64,000 bases of DNA from Escherichia phage vB_EcoM_OE5505. Below the pieces are notes generated by a model. It had not been told where the DNA came from. It saw only the letters and a program-made list of their open reading frames with translations, and ran no database searches. This document shows positions 1 through 64,000 of the stretch, in pieces. Position 1 is the stretch's first letter. The number at the start of each line of letters is the position of its first letter. The translations under genes and the position numbers were made by a program. Location: the sequence record NC_054926.1; one strand, 5' to 3'.

Positions 1-89
1 TATGTTTCCTTTAAATATTTTAATTAGTAATTTGTCTCTTCAAGCAACTGTGAATATACTATCACAATTCTAGGAGAAAGTAAACAACT

Positions 90-1058
<969 letters not shown>

Positions 1059-1077
<19 letters not shown>

Positions 1078-1547
1078 TCAGTGATAAAGTTATTTAAATT
1101 TTGAGTATATTTCTTTTCATCAAAAATCTTTTGTTGTCTGCGTAGCCGCCATGGCATTTCAATGAACGTGTACCATATCCCAGATAATATTGATGCTGTA
1201 AAAATATTAACAAGTATGGTTAAAAGAATCCAATCTCCTATTCTGTCCATTGGATTTTTTATAAAAAAGTAAAATACGAATGATGACACAGGAAGACTAA
1301 TGATATACCACAGAAGAGCCTTCTTATCTGTGAACCAATCAGCATTCGTTAACTTAGCGCGACCGTTTTGAATACATACGAACTTATCATCTGTTACAGT
1401 AAATGGCTTAGCTGCTTGATATCCCATTCTAAACTCCCTAATCAACAAATTTTTCATATCTTCGGAACAACCATTCCAGTCAACTCTATCAACTGAAATG
1501 CCATCATCCCCATCATCTAAATCATACCAGCGAGTTTTTAAAATCAT
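1059..1547 (-). CDS. Hypothetical membrane protein (T4 e.2 position)
   Basis: 162 aa ORF, hydrophobic C-terminal half, ends ...FITECRKLK; stop overlaps nudE start. Confidence 0.7.
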
Positions 1548-1906
1548 TTAATTTTCCTACAATCACTCACAAACTCTTCCATTGATTCTTTTTCAATATA
1601 AGACATATAGCTATTATATTCCTTTAATTGTATTTTGTAATCCTTTTTTCTTTGCCAATTTATTTTAAAATTATCATAATGAAAATATAACATGGTACCA
1701 AAGAATGAAAATAATGAAATCGCTATAGTAAAACGAAGTTCACTCCAAACCTCTGTTATAATTACTGTGCCGTCGATATTTAAAATAAAACAGTCAATTA
1801 ACAATCCAATAAGACTACCCGCAAGAGCTGTAAATACTGATACAGCAAGAATTAATAGTGCCTCAGGAAACGAATATTTGACTTTATTTAGTTTTGGCTT
1901 TTGCAT
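1544..1906 (-). CDS. Hypothetical membrane protein (T4 e.3 position)
   Basis: 120 aa ORF with 2-3 predicted TM segments, ends ...FVSDCRKIK; ATGA overlap with downstream gene. Confidence 0.7.
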   Translation of the reverse strand: MQKPKLNKVKYSFPEALLILAVSVFTALAGSLIGLLIDCFILNIDGTVIITEVWSELRFTIAISLFSFFGTMLYFHYDNFKINWQRKKDYKIQLKEYNSYMSYIEKESMEEFVSDCRKIK

Positions 1907-2301
1907 CGTGATTCCTTAACAAATTTCATAATTTCATCAAATTCATACATATCTAGCTTAAGCTGGTGTTCCTTTTTAATCTTTTTACACTGAGCTTTCC
2001 AATCACGTACACGTTTACGATAATGTCTTCCTTGATACCAGTATCCTACCCAATTTACGGGTACTAATAAAAGTGGAACTATTAATGGAAGAATTAGCAT
2101 TAACACAAGTATTTCGCCAGAATCAATATCAGTCATAACATCTAAAACACCTCCAATAATCAATAGAATTACAAATGATATGAGTATAACAGGACCTATT
2201 AACACATCAGTAGAAATTATCTGACGCTTTGGTTCATACTTCACAGGTTTACTTGGAAGGTATAGTGATGGTTTTGACATATTCTCTACATTCCTTAACA
2301 A
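1888..2301 (-). CDS. Hypothetical membrane protein (T4 e.4 position)
   Basis: 137 aa ORF, long hydrophobic core; true start may be internal Met at 2280. Confidence 0.65.
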   Translation of the reverse strand: MLRNVENMSKPSLYLPSKPVKYEPKRQIISTDVLIGPVILISFVILLIIGGVLDVMTDIDSGEILVLMLILPLIVPLLLVPVNWVGYWYQGRHYRKRVRDWKAQCKKIKKEHQLKLDMYEFDEIMKFVKESRCKSQN

Positions 2302-2857
2302 ATTTTTCTAGTAATAAATCACTTTCAAAATTGGGATTTTCTACAAATTTATCAAAAAGATCATCAACAATATTCAAGATATTTCTTTTACTAAGAATAC
2401 GTTTATTTTCATGCTTCGTTTCAGAATCAACTATAAGAGTAAAGAAATATTTCTTTCCCTGAAATTTTACTGTAGTATCAATATAGAATAAATTTGACTT
2501 TTGTAAATTACGTTTAAACCATGCGTCACTTAAACTATAAACACCGAGATAATCAAAATCGTCGTTTAAATAACAAACCGTCCATTCAGGAGAAATGAAA
2601 TCAGTAAATTCAACATCAAAATCACACGTCAATGAATGAATTGATTCAATACTGTTAATGAGTATTCCAGGACGTATTAAAGACTTTTTACCTCTAGAAA
2701 ATCTTCCGGAAAGGCTTTCATCAGTTTCATATGAAGACCCCCAATAGTAATTACGTCCTTCTGCCATGCGTTTAAGAGCATTTAGTAATTGGTCTGGAAC
2801 ATCAACCTGTCTTTGAAACTCTTCAAACATTGAATTGAAATCACTTTGCATTTTCAT
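2249..2857 (-). CDS. Hypothetical protein (T4 e.5 position)
   Basis: 202 aa ORF, soluble, ends ...KFVKECREYVKT overlapping next gene start. Confidence 0.7.
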   Translation of the reverse strand: MKMQSDFNSMFEEFQRQVDVPDQLLNALKRMAEGRNYYWGSSYETDESLSGRFSRGKKSLIRPGILINSIESIHSLTCDFDVEFTDFISPEWTVCYLNDDFDYLGVYSLSDAWFKRNLQKSNLFYIDTTVKFQGKKYFFTLIVDSETKHENKRILSKRNILNIVDDLFDKFVENPNFESDLLLEKFVKECREYVKTITIPSK

Positions 2858-2899
2858 TCCTATTTACTCCAAGTAATAGGGGCCCGAAGCCCCTTATCA

Positions 2900-3493
2900 T
2901 TATTTCAGAGAATTAATATATTCCTGAACATCGGCAGAGGTAGTTTCAACCCCAGAAATATTACCATTAAAGGTTTCAACTCGAGCAAGAGTATCTTCAA
3001 TATCAACCTTAGTCAGTGCTGCAATTTCAACTACATCATCAGCAGTACTAATTCCAAGGGCATTCGCTGCACGAGTTTCACGGATATATTCCAATTTAAC
3101 CGCAAGTTCTTGACGAGCATCATCTAACTCAACTACTTTCTTGGCGATTTCAATTCGCATTTCAGCATAACCGTCAGCCTTAGTAGTCAACTGCTCAGCT
3201 GTTCGACGATATAGTAAACCGAGTTTAGCATGCATTGTTACATCTTGGCCTTCGGAAAGAAGTTTACGAATTTCACGCTCTTTTGATTCGGCCTGTCGAT
3301 TCTTTTCGATAACAAGTTCACGAATACGTTTTTCTTCGTTAATAGATTTAACAGAAGCAGTTTTTAGATCTTTAATTTTATCAAGTAGTTTTGCTGCTGC
3401 AGCAGTATACTGTTCTTCGACAGATAGATTTTTAGCCATAGCAGAACCAAGTTTAGTGCGAATAAACTCAACAATTTTCTTCAGTGTGTTCAT
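2900..3493 (-). CDS. Hypothetical coiled-coil protein (T4 e.6 position)
   Basis: 197 aa ORF, strongly alpha-helical/charged heptad-like composition. Confidence 0.7.
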
Positions 3494-3594
3494 AGTATTT
3501 CCTTAGGTTAATTGAGATTTAAAATCCGTAGGAGTATAATACTCTATCGTCAAATTATAGGCTCATAATATCTCAATCATGAGCCTGCGTAAAC

Positions 3595-3978
3595 TTATTT
3601 CATATTATTGAAATATTCTTCTGCGATTTCGTCGTTATCATGGTAAACTTTAGAAGACAGTTTAACATAACCTTCTGCTGTGAACATATTAATCACAACT
3701 TTTACAGTATACCACTGACCGTCTTCATTACCCATTACTGCGTAAGTTTCAAACATCGGATGATCAGGACCGATAACTTTAATATCATTCACTGTACGAC
3801 CGAAATCTTCTGAAACGCATTTCATAAAGAAGTTGAACAGTTCGCCGTAATTATCCATTTCATTCTCCAAGTTGTTTTCTGTATCAGTAGTTGATAGTTG
3901 TATAGTACCATGGAAGAACAGAGATGTAAACAGTTTTGTGAAAAAATTTTTAGGGAATTCTAGGGCAGGGATGGGCAA
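3595..3978 (-). CDS. Hypothetical protein (T4 e.7 position)
   Basis: 127 aa ORF on same strand as neighbours. Confidence 0.6.
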   Translation of the reverse strand: MPIPALEFPKNFFTKLFTSLFFHGTIQLSTTDTENNLENEMDNYGELFNFFMKCVSEDFGRTVNDIKVIGPDHPMFETYAVMGNEDGQWYTVKVVINMFTAEGYVKLSSKVYHDNDEIAEEYFNNMK

Positions 3979-4054
3979 TTAAAGGATAGGATAATATATT
4001 ATAAAGGGTATAAACTAAATGATGCCTAGAGAGGTCCAGAAAGGCCTAGATACC

Positions 4055-4079
4055 AAAAAGCCCTATCATTTAGATAGGG
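4055..4079 (-). terminator. Rho-independent terminator
   Basis: Minus-strand hairpin CCCTATC-TAAAT-GATAGGG followed by CTTTTT, just downstream of ORF ending at 4088. Confidence 0.6.
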
Positions 4080-4087
4080 ATTTAAAA

Positions 4088-4333
4088 TTATTTACCTAGT
4101 TTACTTATTATAGCTTCTGCAGCAGCTTTTAGCTTAGATGCAGTGTTAATACGATTTTTAATTTCAGTATACGCATCGCCAAGAACATCAAGGCTATCAG
4201 AATAAACACTTACACTATTGCGTTCGCTATTTGAAATAGAACCTTTAGTTTTGCGGTCAAAATCGGTGTACACGTCTTGAAGATCGCGGGCTGCCTTCTT
4301 TGCATCATCCAATGCATCAAGAGCTTTATTCAA
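4088..4333 (-). CDS. Internal-protein-like ORF, probable C-terminal part of a frameshifted IP gene
   Basis: 81 aa ORF with no ATG (only TTG start); contiguous with 4330-4650 in a different frame. Confidence 0.5.
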   Translation of the reverse strand: MNKALDALDDAKKAARDLQDVYTDFDRKTKGSISNSERNSVSVYSDSLDVLGDAYTEIKNRINTASKLKAAAEAIISKLGK

Positions 4334-4650
4334 AGCATTAACGTATTTTTAGTGTCGAACATATTCTTAGAAATTTTAACAGGTGCGCGTTCAGGAGTAG
4401 CTAACACAGATTTAGGAACCTGAGCGCCAGATGCCAATTTCTTAGAAATTTTGAAAAATGCTTTATTGAATTTATTTTCTTGACTCATTGTAAAAGAACT
4501 ATTATCGATGTTGTACATTTCAATAGCTTTAGCTTTCCACTTAAGAAAATCGCCGCGGTCTTTTGGGTCCAATTGGAAGAATACTTTAGTAAGATCTGCT
4601 TCAGATGGTAATTTTGCTGCTTCGGTTAAAAATTCGGCATAGGTTTTCAT
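4330..4650 (-). CDS. Capsid-targeted internal protein (IP-like), N-terminal part
   Basis: Starts MKTYAEFLTEA, matching the T4 internal-protein capsid targeting sequence (MKTYQEFIAE-type); Ala/Lys-rich. Confidence 0.7.
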   Translation of the reverse strand: MKTYAEFLTEAAKLPSEADLTKVFFQLDPKDRGDFLKWKAKAIEMYNIDNSSFTMSQENKFNKAFFKISKKLASGAQVPKSVLATPERAPVKISKNMFDTKNTLML

Positions 4651-4740
4651 TTAAAATCCTTGAAATAATTTATCGGTTGGTTATTAATTATTTATTACTT
4701 TGTTACTATCCGTAACAGCGTTATCCGAGTGATTCAAACT

Positions 4741-4768
4741 AAAAAGCCCCAACCTTTCGGTCGGGGCT
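4741..4768 (-). terminator. Rho-independent terminator (copy 1 of duplicated element)
   Basis: Minus-strand AGCCCCGACC-GAAA-GGTTGGGGCT followed by TTTTT; downstream of ORF ending 4776. Confidence 0.65.
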
Positions 4769-4775
4769 AAGAATG

Positions 4776-5210
4776 TCATTTGATTTGTTTAGCAGACCAA
4801 ATGCGGTCTTTAATAATTTTTTGGATGTCTTCAACATACTCAAGAGAGTGAACATGTGGATTATCTTTGAAACTATAAGCACGGGCTAACTTTTGGCCTT
4901 CGGTTTTGATTACTAAAAGCTCTTTAAGGATAGCTTCATATTTAGCGATAATTCCTTTAACGATATTTTTTTCTTGTGCCGCTTTAGGATCTGCTTTAGG
5001 AGCAGGTTTACCCGAAGCCTTTGCAAAAGCAGCGCCAGTAGCAACTAAACTTTTCCAGGCCATACTAACTGCATTTCCCGTAAATCCTTCCGCTTTCATG
5101 TCGCGTGCAAACTGGAATCGCGATTCATCAGAAGCATCTTTATAGGAATAATTTACCCGCGGCAATGGCAGCTTTTGCAACAGCTTGAATTTCGGTGCTA
5201 GATGCTTCAT
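4776..5210 (-). CDS. Internal-protein-like protein, C-terminal part (frame-shifted relative to its CTS leader)
   Basis: 144 aa ORF; Ala/Lys-rich; N-terminal 22 codons overlap CTS-leader ORF in another frame. Confidence 0.6.
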   Translation of the reverse strand: MKHLAPKFKLLQKLPLPRVNYSYKDASDESRFQFARDMKAEGFTGNAVSMAWKSLVATGAAFAKASGKPAPKADPKAAQEKNIVKGIIAKYEAILKELLVIKTEGQKLARAYSFKDNPHVHSLEYVEDIQKIIKDRIWSAKQIK

Positions 5211-5250
5211 TTAACACCGCTTCATTTAAAAATTGAGTATATGATTTCAT
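5140..5250 (-). CDS. IP capsid-targeting leader ORF (MKSYTQFLNEA...), 36 codons then stop
   Basis: ATG at 5248-5250 preceded by AGGAAATAAG RBS and late promoter; CTS-like N-terminus; stops at 5140. Confidence 0.45.
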   Translation of the reverse strand: MKSYTQFLNEAVLNEASSTEIQAVAKAAIAAGKLFL

Positions 5251-5288
5251 CTTATTTCCTGTTTTAATTTGTAGATTTAATATACTAA

Positions 5289-5296
5289 TATTTATA
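5289..5296 (-). promoter_or_regulatory. T4-type late promoter box TATAAATA
   Basis: TATAAATA on minus strand about 40 nt upstream of CTS-leader ATG at 5250. Confidence 0.55.
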
Positions 5297-5298
5297 CC

Positions 5299-5326
5299 AA
5301 AAAGCCCCAACCTTTCGGTCGGGGCT
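5299..5326 (-). terminator. Rho-independent terminator (copy 2, identical to 4741-4768)
   Basis: Identical hairpin plus T-run; lies between the stable-RNA region and the IP late promoter. Confidence 0.6.
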
Positions 5327-5329
5327 AAG

Positions 5330-5633
5330 CCTTGCGGCAACCTTGTCGGGGTTCCACCTGCTAAGGCAAGTGTTTGTACGAAACGCCGGGATTCGAACCC
5401 GGTTATTAAGTAGTTGACGCTACTCAATATTTTTAAAAGGCCATATCTCGACCATATCCGAACGTTCCGTCAAAAACGCTACTCGGCTTACGGCAAAGAT
5501 ATTTCCTCGAATCGATAATTCGGTGCGCCGTTTCTGCTGTGATAGTAAAGAGCCAGAACACAGTAAAACTGTGGGAGGAAACTATACTCCAGGGAACATC
5601 AGTCCGACGACTTACCGGTAGCGACCCGGTTTC
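5330..5633 (-). ncRNA. Candidate stable small RNA(s) at the distal end of the tRNA cluster
   Basis: No ORF; tRNA-like T-arm CCGGG-TTCGAAT-CCCGG at 5386-5402 but no complete cloverleaf; position matches where T4 has stable RNA species 1/2. Confidence 0.3.
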
Positions 5634-5984
5634 TTAATATTCTTTTAAAGAATCAATATATTCACGGCGTTTACGCCACAAATCAATTGCTTCATACGCG
5701 GATTCAGCATTTCGAATTAGCCGGCATTTATGTAAAGACTTATGATTTTGATATTGTGTAGATAACGGAATTGTATCTAAAAGGTCTTTACGATCAAAAT
5801 ATTCGTAACCATCTAAACCAAATGAACGATTTTTGAGAAATTGCCAATGACCATATTCGTTTTCGACATAAACATAATCTGCATGCTGATAAAGCAAATT
5901 AATTACACGTTCAGAAATAACAGTATCATTATGATTAAAATAGAATGTTAAATCATGAACTACTAAATAAACATTACCTTTCAT
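5634..5984 (-). CDS. Hypothetical protein within tRNA cluster
   Basis: 116 aa ORF between tRNA-Arg and the RNA region, same strand. Confidence 0.6.
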   Translation of the reverse strand: MKGNVYLVVHDLTFYFNHNDTVISERVINLLYQHADYVYVENEYGHWQFLKNRSFGLDGYEYFDRKDLLDTIPLSTQYQNHKSLHKCRLIRNAESAYEAIDLWRKRREYIDSLKEY

Positions 5985-6002
5985 ATTTTCCTCACTTATA
6001 AT

Positions 6003-6078
6003 TGGTCGAGGCAGTAGGGATCGAACCTACGACCTAGGACTTAGAAGGTCCTTGCTCTTCCTTCTGAGCTATGCCCCG
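6003..6078 (-). tRNA. tRNA-Arg (anticodon UCU)
   Basis: Hand-folded cloverleaf, 76 nt, anticodon loop CUUCUAA, T-loop TTCGATC, CCA encoded. Confidence 0.85.
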
Positions 6079-6082
6079 TAAT

Positions 6083-6158
6083 TGGGGTGACCGATGGGAG
6101 TCGAACCCATGACTACGAGAATCACAATCTCGAGTTCTACCAACTGAACTACGGCCAC
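6083..6158 (-). tRNA. tRNA-His (anticodon GUG)
   Basis: 76 nt cloverleaf, anticodon loop UUGUGAU, discriminator C73 typical of tRNA-His; closely resembles E. coli tRNA-His as recalled. Confidence 0.8.
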
Positions 6159-6272
6159 ATTAATACCTACTCCAACAATCAAGATGTCTTCACACGAAAT
6201 TAAGAGAAGAGTGATCAGTTCAACCCCTATAATCGCGTCAAGTAGATATTAATGTGACAGTTGTCACAAATT

Positions 6273-6347
6273 TGGCGGACGTGATAGGATTCGAACCTAT
6301 AACCAATCGCTTAACAGGCGATCGCTCTGCCATTGAGCTACACATCC
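6273..6347 (-). tRNA. tRNA-Asn (anticodon GUU)
   Basis: 75 nt cloverleaf, anticodon loop CUGUUAA, T-loop TTCGAAT, CCA encoded. Confidence 0.8.
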
Positions 6348-6351
6348 AAAT

Positions 6352-6438
6352 TGGTGGGGAGTGGTGGAGTCGAACCACCCGAGTCGCAATGACAATGGAT
6401 TTACAGTCCACACCGCTACCTCTACGGGATAACTCCCC
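6352..6438 (-). tRNA. tRNA-Tyr (anticodon GUA), type II
   Basis: 87 nt with long variable arm, anticodon loop CUGUAAA, perfect acceptor GGGGAGT/ACTCCCC. Confidence 0.8.
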
Positions 6439-6447
6439 AAATTAATT

Positions 6448-6522
6448 TGGTGGCCCTGGGTGGAATTGAACCACCATCTGGCGATTATGAGTCGCTTGCT
6501 TGAACCTTCCAGCTACAGGGCC
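6448..6522 (-). tRNA. tRNA with CAU anticodon (Ile-lysidine type or Met)
   Basis: 75 nt cloverleaf, anticodon loop CUCAUAA; T4 tRNA-Ile also carries CAU. Confidence 0.75.
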
Positions 6523-6531
6523 AAATTTTTC

Positions 6532-7017
6532 TTATTTTATGTAATATTTATTTAAAAACTTTCTAGCTTGAGTATGGCTAACATTTATAGCGTTTGCATA
6601 ATTTTTAATAAAACCTCGTTCATCCATATTAAAATTTTCTAATATTTTTAATCGTCTAATTATCTCATCTTGGCTTAAGGTACTTGCATTATTTTTAGAA
6701 ATTTTTTCTAAAGACTGCACTGAGTGTTTTCGACCATTAAAATTAAAATTTTTAGGTTTTGGAGGAAATCTATCATTTAGTCTCGCATCTTTTGTATTTT
6801 GATTATTAGTTGCGCAATATATGTTATTTAATGAGTATGGTCCTTTATCACCAAAACGACACATACAGTATTCATGACCCTTTCTTCCACGCTTATCATA
6901 ATTTCCTGTTGATTTCCACCAATTTAACCACTCATCAAAAGTTAAATTCCATTCAATGTTTCTACGTATAGCAGAATTCCGCTGAGAAATATATTTTGCA
7001 TAATCTTCTTTCATCAC
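6532..7017 (-). CDS. Homing-endonuclease-like protein (degenerate HNH-like N-terminus, C-terminal HTH)
   Basis: 161 aa; Cys/His motif GHEYCMCRF...LNNIYCATNNQN; C-terminal ...NVSHTQARKFLNKYY resembles the HTH tail of the adjacent HNH ORF. Confidence 0.6.
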   Translation of the reverse strand: MMKEDYAKYISQRNSAIRRNIEWNLTFDEWLNWWKSTGNYDKRGRKGHEYCMCRFGDKGPYSLNNIYCATNNQNTKDARLNDRFPPKPKNFNFNGRKHSVQSLEKISKNNASTLSQDEIIRRLKILENFNMDERGFIKNYANAINVSHTQARKFLNKYYIK

Positions 7018-7061
7018 AAATTTCTCTACTTATTACATGCACTAAGCTAAATCAGCAAAAC

Positions 7062-7151
7062 TGGCGGAGGCGATAGGATTTGAACCTATGAGTCGCCGGA
7101 GCGACTGCCGGTTTTCAAGACCGGTGCATTAAACCACTCTGCCACGCCTCC
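7062..7151 (-). tRNA. tRNA-Ser (anticodon UGA), type II
   Basis: 90 nt, long variable arm, anticodon loop CUUGAAA, acceptor GGAGGCG/CGCCTCC, CCA encoded. Confidence 0.85.
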
Positions 7152-7153
7152 AG

Positions 7154-7227
7154 TCTCCATACAAGGATTTGAACCTTGGACCTCCTGATCCCAAATCAGG
7201 CGCTCTACCAAACTGAGCTACACGGAG
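7154..7227 (-). tRNA. tRNA-Pro (anticodon UGG), CCA not encoded
   Basis: 74 nt, anticodon loop UUUGGGA, only 2 nt from tRNA-Ser (Pro-Ser dimer as in T4). Confidence 0.8.
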
Positions 7228-7237
7228 TAAATTAAAT

Positions 7238-7311
<74 letters not shown>

Positions 7312-7316
7312 AAATT

Positions 7317-7403
7317 TGGTGCGAGAAGTGGGACTCGAACCCACAAGGAAATCATTCCGCAGCATTTTAAGTGCTGTGCCTTTACCAATTTGACCATTCT
7401 CGC
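7317..7403 (-). tRNA. tRNA-Leu (anticodon UAA), type II
   Basis: 87 nt, long variable arm, anticodon loop CUUAAAA, acceptor GCGAGAA/TTCTCGC. Confidence 0.85.
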
Positions 7404-7409
7404 GCTATA

Positions 7410-8018
7410 TTATTTATTACGTGAAAAAGACTGTTCTATCAATTCTGGACACTTTCGTTCTATCCATTTTCTAGCTTTTTGTGGGCTTATACCTATTATT
7501 TTAGCAGCTTTACTAACCCATCCAAATTTAAAATAATCGATTTTAACTAATTCTTCGTAAATTTCATCAGTTAAAATCTTTTCATTAATATTTACCAGTA
7601 AATGATATAATTTATTATCATTAGCAATTTTAATGAATCTTTTATAGTTTCCGCCTTTACTTAAACCTAATGAAGTAATTGCAGATGATATAGTAGCCGA
7701 ATTTAATAGTGCGTTTAAAATTTCTTCATCACTAACATTATAACGCTTTCTATTATTTTTAATATTTTTACCAGCAAAAGTATCAGTTTGCGAATGGCAA
7801 TTTGGACATAATAATCTTAAATTTGATTTAAGATGATTTTTGTTATTTCCATCAATATGGTCTAATTGTAGAACAATATGCTTATTTTGCCATTTTGAAA
7901 TTTTACAAATTGCACACTCATATGGAAAAATATTTTCTTTTATTATTTTGTCTTTTAGCTTTCCTGTACTAAAATTTGGATGTTTTCCTTCAAAAATTTC
8001 AGCTAATTTAGTATCCAT
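7410..8018 (-). CDS. HNH homing endonuclease
   Basis: CAICKISKW...LDHIDGNNKNH...LLCPNCH HNH/zinc motif; C-terminal HTH; ATG at 8018 (ORF track extends to a TTG at 8042). Confidence 0.85.
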   Translation of the reverse strand: MDTKLAEIFEGKHPNFSTGKLKDKIIKENIFPYECAICKISKWQNKHIVLQLDHIDGNNKNHLKSNLRLLCPNCHSQTDTFAGKNIKNNRKRYNVSDEEILNALLNSATISSAITSLGLSKGGNYKRFIKIANDNKLYHLLVNINEKILTDEIYEELVKIDYFKFGWVSKAAKIIGISPQKARKWIERKCPELIEQSFSRNK

Positions 8019-8128
8019 AATATGATTCCCAATTATTAACAAAGGCTCTTAAGCAAGAACCCTTGATGATAGAGGGTATTAATCAGTGCGATATGAGTTA
8101 ATAATAACAAATAATTCTTAAAGCATAT

Positions 8129-8416
8129 TTACCATTTATAATAATACATATTTACGATGCATTCAAGACCCAAAGGATTCTTGAAAATATCATATTCAAG
8201 AGGACCTTTTTCTGTTTCAATAAAGAAATCAAAATTTACTGTATTAAATTTACGTTCTTCCTTCACTAATTTAACTTGAGAAGATGAACGGTCAATGTAA
8301 ACCTTTTCAACTTCAAAACATGTTAAAATGCCATAATCATCAATCAAAGCTTTAGCCGCGTCTTGATCATATTTATATCCATTTTCAATGGATGATACTT
8401 TCGCATAAAGAATCAT
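8129..8416 (-). CDS. Hypothetical protein
   Basis: 95 aa ORF, tightly packed with neighbours on minus strand. Confidence 0.6.
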   Translation of the reverse strand: MILYAKVSSIENGYKYDQDAAKALIDDYGILTCFEVEKVYIDRSSSQVKLVKEERKFNTVNFDFFIETEKGPLEYDIFKNPLGLECIVNMYYYKW

Positions 8417-8418
8417 TA

Positions 8419-8817
8419 TCAGCCTTCATCAACAATAGTGTGAGTATTAGCATTTACGATTTGCCACCAATCAAAGCGATTAGAATCCATCGGTTTGTTT
8501 TCATTTTCTTTGATAATGTCACGGAGTTCATCTTCAGAGAATGCTTTAGCAATTAAATCGGTATACCCACCACGGGGATAATAATTATCACCTGCAAACA
8601 AAAGGAAATTTACCTTCCCGGAAGCAACATATGCTTCCTTAGGATACTTGTTTCCTGCGTGGTCAACCACTTCAATATAACGGTAAGGAATATCGGTTCT
8701 TTCAACCCATTGCCATGCCGCCGCAGGGGAATCGAAAGCATCTACACCTAAACGATTATCTTCATCTTTAGACGGATTATTTTCGTAATCCGCATATACA
8801 TAATATTCAACGTTCAT
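8419..8817 (-). CDS. Hypothetical protein
   Basis: 132 aa ORF; stop overlaps next gene start. Confidence 0.65.
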   Translation of the reverse strand: MNVEYYVYADYENNPSKDEDNRLGVDAFDSPAAAWQWVERTDIPYRYIEVVDHAGNKYPKEAYVASGKVNFLLFAGDNYYPRGGYTDLIAKAFSEDELRDIIKENENKPMDSNRFDWWQIVNANTHTIVDEG

Positions 8818-9002
8818 TATTCACCTTTAGAAATTTTATCCATAACAATAGCAATTAAACCAATTAAAAATGCTACTACAAGTGAAAACACATTTTCTGC
8901 TGTAGTCAATAATCCACATATAAATCCAACAAACATTGAAAAACTAAAAGCGGAAGCAGAAATTGCAATAGCAACATTTCGAATTAATTCACAACGTTTC
9001 AT
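8817..9002 (-). CDS. Hypothetical small membrane protein
   Basis: 61 aa, two hydrophobic helices (AIAISASAFSFSMFVGFICGLL / LVVAFLIGLIAIV). Confidence 0.55.
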   Translation of the reverse strand: MKRCELIRNVAIAISASAFSFSMFVGFICGLLTTAENVFSLVVAFLIGLIAIVMDKISKGE

Positions 9003-9021
9003 TTTATTCTCCTCAGTAGTA

Positions 9022-9049
9022 GATAGGGTAATAGTATCACTACCCTATC
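9022..9049 (-). repeat. Intercistronic hairpin module (copy C)
   Basis: GATAGGGTA-ATAGTATCAC-TACCCTATC, 9-bp stem; related copies at 9321-9352 and 9651-9678. Confidence 0.6.
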
Positions 9050-9060
9050 TAAAAGTAAAC

Positions 9061-9294
9061 TTATTTTTTACGAAAAATTGATTTATTTTCTGCTGCCCAT
9101 TTTTCAATAACTGCAGCAGGACCAGTAACAACAATTTTATCACCGTAATCTTCTGCGGCGAGTTGACCGAAATTATCTAATGCATCACGAAGAACTCCAT
9201 GAGGCATTTCACCCATTTTATCTTTCTTGCCAGTGTAAATAAACTCAACTTTTACATCAGCAGTTTCAGCAATAAATTCTTGGTAAGTTTTCAT
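9061..9294 (-). CDS. Capsid-targeted internal protein (IPI-like)
   Basis: Starts MKTYQEFIAE (canonical T4 IP capsid targeting sequence) at second ATG; 77 aa. Confidence 0.8.
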   Translation of the reverse strand: MKTYQEFIAETADVKVEFIYTGKKDKMGEMPHGVLRDALDNFGQLAAEDYGDKIVVTGPAAVIEKWAAENKSIFRKK

Positions 9295-9319
9295 TTTGAT
9301 TTCCATTTGGTTTTGTTTT

Positions 9320-9382
9320 GATAGGGTAATAGTATCACAACTAAAACCCTATGTAAACAACTTTGTGAAATTATTTTAAATC
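9320..9382 (-). repeat. Cassette junction repeat (hairpin plus 33-bp 3-prime-end module, copy B)
   Basis: 33 bp 9350-9382 identical to 9681-9713; preceded by hairpin ATAGGGT...ACCCTAT. Confidence 0.65.
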
Positions 9383-9628
9383 TTCTAATCGTTTCTTCAT
9401 CTTAGAACCATTTTTAGCAATTTCTCCTGCATCGGAGCATAATGCTAAAAGTGCTTTAACTTTAGTTTGGTCTCCTTTAAAAGATGAAGGATCGACCGCA
9501 GCAGCAAGTTCTTTAATACGAGAGAAAAGACGCTCAGCTTCAGCTAAAGCCATTCCAAGCTTTACTTCCATACCGTGGGAAGATTCAGTGATAGTAGTTT
9601 TTGTAGCAAACTCTTTGAAAGTTTTCAT
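9371..9628 (-). CDS. Internal-protein-like protein
   Basis: 85 aa, starts MKTFKEFATK (CTS-like), ends EDLK like 57B; preceded by AGGAAA RBS. Confidence 0.7.
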   Translation of the reverse strand: MKTFKEFATKTTITESSHGMEVKLGMALAEAERLFSRIKELAAAVDPSSFKGDQTKVKALLALCSDAGEIAKNGSKMKKRLEDLK

Positions 9629-9650
9629 TTTTATTTTCCTAATTAATTTT

Positions 9651-10386
<736 letters not shown>

Positions 10387-10387
<1 letters not shown>

Positions 10388-11112
10388 TATAGTACCTTTA
10401 GTGTATTTTTAATTTTAGAAAAAAGTTCTTCAAGAGAACCATCGTTTGTAATTACTAAATCGCCATCACGAATTGGCAATCCAGCTTCTGTAATATGTGT
10501 ATCATTGGATTTTTGACCAGGACGAACTACATGAATTACTGTAGCACCCATCGCCCTAGCCGCATCCATTTCATGATCTTGACGGGTATCAGGAACGATA
10601 TAATAATCATAACCTGAGTTAAATTTATCAAGATAATCTAAAGCAAATAATTTTACCCAGTACATGCGGTCGAAGTTATTAACAATCAAATCCGTACCTA
10701 GGGCTTGCATCAGACGACGGACTGACCATTGATCTTCAATATTATTTATAACGTCAATAATCTTGTTAAATGCTACGGAATTAACTGATTCTTGTCCTTC
10801 GTCATCAAAAACAAACACACCTTTAATTGGGCTTTTACCATTAAGATAGCAAAATGCTTGTTCCATAATCGTGATTACTTCTAATTTAGTTAGATTTAAA
10901 TTAGTCTCACGATCATAGTCAATTCCTTCAAACTCTTTACGAGTTAAGCAAGGATAGTCGGTATTTGCAGCAAATACTCCCCATGCATAAGCCAATGCAT
11001 CCTTAATAGGACCAGCAAGTTGGTATTTAACTGCAGAATAATTGCTCATGATAAAATCAGCAGTAGTATCTTTTCCACTACGCTTTACACCGCTTAAAAA
11101 GATTAGTTTCAT
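10387..11112 (-). CDS. 1: dNMP kinase (gene 1)
   Basis: 241 aa; P-loop GVKRSGKDT; length and position match T4 gp1. Confidence 0.9.
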
Positions 11113-11161
11113 ATGTTTCTCCTCAAATTTAGTTAAGATTATAACACATGAAACTGAAGCA

Positions 11162-11692
11162 TTAAACTTCCGCTATAATTTTTCCATCTTTTTCTACTTG
11201 AAAATACGTATAAGGAATCGTTGCTGTACATACTAAAGCCGGGTCTGAATCTTCTGTGTAGCTAAATTCTACTTCAGATAGGTCAGAAACCCAAGGCTTA
11301 TAAAAATTTATTGACATCACGATTTCAGTTTTGCTATTATCTAAAATGTAAAGCGTAATGTATTCAGGACCTGTTTTTTGGGCAGTATTTTCGCCTGTAA
11401 GATAGTTACTAGTTCCTAGCATCCATTCATACATTCCTATCCACGACTTAAGCTCTTCGTCAACTATAAATCTCACGATGAGTGGATCGTATTCAAATGT
11501 AACTCCTGGACGTTGTGCTCTGCCTAGTCCAAACGGCCCAGTCACGGTATCAGTAACAGGTATCCTAATTCCTGGAATAGGAACTGACTGAGCATTTAAA
11601 GTAAAAGCAGATGTAGTATTACTATGTGGTATTGATACTACAAAGTTAGTTGTATTTGCTTGGTTAAAAATTTGTTGCAGTGCTTGCGACAT
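11162..11692 (-). CDS. 3: Tail completion / sheath stabiliser gp3
   Basis: Position between genes 1 and 2; 176 aa from internal Met (MSQALQQIF), matching T4 gp3 length. Confidence 0.8.
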   Translation of the reverse strand: MSQALQQIFNQANTTNFVVSIPHSNTTSAFTLNAQSVPIPGIRIPVTDTVTGPFGLGRAQRPGVTFEYDPLIVRFIVDEELKSWIGMYEWMLGTSNYLTGENTAQKTGPEYITLYILDNSKTEIVMSINFYKPWVSDLSEVEFSYTEDSDPALVCTATIPYTYFQVEKDGKIIAEV

Positions 11693-11798
11693 ATATTCCT
11701 CATAATGCTTTATAAATGTTGGTGGTATAATGGGTCTAAGTCCCTTCCATTCAATTCCAATTAGAACAAACAATAGAAAAGAATGGAAGATAATAGAA

Positions 11799-12623
11799 TT
11801 AGATATTTGACCAGACTTTGTTTGCAGAGAAACGTTTTCCTTTTGAAACGAACTGCTGAAGTGGCATTAACACAACGTTCGCCCAGTCTTTCGGGGCGAT
11901 TTCAACAAGGCTACCCATAATATTACCGGGGATATATGCCTTAATCATTTGGTCTGCACCCCTAAATCCTTTCACTTGACTCCAATCAATTTTTAATTTC
12001 GTTTTATTAGTAATAGTAGGTGTATTTGAATATTGCTTTAAAAGCTCTTCTAGAAATTGCTGACGAGCTTTAGGTGGAATATAGTGCAAGTTTAATCCAT
12101 ACATTAAATTATGCTTACCTAAACCAAGGTAAATTATTAAAGGAAATTTATCCCAGTAAGGAAGAGTTTCCTTGTGTTTAGCATCATAAGCAAAAGCATA
12201 TATTCGTCCCGGCTGCGGGCGAACAACTTTATGTCCTTTTACTTGCTTAATAGTTTCAGCAAACCACTTTCTGGTTTTATTATTAATTGCTGCACCTTCA
12301 TTACGAATTTTATCACGCAATGTTTGTCTGAATGAATTTATCATAAGCAGTTGTCTTTCTTGCTTATTGAGTTTATTCATTGGTTTTGATTCAAGCTTTT
12401 GAATCTTTTCAGCCGTTTTAATTCCTGAAGCATATTTTGACATTGCTGAAGTAAACGTAGAGTATTTGATTCCTCTTTCTTCAGCAAATTGCTTTCCTGT
12501 CATTCCTTTTGCTTTGGCCTTTTTATATTCAAGACCTATCTGAATCCATTTCTTTTCGTTTAATGATTGCTTAACCTTTGGAACTTGGGGAGTGCTTTCA
12601 TTAATTATTTGAAAAATAGCCAT
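11799..12623 (-). CDS. 2: DNA end protector gp2
   Basis: 274 aa, same length and position as T4 gp2. Confidence 0.85.
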
Positions 12624-13075
12624 TATGCCCCCTTAAAGCCAAGAGCTCGTAATCCATCTTCTGTTAAAATTCTAAATTTTATTCCACGCTTTTCAGCTAA
12701 AGATTGTGCTGCTTTCCATTTGTCGGTGTTAACAGACCAGGTATAAATTTCATTCATAAATCTTTTCTTCGCTGCGGTTGTTAGATGCGCCGGTTTAACT
12801 GGTGGTTGTGTTTCTTTTTTAGGTTTTATTTCAATAAAAAATTCTTGTCCAGAAGAATCTTTCATCCAAATATCCATGAAGTATCTACGTTTTTTCCCTT
12901 CTGCATTACAAAAATAAGGAATTACTGCTGTTTCACTACCCCATGCAATAATTTCTGGATTTTTATCTAACCATTCAAAAAAGAATTTTTCCCAATTTGA
13001 TCTATACGTAATTTTTTTAGGGTCACCTCTATACTTTGATATATTTTTAGGAACCCATTTTCCAGAATATGCCAT
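12623..13075 (-). CDS. 4: Head completion protein gp4
   Basis: 150 aa, length and position as T4 gp4; ATGA overlap with gene 2. Confidence 0.85.
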
Positions 13076-13085
13076 TGGATTCTCC

Positions 13086-13093
13086 TTATAAAT
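13086..13093 (+). promoter_or_regulatory. Late promoter TATAAATA for gene 53
   Basis: Exact TATAAATA 30 nt upstream of gene 53 ATG. Confidence 0.6.
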
Positions 13094-13100
13094 AGATAAT

Positions 13101-13108
13101 ATATTTAT
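13101..13108 (-). promoter_or_regulatory. Late promoter TATAAATA for gene 4 (divergent)
   Basis: TATAAATA on minus strand upstream of gene 4 start. Confidence 0.55.
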
Positions 13109-13122
13109 AAACAGGAGGGCCC

Positions 13123-13713
13123 ATGCTCTTTACATTTTTTGATCCGATTGAATATGCGGCCAAAACGGTGAATAAAAACGCGCCGACTATTCCTATGACA
13201 GATATTTTTAGAAACTATAAAGACTATTTTAAACGCGCTCTTGCGGGATACCGCTTACGTACTTATTATATCAAAGGTTCACCACGCCCGGAAGAATTAG
13301 CAAATACTATATATGGAAATCCACAGTTGTATTGGGTTTTATTGATGTGTAATGATAATTATGACCCGTATTATGGATGGATTACTTCACAAGAAGCAGC
13401 TTATCAAGCATCTATACAAAAATACAAAAATGTAGGTGGAGACCAAATAGTATATCATGTGAATGAGAACGGTGAAAAATTTTATAATTTAATATCATAC
13501 GATGATAATCCATATGTTTGGTATGATAAAGGTGATAAAGCTAGAAAATATCCTCAATATGAAGGAGCACTTGCTGCTGTTAATACGTATGAAGATGCTG
13601 TTCTTGAAAATGAAAAACTTCGTCAAATAAAAATAATAGCAAAATCAGACATTAATTCATTTATGAACGACCTTATACGTATAATGGAGAAATCTTATGG
13701 AAATGATAAGTAA
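13123..13713 (+). CDS. 53: Baseplate wedge protein gp53
   Basis: 196 aa, same length as T4 gp53, directly precedes gene 5. Confidence 0.9.
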   Translation: MLFTFFDPIEYAAKTVNKNAPTIPMTDIFRNYKDYFKRALAGYRLRTYYIKGSPRPEELANTIYGNPQLYWVLLMCNDNYDPYYGWITSQEAAYQASIQKYKNVGGDQIVYHVNENGEKFYNLISYDDNPYVWYDKGDKARKYPQYEGALAAVNTYEDAVLENEKLRQIKIIAKSDINSFMNDLIRIMEKSYGNDK

Positions 13714-15424
13714 TAACCTTAATTGGTTTGTTGGTGTTGTTGAAGATAGAATGGACCCATTAAAATTAGGTCGTGTTCGTGTTCGTGTGGTTGGTCTGCA
13801 TCCACCTCAAAGAGCACAAGGCGATGTAATGGGTATTCCAACTGAAAAATTACCATGGATGTCAGTTATTCAACCTATAACTTCTGCAGCAATGTCTGGA
13901 ATTGGAGGTTCTGTTACTGGACCGGTAGAAGGAACTAGAGTTTATGGTCATTTTTTAGACAAATGGAAAACTAACGGAATTGTCCTTGGCACGTATGGTG
14001 GAATAGTTCGCGAAAAACCGAATAGACTTGAAGGATTTTCTGACCCAACTGGGCAATATCCTAGACGTTTAGGAAATGATACTAATGTATTAAACCAAGG
14101 CGGAGAAGTAGGATATGATTCGTCTTCTAACATTATCCAAGATAGTAACTTAGACACTGCAATAAATCCCGATGATAGACCACTATCAGAGATTCCAACC
14201 GATGATAATCCAAATATGTCAATGGCTGAAATGCTTCGCCGTGATGAAGGATTAAGATTAAAAGTTTATTGGGATACCGAAGGATATCCGACAATTGGTA
14301 TTGGTCATCTTATCATGAAGCAGCCAGTTCGTGATATGGCTCAAATTAATAAAGTTTTATCAAAACAAGTTGGTCGTGAAATTACTGGAAACCCAGGTTC
14401 TATTACGATGGAAGAGGCGACGACTTTATTTGAACGTGATTTGGCTGATATGCAACGGGACATTAAATCACATTCTAAAGTAGGACCAGTCTGGCAAGCT
14501 GTCAACCGTTCTCGTCAAATGGCGTTAGAAAATATGGCATTTCAGATGGGTGTTGGTGGTGTAGCTAAATTTAACACAATGTTAACTGCTATGTTAGCCG
14601 GAGATTGGGAAAAAGCATATAAAGCCGGTCGTGATTCATTGTGGTATCAACAAACAAAAGGCCGTGCATCCCGTGTTACCATGATTATTCTTACGGGAAA
14701 TTTAGAATCATATGGCGTTGAAGTGAAAACCCCAGCTAGGTCTCTATCAGCAATGGCTGCTACTGTAGCTAAATCTTCTGACCCTGCTGACCCTCCTATT
14801 CCAAATGACTCGAGAATTTTATTCAAAGAACCAGTTTCTTCATATAAAGGTGAATATCCTTATGTGCATACAATGGAAACTGAAAGTGGACATATTCAGG
14901 AATTTGATGATACCCCTGGGCAAGAACGATACAGATTAGTTCATCCAACTGGAACTTATGAAGAAGTATCACCGTCAGGAAGAAGAACAAGAAAAACTGT
15001 TGATAATTTGTATGATATAACCAACGCTGATGGTAATTTTTTGGTAGCCGGTGATAAAAAGACTAACGTCGGTGGATCAGAAATTTATTACAACATGGAT
15101 AATCGTCTTCACCAGATAGATGGAAGCAATACAATATTTGTACGTGGCGACGAAACGAAAACTGTTGAAGGCAATGGAACTATCCTAGTTAAAGGTAATG
15201 TTACTATTGTAGTTGAAGGTAATGCTGACATTACAGTTAAAGGAGATGCTACCACTTTAGTTGAAGGAAATCAAACTAACACAGTAAATGGAAATCTTTC
15301 TTGGAAAGTTGCTGGGACAGTTGATTGGGACGTTGGTGGTGATTGGACAGAAAAAATGGCATCTATGAGTTCTATTTCATCTGGTCAATACACAATTGAT
15401 GGATCGAGGATTGACATTGGCTAA
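13697..15424 (+). CDS. 5: Baseplate hub / tail-associated lysozyme gp5
   Basis: 575 aa; internal lysozyme domain paralogous to e (MAEMLRRDEGLRLKVYWDTEGYPTIGIGHL); C-terminal VxGxxxxx beta-helix repeats. Confidence 0.95.
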   Translation: MEMISNNLNWFVGVVEDRMDPLKLGRVRVRVVGLHPPQRAQGDVMGIPTEKLPWMSVIQPITSAAMSGIGGSVTGPVEGTRVYGHFLDKWKTNGIVLGTYGGIVREKPNRLEGFSDPTGQYPRRLGNDTNVLNQGGEVGYDSSSNIIQDSNLDTAINPDDRPLSEIPTDDNPNMSMAEMLRRDEGLRLKVYWDTEGYPTIGIGHLIMKQPVRDMAQINKVLSKQVGREITGNPGSITMEEATTLFERDLADMQRDIKSHSKVGPVWQAVNRSRQMALENMAFQMGVGGVAKFNTMLTAMLAGDWEKAYKAGRDSLWYQQTKGRASRVTMIILTGNLESYGVEVKTPARSLSAMAATVAKSSDPADPPIPNDSRILFKEPVSSYKGEYPYVHTMETESGHIQEFDDTPGQERYRLVHPTGTYEEVSPSGRRTRKTVDNLYDITNADGNFLVAGDKKTNVGGSEIYYNMDNRLHQIDGSNTIFVRGDETKTVEGNGTILVKGNVTIVVEGNADITVKGDATTLVEGNQTNTVNGNLSWKVAGTVDWDVGGDWTEKMASMSSISSGQYTIDGSRIDIG

Positions 15425-15953
15425 TATACTTCCAATGAGCGCTGATTTAGGAGAATCCATGGAAGGTTCTTCTATCGACGTCACCTTTACCGCTCAATTA
15501 GAAACAGGTGAAACGTTAGTATCTATAAATATAACTAGTTACGAAGAAACTCCTGGGGTTTTAGTAGAAGAAAATCGCTTATACGGAACATATGAATCTG
15601 TGTTTGGATTTGGAAATGACGCGTTGAAATATCGTTTAGGCGATGAATTTAAAACTGCTGCTTCATGGGAAGAACTTCCTACTGATTCTGATACTCAGTT
15701 GTATTTATGGAAAGCTCCTCAAAACCTCCAGAAGACATTCACTTACGAAGTAACATTAATATATGACTACCAAGAACAAAGTGAATCTGGAGGTTCTGGC
15801 AGTAATTCTAGGTCATCTTCTGATACTACTGAACCGACAGATCCTCCTGCTCCAGTAAGAAAAACTCTCGTTAAAAATTATACTAAAACTATAGTTGGAA
15901 ATTGGAGTCGTTGGGCTAATAAATTAAGAAGCTATGTGTATGAGAGGTCATAG
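15396..15953 (+). CDS. 5.1: gp5.1-position hypothetical protein
   Basis: 185 aa ORF between genes 5 and 5.4. Confidence 0.75.
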   Translation: MMDRGLTLANILPMSADLGESMEGSSIDVTFTAQLETGETLVSINITSYEETPGVLVEENRLYGTYESVFGFGNDALKYRLGDEFKTAASWEELPTDSDTQLYLWKAPQNLQKTFTYEVTLIYDYQEQSESGGSGSNSRSSSDTTEPTDPPAPVRKTLVKNYTKTIVGNWSRWANKLRSYVYERS

Positions 15954-16247
15954 ATGTCAGGATTAAGTTATGATAAGTGTGTTACTGCCGGCCATGAAGC
16001 ATGGTCTCCAACAGTTGTGAATGCTACACAAAGTAAAGTATTCACTGGAGGAATTGCTGTTCTCGTAGCAGGTGATCCAATTACAGAACATACAGAAATT
16101 AAAAAGCCATATGAAACACATGGCGGAGTGACACAACCTAGAACTTCTAAGGTATATGTCACTGGAAAGAAAGCGGTTCAAATGGCTGATCCAATATCAT
16201 GCGGTGATACTGTGGCTCAGGCATCATCTAAAGTATTCATTAAATAG
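15954..16247 (+). CDS. 5.4: gp5.4 PAAR-repeat spike tip protein
   Basis: 97 aa, same length as T4 gp5.4; Gly/Val-rich PAAR-like sequence. Confidence 0.85.
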
Positions 16248-16255
16248 GATTTAAA

Positions 16256-18238
16256 ATGGCAAATACCCCTGTAAATTATCAATTAACAAGAACAGCAAAT
16301 GCTATTCCCGAGATATTCGTCGGGGGTACATTTGCTGAAATAAAACAAAACCTCATTGAATGGCTTAATGGCCAAAATGAATTTTTGGATTATGATTTTG
16401 AAGGCTCAAGATTAAACGTTCTGTGCGACCTTTTGGCTTATAATACGCTGTACATTCAACAGTTTGGTAATGCTGCTGTGTATGAAAGCTTTATGCGTAC
16501 TGCTAACTTACGAAGTTCAGTTGTTCAAGCTGCACAAGATAACGGATATTTACCTACTTCAAAATCCGCTGCGCAGACCGAAATTATGTTAACATGCACC
16601 GACGCATTGAATAGGAATTACATTACTATTCCTCGCGGAACTCGCTTTTTAGCATATGCAAAAGATACTTCTGTTAATCCATATAACTTCGTTTCTACCG
16701 AAGACGTTATTGCTATTCGTGATAAAAATAACCAATATTTTCCGCGTTTAAAATTGGCCCAGGGACGTATAGTAAGAACTGAAATCATTTATGATAAATT
16801 AACACCTATTATCATTTATGATAAAAATATTGATAGAAACCAGGTTAAATTATACGTTGATGGAGCAGAATGGATTAACTGGACAAGAAAGTCAATGGTT
16901 CATGCTGGTTCTACATCGACAATTTACTACATGCGTGAAACTATTGATGGAAATACTGAATTCTATTTTGGTGAAGGTGAAATTTCTGTTAATGCTTCTG
17001 AAGGAGCTTTGACCGCTAATTATATCGGAGGTCTTAAACCTACTCAGAACTCTACGATTGTTATTGAGTACATCAGTACTAATGGTGCTGACGCGAACGG
17101 AGCAGTCGGATTTTCATACGCAGATACATTAACAAATATAACTGTCATCAATATTAATGAAAATCCAAACGATGACCCAGATTTTGTTGGGGCAGATGGC
17201 GGCGGTGATCCAGAAGATATTGAGCGTATCCGCGAATTGGGTACTATTAAACGCGAAACCCAGCAACGCTGCGTAACTGCGACTGACTATGATACATTCG
17301 TTTCAGAGAGATTTGGTTCTATTATTCAAGCAGTTCAGACTTTCACTGATTCTACTAAACCTGGTTATGCATTTATTGCTGCTAAACCTAAATCAGGTCT
17401 GTATTTAACTACTGTACAGCGTGAAGATATTAAAAATTATCTCAAAGACTATAATTTAGCTCCTATTACGCCATCAATTATTTCTCCTAATTATCTTTTT
17501 ATTAAGACTAATTTAAAAGTCACATATGCTTTAAATAAGCTGCAAGAATCCGAACAGTGGCTCGAAGGTCAAATAATTGATAAAATTGATCGTTATTATA
17601 CCGAAGACGTAGAAATTTTTAATTCATCTTTCGCTAAATCTAAGATGTTGACATATGTAGATGATGCAGATCATTCTATCATTGGCTCATCAGCGACAAT
17701 TCAAATTGTTCGTGAAGTACAAAACTTCTATAAAACGCCTGAAGCAGGTATTAAATACAATAATCAAATAAAAGATCGTTCTATGGAATCTAATACGTTT
17801 TCATTTAATTCTGGACGAAAGGTTGTAAATCCTGATACTGGTTTAGAAGAAGATGTATTATATGACGTTCGCATAGTATCAACAGACCGAGATTCTAAAG
17901 GAATTGGTAAAGTTATTATTGGTCCATTTGCTTCTGGCGATGTTACAGAAAATGAAAACATTCAGCCATATACAGGCAACGATTTTAACAAATTAGCAAA
18001 TTCTGATGGACGCGACAAATACTATGTTATCGGTGAAATAAATTATCCAGCTGATGTGATTTATTGGAATATCGCTAAAATTAATTTAACATCTGAAAAA
18101 TTTGAAGTTCAGACCATCGAATTATATTCTGACCCAACCGATGATGTTATCTTTACTCGCGACGGTTCACTGATTGTATTTGAAAATGACTTACGTCCAC
18201 AATACTTAACTATCGATTTGGAGCCTATATCACAATGA
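16256..18238 (+). CDS. 6: Baseplate wedge protein gp6
   Basis: 660 aa, length and order as T4. Confidence 0.92.
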   Translation: MANTPVNYQLTRTANAIPEIFVGGTFAEIKQNLIEWLNGQNEFLDYDFEGSRLNVLCDLLAYNTLYIQQFGNAAVYESFMRTANLRSSVVQAAQDNGYLPTSKSAAQTEIMLTCTDALNRNYITIPRGTRFLAYAKDTSVNPYNFVSTEDVIAIRDKNNQYFPRLKLAQGRIVRTEIIYDKLTPIIIYDKNIDRNQVKLYVDGAEWINWTRKSMVHAGSTSTIYYMRETIDGNTEFYFGEGEISVNASEGALTANYIGGLKPTQNSTIVIEYISTNGADANGAVGFSYADTLTNITVININENPNDDPDFVGADGGGDPEDIERIRELGTIKRETQQRCVTATDYDTFVSERFGSIIQAVQTFTDSTKPGYAFIAAKPKSGLYLTTVQREDIKNYLKDYNLAPITPSIISPNYLFIKTNLKVTYALNKLQESEQWLEGQIIDKIDRYYTEDVEIFNSSFAKSKMLTYVDDADHSIIGSSATIQIVREVQNFYKTPEAGIKYNNQIKDRSMESNTFSFNSGRKVVNPDTGLEEDVLYDVRIVSTDRDSKGIGKVIIGPFASGDVTENENIQPYTGNDFNKLANSDGRDKYYVIGEINYPADVIYWNIAKINLTSEKFEVQTIELYSDPTDDVIFTRDGSLIVFENDLRPQYLTIDLEPISQ

Positions 18239-21200
18239 CAGTAAAAGCACCTTCAGTCACTAGTCTCAGAATTTCCAAGTTATCCGCAAATCAGGTGCAA
18301 GTACGCTGGGATGACGTTGGTGCTAATTTCTACTATTTTGTAGAAATCGCTGAGACAAAAACGAACTCGGGGGAAAATCTCCCGAGTAATCAATACAGAT
18401 GGATTAACTTAGGATATACTGCAAATAACAGCTTCTTTTTTGATGATGCTGACCCATTGACATCATACATTATCAGAGTAGCTACAGCTGCGCAAGATTT
18501 TGAGCAGTCTGAATGGATTTATACCGAAGAGTTTGAAACTTTTGCTACAAATGCTTATACATTTCAAAACATGATTGAAATGCAATTAGCCAATAAATTC
18601 ATTCAGGAAAAATTTACTCTTAATAATTCTGATTATGTTAATTTTAACAATGACACTATAATGGCTGCATTGATGAATGAATCATTTCAATTCAGCCCAT
18701 CGTATGTTGATGTTTCATCAATAAGTAATTTTATTATTGGTGAAAATGAGTATCATGAAATACAAGGTTCTATTCAGCAAGTATGTAAGGATATTAACCG
18801 AGTTTATTTGATGGAATCAGAAGGAATTCTATATCTTTTTGAGCGCTATCAACCTGTAGTTAAAGTATCCAATGATAAAGGACAAACCTGGAAAGCCGTA
18901 AAGCTCTTCAATGACCGTGTAGGATATCCTTTATCTAAGACAGTATATTACCAATCTGCGAACACAACATACGTTCTAGGATACGACAAGATTTTCTATG
19001 GCCGTAAATCGACTGACGTTAGATGGTCAGCAGATGATGTCAGATTCAGTTCGCAGGATATAACATTTGCTAAACTTGGCGACCAGTTACATTTAGGATT
19101 TGATGTAGAAATCTTTGGTACTTATGCGACTTTACCAGCGAATGTATATCGTATAGCTGAAGCCATTACTTGTACGGATGATTATATCTATGTTGTTGCC
19201 AGAGATAAAGTTAGATATATAAAAACGAGCAATGCACCTATAGATTCTGATCCATTATCTCCAACATATTCGGAAAGGCTATTTGAACCTGATACAATGA
19301 CTATAACTGGAAATCCTAAAGCAGTATGCTATAAAATGGATTCTATTGGTGATAAAGTTTTTGCTCTTATTATCGGTGAAGTTGAAACATTAAATGCTAA
19401 TCCTAGAACATCAAAAATAATTGATTCTGCTGATAAAGGAATATATGTTTTAAATCATGGCACGAAAACATGGAAAAGAGTTTTTGGCAACACTGAAGAA
19501 GAAAGAAGACGTATTCAACCCGGATATGCAAATATGTCAACTGATGGTAAATTAGTTTCTCTGTCTTCGAGTAATTTTAAATTTTTAAGTGATAACATTG
19601 TTAATGACCCTGAAACTGTGGTGAAATATCAGTTAATCGGTGCTGTTAAATATGAATTTCCACGTGAATGGTTAGCTGATAAGCATTATCATATGATGGC
19701 ATTTATAGCAGATGAAAAATCTGATTGGGAAACTTTTACGCCTCAGCCGATGAAATACTATGCAGAACCATTCTTTAACTGGTCTAAAAAATCTAACACA
19801 CGCTGTTGGATAAACAACTCTGACAGAGCTGTAGTAGTTTATGCTGATTTAAAATATACCAAAGTTATTGAAAATTTTCCAGAAACATCGCCAGATAGAT
19901 TAGTTCATGAATACTGGGATGATGGTGATTGTACGATAGTAATGCCAAATGTTAAATTCACGGGATTTAAAAAATATGCGTCTGGGATGCTTTTTTATAA
20001 ATCTTCTGGTGAAATAATTTCTTATTATGATTTTAACTATCGTGTGAGAGATACAGTAGAAATTATTTGGAAGCCGACTGGAGTATTTTTAAAAGCATTT
20101 TTACAAAACCAAGAGCATGAGACTCCTTGGTCGCCAGAAGAAGAGCATGGATTAGCTGACCCTGATTTAAGACCATTAATTGGCACAATGATGCCTGATT
20201 CTTATTTGTTGCAGGATTCGAATTTTGAGGCATTTTGTGAAGCATATATTCAATATCTTTCTGACGGATACGGAACTCAGTATAATAATTTACGAAATTT
20301 AATTCGTAATCAGTATCCACGAGAAGAGCATGCGTGGGAATATTTGTGGTCAGAGATATATAAAAGAAACATTTATTTAAATGCTGACAAACGTGATGCT
20401 GTTGCAAGATTTTTTGAATCACGTAGTTATGATTTTTATTCTACTAAAGGAATTGAAGCATCATACAAATTTCTTTTTAAAGTTCTTTATAATGAAGAAG
20501 TTGAAATTGAAATTGAATCTGGGGCTGGTACTGAATATGACATAATCGTTCAATCTGATTCTTTGACTGAAGATTTAGTAGGACAAACGATTTATACAGC
20601 CACAGGAAGATGTAATGTTACTTATATAGAAAGAAGTTATTCTAATGGTAAATTGCAATGGACCGTAACTATTCATAATCTTTTGGGAAGATTAATTGCT
20701 GGTCAAGAAGTTAAAGCAGAAAGACTCCCTAGTTTTGAAGGCGAAATTATTCGTGGAGTTAAAGGAAAGGATTTGCTTCAAAACAATATAGACTATATTA
20801 ATAGAAGTAGATCATACTATGTAATGAAAATTAAATCCAATTTACCTTCTTCCCGCTGGAAATCTGACGTTATTCGTTTTGTTCATCCAGTAGGGTTTGG
20901 ATTTATAGCAATTACCCTTTTAACGATGTTTATTAATGTTGGTTTAACTCTTAAACATACAGAGACTATAATTAATAAATACAAAAACTATAAATGGGAT
21001 TCTGGATTGCCTACTGAATATGCTGATAGAGTAGCTAAATTAACTCCAACCGGTGAAATTGAGTATGATTCAGTAACAGGCGAAGCAATTTATGAGCCTG
21101 GCCCAATGGCTGGTGTAGAATATCCTCTTCCTGATGACTATAATGCTGAAAATAATAATTCAATATTTCAAGGTCAATTGCCGTCTGAACGACGTAAATT

Positions 21201-21333
21201 AATGAGTCCCCTATTTGATGCTTCTGGAACAACATTTGCGCAATTTAGGGATTTAGTTAATAAACGTCTAAAAGATAATATAGGAAATCCAAGAGACCCT
21301 GAAAATCCAACACAGGTTAAAATAGATGAATGA
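18235..21333 (+). CDS. 7: Baseplate wedge protein gp7
   Basis: 1032 aa, length and order as T4. Confidence 0.92.
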   Translation: MTVKAPSVTSLRISKLSANQVQVRWDDVGANFYYFVEIAETKTNSGENLPSNQYRWINLGYTANNSFFFDDADPLTSYIIRVATAAQDFEQSEWIYTEEFETFATNAYTFQNMIEMQLANKFIQEKFTLNNSDYVNFNNDTIMAALMNESFQFSPSYVDVSSISNFIIGENEYHEIQGSIQQVCKDINRVYLMESEGILYLFERYQPVVKVSNDKGQTWKAVKLFNDRVGYPLSKTVYYQSANTTYVLGYDKIFYGRKSTDVRWSADDVRFSSQDITFAKLGDQLHLGFDVEIFGTYATLPANVYRIAEAITCTDDYIYVVARDKVRYIKTSNAPIDSDPLSPTYSERLFEPDTMTITGNPKAVCYKMDSIGDKVFALIIGEVETLNANPRTSKIIDSADKGIYVLNHGTKTWKRVFGNTEEERRRIQPGYANMSTDGKLVSLSSSNFKFLSDNIVNDPETVVKYQLIGAVKYEFPREWLADKHYHMMAFIADEKSDWETFTPQPMKYYAEPFFNWSKKSNTRCWINNSDRAVVVYADLKYTKVIENFPETSPDRLVHEYWDDGDCTIVMPNVKFTGFKKYASGMLFYKSSGEIISYYDFNYRVRDTVEIIWKPTGVFLKAFLQNQEHETPWSPEEEHGLADPDLRPLIGTMMPDSYLLQDSNFEAFCEAYIQYLSDGYGTQYNNLRNLIRNQYPREEHAWEYLWSEIYKRNIYLNADKRDAVARFFESRSYDFYSTKGIEASYKFLFKVLYNEEVEIEIESGAGTEYDIIVQSDSLTEDLVGQTIYTATGRCNVTYIERSYSNGKLQWTVTIHNLLGRLIAGQEVKAERLPSFEGEIIRGVKGKDLLQNNIDYINRSRSYYVMKIKSNLPSSRWKSDVIRFVHPVGFGFIAITLLTMFINVGLTLKHTETIINKYKNYKWDSGLPTEYADRVAKLTPTGEIEYDSVTGEAIYEPGPMAGVEYPLPDDYNAENNNSIFQGQLPSERRKLMSPLFDASGTTFAQFRDLVNKRLKDNIGNPRDPENPTQVKIDE

Positions 21334-22330
21334 TTCAAGTGTTATCTATCGTGCGATAGTTACTTCAAAATTTAGAACAGAAAAAATGCTGAATTTTTAT
21401 AATTCAATTGGAAGTGGTCCGGATAAAAACACTATCTTTATCACATTTGGAAGATCAGAACCGTGGTCATCAAATGAAAATAAGGTGGGCTTTGCCCCAC
21501 CTTATCCAACCGATTCTGTATTAGGCGTAACTGACATGTGGACGCATATGATGGGAACAGTAAAAGTTCTTCCATCAATGCTTGATGCTGTTATTCCTCG
21601 CAGAGATTGGGGAGATACTAGATATCCGGATCCATACACATTTAGAATTAACGATATTGTAGTGTGTAACTCAGCTCCTTACAACGCTACTGAATCAGGC
21701 GCAGGCTGGTTAGTATATCGTTGTTTAGATGTTCCTGATACCGGAATGTGTTCAATAGCATCTTTAACTAATAAGGATGAATGCCTCAAATTAGGCGGAA
21801 AATGGACTCCTTCTGTTAGGTCAATGACTCCTCCTGAAGGTCGAGGAGATGCGGAAGGAACAATCGAACCTGGAGACGGATATGTTTGGGAATATCTTTT
21901 TGAGATTCCGCCCGATGTATCTATAAATAGATGCACAAATGAATATATCGTAGTTCCTTGGCCTGAGGAATTAAAAGAAGACCCAACTAGATGGGGGTAT
22001 GAAGATAATCTCACTTGGCAACAAGATGATTTTGGATTAATTTACCGGGTTAAGGCAAATACTATCCGTTTTAAAGCATATTTAGATTCAGTTTACTTTC
22101 CTGATGCTGCATTGCCAGGAAATAAAGGATTTAGACAAATATCAATAATCACAAATCCTCTTGAAGCTAAAGCTCATCCAAATGACCCAAATGTTAAAGC
22201 TGAAAAGGATTATTATGATCCAGAAGATTTAATGAGGCATTCGGGCGAAATGATTTATATGGAAAATAGGCCACCTATTATCATGGCAATGGATCAGACA
22301 GAAGAAATCAATATTCTGTTTACATTTTAA
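21326..22330 (+). CDS. 8: Baseplate wedge protein gp8
   Basis: 334 aa, length and order as T4. Confidence 0.92.
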   Translation: MNDSSVIYRAIVTSKFRTEKMLNFYNSIGSGPDKNTIFITFGRSEPWSSNENKVGFAPPYPTDSVLGVTDMWTHMMGTVKVLPSMLDAVIPRRDWGDTRYPDPYTFRINDIVVCNSAPYNATESGAGWLVYRCLDVPDTGMCSIASLTNKDECLKLGGKWTPSVRSMTPPEGRGDAEGTIEPGDGYVWEYLFEIPPDVSINRCTNEYIVVPWPEELKEDPTRWGYEDNLTWQQDDFGLIYRVKANTIRFKAYLDSVYFPDAALPGNKGFRQISIITNPLEAKAHPNDPNVKAEKDYYDPEDLMRHSGEMIYMENRPPIIMAMDQTEEINILFTF

Positions 22331-22335
22331 ATTAA

Positions 22336-22358
22336 GGGAGCCCATGGGCTCCCTTTTT
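22336..22358 (+). terminator. Rho-independent terminator after gene 8
   Basis: GGGAGCCCATGGGCTCCC hairpin followed by TTTTT. Confidence 0.65.
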
Positions 22359-22361
22359 CTT

Positions 22362-22369
22362 TATAAATA
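22362..22369 (+). promoter_or_regulatory. Late promoter TATAAATA for gene 9
   Basis: Exact TATAAATA about 25 nt upstream of gene 9 ATG. Confidence 0.6.
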
Positions 22370-22393
22370 CTATAAACTCATAAGGAAACCGCT

Positions 22394-23260
22394 ATGTTCA
22401 TTCAAGAACCAAAGAAATTGATTGATACCGGCGAAATTGGTAACGCTTCTACTGGTGATATCTTATTCGACGGTGGTAATAAAATTAATAGTGATTTTAA
22501 CGCAATTTATAATGCGTTTGGCGATCAGCGTAAAATGGCAGTAGCAAATGGCACTGGAGCAGATGGTCAAATTATCCATGCTACTGGATATTATCAAAAG
22601 CACTCTATCGCGGAGTACGCAACTCCAGTGAAAGTTGGCACTAGACATGATATTGATACCTCTACTGTAGGTGTTAAAGTTATTATTGAAAGAGGAGAAC
22701 TTGGCGATTGTGTTGAATTCATTAACTCTAATGGATCAATATCAGTTACTAATCCTTTAACGATTCAGGCTATTGATTCAATTAAAGGCGTTTCAGGTAA
22801 TTTAGTAGTAACTAGTCCATATAGTAAAGTTACTTTACGTTGTATTTCATCTGATAATTCTACGTCGGTTTGGAATTATTCTATTGAAAGTATGTTTGGT
22901 CAAAAGGAATCACCGGCCGAAGGTACATGGAATATTTCTACATCTGGGTCAGTTGACATTCCATTGTTTCATCGTACTGAATATAACATGGCTAAATTGT
23001 TAGTTACATGCCAATCAGTAGATGGAAGAAAAATTAAAACGGCAGAAATAAATATTCTTGTAGATACTGTTAATTCAGCGGTCATTTCTTCTGAATATGC
23101 TGTCATGCGGGTTGGAAATGAAACAGAAGAAGACGAAATCGCTAATATTGCATTTAGTATTAAAGAAAATTATGTAACGGCAACTATAAGTTCTTCAACT
23201 GTCGGTATGAGAGCAGCAGTTAAAGTTATCGCTACGCAGAAAATCGGGGTGGCTCAATAA
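22394..23260 (+). CDS. 9: Baseplate protein gp9 (long tail fibre socket)
   Basis: 288 aa, length and order as T4. Confidence 0.92.
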   Translation: MFIQEPKKLIDTGEIGNASTGDILFDGGNKINSDFNAIYNAFGDQRKMAVANGTGADGQIIHATGYYQKHSIAEYATPVKVGTRHDIDTSTVGVKVIIERGELGDCVEFINSNGSISVTNPLTIQAIDSIKGVSGNLVVTSPYSKVTLRCISSDNSTSVWNYSIESMFGQKESPAEGTWNISTSGSVDIPLFHRTEYNMAKLLVTCQSVDGRKIKTAEINILVDTVNSAVISSEYAVMRVGNETEEDEIANIAFSIKENYVTATISSSTVGMRAAVKVIATQKIGVAQ

Positions 23261-25065
23261 TGAAACAAAATATTAATATCGGTAATGTTGTTGATGATGG
23301 TACCGGTGACTACCTGCGTAAAGGTGGTATAAAAATAAATGAAAACTTTGATGAACTTTATTATGAACTTGGCGATGGAGATGTTCCATATTCAGCCGGT
23401 GCCTGGAAAACTTATAATGCTTCATCCGGTCAAACATTAAAAGCTAAGTGGGGAAAATCATACGCTATTAATACCTCTTCTGGAAGAGTAACTTTACAAC
23501 TTCCTAAAGGAACTGTTAATGATTATAATAAAGTAATTAGAGCTAGGGATGTATTTGCAACATGGAACATTAATCCAGTTACTTTAGTAGCTGCTTCTGG
23601 GGATACAATTAAAGGGTCGTCATCGTCAGTTGAAATTAATATTCAATTTAGTGATTTAGAGCTCGTTTATTGTGCTCCAGGACGTTGGGAATATGTCAAA
23701 AACAAACAAATTGACAAAATTATTAGTTCAGATATTAGTAATGTAGCACGTAAAGAATTTTTAGTCGAAGTTCAAGGACAAACAGACTTTTTAGATGTTT
23801 TCCGCGGAACTAGCTATAATGTTAATAACATCCGAGTAAAACACCGTGGTAATGAATTATATTACGGCGATGTATTTAGTGAAAACAGTGACTTTGGCTC
23901 TCCTGGGGAAAATGAAGGAGAATTGATTCCTCTTGATGGATTTAATATTAGGTTAAGACAGCCTTGTAATATTGGTGACACTGTTCAAATTGAAACATTT
24001 ATGGATGGTATATCACAATGGAGAAGTTCATATACAAGACGCCAAATAAAAGTATTAGATTCAAAATTAACGTCAAAAACTTCTTTAGAAGGAAGTATTT
24101 ACGTTACTGATTTATCAACAATGAAATCAATTCCATTCTCTGCATTTGGATTAATTCCTGGAGAACCTATTAATCCTAATTCTCTTGAAGTTCGTTTTAA
24201 TGGAATTTTACAACAACAAGCTGGAACAGCAGGATATCCTCTGTTTTTGTGTGAAGGTGCTAACTCAGATACGCAAGCAGGATGTATATCTCTTGGTGGT
24301 GAATGGAAAGAATCTAACACAGATTATTCTATAGAATATGAAGATGGAAAACCTGTCAGTCTTTTATTTGATAGAAAATTTGAATCAGGTGATATAATCG
24401 TTATAACATGGTTTAATAATGATTTAGGAACTCTTTTAGAAAAAGATGACATTATTGAATTAACTGATGACCGTTATGTTAGTAAAGGATCATCTACTGA
24501 AGTTACTGGGGATGTAGCCTTAACAGATTTTGATAAAATCGGTTGGCCAAATGTTGAAAAAGTTGATTCTTATACTAGAACGTATAATTCAATATCATCT
24601 ATTTTCGATAGCATTTATCCTGTAGGTTCAATTTATGAAAATGCTATAAACCCAAATAATCCGGTGACTTATATGGGGTTTGGTTCGTGGAAATTATTTG
24701 GTAAAGGACAAGTTTTAGTAGGATGGAATGATGATGTTACAGATCCAAACTTTGCATTAAACAATAATGATTTAGATTCTAGCGGAAATCCTTCACACAC
24801 TGCCGGTGGAACAGTTGGAACAACGTCAGTAACGCTTGAAAATGCAAATCTTCCTGCGACTAAAACTGACGAAAGAGTTTTAATTGAAGATGAAAATGGA
24901 TCAGTTATTATTGGAGGTTGTCAATATGACCCAGATGAAACTGGTCCTATATATACAAAATATCGTGAAGACTATGCAACAACAAACTCTTCACATACTC
25001 CTCCTACTAATATTAGTAATATTCAACCGTCTATTACTGTATACCGTTGGATAAGGATTGCATAA
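23260..25065 (+). CDS. 10: Baseplate protein gp10
   Basis: 601 aa, length and order as T4. Confidence 0.92.
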
Positions 25066-25724
25066 TGAGTTTACTTAATAATAAAGCGGGAGTTATTTCC
25101 CGCTTAGCGGATTTTCTTGGTTTTAGAACTAAGAAAAATGATATTTCGATTATGAATAATCAGCCAGTAGGCGCTGTAACAATTTCACAAATATCAAAAG
25201 GTTTTTATGATTCAAATGTAGAATCTGCTATCAATGACGTTAGAAATATGGCAGAGCAACCGGTTGGAGCTGTATTAGTTAATATAAGCGGCGTATCTCC
25301 TACTGGCGTGCAACAAACCGACTATTGGTCATTTGAAGGAACTGTTACTGATACTTCAGTCAAATCAGGTGACCCAGTTATTGTTAACATGTTTGGTATT
25401 CCAGTTAAAGCTACTAATGGAATGACTTCAATTGAATTTACTAGTGCCGTTAGAATAGCTCTACAGGAAATGGTTGTAAAATTTATTGCAATTGATTCAT
25501 TTGAAGACCATCCTACCATAGGAAATAAAATACAAGTTAAGTATTTAGATAACCAAGAACATATCTTAGAACAATACTCTGATAAAGGAATTACTTTCAA
25601 ACAGGAAATAATTTCTCCTTCTAAACCTGGGTATGGAACTTGGCAATTATTAGGTGCGCAAACTGTTACGCTAGATAGTCACACACAACCTACAGTATTT
25701 TATTATTTTGAGAGAGTAGCATGA
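25065..25724 (+). CDS. 11: Baseplate protein gp11 (short tail fibre attachment)
   Basis: 219 aa from ATG overlapping gene 10 stop (TAATG); ORF track extends 6 codons upstream. Confidence 0.88.
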
Positions 25725-27271
25725 GTAACAATACATATCAGCACGTATCAAATGAATCAAAATATGTTAAATTCGATCCTACTGGATCGAATTTTCCTGG
25801 CACTGTTACGACAGTACAGTCTGCATTATCAAAAATAAGTAATATCGGCGTAAATGGTATTCCTGATGCAACTATGGAAGTTAAAGGAATAGCAATGATT
25901 GCGTCAGAGCAAGAGGTTTTAGATGGAACTAATAATTCTAAAATCGTTACACCAGCTACATTAGCAACAAGATTATTGTATCCAAATGCTACTGAAACTA
26001 AATATGGTTTAACGCGTTATTCAACAAATGAAGAAACATTAAAAGGCTCAGATAATAATTCATCAATAACACCACAAAAACTGAAATACCACACTGACGA
26101 TGTGTTCAAAAATAGATATTCGTCTGAGTCATCAAACGGGGTTATTAAAATATCATCTACACCTGCAGCTTTGGCTGGAGTTGATGATACTACTGCGATG
26201 ACTCCGCTAAAAACCCAAAAACTTGCAATAAAATTAATTTCGCAAATAGCTCCTTCAGAAGACACTGCAACAGAATCGGTGAGAGGAGTAGTTCAATTAT
26301 CTACTGTTGCACAAATTCGTCAAGGAACTCTCCGCGAAGGATATGCAATTTCCCCGTATACCTTTATGAATTCTGTTGCAACACATGAATATAAGGGTGT
26401 TATACGCCTAGGAACGCAGACTGAAATTAATAATAATTTGGGTGGTGTTGCAGTAACAGGTGAAACACTAAATGGTCGAGGAGCTACCGGTTCTATGCGT
26501 GGAGTAGTTAAATTAACGACGCAAGCCGGTATTGCCCCTGAAGGTGATAGCTCTGGAGCATTAGCATGGAACGCAGATGTAATTAATACTCGTGGTGGAC
26601 AAACTATTAATGGTTCTTTAAATTTAGACCATCTTACAGCAAATGGAATTTGGTCACGCGGTGGAATGTGGAAAAATGGCGATCAACCTGTTGCCACTGA
26701 AAGATATGCGTCCGAACGAGTTCCGGTTGGAACTATTATGATGTTTGCGGGTGATTCAGCACCTCCAGGTTGGATTATGTGTCATGGTGGAACCGTGTCA
26801 GGTGACCAATTTCCTGATTATAGAAACGTAGTTGGAACAAGATTTGGTGGCGATTGGAATAATCCTGGCGTTCCTGATATGCGGGGTCTTTTCGTCAGAG
26901 GAGCTGGCACAGGCGGTCATATTTTAAATCAACGAGGACAAGATGGTTATGGAAAGGATAGACTTGGCGTAGGATGTGACGGAATGCATGTTGGTGGTGT
27001 TCAAGCACAACAAATGTCATACCATAAACACGCCGGTGGTTGGGGGGAATATAACAGAAGTGAAGGCCCATTTGGCGCGTCTGTTTATCAAGGATATCTT
27101 GGAACTAAAAAATATGCCGACTGGGATAATGCTTCATACTTCACTAATGATGGATTTGAATTAGGCGGACCGAGAGATGCCCTTGGTACACTTAATCGTG
27201 AAGGATTAATTGGTTATGAAACTAGACCATGGAATATATCATTAAACTATATTATTAAAGTTCATTACTAA
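25721..27271 (+). CDS. 12: Short tail fibre gp12
   Basis: 516 aa, order as T4; internal repeats (RGVVQLST / RGVVKLTT). Confidence 0.9.
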
Positions 27272-27280
27272 GGATTACAA

Positions 27281-28738
27281 ATGATTGAATTAAAAGATTT
27301 ACCTTTTGTTGATAGCGTTCCTGATGAAGGTCAGGAACGTATTTCATGGATTAAAAATGGTGAAGAAATATTAGGAGCTAGTACTAAGTATGGAAATGAT
27401 GGATCAATGAATAGACCTATTGTTTCCGTGTTTAAAAATGTCGAAGTTCTTGATGAAAATGTGGGAATTCTTAAAACTGCCATTGAAACATCGCAGAAAG
27501 ATATTAAAACAATTCAAGGAGTTTTAGATGTATCAGGAGATATAGAAGTACTAGCACAGATCAGTGTTAATAAAAATGACATATCAAATTTAAAGACACT
27601 TACTAATGAACACACTGATATATTAACTGGAACTAATAATACAGTTGACAAAATTATTGCTGATATAGGTCCATTTAATGATGAAGAAAACTCTGTTTAT
27701 AGAACAATTAGAAATGATTTATTGTGGATTAAACAAGAACTAGGGCAATATTCTGGCCAAGACATTAACGGTCTTCCTGTTGTTGGTAATGCTAGCACAG
27801 GAATGAAATATAGAATAATAACAAATAGTACATTATTATCTTCACAAGGCATTCGTTTAAGTGAATTAGAAAATAAATTTACTGAATCTGACGTAGGATC
27901 ATTGACGGTTGAAGTTGGTAAATTACGCGATGAACTTGGTAATAAACCAGTAGATTTTGGACCAAATATTTATAATAGATTAAACACTATAGATGATAAA
28001 CAAACTTTAATAAATTCTGATATAGCAGAAATTAAATCTTCTATTGGATACCCAGAAAATGTTTCTATAATAACAGAAATTAATAATAACAAAAGTAGCA
28101 TTGAATCTATTAATAATGAATTAAATCAGAGTGAAGGTGTTAAACAGCGCTTAACGGCTATTGAAACTTCTATAGGTTCAGATGATATTCCTTCTAGTAT
28201 TAAAGGAAAAATTAAAAATCACACAACTTCTATTGAGTCTTTAAACGGAATTGTTGGTGAAAACACTTCGTCTGGTTTAAGAGCGAATGTTTCGTGGTTA
28301 AATCAAATTGTTGGAACTGACTCCAGCGGAGGACAACCGTCTCCTTCTGGATCTCTATTAAATAAAGTTTCAGTGCTTGAAGGAGAAGTTTCAGTTTTAA
28401 ACAATAATGTTCAAAATATACAAGTTGAAATAGGAAATAATAGAACAGGAATTAAAGGTCAAGTTATTGAACTTACTTCACTTATAAATGGAAATAATCC
28501 TGACGGATCAACTGTTGAAGAACGAGGATTAACTAATTCTATAAAAACGAATGAAACTAACATTGCGGCAGTCACGCATGAAGTAAATACAGCTAAAGAC
28601 AATATATCCTCTTTACAGAGCAGCGTTCAAGCTCTACAAGAAGCGGGTTATATTCCTGAAGCTCCAAAAGATGGCCAAGCTTACGTTCGTAAAGACGGCG
28701 AATGGGTACTACTTTCTACCTTTTTATCACCAGCATAA
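27281..28738 (+). CDS. wac: Fibritin (whisker antigen control)
   Basis: 485 aa coiled coil; C-terminal foldon [27 protein letters not shown]. Confidence 0.95.
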
Positions 28739-28769
28739 CATGGGGCCGCAAGGCCCCAAAGGATTTTAA

Positions 28770-30471
<1,702 letters not shown>

Positions 30472-30512
30472 TAAATATTATAAACTAATTAAAGCCCAGA
30501 TTAGGAGAAATC

Positions 30513-33653
<3,141 letters not shown>

Positions 33654-33681
33654 TATTAAAGCATATTAAAGAGGATTAAAA

Positions 33682-35661
33682 ATGACTTTATTATCTCCGG
33701 GCATTGAGCTCAAAGAAACTACGGTTCAAAGCACCGTGGTTAATAACTCTACTGGTACAGCAGCTTTGGCCGGTAAATTCCAGTGGGGTCCTGCTTTTCA
33801 GATTAAACAGGTTACAAACGAAGTAGATTTAGTTAATACTTTTGGTCAACCTACAGCTGAAACTGCTGACTATTTTATGTCTGCAATGAATTTCTTACAA
33901 TATGGAAATGATTTGCGAGTTGTGCGCGCTGTCGATAGAGATACCGCTAAAAACTCATCTCCGATTGCTGGTAATATTGAATACACAATTTCTACCCCAG
34001 GTAGTAACTACGCGGTTGGAGATAAAATCACGGTCAAATATGTTTCAGAAGATGTTGAAACAGAAGGTAAAATTACCGAAGTAGATGATGATGGAAAAAT
34101 TAAGAAAATTAATATTCCTACCGCAAAAATTATCGCTAAAGCAAAAGAAGTAGGTGAATATCCAGCATTAGGTTCTAATTGGACCGCGGAAATTTCTTCG
34201 TCTTCCTCTGGTTTAGCTGCAGTAATAACTCTTGGAAAAATTATTACTGATTCTGGTATTTTATTAGCTGAAATTGAAAATGCCGAAGCTGCTATGACAG
34301 CTGTTGACTTTCAGGCAAATCTCGAAAAATATGGAATTCCTGGAGTAGTAGCTCTTTATCCAGGCGAGTTGGGCGATAAAATCGAAATTGAAATCGTATC
34401 TAAAGCTGACTACGCAAAAGGTGCTTCTGCATTACTTCCAATTTATCCAGGTGGCGGAACACGCGCATCTACTGCTAAAGCGGTGTTTGGATATGGACCG
34501 CAAACTGATTCACAATACGCTATCATAGTTCGTCGCAATGATGCTATTGTTCAAAGCGTTGTTCTTTCAACAAAGCGTGGTGAAAAAGATATTTACGATA
34601 GTAACATCTATATTGATGACTTTTTCGCAAAAGGTGGTTCAGAATATATTTTCGCAACTGCGCAAAACTGGCCAGAAGGCTTCTCTGGAATTTTAACTCT
34701 GTCTGGTGGATTATCATCAAATGCTGAAGTAACAGCAGGAGATTTGATGGAAGCTTGGGACTTCTTTGCTGACCGCGAATCTGTTGACGTTCAGTTGTTT
34801 ATTGCGGGTTCTTGTGCCGGTGAATCTTTAGAAACAGCATCTACTGTCCAAAAACACGTCGTTTCAATTGGAGATGCTCGCCAAGATTGCTTAGTATTGT
34901 GCTCACCACCGCGTGAAACTGTTGTTGGAATTCCTGTAACTCGTGCTGTTGATAACTTAGTCAATTGGAGAACCGCATCAGGTTCATACACTGATAATAA
35001 CTTTAATATCAGTTCAACCTACGCAGCAATTGATGGTAACTACAAGTATCAGTATGACAAATATAATGATGTAAATCGTTGGGTTCCATTAGCAGCTGAC
35101 ATTGCTGGTTTATGCGCGAGAACTGATAACGTTTCTCAGACTTGGATGTCTCCAGCTGGTTATAATCGTGGCCAGATTCTTAACGTTATTAAACTTGCTA
35201 TTGAAACTCGTCAGGCGCAGCGCGACCGTTTATATCAAGAAGCTATCAACCCAGTAACTGGTACAGGTGGTGATGGTTACGTATTGTATGGTGATAAAAC
35301 AGCTACTTCTGTTCCTTCTCCATTTGATCATATTAACGTTCGTCGTCTGTTTAATATGTTGAAAACGAATATCGGACGTAGTTCAAAATATCGTTTGTTC
35401 GAATTAAACAACGCGTTTACTCGTTCATCATTCCGCACAGAAACTGCCCAATACTTACAGGGAATTAAAGCTCTCGGTGGAATTTATGAATATCGTGTAG
35501 TTTGCGATACAACAAATAACACTCCGTCAGTAATTGATAGAAATGAGTTTGTTGCAACATTCTACATTCAACCGGCTAGAAGCATTAACTACATTACCTT
35601 GAACTTCGTAGCAACTGCTACTGGTGCAGATTTCGATGAGTTAACTGGTCTTACAGGTTAA
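33682..35661 (+). CDS. 18: Tail sheath protein gp18
   Basis: 659 aa, length and order as T4. Confidence 0.95.
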   Translation: MTLLSPGIELKETTVQSTVVNNSTGTAALAGKFQWGPAFQIKQVTNEVDLVNTFGQPTAETADYFMSAMNFLQYGNDLRVVRAVDRDTAKNSSPIAGNIEYTISTPGSNYAVGDKITVKYVSEDVETEGKITEVDDDGKIKKINIPTAKIIAKAKEVGEYPALGSNWTAEISSSSSGLAAVITLGKIITDSGILLAEIENAEAAMTAVDFQANLEKYGIPGVVALYPGELGDKIEIEIVSKADYAKGASALLPIYPGGGTRASTAKAVFGYGPQTDSQYAIIVRRNDAIVQSVVLSTKRGEKDIYDSNIYIDDFFAKGGSEYIFATAQNWPEGFSGILTLSGGLSSNAEVTAGDLMEAWDFFADRESVDVQLFIAGSCAGESLETASTVQKHVVSIGDARQDCLVLCSPPRETVVGIPVTRAVDNLVNWRTASGSYTDNNFNISSTYAAIDGNYKYQYDKYNDVNRWVPLAADIAGLCARTDNVSQTWMSPAGYNRGQILNVIKLAIETRQAQRDRLYQEAINPVTGTGGDGYVLYGDKTATSVPSPFDHINVRRLFNMLKTNIGRSSKYRLFELNNAFTRSSFRTETAQYLQGIKALGGIYEYRVVCDTTNNTPSVIDRNEFVATFYIQPARSINYITLNFVATATGADFDELTGLTG

Positions 35662-35755
35662 TACGGTGCATTCTAAAGGCCTGTTTCGGCAGGCCATATA
35701 AATACACTATATCCTTAATTCTTTAATTCTATATGCCCTAGGTTAAACATAGGGA

Positions 35756-35763
35756 TATAAATA
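35756..35763 (+). promoter_or_regulatory. Late promoter TATAAATA for gene 19
   Basis: Exact TATAAATA 15 nt upstream of gene 19 ATG; preceded by CCCTA/TAGGG hairpin. Confidence 0.55.
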
Positions 35764-35777
35764 CTACAGAGGCTAAT

Positions 35778-36269
35778 ATGTTTGTAGATGATGTAACACG
35801 AGCGTTTGAATCTGGTGATTTTGCTCGACCTAACTTATTCCAAGTAGAAATTTCTTATCTTGGACAAAATTTTACGTTTCAATGTAAAGCCACTGCTTTA
35901 CCAGCTGGTATTGTAGAAAAAATTCCAGTCGGTTTTATGAACCGTAAAATTAACGTAGCAGGCGATCGTACATTCGATGACTGGACTGTTACAGTAATGA
36001 ACGATGAGGCACATGATGCTCGTCAGAAGTTTGTTGATTGGCAAAGCATTGCTGCTGGGCAAGGGAACGAAATTACTGGTGGAAAACCAGCAGAGTATAA
36101 AAAGAGCGCTGTTGTTCGCCAATATGCTCGTGACGCTAAAACTGTAACAAAAGAAGTTGAAATTAAAGGCCTGTGGCCTACTAACGTGGGTGAACTTCAA
36201 TTAGATTGGGATTCAAACAATGAAATCCAAACCTTTGAAGTAACTCTCGCTCTCGATTATTGGGAATAA
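35778..36269 (+). CDS. 19: Tail tube protein gp19
   Basis: 163 aa, length and order as T4. Confidence 0.95.
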   Translation: MFVDDVTRAFESGDFARPNLFQVEISYLGQNFTFQCKATALPAGIVEKIPVGFMNRKINVAGDRTFDDWTVTVMNDEAHDARQKFVDWQSIAAGQGNEITGGKPAEYKKSAVVRQYARDAKTVTKEVEIKGLWPTNVGELQLDWDSNNEIQTFEVTLALDYWE

Positions 36270-36301
36270 AATGAATGGGGAGAAATCCCCATCCTGCTTA
36301 A

Positions 36302-37926
<1,625 letters not shown>

Positions 37927-37927
<1 letters not shown>

Positions 37928-38166
37928 TGGAAGGTTTAATTGAAGCTATTAAATCAAACGACCTCGTAGCCGCTCGTAAATTATTTGCTGAAGCCATGGC
38001 TGCAAGAACGATTGATTTAATTAAAGAAGAAAAAATCGCTATCGCTCGTAATTTCTTAATCGAAGGTGAAGAACCTGACGATGAAGATGACGAAGATAGC
38101 GATGATAAAGACGACAAAAAAGACAAAAACTCTGATGAAGATGACGAAGACGAGGATGATGAATAA
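37927..38166 (+). CDS. 67: Prohead core protein gp67
   Basis: 79 aa with extreme acidic C-terminus ([29 protein letters not shown]). Confidence 0.88.
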
Positions 38167-38591
38167 TGCTTCTGATCCCTGAAACTCATGAATTAGTTCT
38201 CGAGAATGTCGAAGCACTTATTCCTGAAGCACAGGGTCGCTTTGACGAATTGTCTTCTGCTTTAAATAAAGACGATATAAATACAATTGTCGAGAATATG
38301 CTTGATGATGAAACTGATTTAGCGGTTGCATTAGCTTCTATTAATGAAAATATGCCGTTAAATGAATTTATCGTTAAACATGTTTCTGCCCGTGGTGAAA
38401 TTACTCGCACTAAAGATCGCAAAACCCGCGAACGTAATGCATTTCAAACTACCGGGTTGTCTAAAGCAAAACGTAGACAAATTGCTCGTAAAGCTACCAA
38501 AACGAAGATTGCCAATCCAGCAGGTCAATCTCGTGCTCAGCGTAAGCGTAAAAAAGCTCTTAAACGCCGTAAAGCATTAGGATTAAGCTAA
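38166..38591 (+). CDS. 68: Prohead core protein gp68
   Basis: 141 aa, basic C-terminus, between 67 and 21. Confidence 0.88.
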
Positions 38592-39229
38592 TGAATGAAC
38601 CCCAATTACTAATTGAAACTTGGGGTCAACCTGGCGAAATTATTGATGGCGTGCCAATGCTTGAATCTCATGATGGAAAAGACCTAGGTTTAAAACCCGG
38701 TTTATACATCGAAGGAATATTCATGCAAGCGGAAGTCGTCAATAGAAATAAACGTCTTTATCCAAAACGCATATTAGAAAAAGCGGTAAAAGACTATATC
38801 AATGAGCAAGTTTTAACTAAACAAGCTCTCGGAGAATTAAATCATCCTCCACGCGCTAATGTTGACCCGATGCAAGCCGCTATCATTATAGAAGATATGT
38901 GGTGGAAAGGAAATGACGTATACGGACGAGCTCGTGTTATTGAAGGTGACCACGGTCCTGGAGATAAATTAGCAGCTAATATTCGTGCCGGATGGATTCC
39001 AGGAGTTTCTTCTCGTGGATTAGGTTCATTGACTGACACAAATAAAGGTTATCGTATCGTAAACGAAGGATTCAAATTAACTGTAGGTGTTGATGCAGTA
39101 TGGGGTCCAAGTGCTCCAGATGCATGGGTAACTCCTAAGGAAATTACCGAATCACAGACGGCGGAAGCCGATACAAGTGCCGATGACGCCTATATGGCTC
39201 TCGCAGAGGCCATGAAAAAAGCGTTATAA
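38591..39229 (+). CDS. 21: Prohead core protease gp21
   Basis: 212 aa, length and order as T4. Confidence 0.93.
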   Translation: MNEPQLLIETWGQPGEIIDGVPMLESHDGKDLGLKPGLYIEGIFMQAEVVNRNKRLYPKRILEKAVKDYINEQVLTKQALGELNHPPRANVDPMQAAIIIEDMWWKGNDVYGRARVIEGDHGPGDKLAANIRAGWIPGVSSRGLGSLTDTNKGYRIVNEGFKLTVGVDAVWGPSAPDAWVTPKEITESQTAEADTSADDAYMALAEAMKKAL

Positions 39230-39232
39230 ATA
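39225..39232 (+). promoter_or_regulatory. Late promoter TATAAATA for gene 22
   Basis: Exact TATAAATA spanning gene 21 stop codon, 28 nt upstream of gene 22 ATG. Confidence 0.6.
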
Positions 39233-39259
39233 TTATTATCTAAACAACAGGACTACAAA

Positions 39260-40069
39260 ATGCTTAAAGAACAACTGATTGCTGAAGCGCAAAAAATTGA
39301 TGCTTCCGTTGCTCTTGATAGTATTTTCGAATCAGTTAATATTTCTCCGGAAGCAAAAGAAACTTTCGGCACTGTATTCGAAGCTACCGTCAAGCAGCAC
39401 GCCGTTAAATTAGCTGAATCTCATATCGCTAAAATTGCTGAAAAAGCAGAAGAAGAAGTAGAAAAAAATAAAGAAGAAGCAGAAGAAAAAGCTGAGAAGA
39501 AAATCGCTGAGCAAGCTTCTAAATTCATCGACCATCTTGCGAAAGAATGGCTCGCTGAAAATAAATTAGCAGTTGATAAAGGCATCAAAGCCGAACTGTT
39601 TGAATCCATGCTTGGTGGATTAAAAGAGCTCTTTGTTGAACACAACGTTGTTGTTCCAGAAGAATCAGTTGATGTTGTAGCTGAAATGGAAGAAGAGCTG
39701 CAAGAACATAAAGAAGAATCAGCTCGTCTGTTCGAAGAACTCAATAAGCGTGACGCATATATCAATTATGTGCAGCGTGAAGTGGCATTGAGCGAAAGTA
39801 CTAAAGATCTGACTGAGTCTCAAAAAGAAAAAGTCTCTGCTCTGGTCGAAGGTATGGATTATTCAGATGCATTCTCAAGTAAATTGAGTGCCATCGTAGA
39901 AATGGTGAAGAAGTCTAATAAAGATGAAAGCACTATTACTGAGAGTATAAATACTCCTGATACTGAAGCAGCCGGACTGAATTTCGTCACTGAAGCTGTA
40001 GAAGATAAAACTGCACCTGGTGCAGAAGATATTGTAAGTGTATATGCGAAAGTCGCATCTCGTTTCTAA
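39260..40069 (+). CDS. 22: Prohead scaffolding core protein gp22
   Basis: 269 aa, Glu/Lys/Ala-rich helical, order as T4. Confidence 0.93.
   Translation: MLKEQLIAEAQKIDASVALDSIFESVNISPEAKETFGTVFEATVKQHAVKLAESHIAKIAEKAEEEVEKNKEEAEEKAEKKIAEQASKFIDHLAKEWLAENKLAVDKGIKAELFESMLGGLKELFVEHNVVVPEESVDVVAEMEEELQEHKEESARLFEELNKRDAYINYVQREVALSESTKDLTESQKEKVSALVEGMDYSDAFSSKLSAIVEMVKKSNKDESTITESINTPDTEAAGLNFVTEAVEDKTAPGAEDIVSVYAKVASRF
39956..39963 (+). promoter_or_regulatory. Late promoter TATAAATA inside gene 22 (candidate gene 23 promoter)
   Basis: Exact TATAAATA about 125 nt upstream of gene 23 ATG. Confidence 0.5.
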
Positions 40070-40087
40070 TTTTAAAGGTTAACACAA

Positions 40088-41653
40088 ATGACTATCAAAA
40101 CTAAAGCTGAACTTTTGAACAAATGGAAGCCATTACTGGAAGGTGAAGGTTTACCGGAAATTGCTAATAGCAAACAAGCGATTATCGCTAAAATCTTTGA
40201 AAACCAGGAAAAAGATTTCCAGACAGCTCCAGAGTACAAAGACGAAAAAATCGCCCAGGCATTTGGTTCTTTCTTAACAGAAGCTGAAATCGGTGGTGAC
40301 CACGGTTACAACGCTACTAACATTGCTGCTGGTCAGACTTCTGGCGCAGTAACTCAGATTGGCCCAGCTGTTATGGGTATGGTACGTCGTGCTATTCCTA
40401 ACCTGATTGCTTTCGATATTTGCGGTGTTCAGCCGATGAATAGCCCGACTGGCCAGGTATTCGCACTGCGTGCAGTATATGGTAAAGACCCAATCGCTGC
40501 TGATGCTAAAGAAGCATTCCACCCAATGTATGGTCCAGATGCAATGTTCTCTGGTCAGGGTGCTGCTAAGAAATTCCCAGCTCTGGCTGCTAGCACACAA
40601 ACCAAAGTAGGTGATATCTATACTCACTTCTTCCAGGAAACTGGTACTGTATATCTGCAAGCTTCTGCTCAAGTAACAATTAGTTCTACTGCAGATGATG
40701 CAGCTAAATTAGATGCTGAAATTAAGAAACAAATGGAAGCTGGCGCATTGGTAGAAATCGCTGAAGGTATGGCTACTTCTATCGCTGAACTTCAGGAAGG
40801 TTTCAACGGTTCTACCGATAACCCATGGAATGAAATGGGCTTCCGTATCGATAAACAAGTTATCGAAGCTAAATCTCGTCAGCTGAAAGCTGCTTACTCT
40901 ATCGAATTAGCACAAGACCTCCGCGCTGTTCACGGTATGGATGCTGATGCTGAACTGTCTGGTATTCTGGCTACCGAAATCATGTTGGAAATCAACCGTG
41001 AAGTTGTTGATTGGATTAACTACTCAGCTCAGGTTGGTAAATCTGGTATGACCCTGACTCCGGGTTCTAAAGCTGGTGTATTTGACTTCCAGGATCCGAT
41101 TGATATTCGTGGTGCTCGCTGGGCGGGTGAATCCTTTAAAGCTCTGTTGTTCCAGATTGACAAAGAAGCAGTTGAAATTGCTCGTCAGACCGGTCGTGGT
41201 GAAGGTAACTTCATTATCGCTTCCCGTAACGTAGTTAACGTTCTGGCTTCAGTTGATACTGGCATTTCTTATGCTGCACAGGGTCTGGCTACCGGCTTTA
41301 ACACTGATACTACCAAGTCAGTATTTGCTGGTGTTCTGGGTGGTAAATACCGTGTATATATCGACCAGTATGCTAAACAGGATTATTTCACCGTAGGTTA
41401 TAAAGGTCCGAACGAAATGGATGCTGGTATTTACTATGCTCCATATGTAGCTCTGACTCCGCTGCGTGGTTCTGATCCGAAGAACTTCCAACCGGTAATG
41501 GGATTCAAAACTCGTTACGGTATCGGTATCAACCCATTTGCAGAATCCGCTGCTCAGGCTCCGGCTTCTCGCATCCAGAGCGGTATGCCTTCTATTCTGA
41601 ATAGCCTTGGTAAAAACGCTTACTTCCGCCGTGTATATGTTAAAGGTATCTAA
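40088..41653 (+). CDS. 23: Major capsid protein gp23
   Basis: 521 aa, length and order as T4; E. coli-like codon bias typical of highly expressed gene. Confidence 0.97.
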   Translation: MTIKTKAELLNKWKPLLEGEGLPEIANSKQAIIAKIFENQEKDFQTAPEYKDEKIAQAFGSFLTEAEIGGDHGYNATNIAAGQTSGAVTQIGPAVMGMVRRAIPNLIAFDICGVQPMNSPTGQVFALRAVYGKDPIAADAKEAFHPMYGPDAMFSGQGAAKKFPALAASTQTKVGDIYTHFFQETGTVYLQASAQVTISSTADDAAKLDAEIKKQMEAGALVEIAEGMATSIAELQEGFNGSTDNPWNEMGFRIDKQVIEAKSRQLKAAYSIELAQDLRAVHGMDADAELSGILATEIMLEINREVVDWINYSAQVGKSGMTLTPGSKAGVFDFQDPIDIRGARWAGESFKALLFQIDKEAVEIARQTGRGEGNFIIASRNVVNVLASVDTGISYAAQGLATGFNTDTTKSVFAGVLGGKYRVYIDQYAKQDYFTVGYKGPNEMDAGIYYAPYVALTPLRGSDPKNFQPVMGFKTRYGIGINPFAESAAQAPASRIQSGMPSILNSLGKNAYFRRVYVKGI

Positions 41654-41667
41654 TCTTTGACGATTTA

Positions 41668-41696
41668 AGGGACCTTCGGGTCCCTTTAGTTGTTTT
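41668..41696 (+). terminator. Rho-independent terminator after gene 23
   Basis: GGGACC-TTCG-GGTCCC hairpin followed by TTTAGTTGTTTTT. Confidence 0.65.
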
Positions 41697-41702
41697 TATG
41701 GT

Positions 41703-41710
41703 ATAAATAA
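41703..41710 (+). promoter_or_regulatory. Late promoter TATAAATA for gene 24
   Basis: Exact TATAAATA 26 nt upstream of gene 24 ATG. Confidence 0.6.
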
Positions 41711-41736
41711 ATCATATAAACTGAAAGGAAAGCGCA

Positions 41737-43020
41737 ATGGCTAAAATCAACGAACTTCTGCGCGAATCAACCACAACGAATAGCAACTCAATCGGTCGCC
41801 CAAATCTCGTTGCTTTGACTCGCGCTACCACTAAATTAATATATTCTGACATTGTAGCAACGCAAAGAACTAATCAACCTGTTGCTGCTTTTTATGGTAT
41901 CAAATACCTTAACCCGGATAACGAATTTACATTTAAAACTGGTGCTACTTACGCCGGCGAAGCTGGGTATGTAGACCGAGAACAAATCACAGAATTAACA
42001 GAAGAGTCTAAATTAACTCTCAATAAAGGCGATTTATTCAAATATAATAACATCGTTTATAAAGTATTAGAAGATACACCATTTGCTGATATTGAAGAAA
42101 GCGATTTAGAATTAGCTCTTCAGATTGCAATTGTTCTTTTAAAGGTTCGTCTATTTTCTGATGCTGCAGTAACAAGCAAATTTGAAAACTCTGATAGCGA
42201 AATTGCGGATGCTAGATTCCAGATTAATAAATGGCAAACCGCAGTTAAATCTCGTAAACTTAAAACTGGCATCACAGTCGAATTAGCACAAGATTTAGAA
42301 GCAAATGGATTTGATGCTCCTAATTTCTTGGAAGATTTGCTTGCAACTGAAATGGCGGATGAAATCAATAAAGATATTCTACAGTCTTTGATTACAGTAT
42401 CAAAACGCTATAAAGTTACAGGAATTACTGATACTGGATTCATTGATTTGAGTTATGCATCTGCACCTGAAGCTGGTCGTTCATTATACCGAATGGTGTG
42501 TGAAATGGTTTCACATATCCAAAAAGAATCAACTTATACAGCAACGTTCTGTGTTGCTTCAGCTCGTGCCGCTGCGATTCTTGCTGCATCAGGTTGGTTA
42601 AAACATAAACCAGAAGATGACAAATATCTTTCACAAAATGCCTACGGGTTCTTAGCTAATGGTTTACCGCTTTATTGCGATACCAACAGTCCATTAGATT
42701 ATGTAATCGTTGGTGTAGTAGAAAATATTGGTGAAAAAGAAATTGTTGGATCAATTTTCTATGCCCCGTATACAGAAGGTCTTGACTTAGATGACCCTGA
42801 ACATGTAGGTGCATTTAAAGTTGTAGTTGATCCAGAAAGTTTGCAGCCATCTATCGGTTTATTAGTTAGATATGCTTTATCTGCAAATCCTTACACTGTA
42901 GCAAAAAATGAAAAAGAAGCAAGAGTAATTGATGGTGGAGACATGGATAAAATGGCGGGTCGTTCAGATTTGTCTGTTTTATTAGGTGTTAAGCTACCAA
43001 AAATTATCATTGATGAATAA
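41737..43020 (+). CDS. 24: Capsid vertex protein gp24
   Basis: 427 aa, length and order as T4; no segD ORF between 23 and 24. Confidence 0.95.
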   Translation: MAKINELLRESTTTNSNSIGRPNLVALTRATTKLIYSDIVATQRTNQPVAAFYGIKYLNPDNEFTFKTGATYAGEAGYVDREQITELTEESKLTLNKGDLFKYNNIVYKVLEDTPFADIEESDLELALQIAIVLLKVRLFSDAAVTSKFENSDSEIADARFQINKWQTAVKSRKLKTGITVELAQDLEANGFDAPNFLEDLLATEMADEINKDILQSLITVSKRYKVTGITDTGFIDLSYASAPEAGRSLYRMVCEMVSHIQKESTYTATFCVASARAAAILAASGWLKHKPEDDKYLSQNAYGFLANGLPLYCDTNSPLDYVIVGVVENIGEKEIVGSIFYAPYTEGLDLDDPEHVGAFKVVVDPESLQPSIGLLVRYALSANPYTVAKNEKEARVIDGGDMDKMAGRSDLSVLLGVKLPKIIIDE

Positions 43021-43023
43021 AAC

Positions 43024-43049
43024 AAAGGGACCGAAAGGTCCCCCTTTTT
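43024..43049. terminator. Bidirectional terminator between gene 24 and rnlB
   Basis: GGGACC-GAAA-GGTCCC hairpin flanked by A-run and T-run. Confidence 0.65.
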
Positions 43050-43051
43050 AT

Positions 43052-44056
43052 TTAACTTACCAATTCAATCCAAGCCGGACGAAGTACATCTTGTACCATT
43101 TTAACTAATTCCTTCTTAATCAAAGAAGGATTATCCGCTTGAGTTAGAGTAATACCTTCACGAGAAGTTTCTTCCAAAATATCTTGAACCGTTAGTCCCA
43201 TCACCTTTCCAAAATCTTTTGGACCAATTTCACCAATTTTAGAAATAACGTTATTTACTCGGTTCAGTGTAACGTAACAAGCTAAAATTCCAACCAATTT
43301 GTTATCAGCTTCTGACAACTCAACTTTAGCTTTAATAGGCTTATCAGACTTTTTCTTTTCACTAAATTTAGAGTTCTTGCATTTGATAGCTACGCGATTG
43401 CCATTAGGCATCCAAGAAGGATAACAAGGTTTCAATACATATCCTTCAGCGGTAAATACTTCGCCTTTTACTTCAGCATTCCAAACGCATTTATTTGCAT
43501 CAACTAATCCAGCATGGTCTACCGTAAAATTATAATCCTGGACGACAGAATCTAAATCATTTGGCAATTTAATAAGTTCTTCAAATTTACCGCGACCTAA
43601 AAGTGGAGCCATTTTAAATTTAAATGTATTGCAGAATGATTCCATCATATAATCATCGACATAAGTCACATCACCACTTTCTGTAGTAACAATAATGTCA
43701 AATACATAAAAATCTTTATCGCCATAATCGACATTCTTCTGAATGCCAGGTCCGGCGAATTCACCGAAGACTTGATAAGATACAACCGCTGAAGTTTCCA
43801 TAATATCTTGTACTGCTTTAATGGAATCAGCGTAATTCTTCAAAATAATTTCATACCCAAAGAAATCTTCAGCAGGAAGAATAGGACCAGTGCGTTTAGC
43901 ACAAGTTACTTTATCACGCTCAATAATTAATGAGAAATTTGTGCCATGAATCTTTTCACGAGCTACCCATTCGCCACCAGTCAATCCTAAACTATAAAGT
44001 TTTTCAATGAATTTAGAATTGTAATGATTTTCAAGACTGCTATACTTTTTAAACAT
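43052..44056 (-). CDS. rnlB: RNA ligase 2
   Basis: 334 aa; nucleotidyltransferase lysine motif KIHGTN; position as T4 rnlB (24.1). Confidence 0.92.
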
Positions 44057-44065
44057 AATTAATCC

Positions 44066-44344
44066 TCAAAATGTAATTTCTAACCAATCACCATCACGCT
44101 GATCACTATTGACTTTAAAGCTAAATCCTTCTTTTCTCAGCCAATCACCAATTTCTTCAGTAATCAATTTATCGCGAGCAGTACAATAATAACTAAAATA
44201 TGTTTTACCTTGTTCAGCTGCTTTATTAGCAAGTTCCGAAAAATCTTTAATAAAACACTCTAGCTTAAACTGTTTACTTTTAAGTGCTTTTTCGCGTAAT
44301 CGATTAGCAAAAGATTCATTTTCATAAAGATCATACTGTTCCAT
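44066..44344 (-). CDS. 24.2: Hypothetical protein 24.2
   Basis: 92 aa ORF between rnlB and 24.3. Confidence 0.75.
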   Translation of the reverse strand: MEQYDLYENESFANRLREKALKSKQFKLECFIKDFSELANKAAEQGKTYFSYYCTARDKLITEEIGDWLRKEGFSFKVNSDQRDGDWLEITF

Positions 44345-44347
44345 TTT

Positions 44348-44545
44348 TCACCTTTTATTAATATGTCTTTTTCTATAGACAACTTTTTCTCGAGTTTCAA
44401 ATTTATTCTTAGCAGTCATAGCTCGAGCCCATAATACAGCCACTTCTTTCGCCTGTAAGTTTAATTCACGAGCAATTTCAATGAATGACTTTCCAGACTC
44501 ATGAAGAGTAAACACCACAACCTCAGTTCTCATAATCAATCTCAT
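44348..44545 (-). CDS. 24.3: Hypothetical protein 24.3
   Basis: 65 aa ORF, basic. Confidence 0.7.
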   Translation of the reverse strand: MRLIMRTEVVVFTLHESGKSFIEIARELNLQAKEVAVLWARAMTAKNKFETREKVVYRKRHINKR

Positions 44546-44640
44546 GTTATCGAGTTGATGCCATTATATACATCATTTTCTGAGTATGTTTTGTGTGCTT
44601 TCAAAATGAAGAAAGGGGCCGAAGCCCCTTATGATTATGA

Positions 44641-45777
44641 TTATGGATAGGTATAGATGATACCAGTTTCTAAAGCAGTTTTATGAATGATGTATCCATT
44701 GCGTGATTCTTGAACATCAACTTCTGGATAGTCTTTCATCATCTTCTGAAGAGTGTAACGATGCAGGTAGTATTTACTGTCTGGATCTTCAGTTTTCCAA
44801 TCTTTACCTTCTTCGGTCATTTTTTGGATTTCATCCATAACCCACCAACCGCACCAGATATAAGCTGAAGTACGATGTGGAAGAGGATGAACATAAGGCA
44901 ATTCACCTTCTGGTTCCGGAGCAACTTTATCAGTTACCTGAACTTGGCCTGTTGCTTTAACTGTTTTACTATCATAGTCGGTTGCTGTAACGACAGCAGT
45001 AACTTCAATAGTTTGACTTCCAATAGATGAGGTGTCAATGGTGTATACGTTAGTTGACCCTTCTACAGGAGAAGAATCTTTCTTCCATGAATAAGTAATT
45101 TATGCTGCTTCAGGTGCTCCAGTAACATTAGCCGTAAATGTAGCCGAAGCATCTTGCTGAACGTTAATAGAAGGAGGAGTCAATGTAACCTGTGGATTCA
45201 TTGTCTTCTTATTAACTGTCAATGATACTTCATTAGAAGTAACTTCCTTTTCATTGTAATTTTCTGCAGTTACTTGCGCTACACATTTAATTCTTTTTAC
45301 TCCACTTGTAGTTGGAGTATAGTTAAATGTAGAGTTAGTTTCTCCACCAATTTGAGAATCATCTACATACCACTTATATGTAGCAGACGCTCCATCAGGT
45401 TGAGAAGCTAAGGCAGCAGTAAATTGAACTGGAGTTCCGATTACTCCTTCCGAAGGACTATCAGGAGTTACTGTTATTGTAGTAGTCTGTGTCTTATTTT
45501 GAACTGTGATAGTTGTCGTAGTTTCTGCTGTTTCAGGTTCAGCTTCAGATTCTGGAACTGTATTTGTTGCAACCACCTTAATAGTCTTTTGACCTGCAGG
45601 TCCTTTTAGTACATAGCTAAAAGTTGCTTCAGCTCCATCCTGTGGAACATTATCTACACTCCAAGCATAGGTAATAGTTCCACCTTCAGTTTGACCACTG
45701 GGTGCAGCAGTAAACTGCTTGGTTTCATCAATAACTCCTGTTGGGGTTTTAGGAGTTATATCAACTGTAAAAGTCAT
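44641..45777 (-). pseudogene. hoc: hoc (highly immunogenic outer capsid protein) with in-frame premature ochre stop at 45100-45102
   Basis: 225 codons of Ig-like domains, TAA, then 152 further in-frame codons ending ...IIHKTALETGIIYTYP. Confidence 0.85.
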
Positions 45778-45786
45778 AAGTTATCC

Positions 45787-46467
45787 TTATTTTAATGTTA
45801 CGAAAGAAGAATTGCGTGTTTCACGAATTAGAACTGATCCATCACGATTAATGTAGTAAATTAAGCTAAATAACGTTTGGTGCGCCGACGCGTGTTCAAA
45901 ACTAGTTGGGTGAGATTTCCAATCCGGAGTTTCAGCAATCCATTGATAAATCCACCAAGGAACAGTACAGAATCCTGGATTTTTTCCAATCAGCTGAAGA
46001 TTCGGACTAAAGTTTTCCGGAAGAGTAAATACAGACGGCTTTTCAAATTCAATAATCTCAGCTACAGCCTGTTCGAATTTTTCTTCAACAAAAGGAGTAT
46101 CTTCAATCAAAACATCAGTATTTTCAGGAATTTTATCCGTTTCTACTACTTCAATTTTAATGTCAGATTTAACCGGAGAATCAATCAGAAGTGCTGCCTC
46201 TGGATTGACTTCTTCATCGTCATATTTTAATCCGTCTGCGGCATCAGCAGCATCGATTAAGTCTTTAATAGATAACCCATCAGTCTCTGGCATAGGTTCA
46301 CTAGCGAGCTTCTGGAGGGCTTCTTCAATATCATTAACGATATTATCAAAAGATTTATTCTTTTTGACCTTTATACCAAACTGTTCAGCATATTCAGCTA
46401 ATTTAGCTTTAGCTTCTTTATTATCATCAAGAGCCTTCAGCTCTGCAATATAATCTTTATCTATCAT
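45787..46467 (-). CDS. inh: Inhibitor of prohead protease
   Basis: 226 aa, length and position as T4 inh. Confidence 0.9.
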   Translation of the reverse strand: MIDKDYIAELKALDDNKEAKAKLAEYAEQFGIKVKKNKSFDNIVNDIEEALQKLASEPMPETDGLSIKDLIDAADAADGLKYDDEEVNPEAALLIDSPVKSDIKIEVVETDKIPENTDVLIEDTPFVEEKFEQAVAEIIEFEKPSVFTLPENFSPNLQLIGKNPGFCTVPWWIYQWIAETPDWKSHPTSFEHASAHQTLFSLIYYINRDGSVLIRETRNSSFVTLK

Positions 46468-46480
46468 AATATTTCCTCAG

Positions 46481-46488
46481 TATAAATA
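46481..46488 (+). promoter_or_regulatory. TATAAATA box upstream of uvsW
   Basis: Exact TATAAATA 30 nt upstream of uvsW ATG. Confidence 0.5.
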
Positions 46489-46517
46489 TAGATATATTTA
46501 TTACATGGTATTTAGAC

Positions 46518-48029
46518 ATGACTGACATTAAAGTACATTTTTATGATTTTAGTCACGTGAGAATTGATTGTGAAGAAAGTACATTTCATGAACTCCGTGA
46601 TTTCTTTAGCTTTGAAGCTGATGGGTATCGTTTTAATCCGAAGTACAAATATGGTCACTGGGATGGACGAATTCGTCTTTTAGATTATAATCGCCTTCTT
46701 CCATTCGGTTTAGTCGGGCAAATTAAAAAGTTCTGTGATAACTTTGGCTATAAAGCCTGGATTGACCCGCAAATTAACGAAAAAGAAGAATTATCAAGAA
46801 AAGATTTTGATGAATGGCTTTCTAAATTAGAAATCTATTCAGGAAATAAAAGAATTGAACCGCATTGGTATCAAAAAGATGCAGTGTTCGAAGGATTAGT
46901 TAATCGTCGTAGAATTCTTAATCTTCCAACATCCGCAGGTAAATCTTTAATTCAAGCTTTGCTTGCTCGGTATTATTTGGAAAATTATGAAGGCAAAATT
47001 CTTATTATTGTTCCAACAACTGCTCTGACAACTCAGATGGCTGATGACTTTGTTGACTATCGTTTATTCAGTCATGCAATGATAAAGAAAATCGGTGGTG
47101 GAGCATCAAAAGATGATAAATATAAAAATGATGCACCGGTCGTTGTTGGTACATGGCAAACTGTAGTAAAACAACCGAAAGAATGGTTCTCACAGTTTGG
47201 AATGATGATGAATGATGAATGTCATCTTGCTACAGGAAAAAGTATTTCATCTATCATATCAGGTTTAAATAACTGCATGTTCAAATTCGGTTTGTCTGGT
47301 TCATTACGTGATGGCAAAGCCAATATCATGCAGTATGTTGGAATGTTCGGTGAAATATTTAAGCCAGTAACGACCTCTAAATTAATGGAAGATGGACAAG
47401 TAACTGAGTTAAAAATTAATAGTATTTTTCTTCGCTATCCCGATGAGTTCACTACTAAATTAAAGGGAAAAACTTACCAAGAAGAAATAAAAATTATTAC
47501 TGGGCTTAGTAAAAGAAATAAATGGATCGCTAAATTAGCTATTAAGCTTGCACAAAAAGATGAAAACGCTTTTGTCATGTTTAAACACGTATCGCACGGT
47601 AAAGCTATTTTCGATTTAATTAAAAATGAATACGATAAAGTTTATTACGTATCAGGGGAAGTTGATACCGAAACCCGCAATATAATGAAAACCTTAGCTG
47701 AAAACGGTAAAGGAATAATTATAGTAGCTAGTTATGGTGTATTTTCTACTGGTATTTCAGTTAAAAATCTGCATCACGTTGTTTTAGCACACGGTGTTAA
47801 ATCTAAAATTATTGTATTGCAAACAATAGGTCGCGTATTACGTAAACATGGTTCTAAAACAATCGCAACAGTCTGGGACCTCATAGATGATTGTGGTGTT
47901 AAGCCAAAATCTGCTAATACGAAAAAGAAATACGTTCATTTGAACTATCTTTTAAAACACGGCATTGATCGTATTCAGCGCTACGCAGATGAAAAATTTA
48001 ATTACGTAATGAAAACAGTTAATTTATAA
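46518..48029 (+). CDS. uvsW: UvsW DNA/RNA helicase
   Basis: 503 aa; Walker A PTSAGKS, DECH box MMNDECHLA. Confidence 0.95.
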   Translation: MTDIKVHFYDFSHVRIDCEESTFHELRDFFSFEADGYRFNPKYKYGHWDGRIRLLDYNRLLPFGLVGQIKKFCDNFGYKAWIDPQINEKEELSRKDFDEWLSKLEIYSGNKRIEPHWYQKDAVFEGLVNRRRILNLPTSAGKSLIQALLARYYLENYEGKILIIVPTTALTTQMADDFVDYRLFSHAMIKKIGGGASKDDKYKNDAPVVVGTWQTVVKQPKEWFSQFGMMMNDECHLATGKSISSIISGLNNCMFKFGLSGSLRDGKANIMQYVGMFGEIFKPVTTSKLMEDGQVTELKINSIFLRYPDEFTTKLKGKTYQEEIKIITGLSKRNKWIAKLAIKLAQKDENAFVMFKHVSHGKAIFDLIKNEYDKVYYVSGEVDTETRNIMKTLAENGKGIIIVASYGVFSTGISVKNLHHVVLAHGVKSKIIVLQTIGRVLRKHGSKTIATVWDLIDDCGVKPKSANTKKKYVHLNYLLKHGIDRIQRYADEKFNYVMKTVNL

Positions 48030-48042
48030 GGGCTTCGGCCCT

Positions 48043-48285
48043 TTGGAGAAAAAGATGTTACTAGAATTTAAACAATTTCTTTATGAAGCTTCTATTGATG
48101 AATTTATGGGTAAAATTGCCTCTTGTCAAACAATAGAAGGTCTAGAAGAACTTGAAGCTTATTATAAGAAAAGAGTTAAAGAAACTGAATTAAAAGATAC
48201 TGATGACATCTCAGTCAGAGATGCTTTGGCAGGAAAAAGAGCTGAATTAGAAGATTCAGACGATGAAGTAGAAGAAAGCTTTTAA
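48043..48285 (+). CDS. uvsW.1: UvsW.1
   Basis: 80 aa acidic ORF immediately after uvsW. Confidence 0.85.
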   Translation: MEKKMLLEFKQFLYEASIDEFMGKIASCQTIEGLEELEAYYKKRVKETELKDTDDISVRDALAGKRAELEDSDDEVEESF

Positions 48286-48340
48286 ATTAAAAAAGGCCCA
48301 ACCAAAAAGGAAGGGCCAAAACTATAGACTAAAGGTCACA

Positions 48341-48508
48341 CTATAGCAAAAGTTGTGTTTCATTTAATTGTTCTTCCGAACTTTCTGAAACTGGTAGTTC
48401 TTTAATGTAATTATAACAAGGCCCAGGATGTACAGGACCTTTGTCTGTTTCAACAACCAATGCAGAATCGATTGGAGTTTTACAGACAACGCAAATCTTA
48501 TCTGACAT
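48341..48508 (-). CDS. Small Cys-rich protein (uvsY-upstream small ORF), not in ORF track
   Basis: 55 aa, MSDKICVVCKTPID...HPGPCYNY; RBS GGAGACAATC before ATG; translated by hand. Confidence 0.55.
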   Translation of the reverse strand: MSDKICVVCKTPIDSALVVETDKGPVHPGPCYNYIKELPVSESSEEQLNETQLLL

Positions 48509-48536
48509 GATTGTCTCCTCTAAATTATATATCTAT

Positions 48537-48761
48537 TTATATAACTCTCATATGCATATCAATGCCCATATCTTTAGAATAAAAATATTCATCAAGATAT
48601 CCGGCAAATTTTCCTTTAATATAAAGAACATCTTCACCGCACGGGTGGTCGGCCAGGATACGAATATCCTGACGCTTAAGATTATGCTTTTTCATTAAGA
48701 ATTGAATTTCCGTTTCGAATTCTTCTTCATAATTAAAAGCATCATCAATGCTATATTTCAT
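48537..48761 (-). CDS. Hypothetical protein adjacent to uvsY
   Basis: 74 aa ORF, start overlaps uvsY stop. Confidence 0.7.
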   Translation of the reverse strand: MKYSIDDAFNYEEEFETEIQFLMKKHNLKRQDIRILADHPCGEDVLYIKGKFAGYLDEYFYSKDMGIDMHMRVI

Positions 48762-49174
48762 TATTTTCCAGCCTCAAATGCTCGCATGTCTTGAATATGC
48801 TTAATAGCAAATCCGCGTGATTTAATAGCATCAAGAGCTCCGCTACAGAAATCCAATAAAATTCCCCAATATTGCAATGAAGTATCAACTTTTAAAACAT
48901 CCTTATCAGCTGATAGAACTGTCTTCATTTCTGATTTCTCATAACGGTCCATACTAAATTCATCACCATCTCCTCGTCCCGAGTAGTAGTCTAATTTAGC
49001 TTTAAGAGCAACTTTTTTCTGTGCTTCAATTCTAAGCATTTCCTTTTTAATACTTGAATGCTTATTAAGCCATTTACTATATAACATCACATTATTAGCT
49101 GCTTCATACTGTAATTTAGTCGAATCTATAAACACATCTTTCTTCAATTCTTCTTGAAGATCTTCTAATCTCAT
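48761..49174 (-). CDS. uvsY: UvsY recombination mediator
   Basis: 137 aa, length and position as T4 UvsY. Confidence 0.93.
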   Translation of the reverse strand: MRLEDLQEELKKDVFIDSTKLQYEAANNVMLYSKWLNKHSSIKKEMLRIEAQKKVALKAKLDYYSGRGDGDEFSMDRYEKSEMKTVLSADKDVLKVDTSLQYWGILLDFCSGALDAIKSRGFAIKHIQDMRAFEAGK

Positions 49175-49240
49175 ATTGTTCTCTATTCAATTGTTATTGG
49201 ATGGACTTAGATTCATTATACCACGTTTATACGTGAAGCA

Positions 49241-49636
49241 TTATACTCTGTTACTGGAAGCCAGTTGTAGTTTTATCTGCTCAATATCATCAGGGTTATC
49301 GATGACTGAAAAGCGTATTTCTACTATCAGAGTATAATCATCATAAACCGGTATTACATTAACTGCTAATTTATCAATACGTGGCTCGTAGTTTCTTACT
49401 GCGCTTTCAATGTTACGCTCAACGGTATCAGCAGTAAGAGGAGTCATATTCTCAAAAAGCTGATCAGATAAATCGCATCCAAATTCAGGGTCAAACGGTC
49501 TTGAACCTTTTCTTGTTGTAATAATTCCTAAAAGACTATTTTTAATTGACCTTAATCCAAGTGATCTTGAAACGTCTTTGTTCCAATCCATTTTCATCTC
49601 TGGGTCAATATCAGAATAAAGCTTATTAATTGCCAT
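49241..49636 (-). CDS. 25: Baseplate wedge protein gp25
   Basis: 131 aa, position as T4 gp25. Confidence 0.92.
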   Translation of the reverse strand: MAINKLYSDIDPEMKMDWNKDVSRSLGLRSIKNSLLGIITTRKGSRPFDPEFGCDLSDQLFENMTPLTADTVERNIESAVRNYEPRIDKLAVNVIPVYDDYTLIVEIRFSVIDNPDDIEQIKLQLASSNRV

Positions 49637-50262
49637 TACAATAGCTCAAAGAATTCTTTGAGTCCTCTTATTACATGAGCGTGAGTTTTTCCACACTCTG
49701 GACATTTAATTGGAACAGCCAAATAAACAGTAGGCTTTAAAAGCATATCTTTTATAGCTACAATATCTGACTCTGTGATGATAGAATATAAATCTTCTAG
49801 TTCCTTTTCATTTAAGTCTTCAACTGGAATGCTTTCCCCGTTAGCATGAATCGTTTCTATACATGATACTATCATGTGGGCTATATTTTTATCATCAAAA
49901 ATTTTAGGGTATCGGAATTTAATTTTAATGTCACCCAGTGTATACCAAAGGTCTTCTGGTGCATCTATTTGTGTATGTAATAGATTTATATGGGTTGGTA
50001 TTTCAGTTCCGCAGGTGCACTTCCAGGAGTTTTCGTGATTAACTTCTCCAAGAGAATGCGCCCATAAATGAATCAACAATAGTTCTGATTCTTGGCGATT
50101 TAAATCTTTTGCATTTGTGCAGTCTTTGATTAGCTTTTTAACAATTACTTCTACAGAACCATTATTTTTGGCAGTAATAAGTTCTAGATATTCTTTAAGA
50201 GTAAATGCGCGACAGTTGATTATTTTAGAACCAACTCTCACATCAAATTTGTATTCATACAT
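49636..50262 (-). CDS. 26: Baseplate hub protein gp26
   Basis: 208 aa, same length as T4 gp26. Confidence 0.9.
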
Positions 50263-50283
50263 ATTTAGCTCCTTTATTTATCA

Positions 50284-50295
50284 TATTTATAAATA
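50284..50295. promoter_or_regulatory. Overlapping divergent late promoters (TATTTATAAATA) for genes 26 and 51
   Basis: TATAAATA readable on both strands within one 12-bp palindrome-like element. Confidence 0.55.
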
Positions 50296-50312
50296 GAATA
50301 AAAGGAGCATCT

Positions 50313-51065
50313 ATGGCAAACATTATTCGTTGTAAATTACCAGATGGTGTTCATCGTTTTAAACCATTTACGGTAGAAGATTATCGAGATTTTTTGTTAG
50401 TTCGAAACGATATAGAACATCGGTCACCACAAGAACAAAAAGAAATAATTACTGATTTAATTGATGATTATTTTGGAGACTATCCGAAGACTTGGCAACC
50501 ATTTATATTTTTGCAGGTATTTGTAGGTTCAATAGGTAAAACTAAAGTACCAGTCACATTTGTATGTCCAAAATGTAAAAAAGAAAAGACAGTTCCATTT
50601 GAAATATATCAAAAAGAATTAAAGGAACCTATTTTTGATGTAGCTAATGTTAAAATTAAATTAAATTTTCCTTCTGAGTTTTATGAAAATAAAGCAAAGA
50701 TGATTACTGAAAATATTCATTCTGTTCAAGTAGATGAAATGTGGTATGATTGGAAGGAAATTAGTGAATCGAGTCAAATAGAACTTGTTGACGCCATCGA
50801 GATAGAAACATTAGAAAAAATTCTCGATGCAATGAATCCTATTAATTTAACATTGCACATGTCGTGTTGTGATAAGTACATTAAAAAATACACTGATATA
50901 GTAGATGTGTTTAAGCTATTAGTTAATCCAGATGAGATATTTACTTTTTATCAAATTAATCACACGCTTGTAAAAAGTAATTATAGCTTAAATTCAATAA
51001 TGAAAATGATTCCTGCCGAGCGCGGATTCGTATTAAAACTGATTGAGAAGGATAAACATCAATGA
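50313..51065 (+). CDS. 51: Baseplate hub assembly protein gp51
   Basis: 250 aa, position as T4 gp51. Confidence 0.9.
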
Positions 51066-52237
51066 GTATGTTACAACGTCCTGGATATCCAAATCTCAGC
51101 GTTAAATTATTTGAGAGTTATGACGCTTGGAGTAATAATAGATTTGTTGAATTAGCTGCTACTATTACCACATTAACTATGCGTGACTCTCTTTATGGTC
51201 GAAATGAAGGAATGCTGCAGTTTTATGATTCTAAAAATATCCACACAAAAATGGATGGAAATGAAATAATTCAAATTTCTGTAGCTAATGCAAACGATAT
51301 TAATAATGTTAAAACACGAATTTATGGATGCAAGCATTTTTCCGTGTCAGTAGATTCAAAAGGCGATAACATCATTGCTATTGAATTGGGAACTATTCAT
51401 TCTATAGAAAATCTTAAATTTGGTAGACCATTTTTCCCTGATGCAGGTGAATCTATAAAAGAAATGCTTGGTGTCATTTATCAAGACCGCACATTATTAA
51501 CTCCAGCAATAAATGCTATAAATGCTTATGTTCCTGATATTCCATGGACTAGTACATTTGAAAATTATTTGTCCTATGTAAGAGAAGTTGCTCTAGCTGT
51601 AGGAAGTGACAAATTTGTATTTGTGTGGCAAGACATCATGGGAGTTAACATGATGGACTATGATATGATGATAAATCAAGAACCATATCCAATGATTGTA
51701 GGTGAGCCATCTTTAATAGGTCAATTCATCCAAGAATTAAAATATCCATTGGCATATGATTTTGTTTGGTTGACTAAATCAAACCCGCATAAACGTGATC
51801 CAATGAAAAATGCTACTATCTATGCTCATTCGTTTTTAGATTCTTCACTGCCAATGATTACTACAGGAAAGGGTGAAAACTCTATTGTAGTGTCAAGGTC
51901 AGGTGCTTATTCTGAAATGACTTATAGGAATGGCTATGAAGAAGCTATTCGTCTTCAAACTATGGCGCAATATGATGGCTATGCTAAATGTTCTACTGTC
52001 GGTAATTTTAACTTGACTCCTGGTGTTAAAATTATTTTTAATGATAGTAAAAACCAATTTAAAACAGAATTTTACGTTGATGAAGTTATCCATGAATTAT
52101 CAAATAATAATTCAGTAACTCATCTATATATGTTCACTAATGCAACGAAACTGGAAACAATAGACCCAGTTAAGGTTAAAAATGAATTTAAATCTGATAC
52201 TACCACTGAAGAAAGTAGTTCTTCCAATAAGCAATAA
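51062..52237 (+). CDS. 27: Baseplate hub protein gp27
   Basis: 391 aa, same length as T4 gp27. Confidence 0.93.
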
Positions 52238-52715
52238 AGAAGTTTCTATTCCTAAAATGGGTCTTAAACATTATAACATTTTAAAAGATGTTAAAGGCCC
52301 TGATGAAAATTTAAAACTTCTTATTGATTCTATTTGTCCGAATTTGTCACCGGCAGAAGTTGATTTCGTTTCTATTCATTTATTGGAATTTAATGGAAAG
52401 ATTAAATCTCGTAAAGAAATAGATGGCTATACTTATGACATTAATGATGTTTATGTATGCCAAAGATTAGAATTTCAATACCAAGGAAATACATTTTATT
52501 TTAGACCTCCTGGAAAATTTGAACAATTTTTAACGGTGAGCGATATGTTATCTAAATGCTTGCTTAAGGTCAACGATGAAGTTAAAGAAATTAATTTTCT
52601 TGAGATGCCAGCATTCGTTTTAAAATGGGCAAATGATATTTTTACAACTTTAGCAATTCCTGGCCCTAATGGTCCAATAACTGGAATTGGCAATATTATT
52701 GGATTATTTGAATGA
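52182..52715 (+). CDS. 28: Baseplate hub protein gp28
   Basis: 177 aa, same length as T4 gp28. Confidence 0.9.
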
Positions 52716-54484
52716 AAAAGCCACAAGAAATGCAAACGATGCGTAGAAAAGTTATTTCAGATAATAAACCAACACAGGAAGCGGCTAAATCCGCTTCCAA
52801 TACTTTATCTGGACTTAATGACATTTCTACAAAATTGGATGATGCTCAAGCTGCTTCTGAATTAATAGCTCAAACCGTTGAAGAAAAATCGAATGAAATA
52901 ATTGGAGCAATTGACAATGTAGAAAGCGCAGTGAGTGATACTACTGCTGGTTCTGAGTTAATTGCTGAAACTGTAGAAATTGGCAACAATATTAATAAAG
53001 AAATCGGTGAATCACTCGGAAGTAAATTAGATAAATTAACGAGTTTACTAGAACAAAAAATTCAAACAGCTGGAATTCAACAGACAGGAACCAGCTTAGC
53101 TGTAGTCGAAAGTGCTATTCCCGTTAAAGTTGTTGAGGATGATACAGCTGAATTTGTTGGTCCATTATTACCAGCTCCTGAAGCAGTTAATAATGATCCT
53201 GACGCTGATTTTTTCCCTGCCCCTCAACCAGTTGAACCTAAGCGAGAGTCACCGGAAGAAAAACAGAAAAAAGAAGCATTTAATTTAAAATTATCTCAAG
53301 CTTTAGATAAATTAACAAAGACTGTTGATTTTGGATTTAAAAAATCCATTTCAATTACTGATAAAATATCAAGCATGCTATTTAAGTATACTGTCAGTGC
53401 TGCTATTGAAGCTGCTAAAATGGTTGCATTAATAATGGCTGTTGTTATTGGAATAGACCTACTGATGGTTCATTTTAAATATTGGTCAGATAAATTTTCA
53501 AAAGCCTGGGATTTGTTTAGCACTGATTTTAAAACTTTTTCAAGCGAAACCGGAACTTGGGGTCCTTTATTACAGAGCATCTTTGAATCTATTGATGAAA
53601 TTAAAAAGTTCTGGGAAGCGGGAGATTGGGGCGGTTTGACGGTAGCTATTGTAGAAGGGCTTGGAAAGGTTCTTTATAATTTAGGAGAGCTTATTCAATT
53701 AGGTATGGCTAAATTATCTGCAGCAATTCTTCGAGTCATTCCTGGCATGAAGGATACTGCTGATGAAGTAGAAGGAAGAGCATTAGAAAATTTCCAAAAT
53801 TCTACTGGAGCATCTCTTAATAAAGAAGACCAAGAAAAAGTAGCAAATTATCAAGATAAACGAATGAATGATGATCTTGGCCCAATAGCAAAAGGATTAG
53901 ACAAAATTGCGAACTGGAAAACTCGTGCATCTAACTGGATTCGTGGTGTAGATAATAAAGAAGCATTGACTACTGACGAAGAACGTGCAGCAGAAGAAGA
54001 AAAATTAAAACAACTTTCACCGGAAGAAAGAAAAAATGCTTTAATGAAAGCTAATGAAGCCCGTGCCGCGATGATTCGTTTTGAAAAATATGCTGATTCA
54101 GCTGATATGAGTAAAGACTCAACAGTTAAATCAGTTGAAGCTGCCTATGAAGACCTTAAAAAACGGATGGATGACCCGGATTTAAATAATTCACCGGCAG
54201 TTAAAAAAGAACTTGCTGCTAGATTTTCTAAAATTGATGCTACTTATCAAGAGCTCAAGAAAAATCAGCCTAATGCCAAACCTGAAACTTCTGCTAAATC
54301 GCCAGAAGCAAAACAAGTCCAGGTAATAGAAAAGAACAAAGCACAACAAGCTCCTGTTCAACAAGCATCTCCTTCAATCAATAATACTAATAATGTTATT
54401 AAGAAAAATACTGTCGTTCATAATATGACACCCGTAACGAGCACAACTGCTCCTGGTGTATTTGGCGCGACTGGAGTTAATTAA
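52712..54484 (+). CDS. 29: Tail tape measure / baseplate hub protein gp29
   Basis: 590 aa, same length as T4 gp29. Confidence 0.93.
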   Translation: MKKPQEMQTMRRKVISDNKPTQEAAKSASNTLSGLNDISTKLDDAQAASELIAQTVEEKSNEIIGAIDNVESAVSDTTAGSELIAETVEIGNNINKEIGESLGSKLDKLTSLLEQKIQTAGIQQTGTSLAVVESAIPVKVVEDDTAEFVGPLLPAPEAVNNDPDADFFPAPQPVEPKRESPEEKQKKEAFNLKLSQALDKLTKTVDFGFKKSISITDKISSMLFKYTVSAAIEAAKMVALIMAVVIGIDLLMVHFKYWSDKFSKAWDLFSTDFKTFSSETGTWGPLLQSIFESIDEIKKFWEAGDWGGLTVAIVEGLGKVLYNLGELIQLGMAKLSAAILRVIPGMKDTADEVEGRALENFQNSTGASLNKEDQEKVANYQDKRMNDDLGPIAKGLDKIANWKTRASNWIRGVDNKEALTTDEERAAEEEKLKQLSPEERKNALMKANEARAAMIRFEKYADSADMSKDSTVKSVEAAYEDLKKRMDDPDLNNSPAVKKELAARFSKIDATYQELKKNQPNAKPETSAKSPEAKQVQVIEKNKAQQAPVQQASPSINNTNNVIKKNTVVHNMTPVTSTTAPGVFGATGVN

Positions 54485-54492
54485 GGAATAAT

Positions 54493-55587
54493 ATGGCAAT
54501 TGTTAAAGAAATAACTGCTGATTTAATTAAAAAGTCCGGTGAGAAAATTTCAGCCGGACAGAGTACTAAATCAGAAGTAGGAACTAAAACATACACAGCC
54601 CAGTTTCCAACTGGGCGTGCTAGTGGGAATGACACTACAGGGGACTTCCAGGTAACAGATCTATATAAGAATGGATTATTATTTACTGCATACAATATGT
54701 CATCTAGGGATTCTGGAAGTCTCAGAACGATGAGATCTAACTACTCTTCTTCATCTTCTAGTATTTTACGTACAGCCAGAAACACTATCAGTAATACAGT
54801 ATCAAAACTGTCAAATGGATTAATATCAGATAATAATTCAGGAACAATAAGTAAAGTTCCTGTTGCAAATATTCTTTTACCGAGATCTAAATCTGATGTT
54901 GATACATCATCACATAGATTTAACGATGTTCAAGATAGTCTTATTACAAAAGGTGGAGGTACTGCTACTGGCGTGTTAAGCAATATGGCTTCAACTGCAG
55001 TATTTGGAGCACTGGAAAGTATAACACAAGGTATAATGGCTGATAATAATGAACAGATTTATACGACAGCCAGAAGTATGTATGGTGGTGCTGAGAATAG
55101 AACTAAAGTGTTCACTTGGGATTTGACTCCGCGTTCCACAGAAGATTTAATGTCTATTATTAATATCTATCAATATTTTAACTATTTTTCTTATGGTGAA
55201 ACGGGTAAATCTCAATATGCTGCTGAAATAAAAGGATATCTAGATGAGTGGTACCGTTCTACTTTTATTGAGCCGTTAACTCCAGAAGATGCAGTTAAAA
55301 ATAAGACGTTATTTGAGAAAATGACATCGAGTTTAACTAACGTTCTTGTAGTTTCAAACCCGACAATTTGGATGGTGAAAAACTTTGGTGCAACATCTAA
55401 GTTTGATGGAAAAACGGAAATATTCGGTCCATGTCAAATCCAGAGTATCAGATTTGATAAAACACCTAATGGTAACTTTAACGGATTAGCTATTGCTCCA
55501 AATCTCCCTAGTACATTTACTCTCGAGATTACTATGAGAGAAATTATCACGTTAAACCGTGCTTCTTTATATGCGGGGACTTTTTAA
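54493..55587 (+). CDS. 48: Baseplate tail-tube junction protein gp48
   Basis: 364 aa, same length as T4 gp48. Confidence 0.93.
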   Translation: MAIVKEITADLIKKSGEKISAGQSTKSEVGTKTYTAQFPTGRASGNDTTGDFQVTDLYKNGLLFTAYNMSSRDSGSLRTMRSNYSSSSSSILRTARNTISNTVSKLSNGLISDNNSGTISKVPVANILLPRSKSDVDTSSHRFNDVQDSLITKGGGTATGVLSNMASTAVFGALESITQGIMADNNEQIYTTARSMYGGAENRTKVFTWDLTPRSTEDLMSIINIYQYFNYFSYGETGKSQYAAEIKGYLDEWYRSTFIEPLTPEDAVKNKTLFEKMTSSLTNVLVVSNPTIWMVKNFGATSKFDGKTEIFGPCQIQSIRFDKTPNGNFNGLAIAPNLPSTFTLEITMREIITLNRASLYAGTF

Positions 55588-56552
55588 TGTATTCTTTAGA
55601 GGAATTTAATAATCAAGCAATAAACGCAGATTTCCAACGTAATAATATGTTCAGCTGTGTTTTTGCTACAACTCCATCAACTAAAAGCTCTTCGTTGATA
55701 AGTTCAATTAGCAACTTTTCTTATAATAACTTGGGCCTAAATTCAGATTGGTTAGGATTAACTCAAGGCGATATTAATCAGGGAATTACTACGCTAATTA
55801 CAGCTGGCACACAAAAACTGATAAGAAAATCAGGGGTTAGTAAATATCTTATTGGTGCCATGAGTCAACGTACAGTTCAAAGTTTATTAGGCTCATTTAC
55901 AGTTGGTACATATTTAATTGACTTCTTTAACATGGCATATAACTCATCTGGATTGATGATATACTCTGTAAAAATGCCAGAGAATAGATTATCCTATGAA
56001 ACTGACTGGAACTATAATTCTCCTAATATTCGTATAACTGGGAGAGAATTAGACCCTTTGGTTATTTCATTCAGAATGGATTCAGAAGCTTGTAACTATC
56101 GTGCAATGCAAGACTGGGTTAACGCTGTTCAAGACCCAGTAACTGGATTGCGTGCTTTGCCGCAAGATGTCGAGGCAGATATTCAGGTTAATCTTCATTC
56201 TCGCAATGGATTACCACATACTGCGGTGATGTTCACTGGATGCATTCCAGTGTCCGTAAGCGCTCCTGAGTTATCATATGATGGAGATAACCAAATAACT
56301 ACATTTGATGTTACTTTTGCGTATAGAGTGATGCAGGCTGGAGCAGTTGATAGACAAGCTGCCATTGAATGGCTTGAATCTGCTACTATAAATGGTATTC
56401 AAAGCGTTCTCGGAAATAGTGGAGGTGTTACTGGACTATCTAATTCGCTTTCACGACTTAGTAGATTAGGGGGAACTGCAGGAAGCATTTCAAATATTAA
56501 CACTATGACAGGAATTGTCAATTCGCAAAGTAAAATATTAGGAGCAATATAA
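55587..56552 (+). CDS. 54: Baseplate tail-tube initiator gp54
   Basis: 321 aa, position as T4 gp54. Confidence 0.93.
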   Translation: MYSLEEFNNQAINADFQRNNMFSCVFATTPSTKSSSLISSISNFSYNNLGLNSDWLGLTQGDINQGITTLITAGTQKLIRKSGVSKYLIGAMSQRTVQSLLGSFTVGTYLIDFFNMAYNSSGLMIYSVKMPENRLSYETDWNYNSPNIRITGRELDPLVISFRMDSEACNYRAMQDWVNAVQDPVTGLRALPQDVEADIQVNLHSRNGLPHTAVMFTGCIPVSVSAPELSYDGDNQITTFDVTFAYRVMQAGAVDRQAAIEWLESATINGIQSVLGNSGGVTGLSNSLSRLSRLGGTAGSISNINTMTGIVNSQSKILGAI

Positions 56553-56556
56553 CAAT

Positions 56557-56580
56557 GGGGACCGAAAGGTCCCCATATTT
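56557..56580 (+). terminator. Terminator after gene 54
   Basis: GGGGACC-GAAA-GGTCCCC hairpin followed by ATATTTT. Confidence 0.6.
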
Positions 56581-56870
56581 TATTTACGGAATGAAATAAA
56601 AGCAGCAACTGAAGCAACAGAGGTTTCTTCAATATAAACCTCAATTTTTACCGGAGCTTCTGACTCAAATTTACCTGTTACTACACCTTGGAAAATACTT
56701 TCAGTCTGTTCTGGCTTTGAAAAATTTTCAGAAGGAAAAATTCCGAACTTTTTATCTGTTCCAAAAATTTTGATAAATTCATCATAAACTGCTTCATTAA
56801 AAGCGTTATCAGCAGGAATAACGCCTTCAACTACAAGTTCTTGACCTAAAAAGCGTAAAGAAGATTTCAT
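56580..56870 (-). CDS. Hypothetical protein in 54-alt interval (alt.-3 position)
   Basis: 96 aa ORF. Confidence 0.7.
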   Translation of the reverse strand: MKSSLRFLGQELVVEGVIPADNAFNEAVYDEFIKIFGTDKKFGIFPSENFSKPEQTESIFQGVVTGKFESEAPVKIEVYIEETSVASVAAFISFRK

Positions 56871-56930
56871 TTTGTGTTCCTCATGTTATGTCAGTAAGAC
56901 TACTATAACACAACACGAGGGACTTGTAAA

Positions 56931-58982
56931 CTACATTTTGAACTTTTTAGACATTCCGTTGATGTTAACCAAAGAAGCTAAGATTTGAGAAACTTCGCTT
57001 TCCTCTTCTTTTGATTCTTCTACAAGGAATTGATTAAATCCAGCCATTGGACGAACTTCACCAGTTTCCATTAGATGGTCGCCATCATATACTGATTCTT
57101 CTAATTGTTCAGAAGGAGGAACGATTGTACCTTCGATTAGATACTTGTTATAAGCAGTTTCTTTCATAAAGTAAGTACTTACTTTATTAATCTTCAGTAA
57201 AATTCCACGTGGTAGAATAATTTCAGCTTCTGACGGAAATCCTGATAAATGACCCGGAACGATAACTTTGATTCGCTCAGCTCCTTTAATTACCATACCC
57301 ACGCTAGTTTCAGCATCTTCATTAGCATATGTAGAATGACTACCCATATGCATCAAATCTTCTGCATCAACGGAACCTTCTCCTTCACCAGAAAATACTG
57401 CGCCGGAATCATCTAGAGCCATATAGTTTTTACCATGCTCACCGAAGATATTTGGTTTAAGCGATGTGGATACGAAGTTCTTGAAATAGAACATTTTATT
57501 TTCAATGTTATGACGCAAAGTTTTAAAGGTAACTTCTTGTCCACGGTAAAGTGTAGTTCCTGGAGGAAGAACTGAACCTTTAGCGAATGCAGAATCAAGC
57601 GTCTCAATATGTTTAATAGCTCGTTCCATATATTCTTCACGGGTAGAATCTGGTTTACCCAAAAGGAACGAGTTCATTTCAACATATGAATCTGCACAAT
57701 AATCTTCAATTACATCAGATTCAGCTTGAGTTAATCCTTTTGGAGTTACTTCAGTGCTTGCGTATTCATATGCCTGAGCAGCAGATTCATTAATCAATTT
57801 ATAAATGCCATTCATGACAAATTGAATAATAGCTGTCTTTTCATCTGGCGTAGCTTTAGAACCTTTAACCAAATCATTGATAATTTTCTTAATAACATCA
57901 AAGCTATTAGAAATATTAATATCAGCAAGATCGCTTAAAATTTTATCAGTCTTATAATCAAAGAATTCTTTATTCTTTAAATATTCTTGAGAACCTTGAT
58001 ATGTTATATCGCTCTGTAACTTGATAGATGGATCACGTAAACGTGCATGGGCTAATGCAATATGATTTCGGAAGCTTTCGAGTTCATAATCACTAGATTT
58101 AAAACGAGAAGCGCTTCTCATACCGCCTATAGCTCCTTTGCTGAAGTTTGAACCAATTTGAATAACGCCAGAGTTCATTGGTCCTTCTGCTTTATACACC
58201 GGAACTTTAGATTCAAACTCTTGATATTTCTTAGCAGCGAAGCTATCACCCTGAAGTGAAGCATCAACAGTAGAATATTGAGCTTGTGCTGCTAATCGAC
58301 GACTAATTTTAGTTTTCTGAATAACAGCTTGGTCCGTGCGCTTATCATTTTCTAAAGCAATAGAAGCAGCAACAGCTTTAGGAACAGCATTACCTGTTTT
58401 AACATCTACATAAACATCACCAACCTTTGATTCAACTTTTGTGAATAACTCAGTTGAAATAGGAGGTACACCTGGAATGTCTTCTAAATTGGCATTTTTA
58501 CGATAAACCATAATATATGCGTACTTTTTATCATAATCCCAGATTTCCTTTAAAAGAACATATCGACCTGCTCCTTTAGTACGTACTAAACGGTCAGCAA
58601 TAACTTGCATTTGACGAGCTGCGCCATTTGTTTTACTCTTTAGTACACGGAATAAGCACGCGTCAATTTTATACTGCTTCATTGTTTGAAGAGCAGTATC
58701 AAAAACGGCATTAATGACACCAATTGGATTTCCACCCAAGTTTTTAAGCTTAACTAATGATAGTTTCTCATTAACACCTATCATTACGATATGCATCATT
58801 TTATCGCCTGGCTTAACGTTTTTATTCGTATCACCACCAGAGGTGTATGTACAAAATCTAAATCCAGGAAGCACGCTTTCTTCGCCGGCTTGAATAGCAA
58901 AAATTTGTGGTATTTTATGCTTAGGATTTAAGTTAACAACCGGCGCCGAAGCGCCGTCAAATAATTCTGTAATAAGTTCCAT
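56931..58982 (-). CDS. Alt-like ADP-ribosyltransferase paralog
   Basis: 683 aa; N-terminus MELITELFD; R-S-ExE signature (LYRGQ, FVSTSL, EAEIILPRG); conserved C-terminal YDGDHLMETGEV. Confidence 0.85.
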   Translation of the reverse strand: MELITELFDGASAPVVNLNPKHKIPQIFAIQAGEESVLPGFRFCTYTSGGDTNKNVKPGDKMMHIVMIGVNEKLSLVKLKNLGGNPIGVINAVFDTALQTMKQYKIDACLFRVLKSKTNGAARQMQVIADRLVRTKGAGRYVLLKEIWDYDKKYAYIMVYRKNANLEDIPGVPPISTELFTKVESKVGDVYVDVKTGNAVPKAVAASIALENDKRTDQAVIQKTKISRRLAAQAQYSTVDASLQGDSFAAKKYQEFESKVPVYKAEGPMNSGVIQIGSNFSKGAIGGMRSASRFKSSDYELESFRNHIALAHARLRDPSIKLQSDITYQGSQEYLKNKEFFDYKTDKILSDLADINISNSFDVIKKIINDLVKGSKATPDEKTAIIQFVMNGIYKLINESAAQAYEYASTEVTPKGLTQAESDVIEDYCADSYVEMNSFLLGKPDSTREEYMERAIKHIETLDSAFAKGSVLPPGTTLYRGQEVTFKTLRHNIENKMFYFKNFVSTSLKPNIFGEHGKNYMALDDSGAVFSGEGEGSVDAEDLMHMGSHSTYANEDAETSVGMVIKGAERIKVIVPGHLSGFPSEAEIILPRGILLKINKVSTYFMKETAYNKYLIEGTIVPPSEQLEESVYDGDHLMETGEVRPMAGFNQFLVEESKEEESEVSQILASLVNINGMSKKFKM

Positions 58983-58985
58983 GAT

Positions 58986-61040
58986 TTATCCTTGAACGAA
59001 CTTGTAAGGCATGTTTGCAATATCTATACAAGACGCAATAATTCCAAGAGATGATTCTACTTTCTGTTTAACATTTGATGAAACAAATGATGCAAAGTCA
59101 ACTCTGTCTTCTACTTCAATATCACCTGTCATTGTAACTACTTCGCCGGTTTCCATTAGACGGTCACCGTCATAAATTACCGATTCGGTGAGTTCTTCTG
59201 TGGTCATAACTTCAGCTTGAATAAGCTTGTTGTTAGTTTTAACTGTTCCATCATTGTAAGATGCATCGGTTATTTTATTAACTTTGACCATTAATCCACG
59301 TGGCAAAATGACTTCCATTTCATTTGAAGGTGCTAAACTTCCACCTGGTAAAACAACATTGACTTTATCAGCCCCAGTAATAACCCATCCAATTCCAACT
59401 AAATTATCGCTAGAATTTACTAGTCCTTCATCAGTTTTATCAATAGAAACACTTAAACGCTTTTCGTCTGGTAAAACACCCACAGATGAATCAGTCATCC
59501 AGGTACCAAAAATATTTGGATATAATGATGTTGACACAAAATTTCTAAAATAAAAAACTCGATTTTTTACCAGTGCTTCATATATTGAAGGTAACATTCG
59601 TTGTGAACGATACAAAGTAATACCTTTTGGTAATCGTTCACCATTTTTAAAGGCTGAATCTAAATTATCAATAGCTTTTTCTATGTCAGATGCTGTCAAA
59701 ATACTTGTACGCTCATCTGGATTATATAATCCCAAAAGAGCATTATTTATGTCTACATATCCTGAACCTACGTATTCACGAATTCCGCGTTTTTGTGCTG
59801 GTGTGTATTTAGATGAATCTTTATTTTCGACTATAGGATGTAATGACCATCCAGCGGTAAGAGCATATCCACGCAATTCTCTTCGAATAATCTTTGTTTT
59901 TATTGCATTCCAAGAATTTTGTACTAACTCATTCGCAGCATCTTGATTTAAATGCGAATGCTTGTTAATGTTTCTTTCTAACCAAGCACCTTTATATTTT
60001 TCTAAAGTATCATCAACTATAGAAGCAATAGTTTCTAAAGTTTTTATTGAAGTAATAGATTCTTTTCGTAATCTTTCTAAAGCTTTATTTTTTATTTCTG
60101 CATTAACATCAGATTCTTTATCTTCAGGAATTATAGAAGCTTCTCTGAATGCCATTCCAGCTGTAACACTACTAAGAGCATTCTCTAATGCAAATCCTGA
60201 AGTAGAAATAACAGTTAATTCATTAGCGTCAGAAATTAAAGGAGCGTCAGCAGGTTTATTTAATTCTGCTGCTGAAGCCTCAAATTTTTGAAACATCGGC
60301 GTTTCAAATCTAGAAGATTCCAATGATTGACTTTGCGCAATTGCTCTACGGGAAATTTTAACTTTAACGATTACAGCTTGGTCAGAACGTTTATCATTTT
60401 CTTGCGCAATAGATGCTGCAATTGCCTCATTTTTAGTTACTTGAGCTCCAGTATCTTTATTGATATAAACATCACCGACCTTCGATTCAACTTTAGTAAA
60501 GAGCTCAGTACTAATTTCCGGAACTCCCGGAATGTCTTCTAGTGATACATTTTTGCGATGTATAAGAATATATGCATACTTTTTATCGTAATCCCAGAGT
60601 TCCTTAAGAAGGACGTATCTGCCACCTGAACGACTGCGGATAAGTCTATCAGCAATAAGTTGAATTTGACGAGCTTGACCAGCAGTTTTAGACTTAAGAA
60701 TACGGAGCATGCAGGCATCAATTTTATACTGACGCATCGTTTGCATTGCAACTGTAAAAACTGAATTGATATAATTAATTGGGCTTGGACCAAGACCTTT
60801 TAATTTAGCAATTGAACCTTTAGCAGTTAATGTAAAAGGAACAATATGCATCATTTTATCGCCCATCTTTAAATCGCGATTAGTATCACCTCCAGATGTA
60901 TAGGTACATAAACGAAAGCCTGGTTGTTCAATTGCATCATCAACATGAACTGAAAAAATTTGCGGTATTTTCTTCTTTGGATTTAAGTTTGTAATCGGAA
61001 GAGTAGTATCTTCGTCAAATAATTCTGTAATAAGTTCCAT
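58986..61040 (-). CDS. alt: Alt ADP-ribosyltransferase (virion-packaged, modifies host RNA polymerase)
   Basis: 682 aa from second Met; R-S-ExE signature (LYRSQ, FVSTSL, EMEVILPRG); adjacent to gene 30 as in T4. Confidence 0.9.
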   Translation of the reverse strand: MELITELFDEDTTLPITNLNPKKKIPQIFSVHVDDAIEQPGFRLCTYTSGGDTNRDLKMGDKMMHIVPFTLTAKGSIAKLKGLGPSPINYINSVFTVAMQTMRQYKIDACMLRILKSKTAGQARQIQLIADRLIRSRSGGRYVLLKELWDYDKKYAYILIHRKNVSLEDIPGVPEISTELFTKVESKVGDVYINKDTGAQVTKNEAIAASIAQENDKRSDQAVIVKVKISRRAIAQSQSLESSRFETPMFQKFEASAAELNKPADAPLISDANELTVISTSGFALENALSSVTAGMAFREASIIPEDKESDVNAEIKNKALERLRKESITSIKTLETIASIVDDTLEKYKGAWLERNINKHSHLNQDAANELVQNSWNAIKTKIIRRELRGYALTAGWSLHPIVENKDSSKYTPAQKRGIREYVGSGYVDINNALLGLYNPDERTSILTASDIEKAIDNLDSAFKNGERLPKGITLYRSQRMLPSIYEALVKNRVFYFRNFVSTSLYPNIFGTWMTDSSVGVLPDEKRLSVSIDKTDEGLVNSSDNLVGIGWVITGADKVNVVLPGGSLAPSNEMEVILPRGLMVKVNKITDASYNDGTVKTNNKLIQAEVMTTEELTESVIYDGDRLMETGEVVTMTGDIEVEDRVDFASFVSSNVKQKVESSLGIIASCIDIANMPYKFVQG

Positions 61041-61062
61041 CATAGCCTCTCTAGTGTTTATT

Positions 61063-61070
61063 CTATTTAT
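61063..61070 (-). promoter_or_regulatory. Late promoter TATAAATA upstream of alt
   Basis: TATAAATA on minus strand about 23 nt upstream of alt start. Confidence 0.5.
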
Positions 61071-61075
61071 AAAAT

Positions 61076-61093
61076 TAAAGGCCCGAAGGCCTT
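61076..61093 (-). terminator. Hairpin terminator after small ORF 61093-61281
   Basis: AAAGGCC-TTCG-GGCCTTT tetraloop hairpin. Confidence 0.5.
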
Positions 61094-61281
61094 TAATAAT
61101 CTAGTGGTAAGAGAGTACGGTATATTTCAAACTTTGGACCTTTTTCATAGGCATCAAATGTTTCTGTGAATTTATTATAAGCGTATGCATCTACAAATTC
61201 GAGAATGACTTGTGATACAGAAGTAGAAACATCTCCACCTTCTTTTTGAGCAATGACAATTGTTTCTAAGTAAGCTTTCAT
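61093..61281 (-). CDS. Hypothetical small protein between alt and gene 30
   Basis: 62 aa ORF; ATGA overlap with gene 30 stop. Confidence 0.65.
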   Translation of the reverse strand: MKAYLETIVIAQKEGGDVSTSVSQVILEFVDAYAYNKFTETFDAYEKGPKFEIYRTLLPLDY

Positions 61282-62741
61282 AAACCAGTTACCTCATGAA
61301 AATCACCAAATACATCCTCGAATGTATTAGCTTTAGTTTTATCTTCACGCAAACGAATCGCAATCGGAAGAAATAATTTAACGTAATCAGTGCGGCCATC
61401 AGATTTTAACCAACCGTTGCATTCGCACTCTAGAATTTTTCCAATATAATAATTTTGGTTTTCCATAATGCGAGTACGGTCAAGTTCATGCGATTTTACA
61501 CCGGCTTTATCTTTTAAGCCTGAACCAGCATTTACCTTAATTTTTCCACACTCTGATTCAAGAATAAATCCACCCGCTTTAGTAGGGTCTTTACGGTGAG
61601 GATAAATTCCTACAATTTTTAAATCAACATCAATTACTTCTTTAAATTTATAGAGATTTTTTGAACGAGCATTTTCCCATAATCCATCGATATTTTTGAG
61701 AATAATACCTTCAAGACCTTGGTCAATATACTTTTTATAAATTACCTTAGCTTCATCTAGGTTATTTACTACTTGGTTTTCAATTAAAATTACTTTATCA
61801 TATCCTGATGTCATTTGTTCTAGTTTAGAAAAACGTACATCATATTTTAAACGAAACGCCGGAAGACCGTATATTTCTACTAACGGGACATAATCCCAGA
61901 CCTGAAACTTCATGCATTGAGCTTCTTTTTCTGAAATAGTTCCCTTTAAAGATTTATTGGCAATTCCATTAGAAGCAGTACGAGATTCAGCTACTTCGGC
62001 GAATTCTTTAGCTTTACTAATTTCAGGATAAGCATCAAAAAGAAAATCTAGGCCTTCTGGTTCCTTTTCAACTTGCTCATGGTATACCAATTCGCCATCA
62101 ATTAACACACCTTCTGGATGAATCTGGCGGGCTTCAGCGGTCATTTTGATTAACTCTTCCTTAAGAAGGTCTAATCCTAGATATTCATTACCAGCTCGTG
62201 ATAAAAGACGAACATCATCTAATTCATCACCTCTAACTTCAGCAAAACACCGAGCTCCATCAGCTTTTAACTGGGCAAAGGCTGGAAATTTAATATTCTT
62301 ATTAATGCCTTTTTCATCATAAGAACTTGCCAGCATTTGAGGTTGTTCAGGAATTAAACCTGGCCAAACTTTGTTTGCAATAGATACTGAAGCACCACAT
62401 TCAAGGTCTCGCATCATCACTCGACGCAAAACTTCAACATCATCTTTTTTACCATCGGTGATGTATCCAGTTAATTCCTCAATTGCCGCATTTCCAGTCA
62501 ATTTCCGAGTAGCTAACGTGAATTCAATGAAGTCAAGCATATCGGTAAGAGTCAACATTCCAAAACTCTGGGTAGCAATACCAGGTTTAGGCCATTTCTT
62601 GATATAATACTGTAACCCACGAGAATAAGTCAGACGATATACTCGTTTAAGCAATTCATTATCTTTATTCTTTTCAAGAATTGCTTGCTTCTGTTTAGTT
62701 GAACCAATAGATGCTATTTCGTTCAGAATTTTAAGAATCAT
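61278..62741 (-). CDS. 30: ATP-dependent DNA ligase gp30
   Basis: 487 aa, same length as T4 ligase; adenylation motif KADGAR. Confidence 0.95.
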   Translation of the reverse strand: MILKILNEIASIGSTKQKQAILEKNKDNELLKRVYRLTYSRGLQYYIKKWPKPGIATQSFGMLTLTDMLDFIEFTLATRKLTGNAAIEELTGYITDGKKDDVEVLRRVMMRDLECGASVSIANKVWPGLIPEQPQMLASSYDEKGINKNIKFPAFAQLKADGARCFAEVRGDELDDVRLLSRAGNEYLGLDLLKEELIKMTAEARQIHPEGVLIDGELVYHEQVEKEPEGLDFLFDAYPEISKAKEFAEVAESRTASNGIANKSLKGTISEKEAQCMKFQVWDYVPLVEIYGLPAFRLKYDVRFSKLEQMTSGYDKVILIENQVVNNLDEAKVIYKKYIDQGLEGIILKNIDGLWENARSKNLYKFKEVIDVDLKIVGIYPHRKDPTKAGGFILESECGKIKVNAGSGLKDKAGVKSHELDRTRIMENQNYYIGKILECECNGWLKSDGRTDYVKLFLPIAIRLREDKTKANTFEDVFGDFHEVTGL

Positions 62742-63007
62742 TGTTCATCCTTTAGAGTTTGGTTTACAGCTCTATTATAAATCAATTCATCATTAAGCTC
62801 AGTCAAAGACCTGTGGTACGTGGTTCTAACTTTATTTCCTTGCATCCAGTGCTTGACGTAAATGAAACCTTGCTCTACACATTTTTTAAAAATTCGTTCG
62901 TCTTTTTGAGCTCGGAATTCTGGATTGCATCTAAAAAATTGATTTACGTGACCGTAATCACGTGTAGTATTACCTTCATTTTCATAAATAGTGTGAACAA
63001 CAAACAT
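62738..63007 (-). CDS. 30.1: Hypothetical protein 30.1
   Basis: 89 aa ORF overlapping gene 30 start. Confidence 0.75.
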   Translation of the reverse strand: MFVVHTIYENEGNTTRDYGHVNQFFRCNPEFRAQKDERIFKKCVEQGFIYVKHWMQGNKVRTTYHRSLTELNDELIYNRAVNQTLKDEQ

Positions 63008-63846
63008 TAGAATGCTCCTTGGAAAATATTATCACCACTAGTAGGTCTATTATACAAATACTCTATGCCACCAGGTTTAATATAGTTCCATGTCTGAAAC
63101 GGATGTGTCTGATATGGATGATATAGATGATTATAAGGATTAAATCCAGGAGTTCTCCAGGTAGTGTTCCAAGGAAAAGAATCGTTTTTGATCATCTTCT
63201 CGATTGCATCTTTTATAGCTTTTTCACTATCAAAGCTTTCTTTATTTTCCTTTGGTGAAAAAAGCTTATTCTCTACATCGTTCCATGTATAAACTCGCTG
63301 AGCAGTTTTTGGAATATTGTCACGCTCTCCTCGAGCCATCCAATAAACAGGAACATTTAATATTTCACTCGCGTGATCGCAGTGGTGAGCGAGATCGTCA
63401 ATATAACAAATTACGTTATATTTCTCTTTTGCCTTTTTGAACAACTCTTCTTTTGAAGAATCATGACCACACATCATTACTTCTGAGAAGGCACCAGGAA
63501 AAAGAGCATTCAAATTAAATTGACGATTCAGCAGAGCGTCAATAGAATCACCCAGTGCTGTAACAGCTACAAAATTATAATCTTCTTTTAATTTGTTAAT
63601 TACACACAGAGCATCTTTATATGGAGACAAGTAACGAATAAAATCCGAACGATTGTATTTTTCAATTAACTTGACGCCAAGTTCTTCATCACAATTAAAA
63701 AGTTTACCTGGAGAAATAAATTTCTCATCTTGGATCATTTTTAAAATATGTTCCAACGGAAGGTTATATTTCTGGGCAAAATAAGGAAGGCCTGATTGCC
63801 AGCTTAAACATACTCCATCAATATCAGTTAAAATAGTAGGCTTCAT
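63007..63846 (-). CDS. 30.2: Hypothetical protein 30.2
   Basis: 279 aa ORF, ATGA-coupled with neighbours. Confidence 0.8.
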   Translation of the reverse strand: MKPTILTDIDGVCLSWQSGLPYFAQKYNLPLEHILKMIQDEKFISPGKLFNCDEELGVKLIEKYNRSDFIRYLSPYKDALCVINKLKEDYNFVAVTALGDSIDALLNRQFNLNALFPGAFSEVMMCGHDSSKEELFKKAKEKYNVICYIDDLAHHCDHASEILNVPVYWMARGERDNIPKTAQRVYTWNDVENKLFSPKENKESFDSEKAIKDAIEKMIKNDSFPWNTTWRTPGFNPYNHLYHPYQTHPFQTWNYIKPGGIEYLYNRPTSGDNIFQGAF

Positions 63847-64000
63847 AAAGAGTCTCTTAATAGGTTTAACACATCAATAAATTCAGCTTCGGTTAGTATT
63901 GTATCATCTTTTGTTAGACCACTAGCCATGCTGTGCTTCAAAACTTTTCCTTTCGAGGCTTGTAATGCATCGCGAAAGCCCCTATTTTGGATCGCTGCTT
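63843..64000 (-). CDS. Partial CDS (30.3 position), 5-prime end beyond window
   Basis: Open frame ...MASGLTKDDTILTEAEFIDVLNLLRDSL ending in TGA overlapping 30.2 ATG. Confidence 0.5.
   Translation of the reverse strand, partial: AAIQNRGFRDALQASKGKVLKHSMASGLTKDDTILTEAEFIDVLNLLRDSL

Follow-up and report, generated by a model that had tools for sequence, protein, structure and literature searches.

Organization of the hoc locus

The window analysed here is a stretch of 64,000 nucleotides from Escherichia phage vB_EcoM_OE5505 (NC_054926.1). Its hoc gene lies on the minus strand in one reading frame that is broken by an internal stop codon (Table 1); the phage is otherwise an ordinary mosaic Tequatrovirus. 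Translation of the frame gives MTFTVDITPK...TANVTGAPEAA (225 codons), a stop, and then ITYSWKKDSSPVEG...GIIYTYP (152 codons) before the natural stop. The plus strand reads 'tta' at 45100-45102, corresponding to TAA on the coding strand. An earlier note on this DNA had described the interrupted frame, and its coordinates, codon counts and peptide ends proved exact. When the stop is read as glutamine, the conceptual Hoc of 378 amino acids matches the Hoc chain in solved T4 capsid structures (5VF3, 8T1X and others) along its whole length (E = 9e-222). hoc is flanked by inh and 24.3/24.2/rnlB in a T4-like order, and a terminator comes after it. In a functional hoc, one uninterrupted ORF encodes the Ig fibre and the capsid-binding domain as a covalently linked whole; here, TAA at codon 226 separates the two. 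The gene is hoc by descent and a null allele.

Table 1. Features of the hoc locus in the window.
Feature	Position	Strand	Remarks
hoc gene with one internal stop	44641-45777	minus	378 sense-codon positions and natural stop
Translatable N-terminal hoc ORF	45100-45777	minus	225 codons and TAA; also in the ORF list
Premature ochre TAA, hoc codon 226	45100-45102	minus	T4 Gln224 (CAA)
Untranslated hoc remainder	44641-45099	minus	152 open codons and natural TAA; rest of Ig domain 3 and C-terminal domain
Capsid-binding domain, hoc codons 283-378	44644-44931	minus	T4 residues 281-376; downstream of the stop, sequence intact
Second private hoc change, codon 247	45037-45039	minus	GTT>ATT (Val>Ile; T4 V245); 63 nt past the stop
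Shine-Dalgarno-like AAGGA upstream of the hoc ATG	45784-45788	minus	Overlaps the inh stop codon; conserved in T4 and T2
Intrinsic terminator hairpin AAGGGGCTTCGGCCCCTT and T-rich tail	44613-44630	minus	Just after hoc

T4 and T2 have the same hairpin after hoc, and in phage UFV13 it is given as the terminator of hoc (PMC5931544). Between the hoc stop and the hairpin, the window has an extra TCATAA (44631-44640) relative to T4 and T2, resulting in TAA TCA TAA TCA TAA. No canonical TATAAATA late promoter is present on the hoc strand between hoc and uvsW. The gap between inh and uvsW is only 50 nt (46468-46517); the segE homing endonuclease gene of T4 and ESh25 is missing from it, as in T2.

A single transition interrupts hoc

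The lesion is a G>A change at plus-strand position 45102, equivalent to C>T at coding nucleotide 676, and converts Gln226 to an ochre codon. In a DNA alignment, the hoc genes of T4 (NC_000866) and Shigella phage ESh25 both have CAA at the position of the stop codon, and there is no indel nearby. It follows that the interruption results from a single C>T transition rather than from a frameshift. The earlier note had likewise called one nonsense codon without frameshift or deletion, and the T4 glutamine codon that it cited is confirmed by the alignment to T4 hoc. At the DNA level, the window hoc is approximately 91% identical to that of T4 and 98.0% identical to that of ESh25, its closest phage record.

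The window has a G+C content of 35.6%, and the median length of an open stretch is 7 codons, with 84 of 8428 open stretches reaching 100 codons. Across all six frames, five stops are flanked on both sides by open stretches of at least 100 codons. Apart from the one in hoc, these are located at the gp12/wac junction, at the gp21/gp22 junction, at the junction of the alt paralogues, and antisense to alt. hoc is the sole long gene of the window that is cut by a lone in-frame stop, and the long open frames on either side of this stop are not a chance pattern. The gene offers 34 targets at which a transition creates a stop, or 3% of all possible transitions, and it is thus to be expected that a dispensable gene such as this takes a nonsense mutation from time to time.

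The alt paralogues are tandem Alt-like ADP-ribosyltransferase genes on the minus strand (56931-58982 and 58986-61043), encoding 683 and 685 amino acids with Pfam ADPrib_exo_Tox matches. The two genes share a frame and have a single stop codon between them.

The ochre allele in sequence collections

The allele was searched for with a 45-nt probe centred on the variant base, using megablast with a 28-base exact word that was forced to include that base. The T-version of the probe matched none of 50,697 phage records and no E. coli genome record. With C in its place, the probe hit 25 phage records, including 23 with 100% identity. All of the 10 loci examined that have the surrounding motif carry CAA (T4, ESh25, AR1, IMG/VR, an ENA scaffold and four metagenome contigs among them). 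A degenerate-pattern search returned only CAA in IMG/VR and metagenomes and had no match in GTDB genomes.

The picture at the protein level is similar. In a collection of 5.8 billion proteins, glutamine occupies this column in 118 of the best 120 Hoc cluster representatives, and the C-terminal CGWWV motif is kept in 119 of the best 120, the exception ending at the edge of a 1-kb contig. A few shorter Hoc proteins of 311, 360 and 365 amino acids do exist; these are not truncated but lack internal parts of Ig domain 3 through in-frame deletions. The truncated product of 225 amino acids has no exact match on record in the collections searched. Among these collections, the ochre allele is a singleton that is private to the window phage.

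Contigs that encode an Inh identical to that of the window are 97.5-99.3% identical to the window, too distant for any of them to be a sibling genome. In such close relatives (L039-L045), the length of Hoc is modular, with proteins of 281, 378 and 474 amino acids that all end in GIIYTYP; whole Ig domains have apparently been gained or lost in frame while the capsid-binding domain was kept. In one of them (L041, ENA ERZ18533996, 5116-6120), rnlB is split between two predicted ORFs of 94 and 205 amino acids in place of one of 334 amino acids, giving a broken accessory gene beside hoc.

Sequence quality and the age of the mutation

A private nonsense base raises the question of whether the sequence is right. 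The T could have arisen in sequencing, consensus calling or assembly, or could represent a minority variant of the lysate, in which case the real phage would have CAA and a normal Hoc. This is the foremost of the competing explanations, and it agrees with the occurrence of the TAA allele in no other record searched. T-even DNA has modified cytosines, which can bias some sequencing platforms. The quality of the surrounding sequence argues against an artefact. Private substitutions were counted in a 14-kb alignment (38000-52000) of the window and six relatives at 97.3-98.2% identity, and the window has 12, fewer than any of the other six genomes. Every one is a transition, and they run in both directions (8 G:C>A:T and 4 A:T>G:C). 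Eight are synonymous, one is outside annotated ORFs, and three alter a protein (gp24 D391N, hoc V247I and hoc Q226*). The long structural genes have T4-like lengths and no frameshifts (gp5 to gp24, gp25 to gp29, gp48, gp54, alt and gene 30), in line with the earlier statement that every essential structural gene in the window is intact. With the fewest private substitutions of the seven genomes and no other broken long gene, a generally error-rich assembly is unlikely. The site is also outside any homopolymer. An error confined to this base is, in our judgement, improbable, and the base call probably reflects the phage population.

Of the other private changes, D391N (window 42907) affects the vertex protein gp24, and no other protein besides Hoc has a private amino-acid change in the 14-kb region; a gp24 variant with this residue has no exact protein match on record in the collections searched. 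V247I in hoc corresponds to T4 V245, and the adjacent T4 change D246N altered glycan binding in a gut-on-chip evolution experiment (PMC9271167).

Downstream of the stop, the window hoc differs from that of ESh25 by 11 synonymous and 3 non-synonymous changes. Across the final 625-650 nt of hoc, two alleles, one from an ENA metagenome scaffold (L028) and one from an NCBI assembly contig (L043), differ from the window only at nucleotide 676, the stop site, and nucleotide 739, the site of Val247Ile. The downstream sequence without decay and the two-site difference from these alleles point to a recent mutation, and the nonsense change appears to be very recent relative to the divergence of approximately 2% among these phages. 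A perfectly preserved downstream frame is equally compatible with an artefact, which would show no decay either.

Suppression and re-initiation

An ochre codon that is real at the DNA level may nevertheless be leaky or suppressed. Readthrough, recoding, or a suppressor tRNA from the host or from elsewhere in the phage could make some or all of the Hoc full length, and the open and conserved frame past the stop is what would be expected in that case. Ochre suppressor hosts and phage-derived suppressor tRNAs exist. The window itself offers little that fits such a scheme. Its tRNA cluster (6003-7403) comprises nine genes, identified by ARAGORN as Arg-UCU, His-GUG, Asn-GUU, Tyr-GUA, Met-CAU, Ser-UGA, Pro-UGG, Gly-UCC and Leu-UAA. 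A UUA anticodon, needed for the UAA codon, is absent from all nine tRNAs of the 64-kb window; the Leu tRNA with anticodon UAA reads UUA and UUG. The earlier claim that none of the phage tRNAs in the window reads UAA thus holds. Furthermore, TAA is an ordinary terminator in the window, ending hoc itself, gp12 and gp21, and the flanks of the premature stop are identical in relatives with CAA, so that no dedicated readthrough signal has evolved. The recent origin of the mutation accounts for the conservation downstream. We consider suppression very unlikely.

Two other forms of recoding were rejected. Stop-codon reassignment is contradicted by the ordinary window genes that end in TAA, and ribosomal bypassing of the gene 60 type by the unchanged frame, in which no matched take-off and landing codons were seen on inspection. 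The tRNA set of the window presumably differs from that of T4. Between tRNA-Met and tRNA-Ser lies an ORF of 161 amino acids (6532-7017, minus strand) for which Pfam gave no match.

Separate expression of the 3´ part of hoc, for example from an in-frame TTG (44899-44901), would give capsids decorated with the capsid-binding domain alone, lacking the Ig fibre. The ORF of 86 amino acids that begins at this TTG (44641-44901, LPYVHPLPH...) spans almost exactly the C-terminal domain, and a GAAGGTGA stretch is found just upstream; this Shine-Dalgarno-like stretch is too near the TTG, with a spacing of approximately 1 nt, TTG makes a weak start, the codon is TTA in T4 and T2 such that the start is not conserved, and nothing points to internal initiation in hoc. 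Re-initiation at this site was judged implausible, and separate expression of the 3´ part is the least probable of the alternatives.

Predicted consequences for Hoc and the capsid

The reading that we prefer is that the window phage carries a hoc-null ochre allele and most likely has Hoc-less capsids, to which we assign a probability of approximately 0.8. Pfam identifies a PKD domain at residues 102-173 of Hoc (E = 9e-8) and an Ig_3/I-set domain at 195-262/280, and these limits place the stop inside the third Ig-like domain. The truncated product comprises the first two Ig-like domains and the initial strands of the third, with a predicted pI of 4.4. Its calculated mass is 23.65 kDa, compared to 41.2 kDa for full-length Hoc, close to the approximately 23 and 40 kDa of the earlier note. 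In T4, the capsid-binding domain of Hoc comprises residues 281-376 and holds all of the contacts to gp23, namely Tyr293, His295, His299, Arg300, Trp309/310 and the loop ESRNG 355-359 (Glu355-Gly359) (PMC10385173). The motifs YVHPLPHR, WCGWWV and QESRNGY are all encoded in frame past the stop in the window, where translation would not reach them. In the 14-kb comparison, gp23 shows no private amino-acid change, and the binding sites for Hoc should consequently be present but empty.

In the sequence of events that we propose, a spontaneous and recent C-to-T change would have turned the Gln226 codon of hoc from CAA into TAA. Translation would stop in Ig-like domain 3 and yield a soluble N-terminal fragment of 225 residues and 23.7 kDa. 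Lacking the C-terminal anchor for the centres of the gp23 hexamers, the fragment would presumably fail to bind capsids, leaving the virions devoid of Hoc. The prediction of a Hoc-minus capsid draws on the position of the capsid-binding domain and on the precedent of the T4 mutant HAP1, discussed below. The phage would stay viable because Hoc is a dispensable decoration protein, and Hoc is described as non-essential (PMC3012670, PMC9026906).

By analogy with T4 hoc-null mutants, the window phage would be expected to lose Hoc-dependent surface traits, such as adherence to glycans and mucus, pH-dependent dispersion and the dominant Hoc antigen. T4 hoc-null phages bind glycans and mucus more weakly (PMC9271167) and are altered in clustering, dispersion and titre stability (PMC10385173). 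In a T4 transposon screen, insertions in inh, hoc, segE and uvsW were depleted, though the genes are reported to be non-essential (bioRxiv 10.1101/2025.11.20.689424). The depleted hoc insertions suggest that losing hoc may come at some cost in particular conditions; a transposon insertion and a point nonsense mutation are, besides, different kinds of lesion.

The practical interest is in annotation and for users of the phage in mucosal, immunological and display work. The gene is better annotated as a pseudogene or nonsense allele of hoc than as two hypothetical ORFs. Hoc serves in adherence to fucosylated mucin glycans, in clustering and dispersion of virions, as the dominant capsid antigen and as a display scaffold, and a Hoc-less isolate would therefore behave unlike a Hoc-bearing phage in its retention at mucosae, its pharmacokinetics and immunogenicity, and in display experiments. 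Each of its heads would have approximately 155 empty sites to which Hoc could be added in vitro.

Comparison with other hoc knockouts

Disruption of hoc is rare. Among the IMG/VR hoc loci, 20 of 21 are without frameshift or premature stop, and a split hoc annotation is found in only 1 of the 60 best phage records. Phage G29 (MK327940; L027 301-1774) has a hoc frameshift, with the gene annotated as two PKD-domain proteins, and IMG/VR UViG 2700989062 (L023 1501-2640) has one near codon 146; the neighbouring genes are intact in both. These two are frameshifts, either real or sequencing errors, whereas the window has an in-frame nonsense substitution. The frameshift in G29 is located in an apparent duplicated Ig-domain segment.

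T2 resembles the window phage in being a T-even phage with an inactivated hoc and intact neighbours. Its hoc (AP018813; L004 10440-11595) is annotated as three fragments and, compared with T4 and the window, has frameshifting deletions of 11, 1 and 2 bp. The junction of the 11-bp deletion matches only seven T2 records (AP018813, LC348380, MH751506, PV958097, PV648363/4 and NC_054931) and phage SV76, and its presence in these shows that it is not the error of one assembly. Alignment finds none of the three deletions in the window hoc, which is approximately 94% identical to that of T2; with this identity and different lesions, the proposal that the window is T2 was rejected. The T2 gene is an older, multiply hit pseudogene, whereas that of the window has one point mutation with flanks as in Hoc-positive phages, and the lesion in the window arose independently of those in T2. 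The earlier note cited reports that T2-type capsids lack Hoc and suggested that this would fit the window; the three deletions support the first part at the level of genotype, but the window phage is not T2 and the fit is one of analogy only. T2 heads are said to lack Hoc in 1970s papers on giant T-even heads; no explicit statement to this effect was found in the literature examined.

One may speculate that loss of Hoc has been repeatedly selected and is not a neutral accident, given independent lesions in the T2 clade, HAP1, G29, an IMG/VR genome and the window phage. If so, hoc would be a disposable gene that is shed when the Ig fibres are a liability, as when antibodies to Hoc exert pressure, when virions aggregate at acidic pH, or over long passage in the laboratory. 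The free two-Ig-domain fragment of 23.7 kDa might, in addition, bind glycans or serve as a decoy for antibodies in soluble form. We regard this reading as unlikely. No link between hoc and escape from a bacterial defence system was found in the literature examined.

The closest parallels are found in T4. Like the T4 hoc amber and deletion mutants used for display (Ishii and Yanagida, 1977; hoc- soc-; PMC3012670, PMC10385173), in which premature termination or deletion removes Hoc, the window phage would be without Hoc. Capsids of T4 hoc mutants assemble normally, and their empty Hoc sites bind added Hoc (PMC3012670, PMC10385173). The laboratory mutants were isolated or engineered on purpose; the window mutation is found in a Tequatrovirus other than T4. 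The viable mutant HAP1 (T4 delta-Hoc) has a spontaneous C496T that changes the CAA of Gln166 to TAA, and its virions are without Hoc (PMC10580926). The window hoc has the same type of change, C>T converting a CAA glutamine codon to TAA upstream of the capsid-binding domain, which starts at codon 283. The Hoc-less virion is demonstrated for HAP1, whereas we infer it for the window phage. The mutated codon also differs, being codon 226 (equivalent to T4 Q224) rather than T4 Q166, in a background that is approximately 91% identical to T4 in hoc. hoc nonsense mutants of this kind were thus already known and the allele at codon 226 is new; it involves no new mechanism and adds one independent hoc knockout to a short list.

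Follow-up and report, generated by a model that had tools for sequence, protein, structure and literature searches.

The second of two adjacent Alt-type genes in Escherichia phage vB_EcoM_OE5505 (record NC_054926.1; the 64,000-nt stretch analysed is called here the window) probably encodes a functional second member of the Alt family, that is, an arginine-specific mono-ADP-ribosyltransferase (ART) which would be packaged in the head, processed by gp21 and injected, and whose target range would differ from that of Alt. The integrity of this gene (copy 2), its homology, motifs, selection, operon, distribution and remnant in T4 were computed, and we infer that the protein is packaged, cleaved, injected and active and that its targets are distinct. 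According to the proposed mechanism, the protein would be made late in infection on the same late-promoter transcript as alt and would enter the prohead core by the shared N-terminal module, possibly together with the C-terminal propeptide. There gp21 would trim it after I-T-E6 and L-E-E629 to a mature form of ~69 kDa, which at the next infection would be ejected into the host together with the DNA. Its residues and fold predict an arginine-specific mono-ADP-ribosyltransferase of the R-S-ExE class, with targets that may be at least partly unlike those of Alt.

As a gene, copy 2 is already known. Hundreds of genomes, among them T2, T6 and RB14, have it annotated as "alt.-2" or "Alt-like", and a paper of 2006 (PMC1524935) already mentioned paralogs of Alt. 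A literature search, with most subscription journals outside it, found no functional, proteomic, biochemical or genetic study of copy 2.

The gene pair and its transcription

The preliminary description of this DNA had placed two adjacent Alt-type ART genes on the minus strand, and both reading frames and their PF03496 domains were recovered. The locus is, in gene order, between gene 30/alt.1 and alt.-3/gene 54.

61064 to 61071, minus strand: T4-type late promoter TATAAATA, 5′ of copy 1 (exact match)
58986 to 61040, minus strand: copy 1, the alt gene, 684 aa, ortholog of T4 Alt (98% identity to NP_049811, a head-packaged, injected NAD+-arginine mono-ADP-ribosyltransferase)
58983 to 58993, minus strand: copy 1/copy 2 junction, with Shine-Dalgarno AAGGA (58989-58993), TAA (58986-58988), a 3-nt gap and the ATG of copy 2
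56931 to 58982, minus strand: copy 2, intact second Alt-family ART, 683 aa, "alt.-2" in the RB14/T6 annotation (41% identity to copy 1 and to T4 Alt)

Copy 1 begins with two in-frame ATGs, of which the second (61040) is equivalent to that of T4 and gives 684 aa, and the first (61043) gives a 685-aa ORF. The two proteins are 41% identical overall (BLASTP, E = 2e-161), a likeness far above chance. Both pass the Pfam gathering cut-off of 23.4 bits for PF03496 (ADPrib_exo_Tox), with 121.7 bits for copy 1 (E = 3.2e-35), which also belongs to PHROG 802, and 71.9 bits for copy 2 (E = 6e-20). The weaker ART score of copy 2 is a point against the reading favored here.

The sequence TATAAATA is the sole late-promoter match within 50295-64000. 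It comes after the hairpin AAAGGCCTTCGGGCCTTT (61077-61094), at the same place as an annotated terminator in phage JB75. Between copy 1 and copy 2 no late promoter was found, and thus alt and copy 2 would be co-transcribed, sharing both locus and late operon. The Shine-Dalgarno sequence of copy 2 overlaps the end of copy 1.

Domains, catalytic residues and processing

58965 to 58982, minus strand: N-terminal propeptide of copy 2, MELITE, whose last residues I-T-E6 are the gp21 motif (same as T4 Alt residues 1-6)
58263 to 58964, minus strand: copy 2 N-domain, residues 7-240, alpha/beta with a helical linker, PF26846 Tevenvirinae_ADPRT (68% identity to Alt)
57723 to 58262, minus strand: copy 2 middle domain, residues 241-420, all-helical, hypervariable across the family (mean pairwise identity 0.08-0.14)
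57096 to 57722, minus strand: copy 2 ART domain, residues 421-629, ending at L627-E628-E629 (57096-57104), a predicted gp21 site
57543 to 57545, 57462 to 57470 and 57222 to 57230, minus strand: copy 2 catalytic codons R480, S505-T-S507 and E585-A-E587, respectively
56934 to 57095, minus strand: copy 2 predicted C-terminal propeptide, residues 630-683, acidic, with YDGDHLMETGEV at 57054-57089
59805 to 60320, minus strand: copy 1 middle domain, residues 241-412, helical
59184 to 59804, minus strand: copy 1 ART domain, residues 413-619, ending in L-T-E619
58989 to 59183, minus strand: copy 1 C-terminal propeptide, residues 620-684 (94% identity between T4-type and T6-type alt)
38591 to 39229, plus strand: gp21 prohead serine protease (PF03420 Peptidase_S77, E = 1.5e-111)

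The architecture of copy 2 is that of T4 Alt throughout, i.e., MELITE, a PF26846 N-domain, a helical middle, the PF03496 R-S-ExE residues, an L-x-E motif and an acidic C-propeptide. The shared N-terminal region, previously put at about 200 residues, was confirmed but is longer. The N-terminal ~240 residues are 68% identical between the copies, the same value applies to T4 Alt over residues 1-235, and conservation in the 59-member family alignment drops near residue 240. The predicted structure of the N-domain has pLDDT mostly of 75-91. Its PF26846 assignment comes from precomputed matches on homologs (positional orthologs and a cluster of 772 sequences at 98% identity, which carries PF03496 as well), our own Pfam scan being without PF26846. 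This family is found also in proteins without an ART domain. Since synonymous sites of the N-domain are saturated between the copies (dS = 1.24), its 68% identity indicates functional constraint, not gene conversion, and the domain is proposed to be a packaging/delivery module. A GNAT (acyl-CoA N-acyltransferase) fold was considered for the N-domain; a conserved LGGxPIG loop precedes helix 86-104, and its likeness to the acetyl-CoA pyrophosphate-binding motif of GNAT is a positional analogy only. No Pfam family of MuF (phage Mu F / SPP1 gp7) was detected in copy 1 or copy 2 at E ≤ 1, the N-domain being PF26846, in contrast to the head-packaged Alt/VIP2 ARTs that have an N-terminal MuF fusion (PMC9503650).

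The central regions had been described as largely unrelated. This is true of the sequence, as the central ~180 residues (241-420 of copy 2) have no detectable similarity to copy 1 (BLASTP E = 2.3; HHalign probability 0.9%), but the helix pattern is alike in both and an all-helical fold is probably shared. HHalign (probability 96%) relates the middle domain of copy 2 to the KM16-type middle region, and the domain is a candidate for substrate or partner recognition.

The alt gene itself occurs as exchangeable middle-plus-ART cassettes between constant flanks. The cassette (codons ~238-606) is diverged between the T4-type and T2/T6-type alleles; on either side of it, over codons 1-237 and from 607 to the end, their DNA identity is 96-100%.

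The alignment bears out the earlier claim of intact R / S-T-S / E-x-E residues in both proteins. Copy 2 has LYR480GQ, FVS505-T-S507L and E585-A-E587-IILPRG, aligned with R478, S503-T-S505 and E574-M-E576 of copy 1. The family alignments, of 59 and 60 members, show no variation at the R, at the first of the two S or at either E (R480, S505, E585 and E587 of copy 2). The T4 Alt variant "E577A" is catalytically dead (PMC11404850); by our own count, E577 is the second Glu of the ExE. The presence of ExE in both copies predicts arginine specificity. The ART domains of the two are about 36-39% identical, their inserts between STS and ExE (variable, ~511-576 in copy 2) are unrelated, and the loop preceding the ExE is SGFPSEAE in copy 2 versus LAPSNEME in copy 1.

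The catalytic domain of copy 2 is structurally similar to solved R-S-E (C3/VIP2-like) ARTs. Sequence identity to the C3/VIP2/iota-type toxins (Vis, Certhrax, CPILE-a, C3bot2, VIP2, SpvB and ExoS) is 13-25%. These toxins have neither a PF26846 N-domain nor an Alt middle domain nor gp21 propeptides, and their delivery depends on secretion or binary-toxin machinery, with no phage head involved. ModA and ModB of T4, small enzymes that are produced early in infection and are not packaged, fall in the same Alt/VIP2 R-S-E clade as copy 2 (PMC5512222), which differs in having the full Alt architecture and a late promoter.

The prohead core of T4 contains about 40 copies of Alt, and gp21 cuts this protein at ITE-6 and LTE-619 to a 68.2-kDa form (PMC9026906, PMC5694885), stripping residues 1-6 and the 63 residues after LTE-619 (PMC5694885). 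The mass calculated for residues 7-619 is 68.2 kDa, matching the published value. Copy 2 keeps both motifs at aligned positions, namely MELITE and L627-E-E629 before SVYDGD. Across the family, conservation of E6 and of E629 is at least 90%, and the model of copy 2 is disordered at 627-634. Given the role of gp21 in Alt processing (PMC5694885, PMC9026906), the enzyme encoded in the window is expected to process both Alt proteins. The predicted C-terminal propeptide of copy 2 (pI about 4.5) aligns with the 63 residues cut from T4 Alt. The tail YDGDxLMETGEV, reported before as conserved, is indeed in both copies, past the T4 Alt cleavage position; in T4 it belongs to the propeptide removed by gp21 (PMC5694885) and is thus not a part of mature Alt.

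Target range and alternative roles

A second injected ART with a different substrate or partner had been suggested for copy 2. At the level of sequence, the full set of catalytic and family-invariant residues, selection, the N-terminal domain, gp21 motifs, late operon and divergent regions are consistent with this suggestion, and the middle domain, STS-ExE insert and pre-ExE loop of copy 2, all its own, would fit a different substrate or partner. The targets of T4 Alt include RNA polymerase alpha, and from these three differences the target set of copy 2 is expected to differ at least partly. Alt of T4 modifies many proteins, as PMC5512222 relates from Depping et al. 2005, so the two sets may overlap broadly. 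An unlike middle domain is also no proof of unlike substrates, and both middles appear to share their helical architecture.

As a special case of this explanation, copy 2 might act mainly on host immunity or toxin proteins, not on the transcription apparatus, and its presence or absence and cassette variation would then follow host defence repertoires. This is conceivable, though not probable. The presence/absence polymorphism of copy 2 and the cassette-like turnover of middle and ART between constant flanks at the alt locus are in its favor, and T4 Alt is said, in work of Alawneh et al. from 2016, to ADP-ribosylate the toxin MazF. The internal proteins injected by T-even phages are also presented as a varied group of defence proteins, with only a capsid-targeting sequence in common (PMC3012670). 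Alt follows the logic of these proteins (IPI-III) and of polymorphic toxins with its constant N-terminal targeting part, gp21 processing and variable effector, but the constant part is a folded domain of ~240 residues plus a C-propeptide instead of a 10-20-residue signal, and the locus involves no immunity gene. Against a defence role, copy 2 is highly conserved in Tequatrovirus (dN about 0.005) and not diversifying.

It is rather unlikely that copy 2 is a redundant dosage copy, packaged and injected like Alt and modifying the same host proteins (e.g., RNA polymerase alpha at Arg265) only to raise the dose or provide a backup. The shared operon, N-domain and processing motifs, the same catalytic class and the loss of copy 2 in the T4 clade without obvious harm would suit such a role. 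On the contrary, the paralogs are ancient (dS saturated) and both are under strong purifying selection in most genomes, across genera, and pure redundancy is rarely stable for so long; in addition, the middle domain, STS-ExE insert and pre-ExE loop all differ.

Even less probable is a protein that is not injected, either acting late in the producing cell, on proteins of the host or the phage, or serving mainly as a structural part of the prohead core with irrelevant enzyme activity. Late-promoter expression agrees with this, as does the importance of Alt as a core protein besides its enzyme function (PMC11404850), but a purely structural role is at odds with the retention of all catalytic residues and with an ART domain dN/dS of 0.01-0.05, and the two gp21 motifs and the N-domain shared with the injected Alt favor the same route for copy 2. 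A functional second injected ART remains the preferred reading.

Selection, distribution and loss in T4

Purifying selection on copy 2 is strong, with dN/dS about 0.04. In comparisons of JB75, T2, T6, RB14 and the window phage, the full-length gene gives 0.03-0.05 at dS of 0.12-0.20, and no single region (N-domain, middle or ART) goes above about 0.1, the ART domain lying at 0.01-0.05. The orthologs, annotated as alt.-2 or "Alt-like RNA polymerase ADP-ribosyltransferase" in T2, T6, RB14, JB75 and many other Tequatrovirus, occupy the same position and have 685 aa, with dN of 0.004-0.009 and no difference of substance from the window gene, which is two residues shorter. Two further phages, KM16 of Salmonella and a divergent metagenomic one of 173 kb, have the two-gene slot as well.

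The status of the paralog in T4 had been left open in the preliminary description. T4 has only a remnant, the alt.-1 and alt.-2 ORFs (NP_049810 and NP_049809, which the annotation explains by an old, partial alt duplication) at the same locus, and from its sequence copy 2 is the intact form of these fragments. Both flanks are collinear and near-identical in DNA, and the T4 ORFs map within copy 2. Similarly, PHROGs 23015 and 15247, with profiles of 61 and 67 positions (the sizes of T4 alt.-1 and alt.-2), match residues 1-56 and 62-117 of copy 2. The remnant results from a 1-nt frameshift (deletion) and a 1,693-bp deletion between the short direct repeats CTAAAGAGT and CTAAAAAGT, which takes out about codons 114-677 and leaves no ART domain. 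The T6 record mentions an "apparent insertion in alt.-2"; this was rejected, because the direct-repeat junction and the full-length homology indicate a deletion in T4.

DNA of copy 2 is present in about 400 phage records, versus 90 (T4 and 89 others) with the T4-type deletion junction. Decay of a duplicate toward a pseudogene, as those 90 records might suggest, is effectively refuted by the selection analysis, with dN/dS near 0.04 and not near 1. The intact ORF in the window phage, T2, T6, RB14 and JB75, the copy-2-specific DNA of the ~400 records and the positional orthologs in other genera also speak against it.

With no intact copy 2 protein in T4, the biochemistry of that phage gives nothing direct on copy 2. 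Ancestrally, and in the majority of genomes, the two genes stand in tandem; the T4 clade lost copy 2 through a deletion. Since this clade, natural isolates included, thrives without it, copy 2 is dispensable, at least on some hosts.

The tandem alt genes and the T4 remnant of copy 2

The window comes from a T4-like phage of the genus Tequatrovirus, with Escherichia phage 107 as its best match (97.6% identical over 24 kb) and no identical record in the collection searched. Two adjacent minus-strand genes of the Alt type had been placed in it by a preliminary description; they are real and their coordinates right, both as ORFs and as related proteins (41% identity, E = 2e-161, BLASTP). Copy 1 is alt, 98% identical to T4 Alt. 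Copy 2, the downstream gene, is 41% identical to T4 Alt. Both copies exceed the Pfam threshold of PF03496, no NCBIfam model matches copy 1, copy 2, alt.-3, or alt.1, and the search for solved structures gave none for copy 2 and just marginal CdtA matches for copy 1. Two consecutive in-frame ATGs open copy 1 (61040-61043; MMELITE...), and T4 is annotated from the second.

Features of the alt region in the window (flanking genes by Pfam and comparison with the T4 record)
61278-62741, minus strand: DNA ligase, gene 30, flank of the pair
61093-61281, minus strand: alt.1, flank of the pair
61064-61071, minus strand: T4 late promoter consensus TATAAATA, just past a hairpin, 5' of copy 1
58986-61043, minus strand: copy 1 (alt), ORF; the T4-equivalent start at 61040 gives 684 aa
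59223-60329: exchangeable part of alt, copy 1 codons ~238-606
56931-58982, minus strand: copy 2, ORF of 683 aa
56902-56930, minus strand: promoter-like site of alt.-3, sigma-70/early-type match TTTACA-17-TATAGT
56580-56870, minus strand: alt.-3, DUF5498, 96 aa, immediately 3' of copy 2, with gene 54 beyond
56555-56576: hairpin, bidirectional terminator at the end of alt.-3, common to gene 54
38591-39229: gp21 prohead protease

A local G+C peak at 40001-42000 (0.434 vs. about 0.35 elsewhere) coincides with the major capsid gene 23 (40088-41653, PF07068).

The T4 reference record places two small ORFs, alt.-1 and alt.-2, after alt, and its notes trace them to an old duplication that covered the beginning of this gene. 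The alignment of copy 2 (56931-58982) with the T4 region from alt.-1 to alt.-3 (alt.-1/alt.-2 at 7066-7451 of the T4 locus L001) shows nearly identical flanks and two lesions in T4. The one is a 1-nt deletion relative to copy 2, causing a frameshift. The second, an out-of-frame deletion of 1,693 bp, runs between two imperfect direct repeats of 9 nt, CTAAAGAGT at copy 2 nt 340 and CTAAAAAGT at nt 2033. PHROGs 23015 and 15247 match copy 2 residues 1-56 and 62-117, and their profile lengths (61 and 67) fit the sizes of the two T4 fragments. Given the flanks, the lesions, and the PHROG matches, copy 2 is identified as the intact gene and T4 alt.-1/alt.-2 as its remnant. Whether this paralog had already been characterised in T4, as the preliminary description asked, is answered in the negative, since the gene is absent from T4, which keeps a remnant alone.

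An insertion in T6-like phages, as worded in the T6 record, is rejected: what T4 lacks is a homologous middle and ADP-ribosyltransferase (ART) region of full length, and the T4 junction lies between imperfect direct repeats. The sequences support a deletion in T4 as the origin of the difference. The T4-type junction is found in 90 records, namely T4 strains and isolates including RB55, RB59, ACG-C40, HY03, and Salmonella phage SG1. Because one and the same junction recurs in natural isolates, the deletion is a trait of a lineage and no laboratory artefact of T4.

The tandem pair is the old, majority state, and T4 is the exception. In 376 phage records, the matches span 80% or more of the two-gene region; a few records in the match table of this query (H1, H2, H38, and H39) have three separate matching places, not one or two. 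The copy 2 DNA missing from T4 is matched in 419 records, and in 400 of these the match extends over 80% or more of the query, with an identity of 93% or higher. T2, T6, and RB14 have one intact 685-aa copy 2 each, under the wordings "hypothetical protein; alt.-1", "apparent insertion in alt.-2; also similar to alt" (T6), and "alt.-2: Alt-like RNA polymerase ADP-ribosyltransferase". Salmonella phage KM16 also has the two-gene slot, with a slot-2 protein that shares 46% identity with copy 2, and so does a divergent metagenomic phage of 173 kb, with a slot-2 protein at 38%. Paralogs of alt in T4, RB49, and 44RR were noted by Nolan et al. 2006 (PMC1524935).

As a gene, copy 2 is already known, through the RefSeq name "Alt-like", hundreds of genomes, Pfam PF26846, and the duplication mentioned in the T4 record and the literature; a cluster of 772 member sequences matches it at 98% identity. 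As an enzyme, it appears uncharacterised: the literature searched, which takes in few of the subscription journals, yielded no work on its function or structure and no proteomic study, so that older work may be missed. Alt goes unmentioned in a 2025 paper on the proteins that T-even phages inject.

Conserved ends, catalytic core and divergent middle

Copy 2 is under strong purifying selection. Among the window phage, JB75, T2, T6, and RB14, its full length shows dS of 0.12-0.20, dN of 0.004-0.009, and dN/dS of 0.03-0.05 (Nei-Gojobori); the N-domain, middle, and ART regions reach at most about 0.1 each, and the tail is too short for a reliable value. A pseudogene or decaying copy is rejected by a dN/dS of about 0.04.

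The positions invariant in the 59- and 60-member family alignments are, in copy 2 numbering, Y428, D463, R480, S505, E585, E587, P591, R592, and G593. Among them is the R / S / ExE catalytic set, so the second copy does retain the residues that the preliminary description had ascribed to it. In T4 Alt, activity is lost in the "E577A" mutant (PMC11404850). This residue is the second Glu of ExE, E576 by count on NP_049811; the difference of one is consistent with counting from the first of the two ATGs. Copy 2 displays every feature of the Alt family that can be looked for in a sequence, and its catalytic competence is supported at that level.

In T4, each head contains about 40 copies of Alt, a component of the prohead core that is ejected together with the DNA. 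Cleavage by gp21 at ITE-6 and LTE-619 shortens the protein by 6 and 63 residues to a mature form of 68.2 kDa (PMC9026906, PMC5694885). The computed mass of T4 Alt residues 7-619 is also 68.2 kDa, which validates the mapping of the cleavage sites. Copy 2 starts with MELITE, identical to T4 Alt, and at the C-terminal aligned position has L627-E-E629 followed by SVYDGD. E6 and E629 are conserved in at least 90% of the family, and the predicted model of copy 2 is disordered at 627-634. The shared tail YDGDxLMETGEV is conserved in both copies, as first described, but it is part of an acidic C-terminal propeptide (pI about 4.5) absent from mature T4 Alt, since the gp21 cut site precedes the motif in the alignment.

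The N-domains of the two paralogs are 68% identical even though their synonymous sites are saturated (dS 1.24, dN 0.28). This is an indication that their likeness is due to functional constraint; recent gene conversion is rejected on the same values. On the simplest interpretation, the two proteins would share one apparatus for packaging, processing, and ejection, made up of the N-domain and the propeptides. The presence of packaging signals in copy 2 is supported by its sequence, and the protein would probably be injected.

Conservation along copy 2 (family conservation profile)
Residues 1-240: conserved
Residues 241-420: hypervariable, mean pairwise identity 0.08-0.14
Residues 421-600: conserved ART core, with a variable insert at 521-560
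Residues 621-640: conserved block at the cleavage site

The central regions had been called largely unrelated. This holds for their sequences, as no homology was detected between the middle regions of the two copies (BLASTP E = 2.3; HHalign probability 0.9%), and that of copy 2 is related to the KM16 type (HHalign probability 96%). At the level of fold, however, the models speak otherwise. Both middle regions are about 70% helical, with similar helix order and length and 73% agreement in secondary structure, and the copy 2 model aligns with that of Shigella phage SP18 Alt over 665 columns (TM 0.73). For these reasons a common fold is likely, and a replacement by a non-homologous domain finds no support in the models, although sequence homology is gone. 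The fold search for a function of the middle domain gave generic helical-bundle matches alone.

The insert between STS and ExE is unrelated between the copies, and the loop preceding ExE reads SGFPSEAE in copy 2 vs. LAPSNEME in copy 1. For C3-like toxins, substrate choice depends in part on this loop. Such differences would be expected for a different target range, without being proof of it, and copy 2 may well have a distinct substrate.

Among the structural matches to copy 2, proteins of Acinetobacter phages ZZ1 and Henu6 are annotated as 'split RNA polymerase ADP-ribosylase' (BFVD entries I3WW50, A0A410T5F4, and A0A410T542), that is, Alt-like proteins as separate pieces.

Expression and cassette exchange

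In phage JB75, the hairpin equivalent to the one 5' of copy 1 carries a terminator annotation. Only 3 nt separate the copy 1 stop from the copy 2 ATG, the Shine-Dalgarno sequence of copy 2 (AAGGA) lies within the end of copy 1, and no late promoter was found between them. The two genes would thus be co-transcribed late, at the stage of head assembly. In the whole window, the TATAAATA octamer occurs 23 times vs. 10 expected, a count reached in 0 of 100 shuffles; the excess is consistent with a structural region rich in late genes. In the case of alt.-3, mutants of the T4 protein with a C-terminal extension escape the CmdTAC defence system, and that work concerns alt.-3 alone, not copy 2 (PMC11618068).

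Two forms of alt exist, one of 682-684 aa in T4, the window phage, and JB75, and one of 697 aa in T2 (L004:5805-7898), T6 (L003:4363-6456), and RB14 (L005:5193-7286).

Comparison of the two alt types (identities in DNA and protein)
Codons 1 to ~237: DNA 96-100%, protein 100%
Cassette (codons ~238-606), middle part: DNA diverged, protein 33%
Cassette, ART part: DNA diverged, protein 66%
Codon ~607 to the end: DNA 96-100%, protein 94%

Within the cassette, synonymous divergence exceeds a dS of 1. Because the flanks are 96-100% identical in DNA while the interior is deeply diverged, alt is a mosaic, whose middle and ART part acts like a cassette that can be exchanged while the flanks stay constant. 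Clustering of the best 120 database matches gives nine middle and ART types behind N-domains 60-100% identical. A representative library of 1.84 billion proteins contains 112 matching clusters only, many of which align in two separate stretches that leave out the middle.

PF26846 is also found in proteins with neither an ART nor any other Pfam domain (P0200, P0216, P0219, and P0221; 221-1142 aa, with P0200 of 485 aa and P0221 of 1142 aa), whose contigs (L009 and L010) are just 2.4-4.7 kb, too short for gene context. This suggests that the PF26846 N-domain can carry other payloads. On the basis of the alt mosaicism, the nine cassette types, and the ART-less PF26846 proteins, the Alt family behaves as a constant delivery chassis with exchangeable effector cassettes, in two slots per genome.

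A possible two-slot effector system in the T-even phages

The interpretation offered by the preliminary description stands in part, at the level of sequence, for the identity of both genes and for the catalytic competence and packaging signals of copy 2; it has been corrected for the tail and the status of the gene in T4. A wider reading is put forward tentatively and is rather doubtful as a whole: the T-even alt locus would be a two-slot polymorphic system of injected effectors, in which recombination swaps cassettes on a constant chassis and slot 2 hits proteins that Alt does not, with an effect on host range. The chassis would consist of the PF26846 N-domain, for which a GNAT-like fold is conceivable, and the gp21-cleaved N- and C-propeptides, and the targets of slot 2 could be, for instance, defence or toxin proteins. 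If this were true, the T4-based picture of T-even injection would be incomplete, since T4 is without slot 2 and the slot-1 cassette of T2 and T6 differs.

As far as found, knowledge of Alt (its packaging, processing, targets, and effect on early transcription) comes from T4, whose lineage deleted the second gene. About four-fifths of the sequenced relatives with the locus, T2 and T6 included, encode a conserved, apparently competent, and putatively injected second ART, and in T2 and T6 alt itself has a different middle and ART cassette too. A T4-centred view of injected ARTs misses an enzyme common to most relatives, and the cassette structure gives clear testable predictions. If the targets of the two enzymes differ, the early takeover of the host by natural T-even phages would include modifications invisible to work on T4, which would matter for host range and for Tequatrovirus phages used in therapy.
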